Notes under the pieces: model-generated
Databases searched by the model: none
Told to the model about the DNA's origin: nothing
The model's input: the letters and a program-made list of their open reading frames with translations, nothing else
Source of the DNA: Candidatus Saccharimonadota bacterium
GTDB taxonomy: Archaea > Micrarchaeota > Micrarchaeia > Micrarchaeales > Micrarchaeaceae
Assembly (NCBI GenBank): GCA_021654395.1
Contig: AP024486.1
Coordinates: 600,001 to 632,000 of the forward strand
DNA length: 32,000 nt
Direction: 5' to 3'
In this document: positions 1 to 32,000 of the stretch, one piece after another
Layout: each line of letters opens with the position of its first letter
Position numbering within the stretch: position 1 is the stretch's first letter
Made by a program: the position numbers and the translations under genes

Positions 1-330
1 TATGGCATGGAAAATTCGTTTCTTGTTCCGAACTCACAGCTTCTAATTGAGTCTCTAGCAGGAATAAACACCACTTATGGAAACATGACATTATTCGTCT
101 TCAAGTATACAACTCCAAATTCCACGTTTGCAGAGTCTATATTTAACTCGATTAAATCTAATTTTAGCGAAGGTTCTCCTCCCACTACAATTAATGGATA
201 TAATGTCTATACCACTCACATCGGCTTTGTAATAGGAATAAAAGGCAATCAAATAGTTCTGGTAGCAGAATCAAGCGACTTCTTATTTCCAAATTCCGCA
301 TTGCAAAAACTATTTGCCTATGCTACATAA
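1..330 (+). CDS. Hypothetical protein, probably the C-terminal part of an ORF that starts upstream of the window
   Basis: The reading frame is open from base 1 (tat ggc atg...), so the ATG at 7 may be internal. Stop is TAA at 328-330, followed by an oligo-T tract. No recognisable motif. Confidence 0.4.
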   Translation, partial: YGMENSFLVPNSQLLIESLAGINTTYGNMTLFVFKYTTPNSTFAESIFNSIKSNFSEGSPPTTINGYNVYTTHIGFVIGIKGNQIVLVAESSDFLFPNSALQKLFAYAT

Positions 331-335
331 ACTAG

Positions 336-350
336 TTTTCTTTTTTTCTT
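336..350 (+). terminator. Oligo-T tract after the first ORF, possibly an archaeal-type terminator
   Basis: The sequence ttttctttttttctt lies directly after the TAA stop. Confidence 0.3.
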
Positions 351-934
351 GAATTCGTTTCTCTAATCTCAATCATTTTTTCTTGGTTCTCTATATTTTT
401 CTACTTACCAAAGTAGTGTATTTAGTAAAACATTTAGCTTAACAGTTTCTTGGCATTGCTCGCTAAGGTAGCGGTTTTTATAATCTATGTTAGCTCCAGA
501 ACTATTAAGTATATCTTAATAATGATAGTTGCATTAGAATTATTTATTTCGGCCATTTACTAAGTATTAGTATATTATCTTCTCTTGAAATTTCAAACAA
601 TCTAGAAAGGAATTTGTTTTCATGATAGCTTATTCCAATATTCATTGCTATTTTTCTAATAAGATAGCACATATATTTTGAGTATTTTTTCTAGATCTTT
701 TATACTGTTACATTCCAAAACTTGAAAATCCAAGGAAGAATTTAGAGACATGCTACTTTTTCATTTGAATTTGACTACTTTCCCTTCTGAAAAAATTTGT
801 TGTTAATAAGATTGCTTAAAGTAGTGCATCTTTTGCATTTTAAGATAGATAATTTTTATTTTGTTAAGTATCAAACTAATAACATCTAAACAATGATAGC
901 TGAATATTAATAATAATTTAGAAATTGCTTATAC

Positions 935-2719
935 TTACTTAATATGCTTTATTTGTTTTCTCCTATTTCTTCTTGTTCTTCTATGTTTTTCTCTTTCTTT
1001 AATTCTTCCAGTCTCTCTTTCGTATGCTTCAAATATTGAATCTATTGTTAAAATTCCTTGTAATTTATTGTTTTCTACTACTGGTATCCATCTTGATTTA
1101 TTTCTTCCAAGTACTTCTAATGCATGTTCTAGTGAAGATGAGTAGGATACATAAGGAGAACCTAATGTTACATATTTAGATATTTTATCTGATCTTTTTT
1201 TGTTTTCTATATCTCTTAGATAAAGAATGCCAATGAAGCTATTATTTGAATCTATTACTGGTAAACTTGCTAGGTTATTTTCGCTCATTAATTTGATTGC
1301 TTCTTCTAATGTATTGTTTATGAAGATTTTTATATTATCTATTTTACAATCTTTAACCTTTAATTTTTCCATTATTGGTACTTCATACTCTACTTTATCT
1401 GCTGGAGAATCTTTTCTGGTAGGATATTGTGATGGATATAATGAATATCTTCCTGTTATCACATATGCTATTACTACTGCTATCATTTCTCCAGGTAGTA
1501 ATTGTAGTGACGCTGTCATCTCTGTTACTATAATTATAACTGAAACTGGTGTTTTTGCCGGTGCTCCAAACATTGTGAGTAATCCTATTATAACAAATGG
1601 GGCTACTGTTGGTATTATAGCAGGGAAAAGAATATGAAATATTTCTCCATAAGATGCTCCTATTAATGCTCCTATCTCAAAAGCTGGAGCTTCTATTCCT
1701 CCACTACCACCTGAGCCTATAGTTAATGAAGATGAAATCATTTTTACTATTGCTAATAAAAAAAGAAATAGAATTAATGGTATTCCAAAAGTGTTTATTA
1801 CACTGAAATTTCCTTTATAAAGTATATAATCCCAACCATATCCTGTTCCGATTATTTCTGGAAGTATTATCATAGGAATTCCTGCTAATAGACCACCTAT
1901 AGCTGGTTTTACAAAGTTCGGTAATTTAGTTTTCTTGAAGAGTGTGGTAATAGAGGAGTATATTTTTACAAATACTATGGATAGTATACCTATTACTATG
2001 CCAAATAGCGCGTAAAACGGTAATTGCAGTGGAGAAAATGTGTAAGTGTATACTCCTAAAAATGGTTCAAAGCCTGCATAAAATCCATAAATTGAGTACG
2101 CAATAGCTGATGCGATTATTGAAGGCAAGATTACTTCTGGCTCAAAATCTCTTCTATATAATATTTCAGCTGAGAGTAATGCTCCGCCTATTGGTGCTTT
2201 AAATATTGCAGCAACTCCACTACCTATGCCTATTGCTATTGCTTTTCTTATGTCTTCTGGAGATAAGTGGAGTATTTCAGTTAAAAATGACGCTACAGAT
2301 GCACCTATTAAACCCATAGGTCCTAGGTCTCCTGCACTTCCTCCACTACCTAAAATAATTGTAGAAGAAATCAAATCAATTATAGAGACTCGCTTTCTTA
2401 TCTTTCCAATATTATGATATGCATAGACTGCGTAGTCAATTCCTCCTCCTGCTGCTTCTGGAGCTAATGTGTAAACTATTATACCTGCTATTAGCCCTCC
2501 TAGTCCTACTACTAAAGGTATAAAAAGATTATATGTATAAGAGAATTCTGGATTAAAAGGCTGAGGCAAGCTTATATGAAGAATATAAGTGAGAAAAAGA
2601 GACTTAAAAACTTCATATATGAAAGTAAATAATATGGCAAAAATTCCTATTCCTACACCTATGATAAATCCAAGAATTATCCACTTCTCAAAGTATGGTA
2701 AAGATCTCAATCTATACAT
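935..2719 (-). CDS. ClC-family voltage-gated chloride channel / H+-Cl- antiporter with a C-terminal CBS domain pair
   Basis: 594 aa with about 10-11 hydrophobic helices. Gly-rich selectivity-filter-like motifs GSGGSAGDLGPMG and GSGGSGGIEAPAFEIG. The C-terminal 150 aa has two CBS-like repeats (LASLPVIDSNNSFIGILYLRDI and RWIPVVENNKLQGILTIDSIFEA). Confidence 0.9.
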   Translation of the reverse strand: MYRLRSLPYFEKWIILGFIIGVGIGIFAILFTFIYEVFKSLFLTYILHISLPQPFNPEFSYTYNLFIPLVVGLGGLIAGIIVYTLAPEAAGGGIDYAVYAYHNIGKIRKRVSIIDLISSTIILGSGGSAGDLGPMGLIGASVASFLTEILHLSPEDIRKAIAIGIGSGVAAIFKAPIGGALLSAEILYRRDFEPEVILPSIIASAIAYSIYGFYAGFEPFLGVYTYTFSPLQLPFYALFGIVIGILSIVFVKIYSSITTLFKKTKLPNFVKPAIGGLLAGIPMIILPEIIGTGYGWDYILYKGNFSVINTFGIPLILFLFLLAIVKMISSSLTIGSGGSGGIEAPAFEIGALIGASYGEIFHILFPAIIPTVAPFVIIGLLTMFGAPAKTPVSVIIIVTEMTASLQLLPGEMIAVVIAYVITGRYSLYPSQYPTRKDSPADKVEYEVPIMEKLKVKDCKIDNIKIFINNTLEEAIKLMSENNLASLPVIDSNNSFIGILYLRDIENKKRSDKISKYVTLGSPYVSYSSSLEHALEVLGRNKSRWIPVVENNKLQGILTIDSIFEAYERETGRIKEREKHRRTRRNRRKQIKHIK

Positions 2720-2867
2720 TTGAATAAGATATTTGATTTGTAATTTTTTTAAGTTTTCACTTTTAAACAGTATAGTTTTTGTGTATTATTACTAATATTG
2801 TTAGTATTCTATTATTACTTTGTGTATACTTCTAAATCTAGTTTAGAACATTGTTTTTCATGAATAC

Positions 2868-2897
2868 GTTTACATCCATCTCTGTATGATTTTATAC
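2868..2897. CRISPR. Orphan degenerate CRISPR repeat, 29/30 identical to the repeat of the array at 7242-8338
   Basis: gtttacatccatctctgtatgattttaTac versus the consensus ...tttagac, a single G>T at 2895. It lies 4.3 kb from the main array and 150 bp upstream of the ClC start. Confidence 0.85.
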
Positions 2898-3005
2898 ATT
2901 CATTCAGGAACCTATTAAGCCAATACATAAGTTTAAACAGATAACGGTTAACTGTTTTATTTTATTTAAGTTAACTAAAAACTTTTAACCTTTTATATAC
3001 AATAA

Positions 3006-3762
3006 TTATTAATTATAATTTCAGTAGCAAACCAGAATGGTGGTTGTAGAAAAACAACTACTGTAGCTAATTTGGGAGCAGTATTAGGTAAAAAATTTAA
3101 GGTATTATTAATAGATACAGACCCGCAGGGAAATTTAACAACATATTTTGGAATTGACAAGAAGAGTGAATATAAAACTATTTATGATGTATTTATCAAT
3201 GGTAATATAGAGGATTCTATAATAAAAAAGGCAATGTAAATATAATACCAAGCACAATAGATTTGGCAGGAGCAGAGATAGAATTAAACGGAAAAATGGG
3301 CAGGGAATACATATTAAAAAAAGAAATTAACAGAATATCTAAAAATTATGATTTTATTATTATTGATACCCCACCAAGTTTAGGTATTTTTTTACAATAA
3401 ATTCATTGGTAGCCTCAGATTATATTATTATACCGGTTCAATCAGAGTCTTTTGCTTTAGAGGGAATGGCACAATTATTAAAGGTAATAAGTTTAGTAAA
3501 ATCAAGATTATCTAATAAACTAAAAGTATTGGGAATATTGTTAACGATGTATAATTCAAATACAAGGTCTTCAAAGGAAGTTTTAAAAGAAGTCAAAAGT
3601 TATTATAAAAAAGAGATTTTTAAAACGATAATACCAAGAAATGTAGCTATTACTGATTCTACTATGGCAGGTTTACCCGTTGTTAATTATAAGAAAGGAG
3701 CTTCAGCTTCAAAATCTTATATTGAATTATCAAAGGAGATTATTAGAAGATTAAAGGTGTAA
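3006..3762 (+). pseudogene. parA: Decayed ParA/Soj-family partition ATPase with two frameshifts, a degenerate Walker A and no canonical start
   Basis: Three frames together read IISVANQNGGCRKTTTVANLGAVLGKKFKVLLIDTDPQGNLT / NVNIIPSTIDLAGAEIEL...YDFIIIDTPPSLGIF / SLVASDYIIIPVQSESFALEGMAQLL...ILLTMYNSNTR...IPRNVAITDSTMAGLPV. The frame changes fall in an A-run (3224-3229) and a T7 run (3385-3391). The deviant Walker A KGGxGKT reads NGGCRKT. A TAA at 3003-3005 precedes the first recognisable codon and no ATG/GTG/TTG follows it. Confidence 0.8.
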
Positions 3763-3764
3763 AA

Positions 3765-4025
3765 ATGGAAAACAAAAAAAGAGGTTTAGACAGTTTAATA
3801 TCGGAAAATTTAGTAGATAATGATGACAAAAAGAAGTATACAAAAACCATTGGTTTTAAAGTAAGTGAAAGGCAGTATGAAACTTATAAAAGATATTCTA
3901 AATATTTTGGAAATAATAATTTATTAAACAAATGGAGAACTGATATTGATAATATTAAAAAGGAAAAAGGCAAAGACTTAGAAAGCATTGAAAATGAAAT
4001 TATTAAAAGATTAAATAAAAATTGA
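3765..4025 (+). CDS. Small ParA partner candidate (ParB N-terminal-peptide-like / ParG-type RHH centromere-binding protein)
   Basis: 86 aa starting 2 nt after the parA remnant, with AAGGTG 8 nt upstream. The N-terminus KKRGLDSLISENL resembles the RGLGxGLdaLi peptide at ParB N-termini. KTIGFKVSERQYETYKRYSKYF has a strand-helix pattern compatible with RHH. Confidence 0.35.
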   Translation: MENKKRGLDSLISENLVDNDDKKKYTKTIGFKVSERQYETYKRYSKYFGNNNLLNKWRTDIDNIKKEKGKDLESIENEIIKRLNKN

Positions 4026-4065
4026 CTAAGACAAAAAGTTTAAATATTAAAATGTTTATATATGT

Positions 4066-4254
4066 GTGATATTTATGACAGACAATCAAAAATTAGGAAT
4101 ACATGCTTTAATGATTCCAGTAGAGATAAAATTACATGAGGAAGTAGATAATTATTTAATCTCAAGAGGTGCTGATAACACAGACAGGGCTATTGTTCAT
4201 GGATTAATGTTTTTAGGAGAAGTATTGTTCCATATAGGATTGGAGACTTCTTAA
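4066..4254 (+). CDS. Hypothetical small protein
   Basis: 62-aa ORF in the same orientation as its neighbours. No motif recognised. Confidence 0.25.
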   Translation: MIFMTDNQKLGIHALMIPVEIKLHEEVDNYLISRGADNTDRAIVHGLMFLGEVLFHIGLETS

Positions 4255-4483
4255 TTTTGTTATTAAACTTGTAATTTAATAACGTATCTGTTTTTTAAAT
4301 ATTATGATTTGTTTTTTTGACTCTCTCTCATGTTCTCTCGAAGAGCCTTACGTATTTTACTCATTCGATACGTTTAATAATTTTACTTATAAAATATATT
4401 ATACAATAGAAGCACAAAGTTTGTTATCTGATGAAAGTATTGTAAAAAGAAAAATAAATAAAAGATTATAATATGGTGCAAAT

Positions 4484-6967
4484 ATGAACGAGGCTACCAA
4501 TGAAAATAAAGAATATGATAGAAAATTAATCCTTTTAGAGAATGATTCAGAGCCATCAATACATAAATTAAAAACAATTTTACAAAGTCCATTAGGATTG
4601 GCACAAGAAATTGCTATTAAATGTTTTCAAACAGAGGATAATAAAGGTTTATTATCATATAAAGATGATTTAGATATATTAAAACGGTTAGGGGCAGGTT
4701 TAGAAAGTGCTATGAATAAAAGTGAATACCCAATCGCAAATTATTCCTCTTATATTTTTGCTTTTCAACAATTTATACATAGCTCATATAGGGCACGGCA
4801 AGGAAATTTCGCAGAGAGTGTAATAAGAGCTATTTTAACTGAAGCAAAAAATGTAAAAGTTTATACAAAAAAAGAACATTCGACTATATCGGAAATTGCA
4901 TTAGGCCAAAAACTTGATAATAAACATGATTTAGATGTTATAGCAAGCAGACAAGATGAGTATCTATTTGTGCAAATAAGATCCAGAGATGATACAGGGG
5001 GAACAACAGCAAAAGGTTCATTAGCTGAATTTTTAAGAGATGTGATTAGAGCTCAGATTATTCCTAAACATTCGATAAGGTATGTTATATTTATATGGGT
5101 AGAACTTCAAGCCGCTCAGAAAGTGTCATTAATAAAAAGGATTTCTAATCAATTGTCTGGTTTTTCATCAATCAGTTCAGATGAAATAGAAAAGAAATTA
5201 TTAATGCAAAAAAAAGTTGAATTATTAAAAAACCTGACATTAGAAGTATGCTATGGTTTTAAAGCGTTTTCAGATATTTTAGGTGAATTTTCTGGTAGTG
5301 ATTCTATTGTAGAAATTTCTAATAGGGTTTTTGCAACATTACAGGATTGGGACGACCTTTGGCTTACATATGCATTATCGACAATAGAATTACAGAATTT
5401 AATCATTAAAAAAATTAATAATTTTAAAATTCTTGAAGAGAAATTACACCAACATAATATTGTCTTAAATGAATCGGATCTATCTAACTACAAGAAAAGA
5501 AGTATAGAAATCGCTCATTTATTATTAGAAGATTGGAAAGAAGATACATTACCTGTCAGAAGTCCAAGAGACCAACTATGGTACATTAGAGATTTAATAT
5601 TAGTAAAAATGCTCTCATACCACAATTATAAAAATAATAAAAATGAGAAAATTAAACCAGATAATTCAATAGGAAAAGAAGGTCAGAATTTAGATTTACG
5701 AAACAATAAAGATTATCCAAATCAATTTAAAGTGTCTTTTAGAAACTTATTTAAATCTAGTATACACTCAACAACTTATGCATCCCATGGAATGTATTAT
5801 TATCCCGCTAAATTTATACCTCAAGTAGTTAGATGGGCTATTGAAAGATATACCAAAGAAGGAGACAATATTTTAGATCCATTTGCAGGTTCTGGCACCG
5901 TAGGAGTTGAAGCATTAATTACTAATAGAAATGCTACATGTATTGATTTAAGTCCTATGTTAAAATATCTGTTAGAAGGAAAAACTTATAGAAATGCTTC
6001 TTTAGAAGATTTATTAAATAAAGCTAGGAAAATAATAGAAAATACAAATATTGAATACTTACCTAAATGGTCAAAAATTGAGTATTGGTATCCCAATGAA
6101 ATATATAGTGTTCTTTTAAAAATGTGGAGTGGATACCAAAATTATAAAAATCCTCTTATTTTATTGGCGTTATTAAAGACCTCTAAAAAATTTTCTTATG
6201 CGGATAATGAAGTACCAAAATTGTTTAGATCCAAGAAAAAAATAGAAGAAATTTCTAAATTATTAAAAACGGATTTTGTTAGGACCATACATAACTATTT
6301 TTTAAAAACAGTAGAAGATATGTATAATTATTCTAATGAATTCAACAAACTGTATAAAGGGGGAAAATTAAATATTTTAGATTCAACAGATATGTTAAAT
6401 TATAATTTACAGGAAAAATACGATCTCTTAATAACATCCCCGCCATACGGTCAAGCACATGAATATATTAGAAGTATTAAATTAGAACTTGGGTGGTTAG
6501 GTTATTCTGATGAAGAAATCAGAGAATTAAGTAAGCATGAAATACCATACAATAATGCGGTACCAGATATAACAATAAAATCTGAAACCTATAACCAGTA
6601 TATAAAGAAGATAGATGGAAAAACTAAAAATTATGCTATAACCTATTTTAAATCAATACTTTATATTTTAGATAAATGCATGAACGCTTTAAAACCCTCA
6701 GGAGTTGCTGCTATTTTTGTCGGGAATGCAACATTTTCAGGTATAGAATTTCCATTCTATCAGATATTTAGGGAACATTTTGAAAGTAACGGTTTTCAAT
6801 TTGAGCTATTATTGGAAGATAGAATTGTGGGCAGAAGATTGTTTAAGGGCCGTAAAAATTTATCACCTGCAGGGATTAAATCAGAATATATGTTAGTAAT
6901 GAGAAAAACTTTGTTTAAGCAAGAAATACAAAATTTAACTTTATATGGAACAAAAAAATTGTTTTAA
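4484..6967 (+). CDS. Single-chain fusion of a PD-(D/E)xK (Mrr-like) nuclease-like domain and an N6A/N4C DNA methyltransferase; type IIG/IIC-like RM candidate
   Basis: 827 aa. The N-terminal pattern GNFAESVIRAIL...HDLDVIAS...YLFVQIRSR matches the G-x-x-F-E ... D-x-D ... Q-x-K layout of Mrr-type nucleases, with R in place of K. The C-terminal half carries HGMYYYPAKFIPQVVRWAIERYTKEGDNILDPFAGSGTVGVEAL (AdoMet motif I, DPFxGSGT) and, about 180 aa later, DLLITSPPYG (catalytic motif IV, SPPY). Confidence 0.8.
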   Translation: MNEATNENKEYDRKLILLENDSEPSIHKLKTILQSPLGLAQEIAIKCFQTEDNKGLLSYKDDLDILKRLGAGLESAMNKSEYPIANYSSYIFAFQQFIHSSYRARQGNFAESVIRAILTEAKNVKVYTKKEHSTISEIALGQKLDNKHDLDVIASRQDEYLFVQIRSRDDTGGTTAKGSLAEFLRDVIRAQIIPKHSIRYVIFIWVELQAAQKVSLIKRISNQLSGFSSISSDEIEKKLLMQKKVELLKNLTLEVCYGFKAFSDILGEFSGSDSIVEISNRVFATLQDWDDLWLTYALSTIELQNLIIKKINNFKILEEKLHQHNIVLNESDLSNYKKRSIEIAHLLLEDWKEDTLPVRSPRDQLWYIRDLILVKMLSYHNYKNNKNEKIKPDNSIGKEGQNLDLRNNKDYPNQFKVSFRNLFKSSIHSTTYASHGMYYYPAKFIPQVVRWAIERYTKEGDNILDPFAGSGTVGVEALITNRNATCIDLSPMLKYLLEGKTYRNASLEDLLNKARKIIENTNIEYLPKWSKIEYWYPNEIYSVLLKMWSGYQNYKNPLILLALLKTSKKFSYADNEVPKLFRSKKKIEEISKLLKTDFVRTIHNYFLKTVEDMYNYSNEFNKLYKGGKLNILDSTDMLNYNLQEKYDLLITSPPYGQAHEYIRSIKLELGWLGYSDEEIRELSKHEIPYNNAVPDITIKSETYNQYIKKIDGKTKNYAITYFKSILYILDKCMNALKPSGVAAIFVGNATFSGIEFPFYQIFREHFESNGFQFELLLEDRIVGRRLFKGRKNLSPAGIKSEYMLVMRKTLFKQEIQNLTLYGTKKLF

Positions 6968-7241
6968 TGTTATATAGAAGTTTAACCTTCCGGTATCTAT
7001 TGAAAAATGAACTGCCAAATTATATCATCACTAATATCCACTATACAAAGATCTGCTGGATATAATAATAAGGAGGAAAAAGTTTTATGTGGAAGATCTT
7101 ATAATGCCTTTGTTCTTTTGCAAGAATATCCGCCATATATTTTCAATATAAGTATATAACTCTTTATATTTTAAGCTTCGGCTCAAATTCACCCCGACTT
7201 CGCTACGCTCAGCCACCCCTCTTTGAGCCTTCGCTAATTAA

Positions 7242-8338
7242 GTTTACATCCATCTCTGTATGATTTTAGACGTATTATGCAATCAGAGAGTTAAAGAAGC
7301 AATAGATAGTTTACATCCATCTCTGTATGATTTTAGACGTATATATTTCTTAAGCATATCAATATACTCAGGCTCTAGTTTACATCCATCTCTGTATGAT
7401 TTTAGACTGTATTCTAAATGGCTTTCTATGTATTCATAGAAATCGTTTACATCCATCTCTGTATGATTTTAGACCTTCTTCTTTTATGCTTTCTGCTTCT
7501 TTGCTCTCTGGTTTACATCCATCTCTGTATGATTTTAGACCTTCTTCTTTTATGCTTTCTGCTTCTTTGCTCTCTGGTTTACATCCATCTCTGTATGATT
7601 TTAGACTAATTAAAGCAATTCTATTCGTGTAAGAGTCTAGCGTTTACATCCATCTCTGTATGATTTTAGACCGAGAGCAATCCTGTTTGTATAGCTGTCT
7701 AACATAAGTTTACATCCATCTCTGTATGATTTTAGACTAGCATCAAAGAATGTTAAAAGATTTCTTAAAAAGTAGTTTACATCCATCTCTGTATGATTTT
7801 AGACCAGATAAGATAAGACAGTATAAACGCCAATATTCTAGTTTACATCCATCTCTGTATGATTTTAGACTAGTGGTATCATATGTATACATACATGCCA
7901 ATGTAGTTTACATCCATCTCTGTATGATTTTAGACCAAAAGATACATGAGCAAAACCTAAATGATATGGAAGTTTACATCCATCTCTGTATGATTTTAGA
8001 CCTGAAACATTTAGTTTTACTCAAAGTTAATATTAAGTGGGTTTACATCCATCTCTGTATGATTTTAGACTAACTTACGAAATAACAAAAACAAATAAAA
8101 GTTTTTATGAGTTTACATCCATCTCTGTATGATTTTAGACGATAATAACAATGCTAATTCTAATGCTAAGTTTAAAGTTTACATCCATCTCTGTATGATT
8201 TTAGACCTACCAGTACTGCAATTTAAGGCATTTGCTAGATATGTTTACATCCATCTCTGTATGATTTTAGACCAAACTACCATAACACAAACTTACGAAC
8301 CGCAATTAGTTTACATCCATCTCTGTATGATTTTAGAC
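7242..8338. CRISPR. CRISPR array of 17 identical 30-nt repeats and 16 spacers of 35-40 nt
   Basis: The repeat GTTTACATCCATCTCTGTATGATTTTAGAC starts at 7242, 7309, 7378, 7445, 7511, 7577, 7642, 7708, 7775, 7841, 7906, 7972, 8041, 8111, 8177, 8243 and 8309. Spacers 4 (7475-7510) and 5 (7541-7576) are identical. Transcription is probably on the minus strand (see findings). Confidence 0.97.
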
Positions 8339-8930
8339 CCAGCCGCAGCTTCGAATACATTTTTGTAAAACATAATAAAAAATTGCTACAAACCTACTTT
8401 TGTGCAAAGATCCTTATATTATTAATATTTTCATAATATCTAAATACCTTTCGTTTTACTCTATTTCTACTAGATCCTGCATGAAAGCTAATGTAATAAG
8501 TGATATACTATAAATTATAATATTATAATACCTCATTGTATTTGTATTTTTTTATATTAAATAAATCTCTTTAATAAGAATACAAGTTTCGAGAGTGATA
8601 CCTAGCTAATGTAATCTATAAGATATAATCTAATATTATTAATGGATAGAAAGAATATATATAATTAAAAATCTTAAGCAAGTTTTACTAATAAAAGTAA
8701 AGCAGGTCTTATATTAAATTAAAAGAGGCGATTAAGTTAAATTTTTTATATTTATTTTGTATTTTGAATAGAGCAAATCGAATTAAATTAAAATAGAAAT
8801 AGATCTGGCTATCTTGAGACAATAAATTAATCTGTTTTTGCTATCTTTAATTTAGTATTCTTTACGTTATAATAAGCTTTATAAAAATTATATCATAAAT
8901 TATATTTAAATTTATAATATGTGCTAATCT
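8339..8930 (-). promoter_or_regulatory. Putative CRISPR leader, if the array is read on the minus strand
   Basis: About 590 bp of very AT-rich sequence with no ORF abuts the repeat end that would be leader-proximal. The only degenerate repeat (2868) lies at the opposite end. Confidence 0.3.
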
Positions 8931-9628
8931 ATGAGTGATTCTAAGCTTGATATAAATCCTTTTGTTCCTCCAAACTTTAGAGAGGAGCTTAAAGATTATT
9001 TAACCGAAATAATAAAAAGAAAAAACGAGTATGATAAAAGAGCATATTTTAAATCTAAGGTTTTAGAAGGATGGCTTAAGATATCTCCAGATCTTATCTA
9101 CTTTGAAAAAGATAGAAAAGATCTATATTATGCAGGTATACTGTTCGAAACTAAGAGTGAACTTTCAGATGCTAAGAGAAAAGTAGCATTTGAAGAACTT
9201 AAAAATTATATAGAAGATCTGTTGAAAAAAGGAGGAAATGTATTTAAAGTTATAATAACAGATGGTGTATAGTTTGAGCTATATGATACTAACGATATAC
9301 TAAATTATAATGAAGATAGAAAAGATAGCTATCAAAAGCTATTAAGCAAAAGAAAATTTCTTATTAACTGACTTTGGAAATAGGCCTGAAGAGGCATACT
9401 ATCTATGTGGTATCTTAAATAGTAAAGTCACTATAGATAAATTTAGAAAAAGTGGAATTAAATCAGAAAGGCAATACAGAAAAAATCTTCGAGATTGGAA
9501 TTCCAGAATATAATGAAAAGAATAAACTTCATAATAAGATTGCAGAATATGCAATGAAATATAAAATGACTAAAGATGAAAAATTATTAGAGAAGATAGA
9601 TGAATTAGTAGAAGAGCTCTTAAAATAG
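8931..9628 (+). pseudogene. Remnant of a type IIG restriction-modification enzyme: the N-terminal nuclease domain is joined to a C-terminal fragment and the methyltransferase core is deleted
   Basis: The N-terminal 113 aa have a PD-ExK-like layout (KDLYYAGILFETKSE ... VIITDGV). An in-frame TAG at 9270-9272 is followed by FELYD, matching the usual TnGxxWxLy pattern. From 9360 the sequence reads EEAYYLCGILNSKVTIDKF and, after a frameshift, KIFEIGIPEYNEKNKLHNKIAEYAMKY...LVEELLK*, typical of the C-terminus of Eco57I/MmeI-like enzymes. Only about 0.7 kb remains of what is normally a gene of about 3 kb. Confidence 0.65.
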
Positions 9629-9784
9629 AACTTATAAATTCCAGTTATAAATACGCTTAAGCAATTTGCTATTTTATTATATGCAGATAGAGATCTTCTT
9701 GCATCCTTAGATAAAATCTAACAGATTACTTAACTTACTTCAAATAAGCTTTATAAAAGCCATCATTTATAAAAATTTAATATT

Positions 9785-9808
9785 TCTAATAATTATTTAG
9801 ATAATCTA
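9785..9808. repeat. Copy A of a 24-nt motif, TCTAATAATWATNTAGATAATCTA
   Basis: Reads tctaataattatttagataatcta and contains the palindrome TAGATAATCTA. An inverted near-copy, tagattatctt, lies at 9818-9828. Confidence 0.7.
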
Positions 9809-10409
9809 TATAATTTTTAGATTATCTTATCTTAATAAGGCATATTAATTAAAATTAAATCTAAAGAAAAGACCTTTATATCAGATTAGCTTAAAGGCTA
9901 TTTAACATATGGTGATTAGAATGACAACGCATGTAAATGCAATAGAACCAGAAGATTTTGAATATATGGGTTAGTAAAGAAGACATAGAAGAAACTAATA
10001 GAAAGCTAGAAGCTGAAAATAAAAAGAAAGAAAATACTGAAATAAGAGATGAAAATCCAGCACCAATACGCTGTGAGCAATAAAGTTAGATCTATAAGTT
10101 AACATTTTATCTTTTTGTTTTTTTAAACATAAAGCTTTTATATCTAGTCTGCGCTTAGTTAATAGATCCATGGTGAGAGATATGGTGAATGTAGAACTTG
10201 CTAGCGAATATGTACCAGAAAAGGTAGATAATCAGGCAAAAGGAGAGGTACCAAAATTTATGGGTAAGCATAAGGGCCGTTTTGAAAGAGATTATCTTAG
10301 AGGAATGGAGTAAAGGGTTTACTTTTTTCTTGTTTTATTATTTGAGTAACAATGTGGTTTAAAAAGTTACTAAAATAAGGATTATTTAAAATAAGAATTA
10401 CAAAACACT

Positions 10410-10658
10410 TTTCATTTTTATGAAAGTCAAAATTAAAGCATATGCTAAAAATTAAGTTTCATTTTTATGAAATTAGCAATTTGCAAGAAATTGCATTTTC
10501 TTCCATATTTTTGAAAAATGGCTTGTTTTAGCAAAATGATCATTATTGCTCCGAAAAAGCATATCAAAAGATATGCTTTTCTCAGGCATCTTAAGATCTA
10601 TTCCATTTTTATGAAAATCTATGATCATAAGCTACTAATCTATTCCATTTTTATGAAA
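10410..10658. promoter_or_regulatory. Cluster of 16-bp palindromic boxes TTYCATTTTTATGAAA: four good copies and one degenerate copy
   Basis: Copies at 10410-10425, 10457-10472, 10601-10616 and 10643-10658; the degenerate copy is near 10501-10520. The half-sites TTTCAT/ATGAAA are inverted around TTTT. The last two copies share the 21-nt atctattccatttttatgaaa. Extra hairpins are gcaatttgcaagaaattgc (10476-10494) and aaaagcatatcaaaagatatgctttt (about 10555-10580). Confidence 0.6.
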
Positions 10659-10854
10659 GCATTAATAGAAGATCATGTAAGTACTAAAATTTAAGTTTAA
10701 TCTAACAAATGATAAGATATTCTAAAATTATCTTAGTATAATCTTTGCTATAATTTTTAATAAACAAGTAAGCTATCTGGAGGAAATTTTGCTATAAAAT
10801 TATATAAAGAAAAGTATTTTATTAATTCTGATATATTGCATATTTGTGGGTTTT

Positions 10855-11025
10855 ATGGTAGATAAGCAAGAAAGCATGGATTATAAGGGAGATACTAAAG
10901 CGCTGGTAGATGCTGCTCCAGAGTTATATGATCTGCTCGAGGAATTGCTAAAAAGGCTCGGAGAGATAATTGAAGATCAATCTAAAGGATATGCGAAAGA
11001 GAATAGCAAAATTAGAAATGATTAG
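10855..11025 (+). CDS. Possible small ORF (56 aa), function unknown
   Basis: Reads MVDKQESMDYKGDTKALVDAAPELYDLLEELLKRLGEIIEDQSKGYAKENSKIRND. It is below the ORF-track length threshold and its composition is protein-like, but nothing else supports it. Confidence 0.2.
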   Translation: MVDKQESMDYKGDTKALVDAAPELYDLLEELLKRLGEIIEDQSKGYAKENSKIRND

Positions 11026-11086
11026 TCTGAAATATTTAAGCTAGTAATAATATTAAAGTTAAAATATGTAAAAGGTTAATTTAATA

Positions 11087-11110
11087 TCTAATAATATATT
11101 AGATAATCTA
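11087..11110. repeat. Copy B of the 24-nt TCTAATAAT...TAGATAATCTA motif
   Basis: Reads tctaataatatattagataatcta, followed by aaattttattaaat, which is similar to the sequence after copy C. Confidence 0.7.
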
Positions 11111-11173
11111 AAATTTTATTAAATCTTTACAATCAAATAATGTTAATATTTTCTTAATCTAGTATATATTGAT

Positions 11174-11197
11174 TCTAATAATTATCTAGATAATCTA
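11174..11197. repeat. Copy C of the 24-nt TCTAATAAT...TAGATAATCTA motif
   Basis: Reads tctaataattatctagataatcta, followed by acaatttattaaat. It lies just 3' of the stop of the minus-strand ORF 11221-12261. Confidence 0.7.
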
Positions 11198-11220
11198 ACA
11201 ATTTATTAAATAAAAGAGCT

Positions 11221-12261
11221 TTACTCTCTTAATCCATAAGCCTTTATTAGTATCTCATTTAGATAATCGTAAACTTCCATCGCTCTAAGCTTTCTATCTT
11301 TTCCTTCTTTTAACTTCTTTAGCTGTTTTAATTTATTGAGTAGTTTTTCAAGGTCTTGTGTGCTTATGATTATCATCTGCCCTTTTATGAATAAAGTTGC
11401 TGTATCATCATCTCTTAACTCAGAACTATCGGCTTTTTTAACTACTAATTCATTATTATTTACATCTACTTTTAACTTTGTAAACGGATTCTGTGCTAAT
11501 TTAGTAAGCTTTTCTATTAATCTGTTAGATTCGGCTTGATTAGCAATACGTGATTCATTAGAATTTGGCTCCCTCTTTAAAAATGATATAGCTAATACAT
11601 ATATACTTTTAATCTTAATCTTCTTGATAGGTTTATTAGATTCACTGGTTGCCTCTTCTCTAATATTCCCTACTGGTTCCTCTACAACCACATGAGAACC
11701 AAATAGCATATCCATATTTGAATTAAGCCTCTTAAAAAATGTAGACATCTGCGGAGAAAATATTTCATTTGCATCCTCTCTGGCTATCTTATCTCTCTCT
11801 AATATCTCTTTAGTATCCTTCTCATTAGCACCTTTGGCCTCTATGTGTAATATACGTAATTCATCATTTAATCCTTTTGGCTCTTCAATCCAATTAAAAT
11901 CTACACGCATACTAGTACTAAGTTTAATCTTTCTCCTACGTGATCCATTATAGAGTGGGCCATGATGCTTTCTATCATATTCATCATGTTTAATCTTAAG
12001 CTTAATATTCTCTTCTCCTAGTGGTTTATCTTTTATATGCTTTTCAATTATATTGTTTACCTCTCTCTCGACAGGTGATTTTATAATTATATCAGATGGA
12101 ATATTATTAAAACTTATTTCGTTTAGTCTTGAATATAACTTACTTGGATCTATAGGCTCTCTTACTCCTATACGGCATAATACTATATATCTCTTTAGGT
12201 TATTACTGCCACTAGCATCTTTAGTGACATTAATACTCATACCTATCTTATAATATAGCAC
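11221..12261 (-). CDS. Hypothetical protein (346 aa), second gene of a two-gene minus-strand unit
   Basis: Long ORF starting 48 nt downstream of the end of the 12310-13113 ORF on the same strand. The charged C-terminal half looks coiled-coil. No family motif recognised. Confidence 0.6.
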   Translation of the reverse strand: MLYYKIGMSINVTKDASGSNNLKRYIVLCRIGVREPIDPSKLYSRLNEISFNNIPSDIIIKSPVEREVNNIIEKHIKDKPLGEENIKLKIKHDEYDRKHHGPLYNGSRRRKIKLSTSMRVDFNWIEEPKGLNDELRILHIEAKGANEKDTKEILERDKIAREDANEIFSPQMSTFFKRLNSNMDMLFGSHVVVEEPVGNIREEATSESNKPIKKIKIKSIYVLAISFLKREPNSNESRIANQAESNRLIEKLTKLAQNPFTKLKVDVNNNELVVKKADSSELRDDDTATLFIKGQMIIISTQDLEKLLNKLKQLKKLKEGKDRKLRAMEVYDYLNEILIKAYGLRE

Positions 12262-12309
12262 TTATATGATATTTATATATTTCATACAGAAATAGCATAT
12301 GTACAACTA

Positions 12310-13113
12310 TTAAACAGTATAAACTCTAATTGGATCCACTGGCTCCTCCTGTAGGCTGCGTACAAAACTAATATCAGAGATATTATTTAAATACCATCCA
12401 TTTACCTCCTCCTTTCCTCTAATTACTCTCCTCTCTGCTTTATCAAGATCATAGATAGTTATCTTATAATCTTTTATTTCTAAGGATCTAAAGAGTATTC
12501 TTACCTCTAAAGGCACATCATTTCTAATCAGATTAAGCTTTCTAAGGCTATTAATAAACTTTTCAAATATCGGATTATCATGAATGTAAAAGCCAGTCCA
12601 AAATACTCCTACTAATCTTTTACCGTCCTTCTTTATCCTCGGTATGAGATGTAAGATATTCAAGCCTCTATTACTTCTTTCTTCTCTTATTGGTATTCTT
12701 CTATTGAGTAATAGATTTAAGGCAAATCTTAGATCAATCTTTATATCTAATCCAAGGAGTGCCATATAAGGATGAAGACCACTTATCTTAATGCTATTTA
12801 TATCATAAGATCTACCTTCTACATCTCTAAGATATTTAGAGTTTATATCTTCAGAGCATACTAGCGTAAACTTTCTATTACTGGGATCTTTTTCATCTTT
12901 TACTACAAACTCATACCAAGGATGGGCTACTAAGTTTAGATATAGCCCTTCATTGATACGTGTGGTTATTGCTTTTTGATTCAAGAACTTAAAGCAATAA
13001 TTTACATTACCCCTATTCCCATAAATAGCCTTTATATTTATATCTGCATTTCTTATTAATTTAAATAATCTTTCATCAGGAATCTTTGGTCTCTCAATAG
13101 ACATATACATCAC
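12310..13113 (-). CDS. Hypothetical protein (267 aa), first gene of a two-gene minus-strand unit
   Basis: Long ORF transcribed divergently from the 857-aa gene across a 490-bp AT-rich spacer. No family motif recognised. Confidence 0.6.
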   Translation of the reverse strand: MMYMSIERPKIPDERLFKLIRNADINIKAIYGNRGNVNYCFKFLNQKAITTRINEGLYLNLVAHPWYEFVVKDEKDPSNRKFTLVCSEDINSKYLRDVEGRSYDINSIKISGLHPYMALLGLDIKIDLRFALNLLLNRRIPIREERSNRGLNILHLIPRIKKDGKRLVGVFWTGFYIHDNPIFEKFINSLRKLNLIRNDVPLEVRILFRSLEIKDYKITIYDLDKAERRVIRGKEEVNGWYLNNISDISFVRSLQEEPVDPIRVYTV

Positions 13114-13602
13114 ATAAAGTTTTACATCTATTATGTAATACTCTTATTATAATTTACATATAAAAAGTTTGCTATTTAATATTATTTAACTGCTTATACT
13201 ATTTCTATAAGATGTAAAACTTATACATTAGATAGTCTGTAAATTTTAATAAAAAGATCTATGATATATTATATATATTTATAAAACTATAATTTAAAAG
13301 TTTGAATCTCTGCATATTAGCAAGATATGGAATAATACATATAAGTGATAACGAAATAATAAAGATGGATAAGAAATATAAAAATATGGATATACACGCG
13401 CTCTTTAAAGATCAGGATATTTTAAAGATTCTACTTCTAAGGTTTTCGAATTCACCTTAAAAATACGTTTAAATTAATAAAAGAGATCTATGTTATTTTA
13501 CAAGACCTATACTTATTGAATATTTAAAGATCTATCATTACATAAAGCAAAGTTTATATATCAAAATCTATTCAAAATTTTATATCATTACTGGTAGATA
13601 TT

Positions 13603-16176
13603 ATGAAAAATATATTTAAAAAGCTTAAACATAAGCATACTGATAAAGCGCTTAATGATTTAATAGAACATCTTAATAACATAAATATAAATGAGCTGTT
13701 GGATGCATATAAAGACGATCGTTCAGCTTTATATAATATTCTAATAGCCTTAAAAGAGGTCTGTTCAAATGAGAGCAAAGAGTATGTATATAATATAAAC
13801 TTAAACTATTTAATAAAAAGATTAGCAGATAATGAAACTAAACGCTTATTTGAAGCTGCTTCTAGATTCAAGAATAAAGACTCTATAAAAATTAGTTTAT
13901 CTCTAATATTAGTTAATACTTTATCTAATTTAAATTTAAGCCAAGACTATGATAAGCTCTTAAAAGCACTTAATAATGTAATAGACTATGACTTATCTAA
14001 AGGCCATAAAGATAATGAAAACTTTGCCTTAGATATCATTGATGTATTAAATAGTATAATTACTTATCGAGATACATTTGGAATGAATGTTTCTAACGTT
14101 ATAGGGCCTTTGCTAGATTATGATAATATTGAGAGATTCAGATCATTTTACGATAATGTAACAGAGGGTAAAAGATTATTTAGATACCTAGATATTATGC
14201 TATATTCATATTCATTATTTGTAAAGCTGAAAGATAAAGAAGATCTAGAACACCTTCTAGATTTATACAAAGGTAGTATTGCAATTAAAAGGTTAATACT
14301 TATAAGATACTTGGCTCTACTTAGGCAGAAAAGTAATAAATATGAATCAGAAAAGCAGCATCTTATTAAGTTCTTTAGTAATAGAGATCTTTTAATGAAA
14401 TCATTAAACCTTGTAAATAAAGATAAAGAGTCTAGGGATAACAATAATCCTGTATATAACTTTTTAACTCTAGATCAAGAGCTTAGCATATCACTGGCTT
14501 ATGAACTATCAAAAAGATACGACGAAGCTAAGGTAGATAGTATACTAGATGCTATCTATAAGGCTGAATTAGATGATAATACCAAGATACAGCTTATGGA
14601 GCTGATTAAAGATCTATCTTACTATGAATTTAGTGGTGGTGATTACATAGAAGCTCTTGTAAAGATTGCAGCTAATAAAGATATTACAGATAAGCTAAAT
14701 AAGAATAAGAGTTTAGCCGCTATGCTGTTCAAAAATTATAAGAAGATATACGACATATTTGGAGATTATAGTATAAATATTATCGAAAGCATAATAAAGA
14801 AGCAGGATATTGAGGCTATTCGAGTAATTGAAGCTATAAATGATATTAATAAAGTCTCTAAGATAGTTAAAAAGGTAGCGTCGAATTTAAAGACTCTAGG
14901 ATATAGAAATAGTGACAAGCTAATAAAGCTAGCCAAATATATAGATATGTATAAAGATGAATTAATTATAGATCCAGGCAAAGATCTGAATTCATTATTG
15001 AGGGATTTAGAAGATAGATTATACAATACAATGATAATGCAAATAAGGAAACGCCTTATTAAAAGGTTAAACCCGCAATATATTAACCTAAATGGCGGAA
15101 TAAGGATAAGAGAGAGAAACGTAGATAGATATGAAAGATCAGTAGCATTCAAATCTCTAAGGTTTATGTCAAAGGATGAGCTATTTAAGTACCAACTCTG
15201 GATAAGTAATAATAAATCTGATCTGTTTGATGCTTTAGTTGGAATTCTAAATCCTAAAAAAGATCTACCGCGTTATGTTTTCAATAATGTAGATATATTA
15301 AGCGATGATTATAAATTAATAGAAGCATCAGAAGCTAAAAGCAATTTAGATAAAATAAAACTAAGGACTAAGCATATAATAGGCAGAATATTAAAACTAA
15401 GTAAAGAAAAAGATATAAACAGATATATATTTAAGAAGCTTAAAAGCTACTCTAAAAGGTTTGGATTTAATTATAAAAATTATTCATATAAGAATACTAA
15501 AGATCTGCTTAAGCTTGCAACAGATCTTAGATCATTTATAGCAAATAAGACAGATACTAAAGAATTTAAGAAATATATAGCAGAGGTTGATAGGCTGATA
15601 CAATATCTTAAAAACAAAGCAGAGCTTGAATCTAGCGATATAAGCATAGTAATGCCTTTAAATATGGTAGAAACTGTAGATGCGTTAGAATTCAATAGAT
15701 CGTGCTTTTCGCCTGGAGGCATGAATCATACATCTGCTTTGTCTATAGCAGCATCTCCAGATCTCTTCTTTATAGGTATATATAAAGATAAAGAGATAGT
15801 GGGAAGAGCAGCAGGATTCTTAGGCTACAGAGCTTATCCATCTCCAGACGATAATAGTTTTCATATAGATACGAGCAAAAAGGTAATCGGACTAGCGAGC
15901 GGCATCTATTCTAGATTTGATATAAGTAAAGATAAGCTTCTTAGAATAATTAGCGAAAAATATGCTAAGGATAACAATTATGAAGTGATATTGAATAGTA
16001 AAGAAAGCAAAAACGAAGAAGAAAAGATATACGTTGCAGTTAGATTATCAAAAAGATTTAAAGAACTACTTTATGGTGATTATATCGCTAGTGTTATATA
16101 TCTAGAAGAAAGCCCAAACATAAGAACAGACGAAGATTTAGATATGTATGAATGGGTTATATTAGAATTGAGATGA
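13603..16176 (+). CDS. Large hypothetical protein (857 aa), mostly helical, with a distinct C-terminal globular module
   Basis: Uninterrupted 2.6 kb ORF. The last 190 aa or so change character (LEFNRSCFSPGGMNHTSALSIAASPDLFFIGIYKDKEIVGRAAGFLGY...). A TATA-like ttttatatc lies about 20-25 nt upstream of the ATG. Confidence 0.7.
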   Translation: MKNIFKKLKHKHTDKALNDLIEHLNNININELLDAYKDDRSALYNILIALKEVCSNESKEYVYNINLNYLIKRLADNETKRLFEAASRFKNKDSIKISLSLILVNTLSNLNLSQDYDKLLKALNNVIDYDLSKGHKDNENFALDIIDVLNSIITYRDTFGMNVSNVIGPLLDYDNIERFRSFYDNVTEGKRLFRYLDIMLYSYSLFVKLKDKEDLEHLLDLYKGSIAIKRLILIRYLALLRQKSNKYESEKQHLIKFFSNRDLLMKSLNLVNKDKESRDNNNPVYNFLTLDQELSISLAYELSKRYDEAKVDSILDAIYKAELDDNTKIQLMELIKDLSYYEFSGGDYIEALVKIAANKDITDKLNKNKSLAAMLFKNYKKIYDIFGDYSINIIESIIKKQDIEAIRVIEAINDINKVSKIVKKVASNLKTLGYRNSDKLIKLAKYIDMYKDELIIDPGKDLNSLLRDLEDRLYNTMIMQIRKRLIKRLNPQYINLNGGIRIRERNVDRYERSVAFKSLRFMSKDELFKYQLWISNNKSDLFDALVGILNPKKDLPRYVFNNVDILSDDYKLIEASEAKSNLDKIKLRTKHIIGRILKLSKEKDINRYIFKKLKSYSKRFGFNYKNYSYKNTKDLLKLATDLRSFIANKTDTKEFKKYIAEVDRLIQYLKNKAELESSDISIVMPLNMVETVDALEFNRSCFSPGGMNHTSALSIAASPDLFFIGIYKDKEIVGRAAGFLGYRAYPSPDDNSFHIDTSKKVIGLASGIYSRFDISKDKLLRIISEKYAKDNNYEVILNSKESKNEEEKIYVAVRLSKRFKELLYGDYIASVIYLEESPNIRTDEDLDMYEWVILELR

Positions 16177-16321
16177 ATATTATTAATAATATAAAAACTA
16201 AAATAAAGTAGATAATCTTTTATTAAGGCTTTATACTCTTTTGTTCTTTCTGCTCTTTTGATATGCACTTAAAACGTAATATATAGCAAATAACTTATAT
16301 GCAATATCTTCACTTATCTTA

Positions 16322-16867
16322 TCATTTGAAGCACTTATATATCTCTATCCTGTAGAATATGTCTCTTAAATCTTCATCTAGCTCACCATACCTTTTTTTG
16401 TACCTCTTATTTAAATCCTCTAATACCTCTTTAATATCCGGATTTTCCATAGCTTCATTAACTATACCATATCTATATAAATCTGTATAATTGAATGTCT
16501 CCTTGAGTTCATCTATATTAAGACCCCTTATCTTTATAATTTCGTTTTTCTTAAGCTTATTCCAATCTTTATCCAAATAGTCAGTTATATCATTTAAAGT
16601 GTCTCTATTTTCTAATAGCTTGATAGCCATATAAAATGCTAAAAGCCCCTTAAAATTACTCTCATCAATATCTGACTTTTCATATACTTTAATAAATAAT
16701 GCGAGCATTCTCTTAAATATTTCCCTGTGTAGCTGCTCTTTAAGGCCACCATATTTATCCTCAAAGTCCTCTTTACAAATGCTCTCTATAATACTTTTAA
16801 CATCTCCTCTACTTACATAGCTAGTGACATACTCATTAAAAAGCACTTTTGGATCGAGGAAATTCAT
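16322..16867 (-). CDS. Hypothetical helical protein (181 aa)
   Basis: ORF only. The upstream in-frame sequence reads ...YKKEIERIKGFLEEH*EALKANGVSLDLIM..., so this may be the tail of a disrupted longer gene. Confidence 0.5.
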   Translation of the reverse strand: MNFLDPKVLFNEYVTSYVSRGDVKSIIESICKEDFEDKYGGLKEQLHREIFKRMLALFIKVYEKSDIDESNFKGLLAFYMAIKLLENRDTLNDITDYLDKDWNKLKKNEIIKIRGLNIDELKETFNYTDLYRYGIVNEAMENPDIKEVLEDLNKRYKKRYGELDEDLRDIFYRIEIYKCFK

Positions 16868-17223
16868 GATCAGGTCTAAACTGACTCCATTTGCTTTTAG
16901 CGCTTCTTAATGCTCTTCTAGAAATCCTTTTATCCTTTCTATCTCTTTCTTGTATGCATCTTCGTTTGAAGATTTGTATCAGAACATATTCGATCACTAT
17001 AACTGAAATGCTGTCATTTCATTAATATAAATTTTGTAAAGCTAATTAACTGATGCCAGATATATCAATATTTCTTTTGTATGTTTAATTAAAGCCTAAT
17101 GAATATAAAATAGCCTTATCTCTTTGTTTTACTATATGCTTTATAATAATTTCTTAATATTAACAAAGCATAAAATGCCAATTAGATAGATTATATAAAT
17201 AAATTAAAAAGCAGAATTATTAA

Positions 17224-18249
17224 TTAATGTATATACATATTTACGTCGTATAACTTTCCAACTTTAAACTTAAGCTCTCTGCCTTTCTCTAATCTTTCTT
17301 TAACAATATCATAGAAATACTCCAATCTTATTGATCTTCTATATATTGTAACACCATGCACTAATGTAACTCCGCCGAAATGATAGTTGAATGTTATAAC
17401 ATTGTTCTTCTTACTTACTGTAGATCTAACGTAATCTTTATACTTATTCCAAAATCCTGTATTTGCTCTACCTTTAATAAATGCAAGATATCTTATAGTT
17501 GACTCTACAGCCCAATCCTCTATAGATTTAGATCTACTTGCATATAACTTTACTGCTTCACTAAAAGAGCTTGTATTATAATCATAGTATAGCGTTTTAT
17601 AAGACTCTTTGAACTCTTCTGTATTCTTAAAGCTTTCTAAGTTATTGCGGTATTCATCAACTAATCTACTAAACTCTTCATTAAATCCTTCAAGATTGTC
17701 TAATAATCCTTTAAGATTTAAGAGCTCTATGTGATTCATATTGAATTCTTTTATTAGCTTTGCAGTAGTATCGAGCGCTCTTTTACTATTATCAAAAGGC
17801 TTTCTTAAAACATTTGCATCGAAAAATTCGTTTTCATATGCTATAACTAATCTGCTTTCTTTACCTGTTATCTGCTCTGCAAAAGACGCAAACTTATTAA
17901 GTCTATTAAGTAAGGCCAACCATGAGAGATCTATATTATTAAATGGTGTCTCAATTGGATTGCCTGATTTGCCTATATAAAGCAATAGCATAAACCTTAG
18001 CTTATCTCTTTTAGTAAGATCTTCTTCAAGCCTTTTAATATCTCCTTCAAATTCAACGAATCTATTTCTCATTAGCTCTTCTATGTTTTTTGGCTCGCTT
18101 TTAAATATTCTTTTTATATCACTCTCAAGAATCTTATCTACTTTTTCTTTATCTAATTCCTCATATTCAAATTCTATCTTAGCATCTGCTACACTCTCTT
18201 CAAATTCATATCTAAACGAACCTATCTCAGGTATTACTCTATCTTTCAA
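17224..18249 (-). CDS. Hypothetical protein (341 aa), shorter member of the GGVTxVHGV paralogue pair
   Basis: Shares ordered blocks with the adjacent 488-aa ORF: LLLYIGKSGNP...LSWLALLNRL, RLVIAYENEFFD and VITFNYHFGGVTLVHGVTIY. It may be remotely similar to the DIT1/PvcA family, but this is unverified. Confidence 0.65.
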   Translation of the reverse strand: MKDRVIPEIGSFRYEFEESVADAKIEFEYEELDKEKVDKILESDIKRIFKSEPKNIEELMRNRFVEFEGDIKRLEEDLTKRDKLRFMLLLYIGKSGNPIETPFNNIDLSWLALLNRLNKFASFAEQITGKESRLVIAYENEFFDANVLRKPFDNSKRALDTTAKLIKEFNMNHIELLNLKGLLDNLEGFNEEFSRLVDEYRNNLESFKNTEEFKESYKTLYYDYNTSSFSEAVKLYASRSKSIEDWAVESTIRYLAFIKGRANTGFWNKYKDYVRSTVSKKNNVITFNYHFGGVTLVHGVTIYRRSIRLEYFYDIVKERLEKGRELKFKVGKLYDVNMYIH

Positions 18250-18331
18250 CTAGATACACCTAATAGATCTCATTAGATATATCTTTATTTTCTTAATATT
18301 TTTATATCTTCTTTGTGGCCATTTTCTATTA

Positions 18332-19798
18332 TTATCTGTTTAAGGTATCTTTGATTGCATCCATAAATCTACGCTCATCTTCTAAATCCTTTCTTATAGC
18401 TATCATAATATTTTCTATATTACTATTACCTGGCTCTTTAGGATAAGTTTTTGACGCTTTCATAATTATGCGCTTAATGTCTTCTACTGTTATTTCTTTA
18501 GGCTCCCTTATAGATATTAAATAGCCTATTGTGTCTCCTTCTTCATCTTCTATAGCATATAGATATCTACCTATGTGCTTGTCTTTGCTCATCTTTTCAA
18601 TGTTTGATTCAGGTAATATATACAATGCTCTTTCTGGATCTAAATTAGGAGTATCCATTAACAGCGCAACACCATGAACAGGTGTTACGCCACCATATGG
18701 GCTTCTATATATTAGCTTATTCTGGTCTTTTTTAGAAGTTAAAGACATTTTAAAGTAATCAGTAGGATATCCTCCTCTTGCATCCATTCTTGCTTTGTGC
18801 TTTATTGTAACTTCTATAATCTTATTTATATCTAAATCTGGATTAGATCTAGCAAGAGCCCTTATTAAATAACTTAACTCTTTTAATACCTCAATTTTAG
18901 TCTTACCATTATAAATCTTTTCATCATCTCGTACATTATAAGCCCCTACATCTATTCTATCTTTTACTATATCAATTAGTAACTCGTAATTTTCGTATAC
19001 TAACTTATTTAATAACTTTTCATTCTCTTCTGCTTTATTGATATCAACTATCTCCATACCATCTTTTATCTCTAAATTCATATCTAACCTTTTTGCTTGC
19101 TCTAAAAACTTTTCTCTATAATATTTTGCAGACTCTTTACTAACAAAATAAGTAAGCGTAGTTTCATCGTATATAACTATTGGTATCTCCATTGCCTTTA
19201 ATCTAGAAAGGAATAACCACTCTGCAATTCCAGGAGAGTTATGTTTTGAAGCACCCCTTCCGCCTTTACTAACAAATAGATAAAATGCGACTTTATTTAA
19301 TCTACCTGTTAATGATGCAAGTAATACTGAAGCGAGTACATCTTTTTGGTTTACAATTATCCATCTATTTAATATTCTTGCTGCCTTTTCAACGATCTCC
19401 TCTTCTCTTTTGTTATTTGCAAGCTCTTGCACCTTTTTTGATATTTCTTCTGCTTTTTTGTTTATACGCTTTTCAATGCTACTTAGACTTTTTCTCTCAT
19501 TATTCTGCTTTGCTTTTAAATATGATTCCTGTAGAGCCTCAATTTCAGCATCTCCAAGATAGTAACTTAAAATATGTGGTGTATTAGAATCCTCCTTTTT
19601 AATCATTGCAGCTAATGCATTTGGATCCTTCAGCTTGTTCAATAAATCCTTTAGCTTGCTTTCTATACTTTTATCTTCTGTTGGCTCAATATTTCTAATA
19701 AATTCTAGGATTTTATCTGAATTAACCTTTATCTTTTTAATTAAATTATAGCTGCTTTGTAGTTGTTTATCTCTTTCAATATTGCTCAATCTCACCAC
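18332..19798 (-). CDS. Hypothetical protein (488 aa), longer member of the GGVTxVHGV paralogue pair, with an N-terminal coiled-coil extension
   Basis: Blocks FYLFVSKGGRGASKHNSPGIAEWLFLSRL, IPIVIYDETT and LIYRSPYGGVTPVHGVALL are collinear with those of the 341-aa neighbour. Confidence 0.7.
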   Translation of the reverse strand: MVRLSNIERDKQLQSSYNLIKKIKVNSDKILEFIRNIEPTEDKSIESKLKDLLNKLKDPNALAAMIKKEDSNTPHILSYYLGDAEIEALQESYLKAKQNNERKSLSSIEKRINKKAEEISKKVQELANNKREEEIVEKAARILNRWIIVNQKDVLASVLLASLTGRLNKVAFYLFVSKGGRGASKHNSPGIAEWLFLSRLKAMEIPIVIYDETTLTYFVSKESAKYYREKFLEQAKRLDMNLEIKDGMEIVDINKAEENEKLLNKLVYENYELLIDIVKDRIDVGAYNVRDDEKIYNGKTKIEVLKELSYLIRALARSNPDLDINKIIEVTIKHKARMDARGGYPTDYFKMSLTSKKDQNKLIYRSPYGGVTPVHGVALLMDTPNLDPERALYILPESNIEKMSKDKHIGRYLYAIEDEEGDTIGYLISIREPKEITVEDIKRIIMKASKTYPKEPGNSNIENIMIAIRKDLEDERRFMDAIKDTLNR

Positions 19799-20018
19799 CT
19801 CGTTAAAAATATATAATACGAAAGAACTGATATATAAAACTTATCTACAACGAGAGCAGGATTTACCTATTTCAGAGTATTCAACTAAATTAATAAACCT
19901 ATGTAATTAACAAAAATAAAGCTTTTATTAGCTATACATACAATTAATCTTTAAAAATTTGAAAGTTAAGGTAATTAAATCTTCAATATAAACACTTAAA
20001 AAGCCATTATAGTAAATT

Positions 20019-20026
20019 TTTTATAT
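20019..20026 (+). promoter_or_regulatory. TATA-like box for the ORF starting at 20049
   Basis: TTTTATAT lies 23-30 nt upstream of the ATG and there is no Shine-Dalgarno sequence. This fits an archaeal promoter driving a leaderless or short-leader transcript. Confidence 0.35.
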
Positions 20027-20048
20027 CACAATATTTATTATCCTTTAT

Positions 20049-21137
20049 ATGAACTCATCTAAAGATAAGGACTTTGACCGATTATTAAATATTAGTTTCG
20101 ATGCCGCCATAGATGAGATAAAAAGCAGTATACTTGTATTAAACAATTATGATAACTTAAAAAGGTTTGAATTTAAATTTAGCTATGAAGATGATAAGAT
20201 AAAGTTTATTATAATAGACAAGGAGCTGAAAAAGGAGCACGGGCTAAAATTCAGCAAAGAGGAGCTTAAAGCAACCTCCAAGATAATTAGTAAAATAGAT
20301 AGTATGGAAATGGTTTTATTTAATGCTTTAAATAAAGATGTAGAATCTAGTAACTACGAAAATCTACAAGAATTATATTTAGATATAGTTTCGTCTTTAA
20401 TTATAATCCATAAAGTCGATGAAGAATTTAAGAATCTAGAAAAGTCATGCAAAGATGAAGAATTGAATAAACTTAAAGAGTTGAAGAGAAAGCTTATAGA
20501 AAAAATTAAGAGCGGTCCAGAAAAGCCAGAAACAGAAAGTATTAAATCATATATAAGATCAATATCTGATGCAAAAGGAGAGCTAAAGGAGGCTATTAAA
20601 GATATATTAAAAGTTCATCATGATGAAGATCTAGAAAATTTTATTAATAGCATTGACAATATAGATCAAATTAATCAAGAATCTAAAAGTAGCGAATCTA
20701 ATATATATAAGGACAAAGAAGATAAAGCCATTTATATACTAAAGTACTTACTTTCATATAGTATAATTAAATTTATATCACAAACTCTTAAGCCGCAAGA
20801 CAAGCTTAATATTGTAAACTCTTATCTCTTGTTTATATCAAAGATGTATATAGCGCAGCTTAAAGGGGATATAAGTATTGCTGAACATTTTTTAGACATA
20901 CTCGAAGCAATTGATTTAGCTATTATATATGAAGACGAATTTGAAAGTAATAAAAAAGATAAGATAGATAAGAACAGTTTACTTATATATGCGGCCTATT
21001 TTCCATCGAAGTTAATTAAATTGTTAGATTTAGAGAATAAAGATAAGATAAATATATTCTATAATTTTTCTGAAAGCGATATAAATAATATAAAAGCATT
21101 GATAGATAATGAGATAGTTAAAAATCTAACTGAATAA
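20049..21137 (+). CDS. Hypothetical protein (362 aa), paralogue of the ORF at 27781-28902
   Basis: Full-length collinear similarity to the 373-aa ORF. Examples: SIKSYIRSISDAKGELKEAIKDI / SIRSYIDNISRARKDLILYIKEI; NSYLLFISKMYI / MAYLLFTTKMRI; AIDLAIIYEDEFE / DINLILVYETFKE. Confidence 0.65.
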   Translation: MNSSKDKDFDRLLNISFDAAIDEIKSSILVLNNYDNLKRFEFKFSYEDDKIKFIIIDKELKKEHGLKFSKEELKATSKIISKIDSMEMVLFNALNKDVESSNYENLQELYLDIVSSLIIIHKVDEEFKNLEKSCKDEELNKLKELKRKLIEKIKSGPEKPETESIKSYIRSISDAKGELKEAIKDILKVHHDEDLENFINSIDNIDQINQESKSSESNIYKDKEDKAIYILKYLLSYSIIKFISQTLKPQDKLNIVNSYLLFISKMYIAQLKGDISIAEHFLDILEAIDLAIIYEDEFESNKKDKIDKNSLLIYAAYFPSKLIKLLDLENKDKINIFYNFSESDINNIKALIDNEIVKNLTE

Positions 21138-21168
21138 GAGATTAATAAAGTTGTAAAAATCATATAAT

Positions 21169-22353
21169 TTAAATAAACATATTAAGTATAATTACAAAGG
21201 CTGCTATTGTTAGAATACCACCAATTAGTATAGCAGCTAATCCTACTTTGCTAAGATTCTTTATAGAAGTTTCTCCATGCGATCCTTCTATATTAGCTGA
21301 GATTATATGCGTAGCCGGATCTGGAACTAACGCTTTAACTGGCTTATTGTCTATTGTTTTTCCTGTGTCTGCGGCGCTTCCTATACAGATGTATTTATCA
21401 GATGTAGGAATAAATAGCTCAATGAGTACTAATCTATCGCCGGCCTTATCTGGCATACGCAAAAACGATTTAACATTAAATCTATAAAATCCAAGATCTA
21501 CGTATTCTATTCCATTTATTCTAGACAAGTCTAAAATGGTATCGTTATCGTAAGCATCTTTTATATACTGCTTTAGATTTGCTTCATACCATTCCTTTGC
21601 TTTTCCTAATCTATATCCTATTATATTGCCTTTACCTTCTATGCTTTTTATATAAATTATTCTGCCCTTAGCTTCAAATTTGGGCATCTTTGCTATATCT
21701 ACTGCTAAGTAGCCCGTGCCATCAGTAAGCAAAGTTGGGACTCCTTTGCCAAAGAATTCTATCGGATGTACTAAAATGCTTGTAGTACCATCTCCATTAT
21801 ATTGTTCATCTGCATAGTAAACTCCTAAAGAATGATAAACACAATCAACATTGCTTATAACAGACTTTAGCGATTGCGCATTATATGGAATAAATGTGCC
21901 TTCCATCTTATTTAGGCCATATGAAGCAGAGTCTATTCTAGTCACAGGCATCGAAGTAAGCAGCTGACCTTTAGAAAACTCTTTAAAGCCAATATATAGT
22001 AGTGTAGGACCAGTCAAAAGGCCAAATAATAGTACTCCAATTTCAAATGCATTAGAATTTTTCATAAAAAGAATTACTGCAATTATAACAGATATATAAT
22101 AAACCAAGAATATTTTAGTTGCAAGCGATTTTGAAGTATTTTTAGATACATGTGGCGGTATATATTTACCAAAGTCTGTTTGAGTTGAATCTATATTGTT
22201 AAGATTAAATATATTAAAAGGTCTAATAATATTTCTTATTACACCACTCTTGTTATTTGCATTTTGTCCATTGCTGCTAATCTGATCAGAGCCTGAATTA
22301 AAGTTATCAAAGTTTTGCGAACTGGACATGCAAATCTTTCTAATTTTATTCAA
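21169..22353 (-). CDS. Membrane protein, probably GIDE-domain family (a common LemA neighbour)
   Basis: 394 aa with an Asn/Ser-rich N-terminus followed by two TM helices. The soluble region shows GIDE-like patterns (SLKSVISNVDCVYHSLGVYY and PTLLTDGTGYLAVDIAK). A C-terminal TM reads VGLAAILIGGILTIAAFVIILNMFI. It is divergent from lemA. Confidence 0.55.
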   Translation of the reverse strand: MNKIRKICMSSSQNFDNFNSGSDQISSNGQNANNKSGVIRNIIRPFNIFNLNNIDSTQTDFGKYIPPHVSKNTSKSLATKIFLVYYISVIIAVILFMKNSNAFEIGVLLFGLLTGPTLLYIGFKEFSKGQLLTSMPVTRIDSASYGLNKMEGTFIPYNAQSLKSVISNVDCVYHSLGVYYADEQYNGDGTTSILVHPIEFFGKGVPTLLTDGTGYLAVDIAKMPKFEAKGRIIYIKSIEGKGNIIGYRLGKAKEWYEANLKQYIKDAYDNDTILDLSRINGIEYVDLGFYRFNVKSFLRMPDKAGDRLVLIELFIPTSDKYICIGSAADTGKTIDNKPVKALVPDPATHIISANIEGSHGETSIKNLSKVGLAAILIGGILTIAAFVIILNMFI

Positions 22354-22501
22354 AAGAATTATAACAATTTAATACATTATACTTTATAAATTTTTTTGAT
22401 TTGAACTAAAATACAAATAATATTAATTAAAAAGAGTCAACTAAGCTAAAATTAGTTAAGATTTCAAAGCTTTGTTTAACTATAATTAGTTAGGTGAGTA
22501 A

Positions 22502-23077
22502 ATGGGTTTGCTTTTTTATATAGGTATCTGAATAGTAGCAATTATAGTAATAATAGCGGCCATATTTATAATAATATACAACTCATTGGTTGCATTAAAG
22601 AAGAATGTAGATAAGTCCTGGGCTAATATAGACGTTCTTTTGCAGAAGATGCATAATACATTAACAAAGCTTATAGATACAGTAAGCGCATACGCAAAGT
22701 ATGAAAAGAGCGTACTAACGCAGATCACTCAGCTTAGGACTCAATGGATTAACATACCACAAGATGATATAAAGGCAAAGATAGATAATGCTAATCAAGT
22801 ATCTGCAGCACTTAAGTCTCTATTTGCTGTTGCTGAAAACTATCCAGATCTAAAAGCAGATAATAACTTTATGCAGCTACAGCAGACAATACTCTAGTTA
22901 GAGTCACAGATTGCAGATGCAATAGAGTATTACAACAATAGCGTGACTTTATTTAATACAAAGATGCATCAGATACCATATAACACATTTGCAGGTATGC
23001 TTGGATATAAGGATATGCCATTATATCAGCCACCACCAGAGGAGAAGCAAGACGTTCAGATGAATTTTAACATATAG
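22502..23077 (+). pseudogene. lemA: LemA-family protein gene interrupted by two in-frame stop codons
   Basis: A single frame reads MGLLFYIGI*IVAIIVIIAAIFIIIYNSLVALKKNVDKSWANIDVLLQK...FAVAENYPDLKADNNFMQLQQTIL*LESQIADAIEYYNNSVTLFNTKMHQIPYNTFAGMLGYK...*. The internal stops are TGA at 22529-22531 and TAG at 22895-22897. There is no frameshift. Confidence 0.85.
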
Positions 23078-23282
23078 TTATATGGGTCTTAAATTACTAT
23101 TTTTATTTATATATAAAATTACAAGTGTCTATTTATAGATGCATAGTAATATTTAACTACAATATAAGTCATAATTAATTGATGGCCCTGCTTTTAAAGT
23201 TACTGCATACGATATACTTAATATCTCTATAAAATATATCAAAACAGATTATCTATATCTTGCTCTAAGATTCTCTATAAGT

Positions 23283-23696
23283 TTATAAATTAGAGCTATT
23301 AATTATATCTTTAAGCTCATCTTCTAAATATTTATCTATATGCTTTATTCCATAATACCCTACTACTCTGCTTTTTGAGATATCAATACTGCCAATAGAT
23401 CTACCTATTCCACGTTTCAGAGCTCCTGCATTAATATTACTTAGATGAAATTCATAAAAATAGATATCTCCTATAGCCTTTTGATTATCATATCTTATCC
23501 TCTCTATAGCTATCACATAGATTGTTTTATCTTCTGGCCTCTTACTAAACTCGAACAAAGCCCTTCTATCTTCAACTAGATAATTTATGAAGAATAGACC
23601 TTTTCCTTCTATATAACTCTTCAAATTATCAAATATCTTCTTAACAGACTCTTTAGTACTTTCATATATATCTTCATCTTTGCTCCTTTGGACCAT
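23283..23696 (-). CDS. Hypothetical small protein (137 aa), paralogue of the ORF at 26152-26688, divergent from the FtsZ-like gene
   Basis: Alignable with the 178-aa ORF: EDKTIYVIAIERIRYDNQKAIGDIYFYEF...IGSIDISKSRVVGYYGIKH versus SEDTIFHAFAIEDIKYIGKGLVGDFRIYEY...IASIDGRVVKRYGQIKF. Confidence 0.6.
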   Translation of the reverse strand: MVQRSKDEDIYESTKESVKKIFDNLKSYIEGKGLFFINYLVEDRRALFEFSKRPEDKTIYVIAIERIRYDNQKAIGDIYFYEFHLSNINAGALKRGIGRSIGSIDISKSRVVGYYGIKHIDKYLEDELKDIINSSNL

Positions 23697-23880
23697 AGAA
23701 TTTGATTACAAGCTCAGATTTTAAAATATATAAATATTTTCTCTAGTTTTTATATTTGATATCCATCTAGAAGATCTAAATATTATTCTATTAATTTCAA
23801 TATTAACTCCAGCTAAATCTTTAGATATATTATAATTCAGTAATGTTTTTAAGAATTAATTCCTTAAAGAGGATGATTAA

Positions 23881-24570
23881 ATGAAGAATGAAGACGAGTT
23901 AATTAATCATATATTTGGATACAAAGCAGATTCGGCAGATGGGTTTGTAATAGGATTAGGAAATACTGGATGCATGATAGCAGATGAGCTTCTAAAGATC
24001 AGCGATAACGATTACACAAGGAAGTATATTAAAGTTATAGAGTTAGATTCGAGTAAAGACTTTAAAGAGTATGAAGATGAACGACTTTTAAGAAAGCTTA
24101 TAGGAAAGGAGATACTTTATGACAAAGATGCTTATCTATCTGATTTTAGAGAGAACAAGCATCATACTGCTAACCCTAGATATGGTGAAGATGCAATCAA
24201 GAAGGAGAAAGAGCTTATATTAGCTCTTATAGATAGATATAAGCCAAGAGTCTTACTTATTATATCTGCCTTTGGCGGTAGCGTGGGGACTGGTGCAACA
24301 ACAGAGCTAGTTAAGTATATAAAGGCTAGGGATATTATGACTATAGGTCTAATAGTGCTTCCTTTTAAGTTTGAAAGAGAGAGAAGAGCGATAGCAGAGA
24401 GGGCATTAGATGATATTAAGAGCTACTTTGATAATATACTAACAGTAGATCTAAATAGATTTATAAATCTAGATGAAGAAGCAACCTTAAATATGACAAT
24501 GAAGCATATAGATAGAAGTATCGCAAGAATTGCAGAGAGCATCTTAACTCTTTATTCAAGACAGGTATAA
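23881..24570 (+). CDS. FtsZ/tubulin-superfamily protein with the N-terminal GTP-binding domain only (229 aa)
   Basis: Collinear with the FtsZ N-domain. FVIGLGNTGCMIADEL aligns with the G-box GxGGAGxN. NPRYGEDAIKKEKELILALI...VLLIISAFGGSVGTGATTELVKYIKA aligns with NPxiGxxAAee...ggGGGTGTGaaPviA, the tubulin signature, here GGSVGTG. TIGLIVLPFKFERERRAIAERALDDIKSYFDNILTV aligns with tvgvVTxPFxfEGxxRxxxAxxGixxLxxxvDtlivi. The protein ends just after the H7-like helix, with no T7 loop. AGAGGATGA lies 5-13 nt upstream of the ATG. Confidence 0.8.
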   Translation: MKNEDELINHIFGYKADSADGFVIGLGNTGCMIADELLKISDNDYTRKYIKVIELDSSKDFKEYEDERLLRKLIGKEILYDKDAYLSDFRENKHHTANPRYGEDAIKKEKELILALIDRYKPRVLLIISAFGGSVGTGATTELVKYIKARDIMTIGLIVLPFKFERERRAIAERALDDIKSYFDNILTVDLNRFINLDEEATLNMTMKHIDRSIARIAESILTLYSRQV

Positions 24571-24802
24571 TTTCTAATCAAAGCATAGTTTAAAGTCCTA
24601 AAGATCTAAACCTAATATTAATATGAGAGCTTATATCTTTTATTTAAGGCCTTAATAAGTTTAATATATACTATATAAAAATAATTCTTGTAAATAGCTA
24701 TCAATAAATTACTGGCTTTTTATTGTTAGAGGTTCCTATAGTCGGATAAAGTTAAAAAAATTTAAATATCAGTTTTGATTATTAAGATTATAAGATCGAT
24801 AA

Positions 24803-25951
24803 ATGAACAGGAATCTAGAGCCAATAAATATAGCAGAAGAGCGCGATATCTCAAGTCAGAATCCATGCGTTAGAAATATCTCAATTATATTACACCTTGA
24901 TAGATCTTACTTCGAAGCCTATAGATATATAAATCATACTGATGGGCATAAGACAAGAGAGCAGAATGAGGATCTAAAGGAGAAGATATCTCTATTATAT
25001 AATAGTATTAGAGATCCTAAGGTAGTAATCACATCGTTAGAAGAGGCTATCCTTGACTCTATAGGTGAAGCAACAGGCTACTCTGGAAATTATGAAAGAT
25101 GCTATAAGATATATGATAGCGTAAGGTTAGAGATAAGCGATAAACAACTAAATCCAGTTAGCTATCTACGCGATCGTTCAAGCATATACATATATCTAGA
25201 TCCAGGTACTATATTACAAGATATAATAAGTGATCCTAAATCTTCATCTACAGTCTTTTTCAAGTATAGCTTCTATAGTATACTTAAAAAAGCAGTATAC
25301 AATAATATAACAGATAGAATAAAAGCGATATTTATATTTGATACATTAAATGCTAAGGCTGATAAGAGCAGAAAGGAGCTAAAATTAGAAGGCTATATTA
25401 AAAAAGCAGAGGTTTCATACAATATATTCAAGATTATACTAAATGGAGTAATGGGCAATATTGACTCCCCTGGAGAGGCCTTTCTAAATAGATATACTGC
25501 TGATCTACATGCTATAAATGAAAGATTAAATAGTAGAAGATATAAGAAGCAGTTTAAGAAAGCTATAAATCATATCAGACTTAAACTGCTTGAGAAAGAT
25601 TTAGATATAAGAGATGAAGCTTTAGATAAAGATGTAATTAACGATGCGTTAATTGCTGTATCAACAGCATTTGTACTTTCTAATCTTATGGATAGATATA
25701 CTTTAAGCTCTGAGGAATTAAGAAAAGAGGTAGTAGTTCGCACATATGATGAAGTGCATAAAAATATGTTAAATAAGCTTACGGATCTTAGATATATATC
25801 TGATTTTGTTATAATGCGCACTAGCTATAAGTCAATAATAAGAGTTATAAAGTTACTGAGCTCGAAGGACAGACATATTAAGCCAAATACATTTAAGAAT
25901 AAGTTAATGAAGATCTTCAAGATCTTTATCAAGATCTTTAGATTAAGATAA
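24803..25951 (+). CDS. Hypothetical protein (382 aa) with a C-terminal basic amphipathic helix, a putative membrane-targeting sequence
   Basis: Long ORF 232 nt downstream of the FtsZ-like gene on the same strand. The C-terminus FKNKLMKIFKIFIKIFRLR places K/R every 3-4 residues between I/F/L/M residues. Confidence 0.6.
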   Translation: MNRNLEPINIAEERDISSQNPCVRNISIILHLDRSYFEAYRYINHTDGHKTREQNEDLKEKISLLYNSIRDPKVVITSLEEAILDSIGEATGYSGNYERCYKIYDSVRLEISDKQLNPVSYLRDRSSIYIYLDPGTILQDIISDPKSSSTVFFKYSFYSILKKAVYNNITDRIKAIFIFDTLNAKADKSRKELKLEGYIKKAEVSYNIFKIILNGVMGNIDSPGEAFLNRYTADLHAINERLNSRRYKKQFKKAINHIRLKLLEKDLDIRDEALDKDVINDALIAVSTAFVLSNLMDRYTLSSEELRKEVVVRTYDEVHKNMLNKLTDLRYISDFVIMRTSYKSIIRVIKLLSSKDRHIKPNTFKNKLMKIFKIFIKIFRLR

Positions 25952-26151
25952 CTGCTATCAAGGCTAAGGTATAATTGATAGTATAATTAAGCAGAAGCTT
26001 TATATATAAGATAGATATCTTTTTTCATATTAAGATTTAGTAGATATATAGAAGACATTTACTATAAATTAAAGACTGAAAGAAATCTAAAGATATAAAT
26101 GTAGATCTTATTAAGAACAAACTCTATATAAACTCTACTTACTCTATTATG

Positions 26152-26688
26152 CTATCTATCATTATTATCCTCTCGAATTTGACTAAAATCTTTTTTTAGA
26201 TTATGAGCCATCTCTTCATAGTCGCTAAGCATTTGATTAAGCATCTTAATAAATTTTTTTCCCCCAAACTTTATCTGACCATACCTTTTGACGACTCTTC
26301 CATCTATACTTGCAATTCCTGAACTCATGCATCTCTCTACTTCCTTGGTAACGACACCCCTTGATAGATTATTTAGATCGTCAGCCTTTAAACCATCTAT
26401 GGAGTACTCATAGATCCTAAAATCTCCAACTAGGCCTTTGCCAATATACTTAATATCTTCAATCGCAAATGCATGGAATATAGTATCCTCTGATTTCTCA
26501 GCAAACTTTATAAGAATTCTACCTCCATTTTTATTTAGCTCAACATTGAGCTTTACATAGCTATAGCCCTTATTTTTCATAAAATCTACAAACTGCTCAG
26601 CTTGTTTTCTAATTTTATTTAGCTCAATATTGAGCTTTACATAGCTATTCTCATCTTCAGGTATATTACTATCTTTATCTATATTCAT
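26152..26688 (-). CDS. Hypothetical protein (178 aa), paralogue of the ORF at 23283-23696, with an internal duplication
   Basis: See the paralogue alignment under 23283-23696. The N-terminal SYVKLN(I/V)ELNK is duplicated, encoded by 34-nt direct repeats at 26531-26564 and 26615-26648. Confidence 0.6.
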   Translation of the reverse strand: MNIDKDSNIPEDENSYVKLNIELNKIRKQAEQFVDFMKNKGYSYVKLNVELNKNGGRILIKFAEKSEDTIFHAFAIEDIKYIGKGLVGDFRIYEYSIDGLKADDLNNLSRGVVTKEVERCMSSGIASIDGRVVKRYGQIKFGGKKFIKMLNQMLSDYEEMAHNLKKDFSQIREDNNDR

Positions 26689-26924
26689 AGGCCCTCACGC
26701 ATTAGATTTAAAGGTAATTATAGCATTAATAATAAATTATCTAATATTAATAAAGAATCTATAATCTGTAATCAAACTATAATTTAAATAAGATATTCTA
26801 CAATCTCAACAAATGCCACAATGATACAAGTTTTAAATAATATATCAGAAGGCTTTATAGATTAACTGTATAAATTTAAAGCTAAGATGGATTATAGCTT
26901 AAGATCTTTATTAGCTTTAATATG

Positions 26925-27668
26925 CTAATCTAGTCTCTCTTTAATAAGATTTATAAATTCAAATGCATTTTCATACATATATACATTATTGAACATCACA
27001 TAGCTCTTGGATCTATATCTCTTAACTATATCTATTACTCTTATTAGCTCCTCTCTGCTGAATCTATAGTTATACATCATTGTTTTACCAAATCCATGTA
27101 ATCTAAAGTAGTTAAACTCTTGATCTAACTCATGAACCTTTCTTAACGGATCTGTGCATAGTATCGCTAAGCCTTTACAGAACTCTTCAGTTTCTTTTAT
27201 CTTCTCCAACCAGTCTCCTCTTGGCTCAAATATCGGCTTAAAGCCATCATCTCTGCACCTTTCGAGGAGCTTCTCAACTCTTTCTTTATTCTCCTCTTTT
27301 ATATGGAAGCTTTCTGGAGTTTGAAATAGTATCTTATTAGAGTTAATAGCTTTAGAGGCATTCTCTATAGCATCAAGATATTTATAAGATTTTTCGTTAA
27401 AGCGAAAGATATGCGTTATATATCTAGGCGCTTTCAGTATTATCTCTATATTATAATCTCTACTATATCTTGCTAGATTGTCTACGAGCCTTTTTGATGG
27501 TAGCGCGTAGAATGTAGAGTCTATCTCTAATACTTTGAATAGTGAGCCATAAGCCTCTATTCTAGATCTAAACCTATCCTTCCAAGACTCTCCAAATATA
27601 GCTTTAGGAGTAAAGTAGTTTATTCCACAGCATCCTACTTTTATGTCTGAATTTATCTTTCTATTCAT
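26925..27668 (-). CDS. DUF72 (UPF0759/YecE-like) family protein
   Basis: Family-typical blocks occur in order: KVGCCGINYF, WKDRF...YGSLFKVLEIDSTFYALP, ILKAPRYITH, ILFQTPESF, FEPRGDW, YFRLHG, YVMFNNV. Confidence 0.8.
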   Translation of the reverse strand: MNRKINSDIKVGCCGINYFTPKAIFGESWKDRFRSRIEAYGSLFKVLEIDSTFYALPSKRLVDNLARYSRDYNIEIILKAPRYITHIFRFNEKSYKYLDAIENASKAINSNKILFQTPESFHIKEENKERVEKLLERCRDDGFKPIFEPRGDWLEKIKETEEFCKGLAILCTDPLRKVHELDQEFNYFRLHGFGKTMMYNYRFSREELIRVIDIVKRYRSKSYVMFNNVYMYENAFEFINLIKERLD

Positions 27669-27749
27669 TCTGTATTAATTATGAATCTAGCTTAATAAAT
27701 ATTGAGCTATTAGGCAACTAATGCTTAATATATATTCAGTAGGTAAAGA

Positions 27750-27757
27750 CTTATATA
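27750..27757 (+). promoter_or_regulatory. TATA-like box for the ORF starting at 27781
   Basis: CTTATATA lies 24-31 nt upstream of the ATG, with no Shine-Dalgarno sequence. Confidence 0.35.
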
Positions 27758-27780
27758 CCAGAATGTTAAATACTATTTAG

Positions 27781-28902
27781 ATGGACAGAAGGAAGCAGAA
27801 TTCTGGAAATAGCACCAAAATAAACGCTTTAAAGGCTGCACTTACTCAGACACTAGAGCTTTTCAGGGAGTCTCTGAAAGGATCAGGTCTTAAGGTATCA
27901 TTATCTGAAGGTAGAGAAGCTAATAATTTAGGAGTAATCATAGATAACAATGAATATGTAATAGCTGATAGCCAAAAAACATTAATAAGTAATGCAAAGA
28001 GTATAGATAGATTACTGACCATGCAGGCGATCTTTGCTCTAACCATTAGCGGAATTGATGAAAAGAAGTACTTCTCCTTTTTAGATACTTATAATGAAGT
28101 GATAGCAGGATGCTTATCAATTTATACTGCAGTTAAGTTTATCGACCCCATCTTAAAAGCTAAATACGGCGCTGAGTATTCGAACAAGCTTATGGATAAA
28201 GCTAATAATCTAATGAATAATATTAATAATACTCCAAGTAGCTTAGATAATATAAGTATAAGATCTTATATAGATAATATCTCTAGAGCTAGAAAAGATC
28301 TTATTCTTTATATTAAAGAGATAAAAGATATGGATGAGGGAATAGCATATTGGTTTGAGATTATAGGGGTTTTAAATAAGGAAGATAGAAAGGATAATAG
28401 TATAAAGCTAGATAAAGATAAAAGTGCTGACTCTAAAGTAGCAGATTCAAATGATAGCTTTGTATTAGGCAGCAAAGATACTAAGCCAAAGCAGAATATC
28501 AAGCTAATAAAGAGCTTTACAGCTTACCTATTATTTAAGTCTATATTTAGCTCTAATAATACTACAATAAGAGATTATGATGAAGATCTATCTTATATCA
28601 TGGCTTATCTTCTATTTACAACAAAGATGAGAATAAATAGTGTCAAAGATTTAGACTTAGCAAGCCTTATTGAATCTAATGTAGATGATATTAATCTAAT
28701 ACTAGTATATGAGACATTTAAAGAGGAAGGACAAGAAGATGTAAATAGAGATAAGATAGTAGAAGAGGCGATAAGATATCTTCCGAAGATTCTAGATATA
28801 CTATACGGAAAAGATATAACGAAAATAGATGCATTATTGGATCTAGATGAAGAATCTTTTAAGCGTATAAATGAAGAGATAGATAAATCATATCAGATAT
28901 AG
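27781..28902 (+). CDS. Hypothetical protein (373 aa), paralogue of the ORF at 20049-21137
   Basis: Collinear similarity as listed for 20049-21137. It has a low-complexity D/K/S-rich linker in the middle. Confidence 0.65.
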   Translation: MDRRKQNSGNSTKINALKAALTQTLELFRESLKGSGLKVSLSEGREANNLGVIIDNNEYVIADSQKTLISNAKSIDRLLTMQAIFALTISGIDEKKYFSFLDTYNEVIAGCLSIYTAVKFIDPILKAKYGAEYSNKLMDKANNLMNNINNTPSSLDNISIRSYIDNISRARKDLILYIKEIKDMDEGIAYWFEIIGVLNKEDRKDNSIKLDKDKSADSKVADSNDSFVLGSKDTKPKQNIKLIKSFTAYLLFKSIFSSNNTTIRDYDEDLSYIMAYLLFTTKMRINSVKDLDLASLIESNVDDINLILVYETFKEEGQEDVNRDKIVEEAIRYLPKILDILYGKDITKIDALLDLDEESFKRINEEIDKSYQI

Positions 28903-29064
28903 TCAAAAGGCATATGAAGAGATCCTAGAGTAAAGATCTTCTATAAAAATCTATCTATTAAATTGTATTTAGTTATAAAGATAGGCTTTTATATCTCTTA
29001 AGTATAAATAGTTAAGAATTAAACCCATTCAGATACTGCTTAAAAATTTCCAGTAGCGATCTGC

Positions 29065-29268
29065 TTGAACAGCAGCAAGGATAAAGATATGAGTATTCGG
29101 ATTACAGATATCTATATTATATACCACTTCCTGGTCTTAATTAGAGACTCTAAGCATAATAAGAAGAAGAGAATCTTAGATAAGTACAGAAAACAGCTAC
29201 TATCTATATCTAAAGATATGAGACCTGAAGAGGTAGTAAATACTATAATACCAGCATATAGAGCTTAG
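29065..29268 (+). CDS. Doubtful small ORF (67 aa, TTG start), possibly a fragment of a third 20049-type paralogue
   Basis: The N-terminal NSSKDKD is identical to residues 2-8 of the 20049 ORF but is encoded by different codons. The rest is dissimilar. A 10-bp-stem hairpin follows. Confidence 0.2.
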   Translation: MNSSKDKDMSIRITDIYIIYHFLVLIRDSKHNKKKRILDKYRKQLLSISKDMRPEEVVNTIIPAYRA

Positions 29269-29291
29269 ATCTCTTAATAGATAAGAGATCT
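29267..29291 (+). terminator. Perfect hairpin overlapping the stop of the 29065 ORF
   Basis: agatctctta-ataga-taagagatct: a 10-bp stem with a 5-nt loop. Confidence 0.3.
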
Positions 29292-29447
29292 TATGATCCA
29301 CCAGATATTAATAAAATATCTAAGTACTGTAGTAGCATCGAGATGTATAATAGATTAATAGATGAGGTTAACACGGCTATAAAGAATTGCATATACGATA
29401 GCGAAGATATAGGATATGATACTGATAGGAATAATAGTCACGGTAGA

Positions 29448-30005
29448 CTACTTATAAACTAATCCTTTATAAAAGCTTAAGAAGCTATTAAATGCCCTAG
29501 CCCTATGAGATATACTATTCTTCTCTTCTATAGAGAGCTCACTGAATGTCTTATTATAGCCCTCTGGTATAAATATGTTATCAAAGCCGAAGTCTCTTCC
29601 GCTATGTACACTATCTGCTATCATTCCTCTTACGATACCTTCAAACAGCTCTATTCTATCTGAGTCTGCATATGCGATAACAGTCTTAAAGTATGCTGCT
29701 CTGTTGCTTACTCCATCCATAAGCCTTAATATCCCTTTGCTATCTATAGTCTTCTTTACATAGCTGGTATATACTCCTGGAAAGCCATTTAATGCATCTA
29801 TGAATAAACCGCTATCATCTACTATAACGGGCTTATTATGCTTACTATATGCCTGCTCTGCAGCATATCTAGCTACCTCCTCTAGAGTATCAGCTTGTAG
29901 CTCGATCTTATCATCTGGCAGCATAAGTAGCTCTAGATTACTAGCCTTACATAGCTCAGCTATCTCTTCATACTTATTTCTATTCTTCGTAAGTAGATAA
30001 AGCAT
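29448..30005 (-). CDS. Non-canonical purine NTP pyrophosphatase (HAM1/RdgB/ITPase family)
   Basis: 185 aa with all hallmark blocks: LLTKNRNKYEE, IELQADTLEEVA, VIVDDSGLFIDALNGFPGVYTS, RAAYFKTVIAY, FGFDNIFIPEGYNKTFSEL and EEKNSISHRARAF. Confidence 0.9.
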   Translation of the reverse strand: MLYLLTKNRNKYEEIAELCKASNLELLMLPDDKIELQADTLEEVARYAAEQAYSKHNKPVIVDDSGLFIDALNGFPGVYTSYVKKTIDSKGILRLMDGVSNRAAYFKTVIAYADSDRIELFEGIVRGMIADSVHSGRDFGFDNIFIPEGYNKTFSELSIEEKNSISHRARAFNSFLSFYKGLVYK

Positions 30006-30036
30006 AGAATTACTTATCCTCTAATTATTGTATTAT

Positions 30037-30390
30037 CTATACTGCTAAGCTTATCTTGATATATAATAGTAAGACAGCAAGTCTTATTAGCGTGGATCTA
30101 TCTATGTTATATGCTCTCTCGAGCTCATCCATTCTTTCTAGAGTTTTATCATCTACCTTAAAGCAGTGTATAAGGCCTCCAATGAAGGTCATATTTGCAT
30201 CATCTATCAAAGCTTTATCAAGCCTCTCTGATCTATTATATCTATTGAATAGATTCTCTAAGCAGTATCTTATTAGATCTGATGACGTTTTTAGATTAAG
30301 CTTTGCTCTGAGCTCTTTAAGTAGATTATCAAACTCTCCATTAGATTTAAAAGTCACTATATTATTAAGGCGTTCCTTATTCGCATTCAT
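30037..30390 (-). CDS. Putative DNA-binding protein with two ribbon-helix-helix-like modules
   Basis: 117 aa. IVTFKSNGEFDNLLKELRAKLNLKTSSDLIRYCLENL and HCFKVDDKTLERMDELERAYNIDRSTLIRLAVLLL each show the strand-helix-helix pattern of CopG/Arc-type RHH domains. It lies 31 nt upstream of the ITPase gene on the same strand. Confidence 0.45.
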   Translation of the reverse strand: MNANKERLNNIVTFKSNGEFDNLLKELRAKLNLKTSSDLIRYCLENLFNRYNRSERLDKALIDDANMTFIGGLIHCFKVDDKTLERMDELERAYNIDRSTLIRLAVLLLYIKISLAV

Positions 30391-30633
30391 ACTTATCTAC
30401 TTTAATTATCTCATAATAAGTAATCCATAGCTTAAAAGCTTAACTATATATAACAGCCATAGTCGAGATAACTTTAATTTTATAATCATTTAATATCTGC
30501 ATAAAGCATATATTTAATAAAAGAGCATAAGCTTCTATGCCTTATATGTAACATAGCTTTATTAGTAGCAAGGACTATATTTAAAAGCTTTGCTAGAAAG
30601 GTTAATATATTATATAATAAGTAAAGATAGAAT

Positions 30634-32000
30634 ATGGCTTCTAAAAGCACTGATAATAAATCAGAGTACTTAGATGCACTATCGTATGAGAAGGATTTAG
30701 TAGAGGATATATTAAATAGTCTAAGCGATAATGATACATATCTAAAGAAGATATTTACTGTATATAGATCTAATCTAGAGGCTCTTTTGGATATATTAAA
30801 TAATGAGGAATTAAATGGCGTTGTAGCTAACCTCTATAAGCTTCTACTTTTAGAGAACAGTGGAGATATAGGATATAATCTATCAGAGCTGCTTAAAAGA
30901 AAAGATGATAGAATAAGCGATAGAGGCAGGGATCTTATAAAGAAGTTTATGGAGGATTCTATAATCTTAAGTAAAGATAAGAATAGCTCTAAAGAGTCTT
31001 TAGAGCGCCATCAAGCAATTAATAGGCTTAAGCTAGAGGCCATTGACCAGATTAATAAGAGTCCTGATGCTTCTCTAGTAGATTATGCCAAGTTTAATAT
31101 ATCAAAAGATAAAATCATAAACAATAAAAGCTATGATCCAAATACTAGTATAATTATAGAGCAGATTAAATTTATATACGATGAGATTAAGGGAATAAAA
31201 GATCATAGAGACTCAATGTCTAATAGTAATCAATATAAGGATGAAGAAGCAAGCATGATTGTAGCAAGACTTATACTTCTTGCTAGAAGAAGGGGAATAG
31301 AGCTACTATTTAGCAATATCTCTTATGAAGAGCTTAAAGAGATATCCAAAGCATATGTGTTATTTCCACTTGTAGTTTCTGATAATACTGATGCTGATTC
31401 AAATAAAATAGATAGGGCATTAAATGCAGTCAGAGCAGAGCTGCAGAGCAGATCTATAATAACTGTATTCAAAGAGTACGAGAGGCTAATAGCTTATTAC
31501 GGAAGTTATAAAAATGAAGGCATTATTCCAAGCTCTTTTGTAGATCAGTTAAGTGATTATAATGGATCTTATATAAAAAAGATCTCTGGACTTATATCTA
31601 ATGCTAATAAAACAGCTTCATATAAAAGATATATTAAAGATCTGTTAGATATATACAAGCTTCATAAAAGTCTACAAAAAGATCTAAACAATTTAAATAA
31701 GATGCACCTGAGCAGCCCGATTAGAGATGAATCTATAGATACTAAGAAGATAGAGTATTCAAAGGCTATTCTAGATAAGATAGATGAGATAAGATCTAAG
31801 CTAGATGAATTTACCCTTAATCTTTCAAGCTCATATATAGAAGCATCTATAAATAATAGTAAGGATAAGCTAGAGATGCTTGACCTAATATATGATATAT
31901 TAATTAATAATCCTTTAATATCTAGTAGCTCTATAGATCATATCTCAAGAACGTTAGTATTTAGATTTATAGGTATTAGTAAGGAGCAGCCGGATAAAAG
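30634..32000 (+). CDS. Large hypothetical protein, 5' part only; the ORF is open to the end of the window
   Basis: ATG at 30634. I translated all 455 codons to base 32000 and found no stop (MASKSTDNKSEYLDALSYEKDLVEDILNSL...RFIGISKEQPDK). It is absent from the ORF track because it has no stop in the window. An AT-rich TATA-like sequence lies 17-32 nt upstream. Confidence 0.65.
   Translation, partial: MASKSTDNKSEYLDALSYEKDLVEDILNSLSDNDTYLKKIFTVYRSNLEALLDILNNEELNGVVANLYKLLLLENSGDIGYNLSELLKRKDDRISDRGRDLIKKFMEDSIILSKDKNSSKESLERHQAINRLKLEAIDQINKSPDASLVDYAKFNISKDKIINNKSYDPNTSIIIEQIKFIYDEIKGIKDHRDSMSNSNQYKDEEASMIVARLILLARRRGIELLFSNISYEELKEISKAYVLFPLVVSDNTDADSNKIDRALNAVRAELQSRSIITVFKEYERLIAYYGSYKNEGIIPSSFVDQLSDYNGSYIKKISGLISNANKTASYKRYIKDLLDIYKLHKSLQKDLNNLNKMHLSSPIRDESIDTKKIEYSKAILDKIDEIRSKLDEFTLNLSSSYIEASINNSKDKLEMLDLIYDILINNPLISSSSIDHISRTLVFRFIGISKEQPDK

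Follow-up and report, generated by a model that had tools for sequence, protein, structure and literature searches.

The window, the whole 32,000-nt stretch of DNA that was analysed, belongs to the closed genome of a DPANN archaeon, ARM-1, a tiny symbiont whose genome was assembled from PacBio and MiSeq reads of a two-member culture. It contains a CRISPR array and, 4.3 kb away, a solitary copy of the array repeat, with plasmid-type genes lying between the two. The features are as follows.

935-2719, − strand: ClC chloride channel with CBS domains, in the left flank and outside the insert (Pfam Voltage_CLC, 9.8e-77, plus CBS)
2868-2897, − strand: orphan CRISPR repeat, 29/30 match (G to T at + strand repeat position 28)
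2898-2930, − strand: candidate stranded spacer, 33 nt, between the orphan repeat and GTTTA (2931-2935)
2928-2935, no strand: left copy of the 8-mer TAAGTTTA; its last five bases (2931-2935) are the first five of the repeat
2936-2956, no strand: near-perfect palindrome AACAGATAACGGTTAACTGTT (arms match 9/10), followed by a second GTTAAC box
3012-3759, + strand: parA pseudogene, ∼66-70% identical to the ParA of relative L012 across three frames
3765-4025, + strand: intact 86-aa ORF, 65% identical to L012 p90 (the 90-aa gene after parA)
4397-4468, + strand: tail (last 24 codons) of an Orc1/Cdc6-type initiator gene
4484-6967, + strand: intact methyltransferase fusion of 827 aa, its C-terminal half an N6/N4 DNA methyltransferase
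7174-7235, + strand: GC-rich hairpin unit, GGCTCAAA-TTCACCCC-(insert)-ACCCCTC-TTTGAGCC
7239-7246, no strand: right copy of TAAGTTTA, in which 7239-7240 may alternatively be the last bases homologous to the element family
7242-8338, − strand: CRISPR array with 17 repeats, all identical and 30 nt long, separated by 16 spacers of 35-40 nt
8339-8930, − strand: AT-rich leader containing a conserved block and a TATA-like box, ∼60-90 nt away from repeat 1 of the array

The array and its orphan repeat

All 17 array repeats are mismatch-free copies of GTTTACATCCATCTCTGTATGATTTTAGAC, to which shuffled sequence gave 0 matches, and one spacer is present twice (7475-7510 and 7541-7576). The orphan repeat, the 33 nt after it and the GTTTA lie where the initial annotation had put them, the array does resume at 7242 with perfect repeats, and both copies of the 8-mer that it had reported were found. 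The leader resembles the flanks of three related arrays (L005, L007 and L009), of which the L005 flank adjoins cas1-cas4-cas3-cas5-cas7-(unassigned 496-aa ORF)-cas6; a subtype I-B cas operon is present elsewhere in the ARM-1 genome. Because the conserved flank is on the right of the array, the orphan repeat lies towards the trailer, and a degenerate terminal repeat is to be expected at that end of an array. With this orientation from the leader analysis, we read the orphan repeat as the stranded terminal (trailer-end) repeat of the array.

The sequence that follows it would be an unusual spacer, since only 1 of the 80 spacers in the repeat family of this array is 33 nt long; its length becomes 38-40 nt if GTTTA is counted as spacer rather than repeat. 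It had no match in the cassette between the orphan repeat and the array, in the fetched loci or in viral contigs. Across the orphan repeat, the ClC channel has its best homologues in Sulfolobales (72% to Acidianus manzaensis, at most 61% for the others), and the gene looks acquired.

Content and parentage of the insert

The initial annotation had described plasmid-type cargo with a decayed parA, and this description is borne out. In the parA pseudogene the start codon has changed from ATG to ATT, two frameshifts interrupt the frame (∼3227 and ∼3391), and the Walker A motif is deviant (KGGCGK to NGGCRK). The 86-aa product had no match in Pfam, PHROG, NCBIfam or PDB; the position of its gene suggests a putative centromere-binding partner. 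The initiator tail was recognized by a tblastn match to residues 345-368 of a 368-aa L012 protein, itself matching the Orc1/Cdc6 model TIGR02928 at 7e-29, a score below the NCBIfam cut-off. The 827-aa fusion is 100% identical to BCS91177.1, annotated as ‘modification methylase MjaII’. Its proposed character as a nuclease-methyltransferase held for the methyltransferase half (Pfam N6_N4_Mtase, 3.5e-19; PADLOC MTase_II, 1.8e-35), and in this it is like fused restriction-modification enzymes (Type IIC/IIG-like), in which one polypeptide carries an N6/N4 methyltransferase half. The nuclease half is plausible: the N-terminal 385 aa may form a restriction-endonuclease-like domain, given that the predicted structure (pLDDT 90) has EcoO109I as its best informative Foldseek neighbour, a weak match (E 0.01, probability 0.98, TM 0.3-0.4). 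GGNCC-type sites are the targets of both EcoO109I and the MjaII methylase.

The ParA, small ORF and methyltransferase fusion are ∼65-69% identical at the protein level to one contiguous block of L012 and L023, which supports the proposal of a mobile or plasmid origin made from the sequence at first. These relatives are integrative plasmid-like elements from Thermoplasmatales-type metagenomes, located at tRNA-Ala and equipped with an integrase; their map comprises tRNA-Ala, integrase, ATPase, ParA, p90, p168, resolvase, an Orc1/Cdc6-like gene, the methyltransferase fusion, MazE and hairpins. The family integrates at tRNA-Ala by means of a tyrosine integrase, and its 22-bp att has no relation to the array junction. 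The cassette is collinear with both relatives, its ParA, 90-aa partner, Orc1/Cdc6 tail, methyltransferase fusion and first GC-rich hairpin all being homologous. In the relatives a long structured non-coding region opens with this hairpin unit (85.5% identity to L019-L021; two exact or near-exact blocks shared with L023-L025), and all that lies beyond the unit is missing in ARM-1.

In contrast to L012 and L023, the ARM-1 copy is not located at a tRNA, and the att repeat of the family is absent from it. Integrase, VirB4/CedD-like ATPase, resolvase and MazE are all missing, as are the greater part of Orc1/Cdc6 and the structured region past its first hairpin. The remainder of the Orc1/Cdc6 gene, the resolvase gene and the 168-aa gene (p168) were lost between 4026 and 4396, and the MazE gene has likewise been deleted. 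The insert retains just two intact genes, those for the 86-aa product and the 827-aa fusion, together with one conserved hairpin. Gene and domain searches found no integrase or transposase in the insert, nor any recombinase, Tns or cas gene in insert and window, and the insert has no terminal inverted repeats (test score below the shuffled mean). We therefore rejected the cassette as a self-contained mobile element, since it is an internal piece of the family map that lacks integrase, transposase and terminal inverted repeats. Judged by homology, what separates the orphan unit from the array is foreign mobile-element DNA from a plasmid-like maintenance module, and the ARM-1 copy is a remnant, namely an internal piece of the larger family with an internal deletion. 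Such a replication, partition and stability block could plausibly have existed as a small plasmid.

Junctions and the proposed origin of the interruption

Both junctions carry the 8-mer TAAGTTTA, which is in repeat phase. Its chance is 1.0e-4 by composition, and copies outside the array occur at ∼2.5e-4 per position on the + strand. Taken by itself, a GTTTA as far from the repeat as a spacer is long has only weak significance, at an estimated ∼0.02-0.03 (p(GTTTA)=0.0022, ∼10 allowed positions). The palindrome that the initial annotation had placed exactly at the left junction is there, with near-perfect arms. However, it was rejected as an insertion scar or junction signature, because its counterparts in an alignment with L012 and L023 are the GTTAAC / TAAC(C/G)GTTA inverted repeats that precede parA. 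On this alignment it is a conserved inverted repeat of the par module, of an operator-like or centromere-like kind. At the left edge, homology to the element family begins at this par operator, ∼10 nt inside the junction; at the right edge it runs to 7239/7240, ending 1-3 nt short of the first array repeat, so the insert may include 1-2 bases at the start of the right 8-mer. Similarly, pairing in the palindrome can be carried one step further, to A2935, which can then be assigned to the palindrome rather than to the left 8-mer.

We consider it probable (roughly 0.6) that a contiguous type I-B array of ARM-1 was interrupted near its trailer end by plasmid-derived DNA through a single illegitimate integration. 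A small circular plasmid would have entered by one crossover at the 8-bp identity TAAGTTTA, across the border of the last spacer and the second-to-last repeat, leaving one copy of the 8-mer at each junction. The initial annotation had taken the 8-mer for a target-site duplication. The same 8-mer does bound the insert, and a staggered-cut insertion duplicating 8 bp would give the same picture, but a crossover with a circular plasmid fits equally well. Decay would have come later, with parA inactivated and the replication initiator, resolvase and MazE genes deleted. The uninterrupted site would then have read ...CATAA-GTTTACATCC... Persistence of the flanking 8-mer speaks against a junction-crossing deletion, which would have destroyed such a repeat. 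Several observations count against a single integration: neither an uninterrupted version of the array nor a close ARM-1 relative was found in the genome, metagenome and protein collections searched, the stranded spacer has its rare length if GTTTA is repeat, both edges of the 8-mer (A2935; T7239/A7240) are assignable to the insert, and a recombinase able to do it is absent from insert and window.

Mis-joining of the cassette to repeat sequence during assembly deserves almost no credence. Repeats are classic mis-join sites, and some Logan contigs do end within the orphan repeat (at 2896 and 2869), but one Illumina-only Logan contig (run DRR248898) runs unbroken across both junctions and equals window 2869-7268 with 0 mismatches; together with the closed hybrid assembly, this makes a join at 2935 or 7239 very unlikely, contrary to a caution in the initial annotation. 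A further point against a single integration is that internal DNA has demonstrably been lost from the insert, so that the present ends, too, may be secondary. In another explanation, one larger element or a number of foreign pieces might have lain beside or inside the array and been trimmed later on both sides, the partial repeat and the 8-mer being due to chance. This would accord with the internal deletions, with the absence of the family's integrase and transfer genes, with the truncation of the structured region after its first hairpin, and with the acquired look of the ClC gene across the orphan repeat, a sign that the region accumulates foreign DNA. Yet two independent deletions must have ended at most 8 nt apart in repeat phase and remade an identical 8-mer, no other decayed repeats lie around the junctions (repeat-like matches of at least 18/30 were not above shuffles), and tblastn of all L012 proteins matched the cassette only, with no further element fragments. 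We regard such deletion scars, or an independent relic, as rather doubtful.

Homologous recombination between repeats is less plausible still, and we think it distinctly unlikely. Here a plasmid carrying its own CRISPR repeat, solitary or in a mini-array, would have recombined with the terminal chromosomal repeat, making all of 2898-7241 plasmid DNA, like a 4.3 kb ‘spacer’, in an array extended rather than split. Two full-length direct repeats (2868-2897 and 7242-7271) do bracket the insert, a mini-array outside normal arrays is known for this repeat family (L006), and an odd 33-nt spacer is no longer needed. However, none of 18 fetched cassette relatives contains a sequence resembling the repeat at ≥20/30 matches, 2898-2935 has no similarity to the element family, and the in-phase 8-mer at both junctions would be a coincidence. 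Only a slim chance attaches to active, repeat-directed insertion by a transposon, a phage or plasmid integrase or the Cas1-Cas2 integrase. Precedents exist (bioRxiv 10.1101/2020.10.09.333658; PMC11837452), many transposases typically leave direct duplications of 8 bp, and Cas1-Cas2 acts at spacer-repeat borders such as the one that holds the breakpoint. Against this stand the missing enzymes and terminal inverted repeats, the use of tRNA-Ala and a different att by the family integrase, and the position of the insert ends at internal points of the family map; Cas1-Cas2, moreover, would duplicate the whole 30-nt repeat, at the leader end.

Probable consequences and comparison with known interrupted arrays

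If a single integration did split the array, transcription would run leftwards from the leader (8339-8930), and the 16 spacers before the insert would be unaffected. Only the oldest spacer would be stranded, 4.3 kb away behind a repeat cut to 5 nt and hence unprocessable, and read-through from the array would run antisense to the cassette genes.

Insertion sequences interrupt CRISPR arrays, for example in Sulfolobus and in enterobacteria. The ARM-1 insert is like these in being foreign DNA within an array with a short flanking direct repeat, but it has neither transposase nor inverted ends. Mobile DNA inside a CRISPR array is an event type already known, of which ARM-1 is a further example. 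Streptococcus pyogenes prophages of the PhiAP1.1 type use CRISPR repeats as attB (bioRxiv 10.1101/2020.10.09.333658; PMC11837452). As there, a mobile element would lie in a CRISPR repeat, splitting the array and leaving the adjacent spacer unprocessable. In S. pyogenes, however, an intact prophage has its own integrase and an attP matching the repeat, and all downstream spacers are silenced, whereas in ARM-1 the insert is a decayed plasmid fragment without integrase, the identity spans just 8 bp, and no spacer but the last is cut off. Cyanobacterial Tn7-like transposons also target CRISPR arrays, minimal TnsABC/TniQ elements without cargo inserting in spacers (PMC11837452). Like them, the ARM-1 insert lies within an array and leaves the upstream, newest spacers intact, and like a share of them it adjoins the last repeats; it differs in having no Tns genes or transposon ends and in consisting of cargo only.

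The array, its orphan repeat and its leader

The 30-nt repeat GTTTACATCCATCTCTGTATGATTTTAGAC occurs in 17 mismatch-free copies at 7242-8338 and in one further copy with 1 mismatch at 2868-2897 (the orphan repeat), while shuffled sequence gave 0 matches. Identical, regularly spaced repeats and 16 spacers of uniform length (35-40 nt) identify 7242-8338 as a CRISPR array. Two adjacent 36-nt spacers (7475-7510 and 7541-7576) are identical, one repeat-spacer unit being tandemly duplicated inside the array. The orphan repeat is followed by 33 nt of stranded spacer (ATTCATTCAGGAACCTATTAAGCCAATACATAA, 2898-2930) and then by GTTTA (2931-2935). The 8-mer TAAGTTTA, which has a chance frequency of ~2.5e-4 per position, is found at both junctions of the intervening cassette (2928-2935 and 7239-7246), and the palindrome AACAGATAACGGTTAACTGTT begins at 2936. 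On re-checking the window, we found each of the coordinates in the initial annotation (repeats, orphan, GTTTA, 8-mer and palindrome) to be correct.

The 827-aa ORF of the cassette matches BCS91177.1, encoded on an 814,439-bp contig of 'Candidatus Micrarchaeota archaeon', at 100% identity. The organism, ARM-1, is a thermoacidophilic DPANN symbiont of Metallosphaera; a two-member co-culture supplied the PacBio and MiSeq reads with which its genome was closed (PMC8784108). A contig built solely from the MiSeq run (Logan DRR248898_2976) matches 2869-7268 of the window with 0 mismatches, reaching from the orphan repeat through both junctions to the first array repeat. Mis-assembly, in which the junctions would be assembly joins and the interrupted array an artefact, is therefore very unlikely given an Illumina-only contig and a closed hybrid assembly. 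The Illumina-only contigs do break within the orphan repeat (one ends at 2896 and another starts at 2869), even though the T variant occurs nowhere else in the window. For a k=31 graph, such breaks imply that the 32-mer formed by C, the variant repeat and A has a second source. This could be a further occurrence of the variant repeat in the genome, perhaps as terminal repeat of the cas-linked array, or errors that recur in reads of the 17 normal repeats.

The right flank of the array (8339 onward) aligns with the flanks of three metagenome loci carrying a related repeat (L005, L007 and L009), with a conserved block and a TATA-like box in common, and in L005 the corresponding flank adjoins cas1-cas4-cas3-cas5-cas7-(unassigned 496-aa ORF)-cas6. 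We therefore place the leader at 8339-8930, with the array read on the minus strand; a flank on one side of the array, with a TATA-like box and conserved among arrays of the family, is what a promoter-bearing leader should look like. This puts the orphan repeat past the trailer end, a position at which slight degeneration of a terminal repeat is to be expected, and neither the sequence left of 2868 nor the cassette contains further decayed repeats above shuffle expectation. No cas genes, and hence no adjacent subtype I-B cas operon, were found in the 32 kb window, nor any tRNA or Rfam family. A subtype I-B cas operon (cas1-7) with CRISPR repeats is reported for the ARM-1 genome outside the window (PMC8784108). 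A 2-nt variant of the repeat is present in 7 metagenome loci, L005, L007 and L009 among them, recovered by a repeat-core search of JGI metagenomes. In another locus with a related repeat, L006, a two-repeat mini-array (780-877) consists of a degenerate copy, a 41-nt spacer and a full copy, at mid-position on a 1.3 kb metagenome contig lacking a leader-like flank.

A decayed block of a plasmid-like element

Acidophile metagenomes commonly encode homologues of the 827-aa protein (62-67% identity), with Acidiplasma in one cluster. The complete setting can be read from two of the homologue contigs, L012 and L023: tRNA-Ala, a tyrosine integrase, small ORFs, a VirB4/CedD-like ATPase, ParA, a 90-aa gene, a resolvase, an Orc1/Cdc6-like initiator, the methyltransferase fusion, a MazE-like gene and a long GC-rich, hairpin-dense region. 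After the 90-aa gene, a 168-aa gene is present in L012 only, and L023 has a 59-aa ORF in the same place. The 3′ end of tRNA-Ala(CGC), TCAAATCCCGACCGGTCCATTT, is present three times in L012 (79-100, 15353-15374 and 18383-18404), and its repetition at 15.3 and 18.4 kb leads us to conclude that the family inserts at tRNA-Ala via its own integrase. At ~18.5 kb of L012 a second block of Orc1 tail and methyltransferase begins, of which 280 nt match 8460-8739 at 80% identity. This arrangement indicates related elements in tandem or nested integrations at a single tRNA gene.

The cassette is collinear with only the ParA-to-first-hairpin portion of these elements, its backbone genes being homologous and in the same order.

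Segments of the cassette with counterparts in L012-type elements
3012-3759: parA remnant; ~66-70% protein identity, over three frames
3765-4025: 86-aa ORF, homologue of the 90-aa protein; 65% protein identity
4397-4468: last 24 codons of the Orc1/Cdc6-like gene; 67% protein identity
4484-6967: methyltransferase fusion (827 aa); 66% protein identity
7174-7235: hairpin unit 1; 85.5% identical to L019-L021, with two exact or near-exact blocks common to L023-L025

As the initial annotation had proposed, parA is decayed: its start codon is gone, it contains two frameshifts, and the signature lysine of the deviant Walker A motif is replaced, so that the cassette lacks the functional deviant Walker A ATPase of a partition locus. 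The 86-aa ORF is conserved and placed where the small partner of ParA is expected, making it a putative ParB/ParG-like gene; Pfam, PHROG, NCBIfam and PDB searches returned no family or structure match. The 168-aa gene, the resolvase, most of Orc1/Cdc6 and MazE are gone. No integrase or recombinase was found in 2936-7238, and scans of all cassette ORFs with Pfam, PADLOC, PHROG and NCBIfam found no transposase. The GC content of the cassette (27.6%, compared with 41-45% in the relatives) points to long residence in AT-rich genomes. Compared with plasmid and phage collections, the cassette DNA matched plasmids through generic parA sequence only and phages not at all, and a search of IMG/VR returned distant methyltransferase relatives only. 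Scans for bacterial promoters and terminators were uninformative, the host being an archaeon.

In all cassette relatives, the MazE-like gene is followed by ~450 nt of non-coding DNA that is GC-rich, dense in hairpins and highly conserved.

Position of the structured region in five relatives
L012: 11556-12040
L013: 4035-4520
L014: 3854-4290
L015: 2997-3490
L024: 3215-3700

This region comprises two units, each built as stem-TTCACCCC-[variable tip]-ACCCCTC-stem, followed by a long-range helix domain with clean hairpin-tip deletions in L014 and a G.U-compatible change (+ strand) in L013. The region has no Rfam match, and 2 of 101 pairs are compensatory in sequences too similar for a covariation test; it could be a structured RNA, a single-strand origin or a recombination site. 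Hairpin unit 1 is the sole part kept in the window, where it is far better conserved than the neighbouring coding DNA. A tRNA fragment or known RNA at this GC-rich right end was considered and rejected, as neither ARAGORN nor Rfam gave a match.

The C-terminal half of the fusion protein is an N6/N4 DNA methyltransferase (PF01555, 3.5e-19; PADLOC MTase_II, 1.8e-35). Because a whole-protein Foldseek search was informative for this half only, the N-terminal domain (385 residues; 4484-5641) was modelled separately, giving a confident model (pLDDT 90). The best informative Foldseek matches to it were the Type II endonuclease EcoO109I (E 0.01-0.07, best probability 0.98) and McrC (E 0.1-0.6), all N-terminal matches being weaker than 1e-3, and no sequence match was found in the PDB. 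D149 and Q164-x-R166 are invariant across 36 fusion homologues. The description of the gene as a nuclease-methyltransferase fusion, with a putative PD-(D/E)xK-type endonuclease domain, is plausible but tentative. The GenBank product name of BCS91177.1 is 'modification methylase MjaII', and EcoO109I and M.MjaII both presumably point to GGNCC-type sites for the fusion. GGNCC occurs at only 11 sites in the 32 kb window, two of them within the fusion gene (6282 and 6847). That this gene is intact amid decay suggests that it has been retained by selection. BCS91177 is not mentioned in the proteomics supplement of the ARM-1 cryo-ET paper.

Origin of the insert

On the left, homology with the family starts at the GTTAAC / TAAC(C/G)GTTA inverted repeats upstream of parA. 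The palindrome is indeed present at the left junction, but its alignment with these repeats makes it a par operator-/centromere-like site of the module and not an insertion scar. On the right, family homology runs up to 7239/7240, a point that in all relatives separates hairpin unit 1 from the large structured domain. The ends of the insert thus fall at internal positions on the family map and not at family att sites, and the enclosed replication, partition and stability block could have existed as a small plasmid. L012-type elements have a tyrosine integrase and tRNA-Ala 3′-end border repeats, whereas the cassette has neither, TCAAATCCCGACCGGTCCATTT being missing from both junctions of a tRNA-free window. 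Terminal inverted repeats are absent (local alignment of the cassette ends scores 10, compared with a shuffled mean of 12.4), and at either edge of the 8-mer 1-2 bases could be counted as insert.

The insert is best described as a decayed plasmid remnant that was illegitimately integrated. The junctions point to a single event: either a circular plasmid crossed over with the spacer/repeat border at the 8-bp identity, or DNA was inserted into a break with an 8-bp stagger. The two cannot be separated by sequence alone; such a crossover yields the same 8-bp direct repeat as a target-site duplication. If the cassette were lost precisely from one 8-mer to the other, the site would read ...CCAATACATAA-GTTTACATCCATC..., and an excised circle would carry the outward-facing junction CTTCGCTAAT-TAAGTTTA-AACAGATAACGG. 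If the insertion were instead blunt, into a spacer of 38-40 nt, the 8-mer would be a coincidence. The duplication reading in turn requires a 33-nt spacer, which is rare (1/80 in the repeat family), and we estimate that it is favored over the blunt reading by one to two orders of magnitude (~1/80 vs ~2.5e-4). Independent deletions could also have made the present junctions, at the price of a double coincidence; deletions across a junction would remove the 8-mer and not create it, so the present ends are most simply the original ones.

Recombination between the array and a repeat-bearing plasmid lacks support because none of the 18 cassette relatives compared carries the repeat or any repeat-like sequence. 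Active insertion targeted to repeats lacks any enzyme or element ends; for an attP core identical to part of the repeat, as in PhiAP1.1-like integration, the candidate identity is only 5 nt of repeat (8 nt with the spacer end). A broader proposal is that incoming DNA lands preferentially at CRISPR repeat borders in ARM-1, where the adaptation machinery leaves breaks or half-site intermediates or a repeat-recognising recombinase acts, and that plasmid fragments with defence genes (here a fused restriction-modification enzyme) are captured and domesticated beside arrays; we consider this improbable. If true, it would provide one concrete route for defence-island growth in reduced genomes, and the strongly conserved junction hairpin would be part of the capture process or of the expression of the retained module.

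Several other routes fit poorly or were rejected. Cas1-mediated insertion, whether spacer- or casposon-like, is at odds with the duplication of only 8 bp (not a 30-bp repeat or a 14-15 bp TSD), the absence of TIRs, the absence of cas1 from the window and a site at the trailer end. For an IS200/IS605-like or hairpin-end transposon, both structured ends proved to be conserved internal features of the plasmid family, and TnpA/TnpB are absent. As to self-targeting or spacer-protospacer recombination, comparison of the spacers with the cassette and its relatives gave chance 11-14-mers only.

The searched collections contained no close relative of ARM-1 and hence no comparator for an uninterrupted array: the exact repeat is absent from GTDB species genomes, where ClC-linked loci have relatives at only ~60%; the 7 JGI repeat-core loci have different spacers and no flanks in common with the window; and the closest ClC match among 5.8 billion proteins is at 72%, in Sulfolobales. 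The stranded spacer had no match in viral contigs.

Probable consequences and neighbouring genes

IS insertions in CRISPR arrays are known. Prophages that use a CRISPR repeat as attB (bioRxiv 10.1101/2020.10.09.333658) and Tn7-like transposons that target arrays (PMC11837452) have also been described. The ARM-1 insert resembles all three in outcome but has none of their machinery; in PhiAP1.1-like integration, for example, the element integrase lies beside the att site, whereas the ARM-1 insert has no integrase. Mobile DNA inside CRISPR arrays is thus already known, to which ARM-1 adds an archaeal, non-integrase example, and by itself the case raises no new question.

The 16 spacers between leader and insert probably keep their normal placement. 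The oldest spacer, behind a 5-nt repeat remnant and 4.3 kb from the array, could presumably yield no mature crRNA, and read-through from the array would be antisense to the cassette genes. Because the oldest spacer alone is lost, the cost to CRISPR is minimal. The insert documents plasmid traffic into the reduced genome of a cultivated DPANN symbiont (814 kb), from DNA whose closest relatives are in Thermoplasmatales-type metagenomes and not in the Sulfolobales hosts of ARM-1. With a restriction-modification-type gene as the survivor of decay beside a CRISPR array, it is also a small, concrete example of defence-gene accumulation.

To the right of the leader, 8931-21137 contains 8 ORFs (113-857 aa) without a significant Pfam, PADLOC or PHROG match, the sole sub-threshold Pfam match being to the 113-aa ORF (E 0.007); a ~12 kb block of wholly unassigned genes thus adjoins the cas-less array. 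On the other side, the orphan repeat adjoins a ClC chloride channel gene (935-2719, minus strand) whose best homologues are from Sulfolobales (72% identity in Acidianus manzaensis and 58-61% in Sulfurisphaera and Acidianus), with no DPANN proteins among the top matches. Its GC content (~0.32-0.37) is above that of its surroundings, and this gene next to the trailer of the array looks as if the host lineage had been its source.

Follow-up and report, generated by a model that had tools for sequence, protein, structure and literature searches.

We conclude, with a probability of about 0.5, that the genes ARM1_0650 to ARM1_0653 of Candidatus Micrarchaeota archaeon ARM-1, a cultivated DPANN archaeon, make up a patch of orphan genes, specific to this lineage, whose core is a truncated FtsZ paralogue that has diverged strongly, and that no conserved four-gene module can be demonstrated. 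This archaeon is the source of the window, the 32,000-nucleotide stretch of DNA that was analyzed as a whole. The best reading of the FtsZ-like gene itself, ARM1_0651, is that of a selected, neofunctionalized paralogue comprising the N-terminal domain only. The lack of homologues described below is absence of evidence, and a real lineage-specific module would look alike.

A first-pass annotation had read the four genes as one membrane-associated cytoskeletal, partition or remodeling system, in which the half-FtsZ would act as polymer or nucleotide switch, ARM1_0652 would anchor the system to the membrane and the small paralogues would be adaptors. We regard this reading as improbable, on grounds that include gene layout and protein anatomy.

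Layout of the locus

The ORF listing returned all four ORFs at exactly the coordinates annotated in the first pass, with the FtsZ-like and 382-aa genes both on the plus strand and bracketed by minus-strand genes of 137 and 178 aa (order - + + -). The features of the locus are as follows.

23283..23696, minus strand: ARM1_0650, small paralogue B1, 137 aa (ORF)
23697..23880: divergent intergenic region of 184 bp between ARM1_0650 and the FtsZ-like gene (sequence reading)
23881..24570, plus strand: ARM1_0651, 229 aa, confined to the N-terminal GTPase domain of FtsZ (Pfam, alignment)
24571..24802: spacer of 232 bp separating ARM1_0651 from ARM1_0652 (sequence reading)
24803..25951, plus strand: ARM1_0652, 382 aa, orphan (ORF)
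25889..25948, plus strand: predicted cationic amphipathic helix at the C terminus of ARM1_0652 (residues 363-382), TFKNKLMKIFKIFIKIFRLR (hydrophobic moment)
26152..26688, minus strand: ARM1_0653, small paralogue B2, 178 aa (ORF, paralogy)

All four ORFs are far longer than chance would produce. At the base composition of the window the probability of a stop is 0.082 per codon, and 20 ORFs of at least 137 codons were observed, against 0.055 expected per shuffled window. Since all four have remained open despite very deep divergence and a G+C content of 29%, at which random sequence yields 8% stop codons, we infer that they are protein-coding and under selection rather than relics.

A single operon for the four genes is ruled out by their orientations and by spacers of 184 to 232 bp (184, 232 and 200 bp in gene order). 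The genes do not show a same-strand, tightly spaced arrangement, and the order - + + - implies at least three transcription units; both this number and the length of the spacers argue against a module. A Shine-Dalgarno-like GAGG motif lies 8 to 11 nt upstream of the ATG of the FtsZ-like gene, and the 184-bp region has a putative promoter function. The 232-bp spacer holds a putative terminator, the T5 tract at 24717-24721, and a putative promoter, the box TTTAAATA at 24761-24768, which precedes the ATG of the 382-aa gene by ~35 nt. Both suggest that this gene is transcribed separately.

A half-length FtsZ paralogue

The description of ARM1_0651 as half an FtsZ was upheld by its domain content. 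Residues 23-195 match the Pfam Tubulin family (PF00091; 1.2e-14, 55.5 bits against a cutoff of 33), a Pfam match to the FtsZ C-terminal domain (FtsZ_C, PF12327) is absent, and the alignment shows that the protein ends directly after helix H7, before the NxDxxD of T7. ARM1_0651 thus has in common with canonical FtsZ (archaeal FtsZ1/FtsZ2; PF00091 plus PF12327) the Rossmann-like N-terminal GTPase domain, whereas the T7 catalytic loop, the C-terminal domain, the linker and the anchor-binding C-terminal peptide are found in canonical FtsZ only; linker and tail are the parts bound by SepF-type anchors. Neither the 382-aa protein nor the small paralogues contain a hidden FtsZ C-terminal domain (hhalign probabilities of 0.1-1.4%). 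FtsZ entries in the PDB matched residues 97-224 at 4.6e-11. No orthologue was found among 1.84 billion representatives, where the next-best match was a generic FtsZ (E = 3.7e-16), and identity to every FtsZ is ~25-35%. The NCBI product name of ARM1_0651 is "cell division protein FtsZ," and the published ARM-1 gene list contains "ftsZ, sepF, minD" without locus tags (PMC8784108).

Recognizable elements of the nucleotide-binding site are T1 (GLGNTGCM), T4 (GGSVGTG), T5 (PFKFE), Asn191 of T6 and the Asp of H7. T3 has lost its GAG. Two residues are substituted in each of T1 and T4 relative to the canonical GGGGxN and GGGTG(S/T)G, including Asn to Met in T1 and Thr to Val in T4, so that neither sequence matches its signature. 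Judged by sequence, T1, T3 and T4 are therefore degenerate. Because T7 and the C-terminal domain are missing, ARM1_0651 should not form a canonical GTP-hydrolyzing homopolymer, and its anatomy likewise predicts that it would not be a self-activated GTPase. This predicted inability to form a canonical polymer speaks against the module. Helix H7 offers a point in its favor: it is strongly amphipathic (hydrophobic moment of 0.66), and its hydrophobic face normally packs on the missing C-terminal domain, so that a covering partner may be needed.

The same truncation could mark a nonfunctional relic, namely, a second FtsZ paralogue minus its 3' half, standing among unrelated lineage-specific genes in a decaying region. 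Such a relic would account for the degenerate GTP-binding motifs and for the score against the NCBIfam FtsZ equivalog TIGR00065, which did not reach its threshold (54.1 bits against a cutoff of 295.2), and the surroundings do show decay. The LemA gene annotated to the left of the locus retains a recognizable LemA domain but is a pseudogene (22502-23077) with two in-frame stops, TGA (22529) and TAG (22895); the domain (PF04011) is complete only when both stops are read through, and LemA still scores 145 bits. A ParA gene in the window is broken by two frameshifts and followed by a ParB-like start, and only ~70% of the window is coding (sum of listed ORFs). The 394-aa membrane protein that had been labeled "GIDE-like" gave no match to GIDE (PF12483) even at E <= 10, so that Pfam lends this label no support. 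We nevertheless consider a relic unlikely. The ORF is intact over 229 codons, a stop-free run with a random probability of ~3e-9, and it is so at the low identity given above, whereas the decaying LemA has acquired two stops while still at 145 bits. Moreover, the truncation of ARM1_0651 coincides exactly with the domain boundary at which independent families of short FtsZs end, tblastn detected no 3' remnant of the C-terminal domain downstream, and the start codon is preceded by the Shine-Dalgarno-like GAGG.

Orphan neighbors of the FtsZ-like gene

The three partner proteins had been reported to match no recognizable family, and Pfam, NCBIfam, PADLOC, PHROGs, PDB sequences and Foldseek all agreed. 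Relatives of these proteins were found neither in ~5.8 billion proteins nor in four HMM libraries, the PDB and fold libraries, and none of the three could be assigned to a well-characterized unrelated family. The ARM1_0650-0653 neighborhood was not found in related genomes; the closest genome, identified through the neighboring DUF72 gene (34% identical), has no other window gene in common. Since none of the four proteins has an orthologue elsewhere, the module draws no support from co-conservation. Cultivated Micrarchaeota genomes contain 311-324 unique genes each (PMC8784108). The proteomics supplement of PMC11329633 covers host proteins only.

The proposed paralogy of the 137-aa and 178-aa proteins was confirmed by BLASTP (E = 3e-9, 28% identity over 115 residues), and tblastn recovered the match in both directions. 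Their family has exactly two members in ~5.8 billion proteins, both at this locus. That the sole two members bracket the pair of the FtsZ-like and 382-aa genes favors a module; most simply, however, this arrangement is the residue of local duplication and rearrangement. ARM1_0653 also contains an internal 84-nt direct duplication (26524-26564 and 26608-26648, 93% identity), which repeats the peptide SYVKLN(I/V)ELNK.

For ARM1_0650, an AlphaFold2 model (pLDDT 74, pTM 0.70) predicted an alpha+beta fold in which six antiparallel strands are flanked by a long helix at the N terminus and another helix at the C terminus. In this model, the succession of helix, antiparallel sheet and helix within ~137 aa recalls profilin.

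Foldseek searches of the PDB and BFVD with the model returned nothing at E <= 0.001. The folds that had been suggested for the 137/178-aa family, SepF, MglB/roadblock, profilin and TubR, were each searched for, and none was detected, which weakens the case for adaptors of a module. SepF (PF04472) gave no Pfam or NCBIfam match at E <= 0.1 and was absent among the Foldseek PDB matches. MglB/roadblock/LC7 (Robl_LC7) was found neither in Pfam nor among the Foldseek matches, and the order of secondary-structure elements in the ARM1_0650 model differs from it. Profilin was likewise absent from the Pfam results and from the Foldseek PDB list. For TubR there was no Foldseek match, and the model is not a winged helix.

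ARM1_0652 is a basic protein (pI 9.4), predicted to be mostly alpha-helical and without a transmembrane segment. It matched only itself in ~5.8 billion proteins and nothing in Pfam, NCBIfam, PADLOC, PHROGs or the PDB, and its single-sequence AlphaFold2 model was unusable (pLDDT 36). The amphipathic helix ascribed to this protein was found near its C terminus, where the 18-mer TFKNKLMKIFKIFIKIFR (residues 363-380) has a hydrophobic moment of 0.66. This value is the highest in ARM1_0652 and ranks within the top 0.23% for 18-mers of the proteins encoded in the window, although other window proteins hold internal amphipathic 18-mers with an equal or higher moment. The helix carries K/R every 3-4 residues, so that the extreme C terminus combines the terminal position, positive charge and high moment of a MinD/FtsA-type amphipathic helix. 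It is thus a candidate membrane-targeting sequence, and this resemblance counts in favor of the module.

Known systems and possible role

FtsZ N-domain proteins that stand alone are also found in metagenomes, in a P0132/P0092 group of 222-242 aa and a P0012 group of 201 aa. From sample to sample, in many samples, they keep a constant length (242 aa in 14 members, 201 aa in 3 members), and at ~200-240 aa they end after H7, as ARM1_0651 does. An N-domain-only architecture is therefore viable, since the same end point has been reached elsewhere. P0012 is the best full-length single-domain match to ARM1_0651 (35% identity by phmmer, 32% by BLASTP), and P0132 has in common with it an insertion of ~11 residues at the T3 position, whereas the GTP motifs of the metagenomic proteins are more canonical. 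Identities of 23-35%, no better than those to some full-length FtsZs, do not establish a common clade of short FtsZs. Each of the metagenomic genes directly adjoins a gene for a small membrane-associated protein, which lends the module some support. Those neighbors, a 93-94-aa protein with two TM segments or a TM plus zinc-ribbon protein together with a Sel1 protein, are however unrelated to the neighbors in ARM-1, which argues against it.

A tubulin-superfamily GTPase beside small proteins is likewise found in TubZRC, the type III partition system of plasmids and phages. In these systems TubZ comprises both domains plus a C-terminal tail; its operon, which adjoins centromeric iterons, also encodes TubR, a DNA-binding winged-helix protein. 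We rejected TubZRC as an identity for the ARM-1 locus, given that neither a two-domain TubZ nor TubR nor iterons nor phage, plasmid or viral matches were found. It is accordingly extremely unlikely that the locus is what remains of a cassette from a mobile element, in which a TubZ-like partition GTPase and its adaptors had integrated into an AT-rich island: the window is indeed AT-rich (~29% G+C, against 34.1% for the genome), it holds a CRISPR array, a type II DNA methyltransferase and a CopG/RHH gene besides the decayed parA and ParB-like start, and ARM1_0651 weakly matches the TubZ-like RepX in the PDB (E = 3.2e-4), but FtsZ structures match far better (4.6e-11), tblastn found nothing among 50,697 records of phages and 72,556 of plasmids, IMG/VR gave no match, the model of the small paralogue shows no winged helix-turn-helix, the gene has no iteron-like repeats beside it, the window contains no integrase or tRNA gene, and ARM1_0651 has only one of the two TubZ domains.

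FtsZl1 (Makarova and Koonin 2010), a divergent FtsZ N-domain for which membrane remodeling together with neighboring genes was proposed (PMC2875224), resembles ARM1_0651 in being without the canonical C-terminal domain. It is, however, a protein of ~1000 aa with a coiled coil, a helical C-domain and a match to Tubulin_2 (PF13809), encoded among vWA, GTPase and OmpA genes (PMC2875224). We rejected this identity as well, since ARM1_0651 matches PF00091 and not Tubulin_2, has kept T6 to H7, is only 229 aa long and has no vWA, GTPase or OmpA neighbors.

For ARM1_0651 as a selected N-domain-only paralogue, we tentatively propose, on condition that it acts on FtsZ filaments at all, a role as a capper of their growing end; this is the likeliest mechanism, though we hold it to be possible rather than probable. 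Incoming FtsZ monomers add via their GTP-bound top surface to the growing end, which exposes T7 (PMC8936486), and the C-terminal polymerization interface of FtsZ is the plus end, the target of cappers (PMC9897490). With its nucleotide ("top") face present and its "bottom" face missing, ARM1_0651 could bind a filament of canonical FtsZ at the growing end, where T7 is exposed, after which no further subunit could add; the C-terminal helix of ARM1_0652 may recruit it to the membrane. As the top face is degenerate in T3, T1 and T4, both GTP binding and docking on canonical FtsZ are uncertain, and the roles of G72 and N25 bear on these losses (PMC8936486). The cappers MciZ, SulA and MipZ resemble ARM1_0651 in predicted functional logic only, that is, in the termination of growth (PMC8936486, PMC9897490); they are unrelated proteins and bind the bottom face of FtsZ. 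Mutations in the bottom interface of FtsZ are toxic (PMC8936486). Such mutants are a further analogue of the proposed capper, but are full-length FtsZ, unlike ARM1_0651.

The N-terminal part of the plant protein ARC3 has been described as FtsZ-like, which would provide a precedent for a degenerate FtsZ-derived domain as an inhibitor of FtsZ. In chloroplasts, ARC3 is a negative regulator of Z-ring assembly and has been described as analogous to MinC, which it hardly resembles in sequence (PMC13650779). ARC3 differs from ARM1_0651 in being eukaryotic and having multiple domains, including MORN, and there is no detectable sequence relation between the two.

A wider reading, which we consider very unlikely, is that of a "mini-FtsZ," an unrecognized but recurrent class of the tubulin superfamily in uncultivated and DPANN lineages, each member with an adjacent membrane-associated partner. 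Its members would be ARM1_0651 and the 242-aa P0132, 222-aa P0092 and 201-aa P0012 groups, and in ARM-1 the partners would be ARM1_0652 and the two small paralogues. Such proteins would act as membrane-tethered cappers or regulators of FtsZ filaments or would form a minimal, noncanonical polymer. In the extreme version, ARM1_0651 would be the sole tubulin-family gene of ARM-1, which would then divide with half an FtsZ.

We regard the four-gene module as a conjecture and the locus as a lineage-specific curiosity. To our knowledge, the only archaeal division regulators described are SepF, MinD-like and CdpB-type factors. If active, ARM1_0651 would be a new kind of archaeal division regulator, a gene-encoded capper of filament ends that had arisen from FtsZ itself. 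If it is merely one of the 300-odd lineage-specific genes, the locus would illustrate that a region under rapid evolution and decay can come to resemble an operon-like design through local duplication. With only the nucleotide-binding half of FtsZ left, ARM1_0651 provides a natural experiment on the roles of the two FtsZ domains, and since ARM-1 is among the few cultivated DPANN archaea, the genes of this locus are open to study in coculture.

The FtsZ-like gene and its neighbours

All four open reading frames (ORFs) that the first-pass annotation had proposed as a cytoskeletal, partition or membrane-remodelling module were found in the window, at the following positions:

23283-23696, minus strand: ARM1_0650, the 137-aa small paralogue
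23881-24570, plus strand: ARM1_0651, the 229-aa FtsZ-like protein
24803-25951, plus strand: ARM1_0652, the 382-aa protein
26152-26688, minus strand: ARM1_0653, the 178-aa small paralogue

Stops make up 8.2% of random codons at the composition of the window. Averaged over 200 shuffles, a shuffled window contained 0.055 ORFs with 137 codons or more; the real window contains 20. The two small proteins are indeed paralogues (E = 3e-9, 28% identity across 115 residues), and their tblastn match is reciprocal. None of the three partners of the FtsZ-like protein gave a significant match in Pfam, NCBIfam, PADLOC, PHROGs or PDB sequences, in keeping with their earlier description as proteins of no recognised family.

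The four genes follow one another in the orientation - + + -, separated by these spacers:

ARM1_0650 and FtsZ-like gene: 184 bp, divergent
FtsZ-like gene and 382-aa gene: 232 bp, co-oriented
382-aa gene and 178-aa gene: 200 bp, convergent

Four genes so arranged need at least three transcription units. The 232-bp spacer holds a T5 tract as well as a TTTAAATA box, the latter some 35 nt before the start codon of the 382-aa gene. Together these suggest that the FtsZ-like and 382-aa genes, too, would be transcribed separately. Overall, such an arrangement of genes speaks against an operon.

Aligning ARM1_0651 with 13 FtsZ-family proteins placed its terminus directly behind helix H7, short of the T7 loop (NxDxxD), with which the C-terminal domain begins, and its alignment with solved FtsZ structures reaches no further than roughly residue 190 of their chains. 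The protein matches Pfam PF00091 alone (1.2e-14), so that its characterisation as a half-FtsZ holds. NCBI names it FtsZ. It scores 54 bits against a cut-off of 295 for the NCBIfam FtsZ equivalog, and its identity to every FtsZ found is 23-35%. Since Pfam detects no Tubulin_2 domain in it, ARM1_0651 is not FtsZl1, which is of the Tubulin_2 type (PMC2875224; PMC9871819). The motifs of the GTPase domain are partly preserved.

Motifs in the FtsZ-like protein
T1: GLGNTGCM, in which two glycines are kept
T1 Asn: Met instead
T3: GAG lost, with an insertion of about 11 residues in its place
T4: GGSVGTG, with Thr changed to Val
T5: PFKFE, kept
T6: Asn191, kept
H7: conserved Asp, kept

The missing half does not appear to be supplied in trans, as an FtsZ C-terminal-domain profile matched the small paralogues with a probability of 1.4% and the 382-aa protein with 0.1%. 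No FtsZ remnant was detected elsewhere in the window by tblastn with about 150 FtsZs.

The 382-aa protein has no transmembrane segment. Its predicted amphipathic helix was located in the last ∼20 residues, TFKNKLMKIFKIFIKIFRLR, which form the most amphipathic stretch of the protein (moment 0.66) and carry Lys or Arg every 3-4 residues; this C-terminal helix is a plausible candidate for a membrane-targeting sequence. The structural model of the protein was unusable (pLDDT 36). For the 137-aa protein, AlphaFold2 gave a moderately confident model from the two-sequence alignment (pLDDT 74, pTM 0.70); it opens with a 29-residue helix, continues with six antiparallel strands and closes with a second helix at the C-terminus. 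Foldseek searches of the PDB and BFVD with this model returned nothing at E ≤ 0.001, and the folds named in the first-pass annotation as possible relatives of the 137/178-aa family, namely SepF, roadblock/MglB, profilin and TubR, were all absent. The topology of the model resembles p32/Mam33 weakly, with TM-scores below 0.3. We rejected a weak match of the 137-aa protein (pairwise E = 1e-4) to a 319-aa protein encoded divergently from a short FtsZ at the locus of a metagenomic cluster (P0132), because the 319-aa protein is of the YdcK/hexapeptide beta-solenoid repeat kind and the 178-aa paralogue shows no match to it. The ARM1_0653 gene contains an internal direct duplication with a period of 84 nt (26524-26564 and 26608-26648, 41 nt at 93% identity), which gives two copies of the peptide SYVKLN(I/V)ELNK close to the N-terminus and accounts in part for the difference in length between the two paralogues.

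Probable selection and decay in a variable region

Immediately to the left of the locus, the first-pass annotation had placed LemA and a "GIDE-like" membrane protein. For the latter (394 aa), no GIDE match was obtained. LemA (22502-23077, plus strand) does span a complete domain, covering PF04011 positions 1-149 at 145 bits, but only if two in-frame stops (TGA at 22529, TAG at 22895) are read through. An independent, Illumina-only Logan assembly yields the same 103-aa LemA fragment, and we thus conclude that LemA is a recent pseudogene rather than the product of a sequencing error. A Logan contig of run DRR248898 also carries ARM1_0651.

While LemA still scores 145 bits and yet contains two stops, ARM1_0651, at 23-35% identity, runs uninterrupted through 229 codons and terminates exactly at the domain boundary. 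In random sequence with the window's composition, the probability of a stop-free run this long is about 3e-9. The small paralogues are likewise both intact at 28% identity. Since these ORFs remain open despite deep divergence, we infer that ARM1_0651 and the small paralogues are under selection for coding function. The ancestral GTPase function of ARM1_0651 would have been relaxed or changed.

ARM-1 is a thermoacidophilic DPANN archaeon grown in co-culture with Metallosphaera sp. AS-7; its genome comprises 814,439 bp with 849 CDSs and 34.1% G+C, and each cultivated Micrarchaeota genome holds 311-324 unique genes (PMC8784108). The window is more AT-rich than the genome, with about 29% G+C, and only about 70% of it is coding. 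Together with an ORF-poor stretch at 8339-11220, these values are consistent with a variable or decaying island. Further features of the window are as follows:

2868-2897: degenerate orphan CRISPR repeat, 4.3 kb upstream of the array
3015-3762: ParA/Soj-type partition ATPase gene with two frameshifts (frames 0, 2, 1) and a Walker A region reading NQNGGCRKTT
3765-4022: 92-aa ORF after ParA, starting MENKKRGLDSLI and resembling a ParB N-terminus
4484-6967, plus strand: 827-aa protein with a long, unassigned N-terminal half and a C-terminal type II N6/N4 DNA methyltransferase domain
7242-8338: CRISPR array; its 17 repeats, GTTTACATCCATCTCTGTATGATTTTAGAC, are identical and 30 nt long, its spacers 35-40 nt
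20049-21137, plus strand: 362-aa orphan
27781-28902, plus strand: 373-aa orphan, paralogue of the 362-aa protein (24% identity, E = 1e-6)

The ParA gene and the 92-aa ORF are probably a decaying parAB pair, and the methyltransferase gene separates the decayed parA from the CRISPR array. The window has no recognisable cas genes. Past the array, some 2.9 kb (8339-11220) hold short fragments only, the longest ORF being at most 113 aa, and the downstream ORFs of 346, 267, 857, 181, 341 and 488 aa have no PADLOC, Pfam or NCBIfam match. Two of these orphans, the 341-aa (17224-18249, minus strand) and the adjacent 488-aa protein (18332-19798, minus strand), resemble each other over some 56 residues (36% identity, E = 4e-4), which suggests another local paralogous family.

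The 362/373-aa pair lies outside the small paralogues, one member on each side. No simple segmental duplication, whether tandem or inverted, accounts for its order and orientation. A relationship between this pair and the 382-aa protein had a probability of 0.05% and was rejected. A 67-aa ORF at 29065-29268 (plus strand) and the 362-aa protein share their first eight residues, MNSSKDKD, encoded by different codons. The region is variable, partly decaying and rich in lineage-specific genes.

Searches for relatives

In a word-indexed search of about 5.8 billion proteins, a profile of the small paralogues recovered only ARM1_0650 and ARM1_0653, and the 382-aa protein matched only itself. When 1.84 billion cluster representatives were searched exhaustively with HMMER for ARM1_0651, a single match fell below 1e-30, the protein itself, and generic FtsZs followed from E = 3.7e-16 downward; no orthologue was found among these representatives. 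Relatives of the locus proteins were likewise absent from IMG/VR and JGI metagenomes (six-frame pattern scans) and from phage and plasmid collections (tblastn). Nothing pointing to a mobile-element or defence origin was found in the phage, plasmid, PADLOC and PHROGs searches.

To look for synteny, we anchored a scan of 185,579 species genomes, ARM-1 not among them, on the adjacent DUF72 gene. This anchor identified 19 loci, the best in a Micrarchaeota MAG at 34% identity, and all 19 lacked a homologue of any other window protein. Since the protein, metagenome, phage and plasmid searches returned no orthologues and the anchor loci no further shared genes, we regard ARM-1 as phylogenetically isolated in current data. 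The four-gene module is a conjecture that the comparative data neither support nor refute.

Short FtsZ proteins and a possible capping role

N-domain-only FtsZ proteins recur in metagenomes, several of them among the top matches of ARM1_0651; we found no description of them in the literature. The clusters P0132 (14 members, 242 aa) and P0012 (3 members, 201 aa) have a constant length across samples, and a third, P0092, has members of 222/223 aa; according to the alignment, proteins of all three terminate at the same point as ARM1_0651, after H7. A 199-aa "short FtsZ" (P0004) was discarded as artefactual, the product of frameshifting in a bacterial dcw cluster. At four loci of short FtsZ genes, a gene for a small membrane protein lies directly upstream, within about 50 bp:

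L002, 9671-10729: 93-94-aa two-TM protein upstream
L003, 8256-9317: 93-94-aa two-TM protein upstream
L004, 254-1315: 93-94-aa two-TM protein upstream
L005, 441-1857: 113-aa TM and zinc-ribbon protein upstream, Sel1-repeat gene downstream of FtsZ

Mini-FtsZs may recurrently be paired with a membrane partner. These neighbours are unrelated to those in ARM-1, and ARM1_0651 is no closer to the short FtsZs than to some full-length ones, so that a common family is not established.

In an FtsZ filament, the active site at the nucleotide of each subunit is completed by the T7 loop of the preceding one. Growth takes place at the bottom end, where T7 is exposed and where incoming monomers join by their GTP-bound top surface; mutants in the bottom interface are toxic, and this end is capped by MciZ (PMC8936486). 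The C-terminal interface has been equated with the plus end and the target of capping (PMC9897490). Possessing the top, nucleotide-bearing face without the bottom face, ARM1_0651 would be unable to activate its own GTP hydrolysis or to propagate a canonical filament, and could terminate the growing end of one. By analogy, it might be a capper of canonical FtsZ filaments, a tentative reading to which we give about one chance in four and which is weakened by the degenerate T1, T3 and T4 motifs. H7 of ARM1_0651 is amphipathic (moment 0.66); its hydrophobic face would be exposed in a protein lacking the C-terminal domain, and a partner covering it is conceivable.

For ARM-1, "minD, ftsZ, sepF" have been listed without locus tags (PMC8784108), and a proteomics supplement covers host proteins only (PMC11329633). 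The half-FtsZ is genuine and represents an unusual variant of a known protein, situated in a lineage-specific, fast-evolving region. The locus would gain interest if the pattern of a mini-FtsZ plus membrane partner were general, and its interest would be strongly raised if ARM-1 had no other FtsZ.

What the first reader, a model, noticed from the sequence alone, without database searches (positions are those of the whole stretch)
23881..24570. Half-FtsZ: a tubulin/FtsZ-superfamily protein reduced to the GTP-binding domain
The 229-aa product aligns block by block with the N-terminal domain of FtsZ, through the G-box, the NP-x-x-G-x-x-A helix, the tubulin signature, the PF-x-x-E strand and the H7-like helix. 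It stops right where the T7 synergy loop and the C-terminal domain should begin.

- The downstream 232 nt are noncoding, so this is not a simple frameshift of a full-length ftsZ.
- Nucleotide-contact motifs have drifted: GGSVGTG replaces GGGTGTG, and the T3 GAGG loop is absent.
- Without T7 it cannot complete the active site of a neighbouring subunit. It could be a filament capper, a regulator, or one part of a split or novel polymer.
- Short FtsZ-like families have been proposed in the literature to act in membrane remodelling. I cannot tell from the sequence whether this protein belongs to one of them.
Basis: partly seen in the sequence, partly recalled or inferred. Interest (0 to 1): 0.85.

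Follow-up and report, generated by a model that had tools for sequence, protein, structure and literature searches.

The report
Expressed half-FtsZ in a DPANN archaeon
A tiny symbiotic archaeon that can be grown in the lab makes a protein that is only the nucleotide-binding front half of the cell-division protein FtsZ; such front-half-only FtsZ proteins also turn up in environmental DNA and have not been described in the papers I could search, although it is still unknown what they do.

Summary
ORF 23881-24570 (+) encodes a 229-aa protein. It passes the Pfam Tubulin/FtsZ GTPase-domain threshold and models confidently as the FtsZ N-terminal domain plus helix H7. It ends just before the T7 loop. 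No C-terminal-domain remnant lies downstream or elsewhere in the window.

The window comes from the complete genome of the cultivated DPANN archaeon Ca. Microcaldus variisymbioticus ARM-1. The protein is BCS91194.1, deposited as "cell division protein FtsZ".

It is not a dead pseudogene. In published co-culture proteomics, a 26.394-kDa row sits among rows matching its genomic neighbours. That row has 12 unique peptides and 53% coverage in all four replicates.

It has no orthologue among 1.84 billion representative proteins. Other complete N-domain-only FtsZ ORFs do exist in metagenomes. One is a conserved 240-242-aa family with dN/dS of 0.18-0.49. All of them have also lost the T3 loop.

It does not belong to FtsZl1 or FtsZl2, the "membrane-remodelling" families.

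Most likely it cannot polymerise or hydrolyse GTP and instead modulates canonical FtsZ. This is inferred, not shown. I could not check whether ARM-1 also has a full-length FtsZ.

The parts
23881..24570 (+). CDS of the 229-aa N-domain-only FtsZ-like protein (BCS91194.1; locus tag inferred as ARM1_0651 from the neighbour's tag)
   Evidence: ORF. Pfam PF00091 at 55.5 bits. AlphaFold2 and Foldseek give the FtsZ N-domain plus H7. Accession. Detected in the proteome.
23869..23876 (+). Shine-Dalgarno-like GAGGATGA, 8 nt upstream of the ATG
   Evidence: Read directly from the sequence. That it functions as a ribosome-binding site is inference only.
23953..23976 (+). T1 loop region, residues 25-32 (GLGNTGCM). 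The canonical sequence is GVGGGGxN.
   Evidence: Alignments A1 and A3 and mapping to E. coli FtsZ: G20 to N28, G21 to T29, N24 to M32.
24106..24171 (+). Glycine-free insertion, about residues 76-97, that replaces the T3 loop (GLGAG). It is the low-confidence part of the model.
   Evidence: Alignment. pLDDT is 55-64 for residues 81-100.
24274..24294 (+). Degenerate tubulin signature GGSVGTG, residues 132-138 (T4 loop)
24361..24384 (+). T5 region PFKFERER, residues 161-168. It lacks the Gly of the canonical PFxFEG.
24487..24561 (+). Helix H7, residues 203-227. It carries D211 at the position of the Asp in the canonical AFxxAD motif. The chain ends two residues later, before T7.
   Evidence: Secondary structure of the model. 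Alignment.
24571..24802 (.). Non-coding spacer with no FtsZ C-domain remnant
   Evidence: Repeated stops in the gene's own frame. No ORF of 40 aa or more. No tblastn hit. No Rfam family.
24803..25951 (+). Co-directional orphan gene ARM1_0652 (382 aa, BCS91195.1). Any functional link to the half-FtsZ is unproven.
   Evidence: No homologue among 5.8 billion proteins. No Pfam, PHROG, PADLOC or PDB match. No profile similarity to FtsZ. Detected in the proteome at 44.749 kDa.
23283..23696 (-). Orphan 137-aa gene, paralogue of 26152-26688. It flanks the pair on the upstream side.
   Evidence: BLASTP 28% identity, E 4e-9. Proteome row at 16.003 kDa.
26152..26688 (-). Orphan 178-aa gene, paralogue of 23283-23696. 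It flanks the pair on the downstream side.
   Evidence: Proteome row at 20.565 kDa.

Best explanation
**What it is (high confidence, about 0.9).**
- It is a translated, lineage-specific paralogue of FtsZ in the DPANN archaeon Ca. Microcaldus variisymbioticus ARM-1.
- It keeps only the N-terminal nucleotide-binding domain and the H7 helix.
- It lacks the T7 catalytic loop, the C-terminal domain and the SepF-binding tail.
- It has also lost the gamma-phosphate-sensing T3 loop.

**How it most likely works (inferred, about 0.35).**
- It cannot hydrolyse GTP and cannot extend a protofilament. It has no 'bottom' face and no T7 to offer a neighbouring subunit.
- It may still bind guanine nucleotide. 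Partial T1 and T4 phosphate loops and D211 at the canonical H7 Asp position are retained.
- It would act as a modulator of the cell's full-length FtsZ. Binding through what remains of its 'top' face, remodelled by the insertion at T3, it would either cap the growing bottom end or sequester monomers. Either action would tune Z-ring dynamics.

**Shown versus inferred.**
- Shown: domain content, truncation point, motif state, absence of a C-domain remnant, expression at protein level, lack of orthologues, and the existence of analogous short FtsZs elsewhere.
- Inferred: nucleotide binding, any contact with canonical FtsZ, and any effect on division.
For: - Domain and fold.
- Truncation exactly before T7 and loss of T3.
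- No C-domain remnant nearby and no similarity of the neighbouring gene to FtsZ.
- Protein detected: the 26.394-kDa row has 12 unique peptides, 53.3% coverage and 60 MS/MS spectra. It was identified by MS/MS in all 4 co-culture replicates and in none of the host-only samples, with iBAQ 4.0e8. It is flanked by rows matching the predicted masses of the neighbouring genes.
- The ORF is intact despite the longest branch in the tree, about 1.5-1.8 substitutions per site to any FtsZ, in DNA where about 8% of random codons are stops.
- Analogous N-domain-only FtsZs exist. P0010 (201 aa), P0090 (222 aa) and the 240-242-aa P0130 family are complete ORFs with no C-domain downstream. The P0130 family is under purifying selection, dN/dS 0.18-0.49.
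- FtsZ grows at the end where the C-terminal domain is exposed, by docking of an incoming GTP-bound N-domain (PMC11157280). A subunit without a C-domain would therefore terminate growth.
- Precedent: in Agrobacterium, overexpressing the truncated paralogue FtsZ1 blocks division (bioRxiv 10.1101/2025.09.29.679267).
- ARM-1 is reported to have minD, ftsZ and sepF. Archaeal SepF binds the FtsZ C-terminal tail, which this protein lacks. This suggests a canonical FtsZ partner exists.
Against: - The T3 loop, through which an incoming N-domain is thought to dock onto the filament's bottom end, is replaced by a non-homologous insertion. So canonical longitudinal contact is doubtful.
- The guanine-stacking Phe is Met207. 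N165 of E. coli FtsZ aligns to L191. T1 and T4 have non-Gly substitutions. Nucleotide binding is therefore uncertain.
- No orthologue exists, so conservation or selection on this particular gene cannot be shown.
- No conserved neighbour links it to division.
- A LemA gene 0.8 kb upstream carries two in-frame stops, which shows ongoing gene decay in this region.
- I could not confirm that ARM-1 has a full-length FtsZ.
- Agrobacterium FtsZ3, which in my recollection has only a partial GTPase domain, shows no overexpression phenotype.
Confidence: 0.35

Rival explanations
1. Neofunctionalised, FtsZ-independent protein. The Rossmann-like N-domain has been recruited as a monomeric or differently oligomerising nucleotide-binding module. 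It may work with the orphan neighbours ARM1_0652 and the 137- and 178-aa paralogues, and has nothing to do with the Z ring.
For: - All four short FtsZ lineages have lost both elements that meet at the canonical longitudinal interface, T3 and T7. This argues that the interface is no longer used.
- This protein has the longest branch in the tree.
- It is surrounded by ARM-1-specific orphan genes that are co-expressed at similar levels.
- The short FtsZ genes share no neighbours across lineages.
Against: - No partner or ligand can be named.
- The neighbours have no detectable family.
- A 232-nt spacer suggests separate transcription from ARM1_0652.
Confidence: 0.3
2. Evolutionary relic. It is the remnant of an FtsZ paralogue whose C-terminal half was deleted. 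It is still transcribed and translated but has no selected function.
For: - It is a singleton without orthologues.
- Its GTP-binding motifs are eroded.
- A neighbouring LemA pseudogene shows decay in this region.
Against: - The protein is robustly detected, with 53% coverage in 4 of 4 replicates.
- The reading frame is intact despite very high divergence in stop-prone AT-rich DNA.
- The fold is confidently predicted.
- It sits in an 814-kb reduced genome.
- The analogous P0130 family is under purifying selection.
- By contrast, the decaying LemA gene still scores 145 bits to its family yet already has two stops.
Confidence: 0.12
3. Split FtsZ. A separately encoded C-terminal-domain protein, elsewhere in the genome, supplies T7 and the bottom face in trans, and the two reconstitute a polymerising unit. 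From my own knowledge, FtsZ N- and C-domains can fold independently and complement each other (Oliva, Cordell and Lowe 2004).
For: - The truncation falls exactly at the domain boundary, after H7.
- Domain independence of FtsZ is recalled from the literature and was not tested here.
Against: - No FtsZ C-domain-like sequence lies within the 32-kb window.
- The adjacent gene is unrelated.
- Loss of T3 is not expected for a still-polymerising unit.
- H7 positions that pack against the C-domain are no longer small residues. By my reading of the alignment against S. aureus FtsZ numbering recalled from memory, G193 becomes I217 and G196 becomes S220.
Confidence: 0.08
4. Sole FtsZ-family protein of ARM-1. 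The 'ftsZ' listed in the genome paper would be this gene, and the organism would divide with an N-domain-only FtsZ through an unknown assembly mode.
For: - The deposited name of BCS91194.1 is 'cell division protein FtsZ'.
- I could not locate another FtsZ from this genome.
Against: - My searches could not have found it, so absence of evidence is weak here.
- In a comparative survey, 93% of DPANN genomes have FtsZ-based division.
- Micrarchaeota are reported to have FtsZ1 and FtsZ2.
- ARM-1 has SepF. SepF binds the FtsZ C-terminal tail and co-occurs with canonical FtsZ.
Confidence: 0.05

Closest known systems
Canonical FtsZ (TIGR00065; e.g. M. jannaschii FtsZ1 1FSZ, S. aureus FtsZ 7OJD)
   Same: It has the same N-terminal GTPase-domain fold with helix H7 (TMq about 0.72). 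Recognisable T1, T4, H3 (NPxxG) and T5 (PFxFE) blocks are present, and so is an Asp at the canonical H7 position.
   Different: - It has no T7 loop, no C-terminal domain (PF12327) and no linker or tail with the archaeal GID motif.
- T3 is replaced by an insertion.
- The signature is GGSVGTG.
- It scores 54 bits against a 295-bit cut-off for the FtsZ equivalog model.
Truncated FtsZ paralogues of Hyphomicrobiales (Agrobacterium tumefaciens FtsZ1 and FtsZ3)
   Same: These are extra, shortened FtsZ copies outside the main division locus, proposed to tune division. FtsZ1 overexpression blocks division.
   Different: - They are bacterial and unrelated by descent.
- Most of them keep the whole globular GTPase core and lose only the linker and tail.
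- Here the cut falls inside the core, at the N/C-domain boundary, and T3 is also lost.
Metagenomic N-domain-only FtsZ ORFs found here (P0010, 201 aa; P0090, 222 aa; P0130 family, 240-242 aa)
   Same: - They are 200-242 aa with PF00091 only and end shortly after H7.
- The T3 GxGAGG loop is absent or replaced.
- They are complete ORFs with no C-domain downstream.
   Different: - They are only 22-35% identical to this protein.
- Gene neighbourhoods differ.
- A crude NJ tree groups this protein with P0010 (70% bootstrap) but does not unite all four (6%). The architecture may therefore have arisen more than once.
FtsZl1 and FtsZl2 (Makarova and Koonin 2010)
   Same: They are divergent FtsZ-superfamily proteins with altered or missing C-terminal FtsZ elements, present alongside canonical FtsZ.
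   Different: - FtsZl1 is about 1000 aa with a coiled coil and an alpha-helical C-domain. It has no alignable T6-H7 and sits in vWA, GTPase or OmpA operons.
- FtsZl2 is proteobacterial, keeps T7 and has a roughly 300-aa alpha/beta C-region.
- None of these features is present here.
Protein inhibitors that bind an FtsZ polymerisation face (SulA, MciZ)
   Same: This is a functional analogy only. A non-polymerising protein that occupies one longitudinal face of FtsZ would block or cap assembly. The complexes 1OFU and 4U39 appear among the structural matches through their FtsZ chains.
   Different: SulA and MciZ are unrelated folds. That this protein binds FtsZ at all is untested.

Membership tests
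Tubulin/FtsZ superfamily | GTPase domain matching Pfam PF00091 above the gathering score | tested here: met
   55.5 bits against a cut-off of 33, E 1.2e-14, covering profile positions 4-186 of 190. Foldseek top hits are all FtsZ.
Canonical FtsZ (TIGR00065 equivalog) | Whole-protein score above the curated cut-off | tested here: not met
   54.1 bits against a cut-off of 295.2.
Canonical FtsZ | C-terminal domain (PF12327) with the T7 synergy loop N-x-D-x-x-D | tested here: not met
   There is no PF12327 hit. The chain ends at the end of H7. No remnant is found in the window.
Canonical FtsZ | Tubulin signature GGGTG[ST]G and T3 loop GxGAGG | tested here: not met
   The signature is GGSVGTG and T3 is replaced by a glycine-free insertion.
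Canonical archaeal FtsZ1/FtsZ2 | C-terminal tail with the conserved GID motif that binds SepF | tested here: not met
   The motif is described in PMC8178401. The 229-aa sequence has no tail and no GID.
FtsZl1 (Makarova and Koonin 2010) | N-terminal FtsZ-like domain, long coiled coil and alpha-helical C-domain (about 1000 aa); no alignable T6-H7 | tested here: not met
   The protein is 229 aa with a single domain. T6-H7 is clearly alignable and modelled. Family description.
FtsZl1 | Operon with a vWA-domain protein, a divergent P-loop GTPase, protein kinases or OmpA-family proteins | tested here: not met
   None of these domains appears in the neighbours. Family description.
FtsZl2 | All N-domain motifs including T7, plus a roughly 300-aa alpha/beta C-terminal region; proteobacterial | tested here: not met
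   There is no T7 and no C-terminal region, and the host is an archaeon.
CetZ | Closer sequence or structure similarity to CetZ than to FtsZ, with a two-domain core | tested here: not met
   No entry named CetZ appears among the 56 PDB sequence matches at E up to 10 or the top 50 Foldseek matches.
TubZ / RepX / PhuZ (plasmid and phage tubulins) | Best match to these families, a two-domain core, and a mobile-element context | tested here: not met
   - RepX matches only at E 3e-4, against 4.6e-11 for FtsZ.
- PhuZ and other viral matches are weaker and full length.
- There are no PHROG hits.
- No relatives are found in IMG/VR.
N-domain-only short FtsZ (provisional group defined here) | About 200-242 aa, PF00091 only, ends after H7, T3 loop absent, complete ORF | tested here: met
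N-domain-only short FtsZ (provisional group) | Common descent (monophyly) of the short proteins | tested here: inconclusive
   NJ bootstrap support is 70% for this protein with P0010, 54% for P0090 with P0130, and 6% for all four together. Long branches and a crude method limit this test.

The most novel reading that the evidence does not exclude
N-domain-only FtsZ proteins would be an unrecognised, recurrently evolved class of minimal tubulin-superfamily proteins in uncultivated archaea and other microbes. They would be functional end-binding or sequestering regulators of the Z ring, or a new nucleotide switch, and ARM-1's copy would be the first one found in a cultivable organism with proteomic support. 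The more extreme version is that ARM-1 has no full-length FtsZ at all and divides with this half-protein. I give that extreme version about 0.05.
Probability: 0.3. Interest if true: 0.8.

Novelty: new variant of a known kind. Interest (0 to 1): 0.6.

Why it matters
FtsZ polymerisation needs both halves of the protein. The N-domain holds GTP, and the T7 loop of the next subunit's C-terminal half completes the active site.

A naturally occurring, expressed protein that is only the N-domain would be a ready-made probe of filament polarity and end-capping. It could also be a new way for cells to regulate division.

It occurs in one of the very few cultivated DPANN archaea, where division biology is almost unexplored. 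Proteomics and cryo-ET are already established for this co-culture.

A conserved 240-242-aa family with the same architecture in metagenomes suggests the phenomenon is not a one-off. If instead it proves to be a functionless remnant, it is a clean example of a translated relic domain in a highly reduced genome.

Tried and rejected
1. **Recent frameshift or nonsense truncation: rejected.** There is no C-domain similarity in any frame downstream or anywhere in the window.
2. **Split gene with the adjacent 382-aa ORF: rejected.** hhalign probability is 0.1, and that ORF has no homologues or family.
3. **Membership in FtsZl1, FtsZl2, CetZ or TubZ/PhuZ: rejected.** See the membership table.
4. **Mobile-element, viral or defence origin: no support.** There are no PHROG or PADLOC hits, no IMG/VR relatives, and viral structural matches are weaker than cellular FtsZ.
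5. **Finding orthologues: none found.** A word-indexed search and an exhaustive phmmer search of 1.84 billion representatives found none. The best non-self score is 76 bits.
6. **Finding the canonical FtsZ of ARM-1: failed.**
   - It did not appear among the listed hits.
   - Two cluster look-ups of 20 candidate FtsZs found none on the 814,439-bp contig.
   - The genome paper's supplements are not held.
   - The proteomics table is stored without protein identifiers.
7. **Taxonomic placement of the P0130 family through the GTDB genome scan: failed.** The only hit was a distant Nitrospirales match.
8. **Single-sequence AlphaFold2 model: useless.** pLDDT was 42, so it was replaced by the alignment-based model.
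9. **Sigma-70 promoter and terminator scan: uninformative** for an archaeon.
10. **Rfam: no families in the window**.
11. **FtsZ2-type origin: left unresolved.** The idea came from the 'PFxxE-R' motif lacking Gly, which is shared with some archaeal-looking FtsZs. The NJ tree does not place this protein with them, and PDB scores are slightly better to bacterial FtsZ than to M. jannaschii FtsZ1.
Full report
**1.

The window has an ATG-to-TAA ORF at 23881-24570 (+) of 229 codons. The DNA is about 29% G+C, and about 8% of random codons there are stops. An open frame of this length has a chance probability of about 3e-9.

The product passes the Pfam Tubulin/FtsZ GTPase-domain threshold. It scores 55.5 bits against a cut-off of 33, with E 1.2e-14, and residues 23-195 cover profile positions 4-186 of 190. 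It matches the NCBIfam FtsZ equivalog only weakly, at 54 bits against a 295-bit cut-off, and only over FtsZ positions 79-205. Every strong sequence match in the PDB is an FtsZ, down to E 4.6e-11. The plasmid tubulin RepX appears only at E 3e-4, and no entry named CetZ appears at all.

A single-sequence AlphaFold2 model was poor, with pLDDT 42. With an 84-sequence alignment (A3) the model is confident, with pLDDT 84 and pTM 0.84. It shows the alternating strand-helix pattern of the FtsZ N-domain and ends in a long helix at residues 203-227. Foldseek against the PDB returns only FtsZ structures at the top, for example S. aureus FtsZ 7OJD at E 3e-12 and TMq 0.72.

**2. Anatomy**

I aligned the protein with 39 and with 83 FtsZ relatives (A1, A3). 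The findings are:
- T1 is GLGNTGC (G20 to N28, G21 to T29, N24 to M32).
- The T2 motif NTD is degenerate.
- The T3 loop GLGAG is gone. It is replaced by a glycine-free stretch 11 residues longer (about residues 76-97), which is also the low-confidence part of the model.
- The H3 start NPRYGEDA is kept.
- T4 is GGSVGTG rather than GGGTGTG.
- T5 is PFKFE-RERR, with the usual Gly deleted.
- In H7, Asp211 sits at the Asp position of the canonical AFxxAD motif. In my recollection this is the guanine-contacting Asp. The stacking Phe is Met207.
- The chain ends (…ILTLYSRQV) where E. coli FtsZ continues with …ELITRPGLMNVDFAD. It therefore stops immediately before the T7 loop.

The following 232 nt carry repeated stops in the gene's own frame, the only frame I translated, and contain no ORF of 40 aa or more. 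tblastn with 155 FtsZ proteins finds nothing resembling the C-terminal domain downstream or elsewhere in the 32 kb. The next gene, 382 aa at 24803-25951, has no profile similarity to FtsZ, with hhalign probability 0.1.

This is not a fresh frameshift.

**3. Where it comes from**

The exact protein is in NCBI as BCS91194.1, [quoted passage not shown]. It lies on an 814,439-bp contig. It is also in an independent Logan assembly of run DRR248898.

Those identifiers belong to ARM-1, Ca. Microcaldus variisymbioticus. This is a thermoacidophilic DPANN archaeon grown in co-culture with Metallosphaera sp. AS-7. Its complete circular genome is AP024486, 814,439 bp with 849 CDS (Sakai et al. 2022, PMC8784108). 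That paper lists minD, ftsZ and sepF among ARM-1's genes. It does not say how many ftsZ genes there are.

**4. It is translated**

Johnson et al. 2024 (PMC11329633) ran label-free proteomics on the co-culture and identified 698 ARM-1 proteins. Their Supplementary Data 1 is stored without the identifier columns. However, it is in genome order and has a molecular-weight column.

I computed average masses for the genes of this locus and searched for them. Consecutive rows read 42.237, 42.436, 16.003, 26.394, 44.749, 20.565 and 29.735 kDa. Six of these seven equal the masses I computed:

| Row (kDa) | Gene |
|---|---|
| 42.237 | 362-aa ORF |
| 16.003 | 137-aa ORF |
| 26.394 | the half-FtsZ |
| 44.749 | 382-aa ORF |
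| 20.565 | 178-aa ORF |
| 29.735 | DUF72 gene |

I did not compute a mass for the 42.436-kDa row. By position and size it should be the 386-aa gene called at that spot.

The 26.394-kDa row has 12 unique peptides, 53.3% sequence coverage, score 57.4 and 60 MS/MS spectra. It was identified by MS/MS in all four co-culture replicates and in none of the host-only samples. Its iBAQ is 4.0e8. That is somewhat below the roughly 1e9 I estimate by eye as typical of the rows shown. The protein is therefore made and stable in growing cells.

**5. Relatives**

A word-indexed search of 5.8 billion proteins found only itself plus distant FtsZs. An exhaustive phmmer search of 1.84 billion cluster representatives found 1971 FtsZ-like hits. 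Nothing beyond itself scored above 76 bits. It is a singleton. The 382-aa neighbour is likewise an absolute orphan.

The hits did include other short proteins: P0010 (201 aa), P0090 (222 aa) and P0130 (242 aa). Contig look-ups show each is a complete ORF with a stop well inside its contig. None has C-domain similarity downstream.

A profile of the four short proteins (A2) retrieved six further 90%-identity clusters of P0130 relatives, all 240-242 aa with PF00091 only. The P0130 cluster itself has 14 full-length 242-aa members and one 102-aa fragment. The family sits in an ordinary chromosomal context, near ribonucleotide reductase, RNase HII, malic enzyme and IMPDH. Pairwise dN/dS among four members is 0.18-0.49.

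All four short lineages lack both T7 and the T3 GxGAGG loop. They share no neighbours with the ARM-1 locus. They are absent from GTDB species representatives and from IMG/VR.

A crude NJ tree with bootstrapping gives these results:
- ARM-1 with P0010: 70%.
- P0090 with P0130: 54%.
- All four together: 6%.
- The ARM-1 protein has the longest branch.

The architecture may thus have arisen more than once. Long-branch effects make this uncertain.

**6. What it is not**

The "FtsZ-like families implicated in membrane remodelling" are FtsZl1 and FtsZl2 (Makarova and Koonin 2010, PMC2875224).
- FtsZl1 proteins are about 1000 aa, with a coiled coil and an alpha-helical C-domain. They have no alignable T6-H7 and occur in vWA, GTPase, kinase or OmpA operons.
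- FtsZl2 proteins are proteobacterial, retain T7 and have a roughly 300-aa alpha/beta C-region.

None of these features is present here. It is also not CetZ-like or TubZ/PhuZ-like. Nothing suggests a phage or defence context.

**7. How it probably works**

These points follow from the anatomy:
- Without T7 it cannot activate GTP hydrolysis in a neighbouring subunit.
- Without the C-domain it has no "bottom" face, so a homopolymer of the FtsZ type is impossible.
- Without T3 it lacks the gamma-phosphate sensor.

In current models, FtsZ filaments grow at the end where the C-domain is exposed. Growth occurs by docking of an incoming GTP-bound N-domain, and the T3 loop takes part in that contact (PMC11157280, citing Du et al. 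2018). An N-domain-only subunit that still docks would therefore end growth at that end, or it could hold monomers by their T7 face.

That is my preferred mechanism, at about 0.35. Three things support it by analogy:
- A truncated FtsZ paralogue in Agrobacterium blocks division when overexpressed.
- Unrelated inhibitors occupy FtsZ's polymerisation faces. The SulA and MciZ complexes 1OFU and 4U39 appear. Where those inhibitors bind is from my own knowledge.
- SepF is present in ARM-1. Archaeal SepF binds the FtsZ C-terminal tail and co-occurs with canonical FtsZ, which implies a full-length partner.

The main counter-argument is that T3 itself has been replaced in all the short lineages. Canonical docking is therefore doubtful. 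This feeds the chief rival, a repurposed nucleotide-binding module unrelated to the Z ring (about 0.3).

A functionless relic (about 0.12) is disfavoured by expression, by an intact frame despite extreme divergence, and by a confident fold. The neighbouring LemA gene makes a useful contrast. It still scores 145 bits to its family but already has two in-frame stops.

A split FtsZ (about 0.08) and "the only FtsZ of ARM-1" (about 0.05) cannot be excluded, because I could not read the rest of the genome.

**8. The gap I could not close**

I could not establish whether AP024486 also encodes full-length FtsZ1 or FtsZ2.
- It did not surface in the capped hit lists.
- Twenty candidate FtsZs checked by cluster look-up were not on the 814,439-bp contig.
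- The relevant supplements were unavailable or stripped of identifiers.

Literature priors favour its presence. In one survey, 93% of DPANN genomes have FtsZ-based division. Micrarchaeota are reported to carry FtsZ1 and FtsZ2.

**9. Novelty and score**

Truncated FtsZ paralogues are known in bacteria. I found no description of FtsZ proteins cut at the N/C-domain boundary, in archaea or elsewhere. That search covers only the open-access library.

I rate this a new variant of a known kind. It is a real, expressed, N-domain-only FtsZ in a cultivable DPANN archaeon, with a conserved analogue family in metagenomes. Interest is 0.6. It is directly testable and potentially informative about filament polarity and archaeal division control. 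But its function is unproven, it is a singleton, and the accessory-paralogue scenario is the expected one.

Noticed in passing
window 22502-23077 (+): A LemA-family gene carries two in-frame stop codons, TGA at 22529-22531 in the N-terminal membrane helix and TAG at 22895-22897. The read-through translation still covers the whole Pfam LemA profile (1-149 of 149, 145 bits). It is either a very recent pseudogene or a case of stop-codon read-through. No matching 11.7-kDa row appears at that position in the genome-ordered proteomics table.
   Followed up: partly
window 23283-23696 (-) and 26152-26688 (-): Two paralogous orphan genes (137 aa and 178 aa; 28% identity, E 4e-9) bracket the half-FtsZ and 382-aa gene pair on the opposite strand. 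Both are detected in the ARM-1 proteome, at 16.003 and 20.565 kDa. They have no family assignment.
   Followed up: partly
window 26524-26648 (-), inside the 178-aa gene: There is an 84-nt tandem duplication (41-nt core, 93% identical). It gives a repeated '…YVKLN[IV]ELNK…' segment in the protein.
   Followed up: no
window 24803-25951 (+): ARM1_0652 (382 aa) has no detectable homologue among 5.8 billion proteins and no Pfam, PHROG, PADLOC or PDB match. It is nevertheless well detected in the proteome, with 21 peptides and 60.5% coverage.
   Followed up: yes
loci L004-L007 (metagenome contigs): A conserved 240-242-aa N-domain-only FtsZ family (P0130, P0157-P0162) is under purifying selection, with dN/dS 0.18-0.49. 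In three of the four contigs read (L004, L006, L007) it lies next to a convergent class-I methyltransferase. In L007 it sits in a chromosomal context with RNR, RNase HII and IMPDH. The host organism is unknown, and the family is absent from GTDB species representatives.
   Followed up: partly
window 4484-6967 (+): A large 827-aa protein has an N6/N4 DNA methylase domain. It and most other long ORFs in the window (for example 13603-16176, 857 aa) have little or no family annotation. This is typical of the ARM-1 genome.
   Followed up: no
window 30037-30390 (-): A CopG/ribbon-helix-helix (ParD-like) gene lies about 5.5 kb downstream of the half-FtsZ. Archaeal ftsZ2 is reported to be often adjacent to parD (PMC8178401). 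The distance here is too large to mean much.
   Followed up: no
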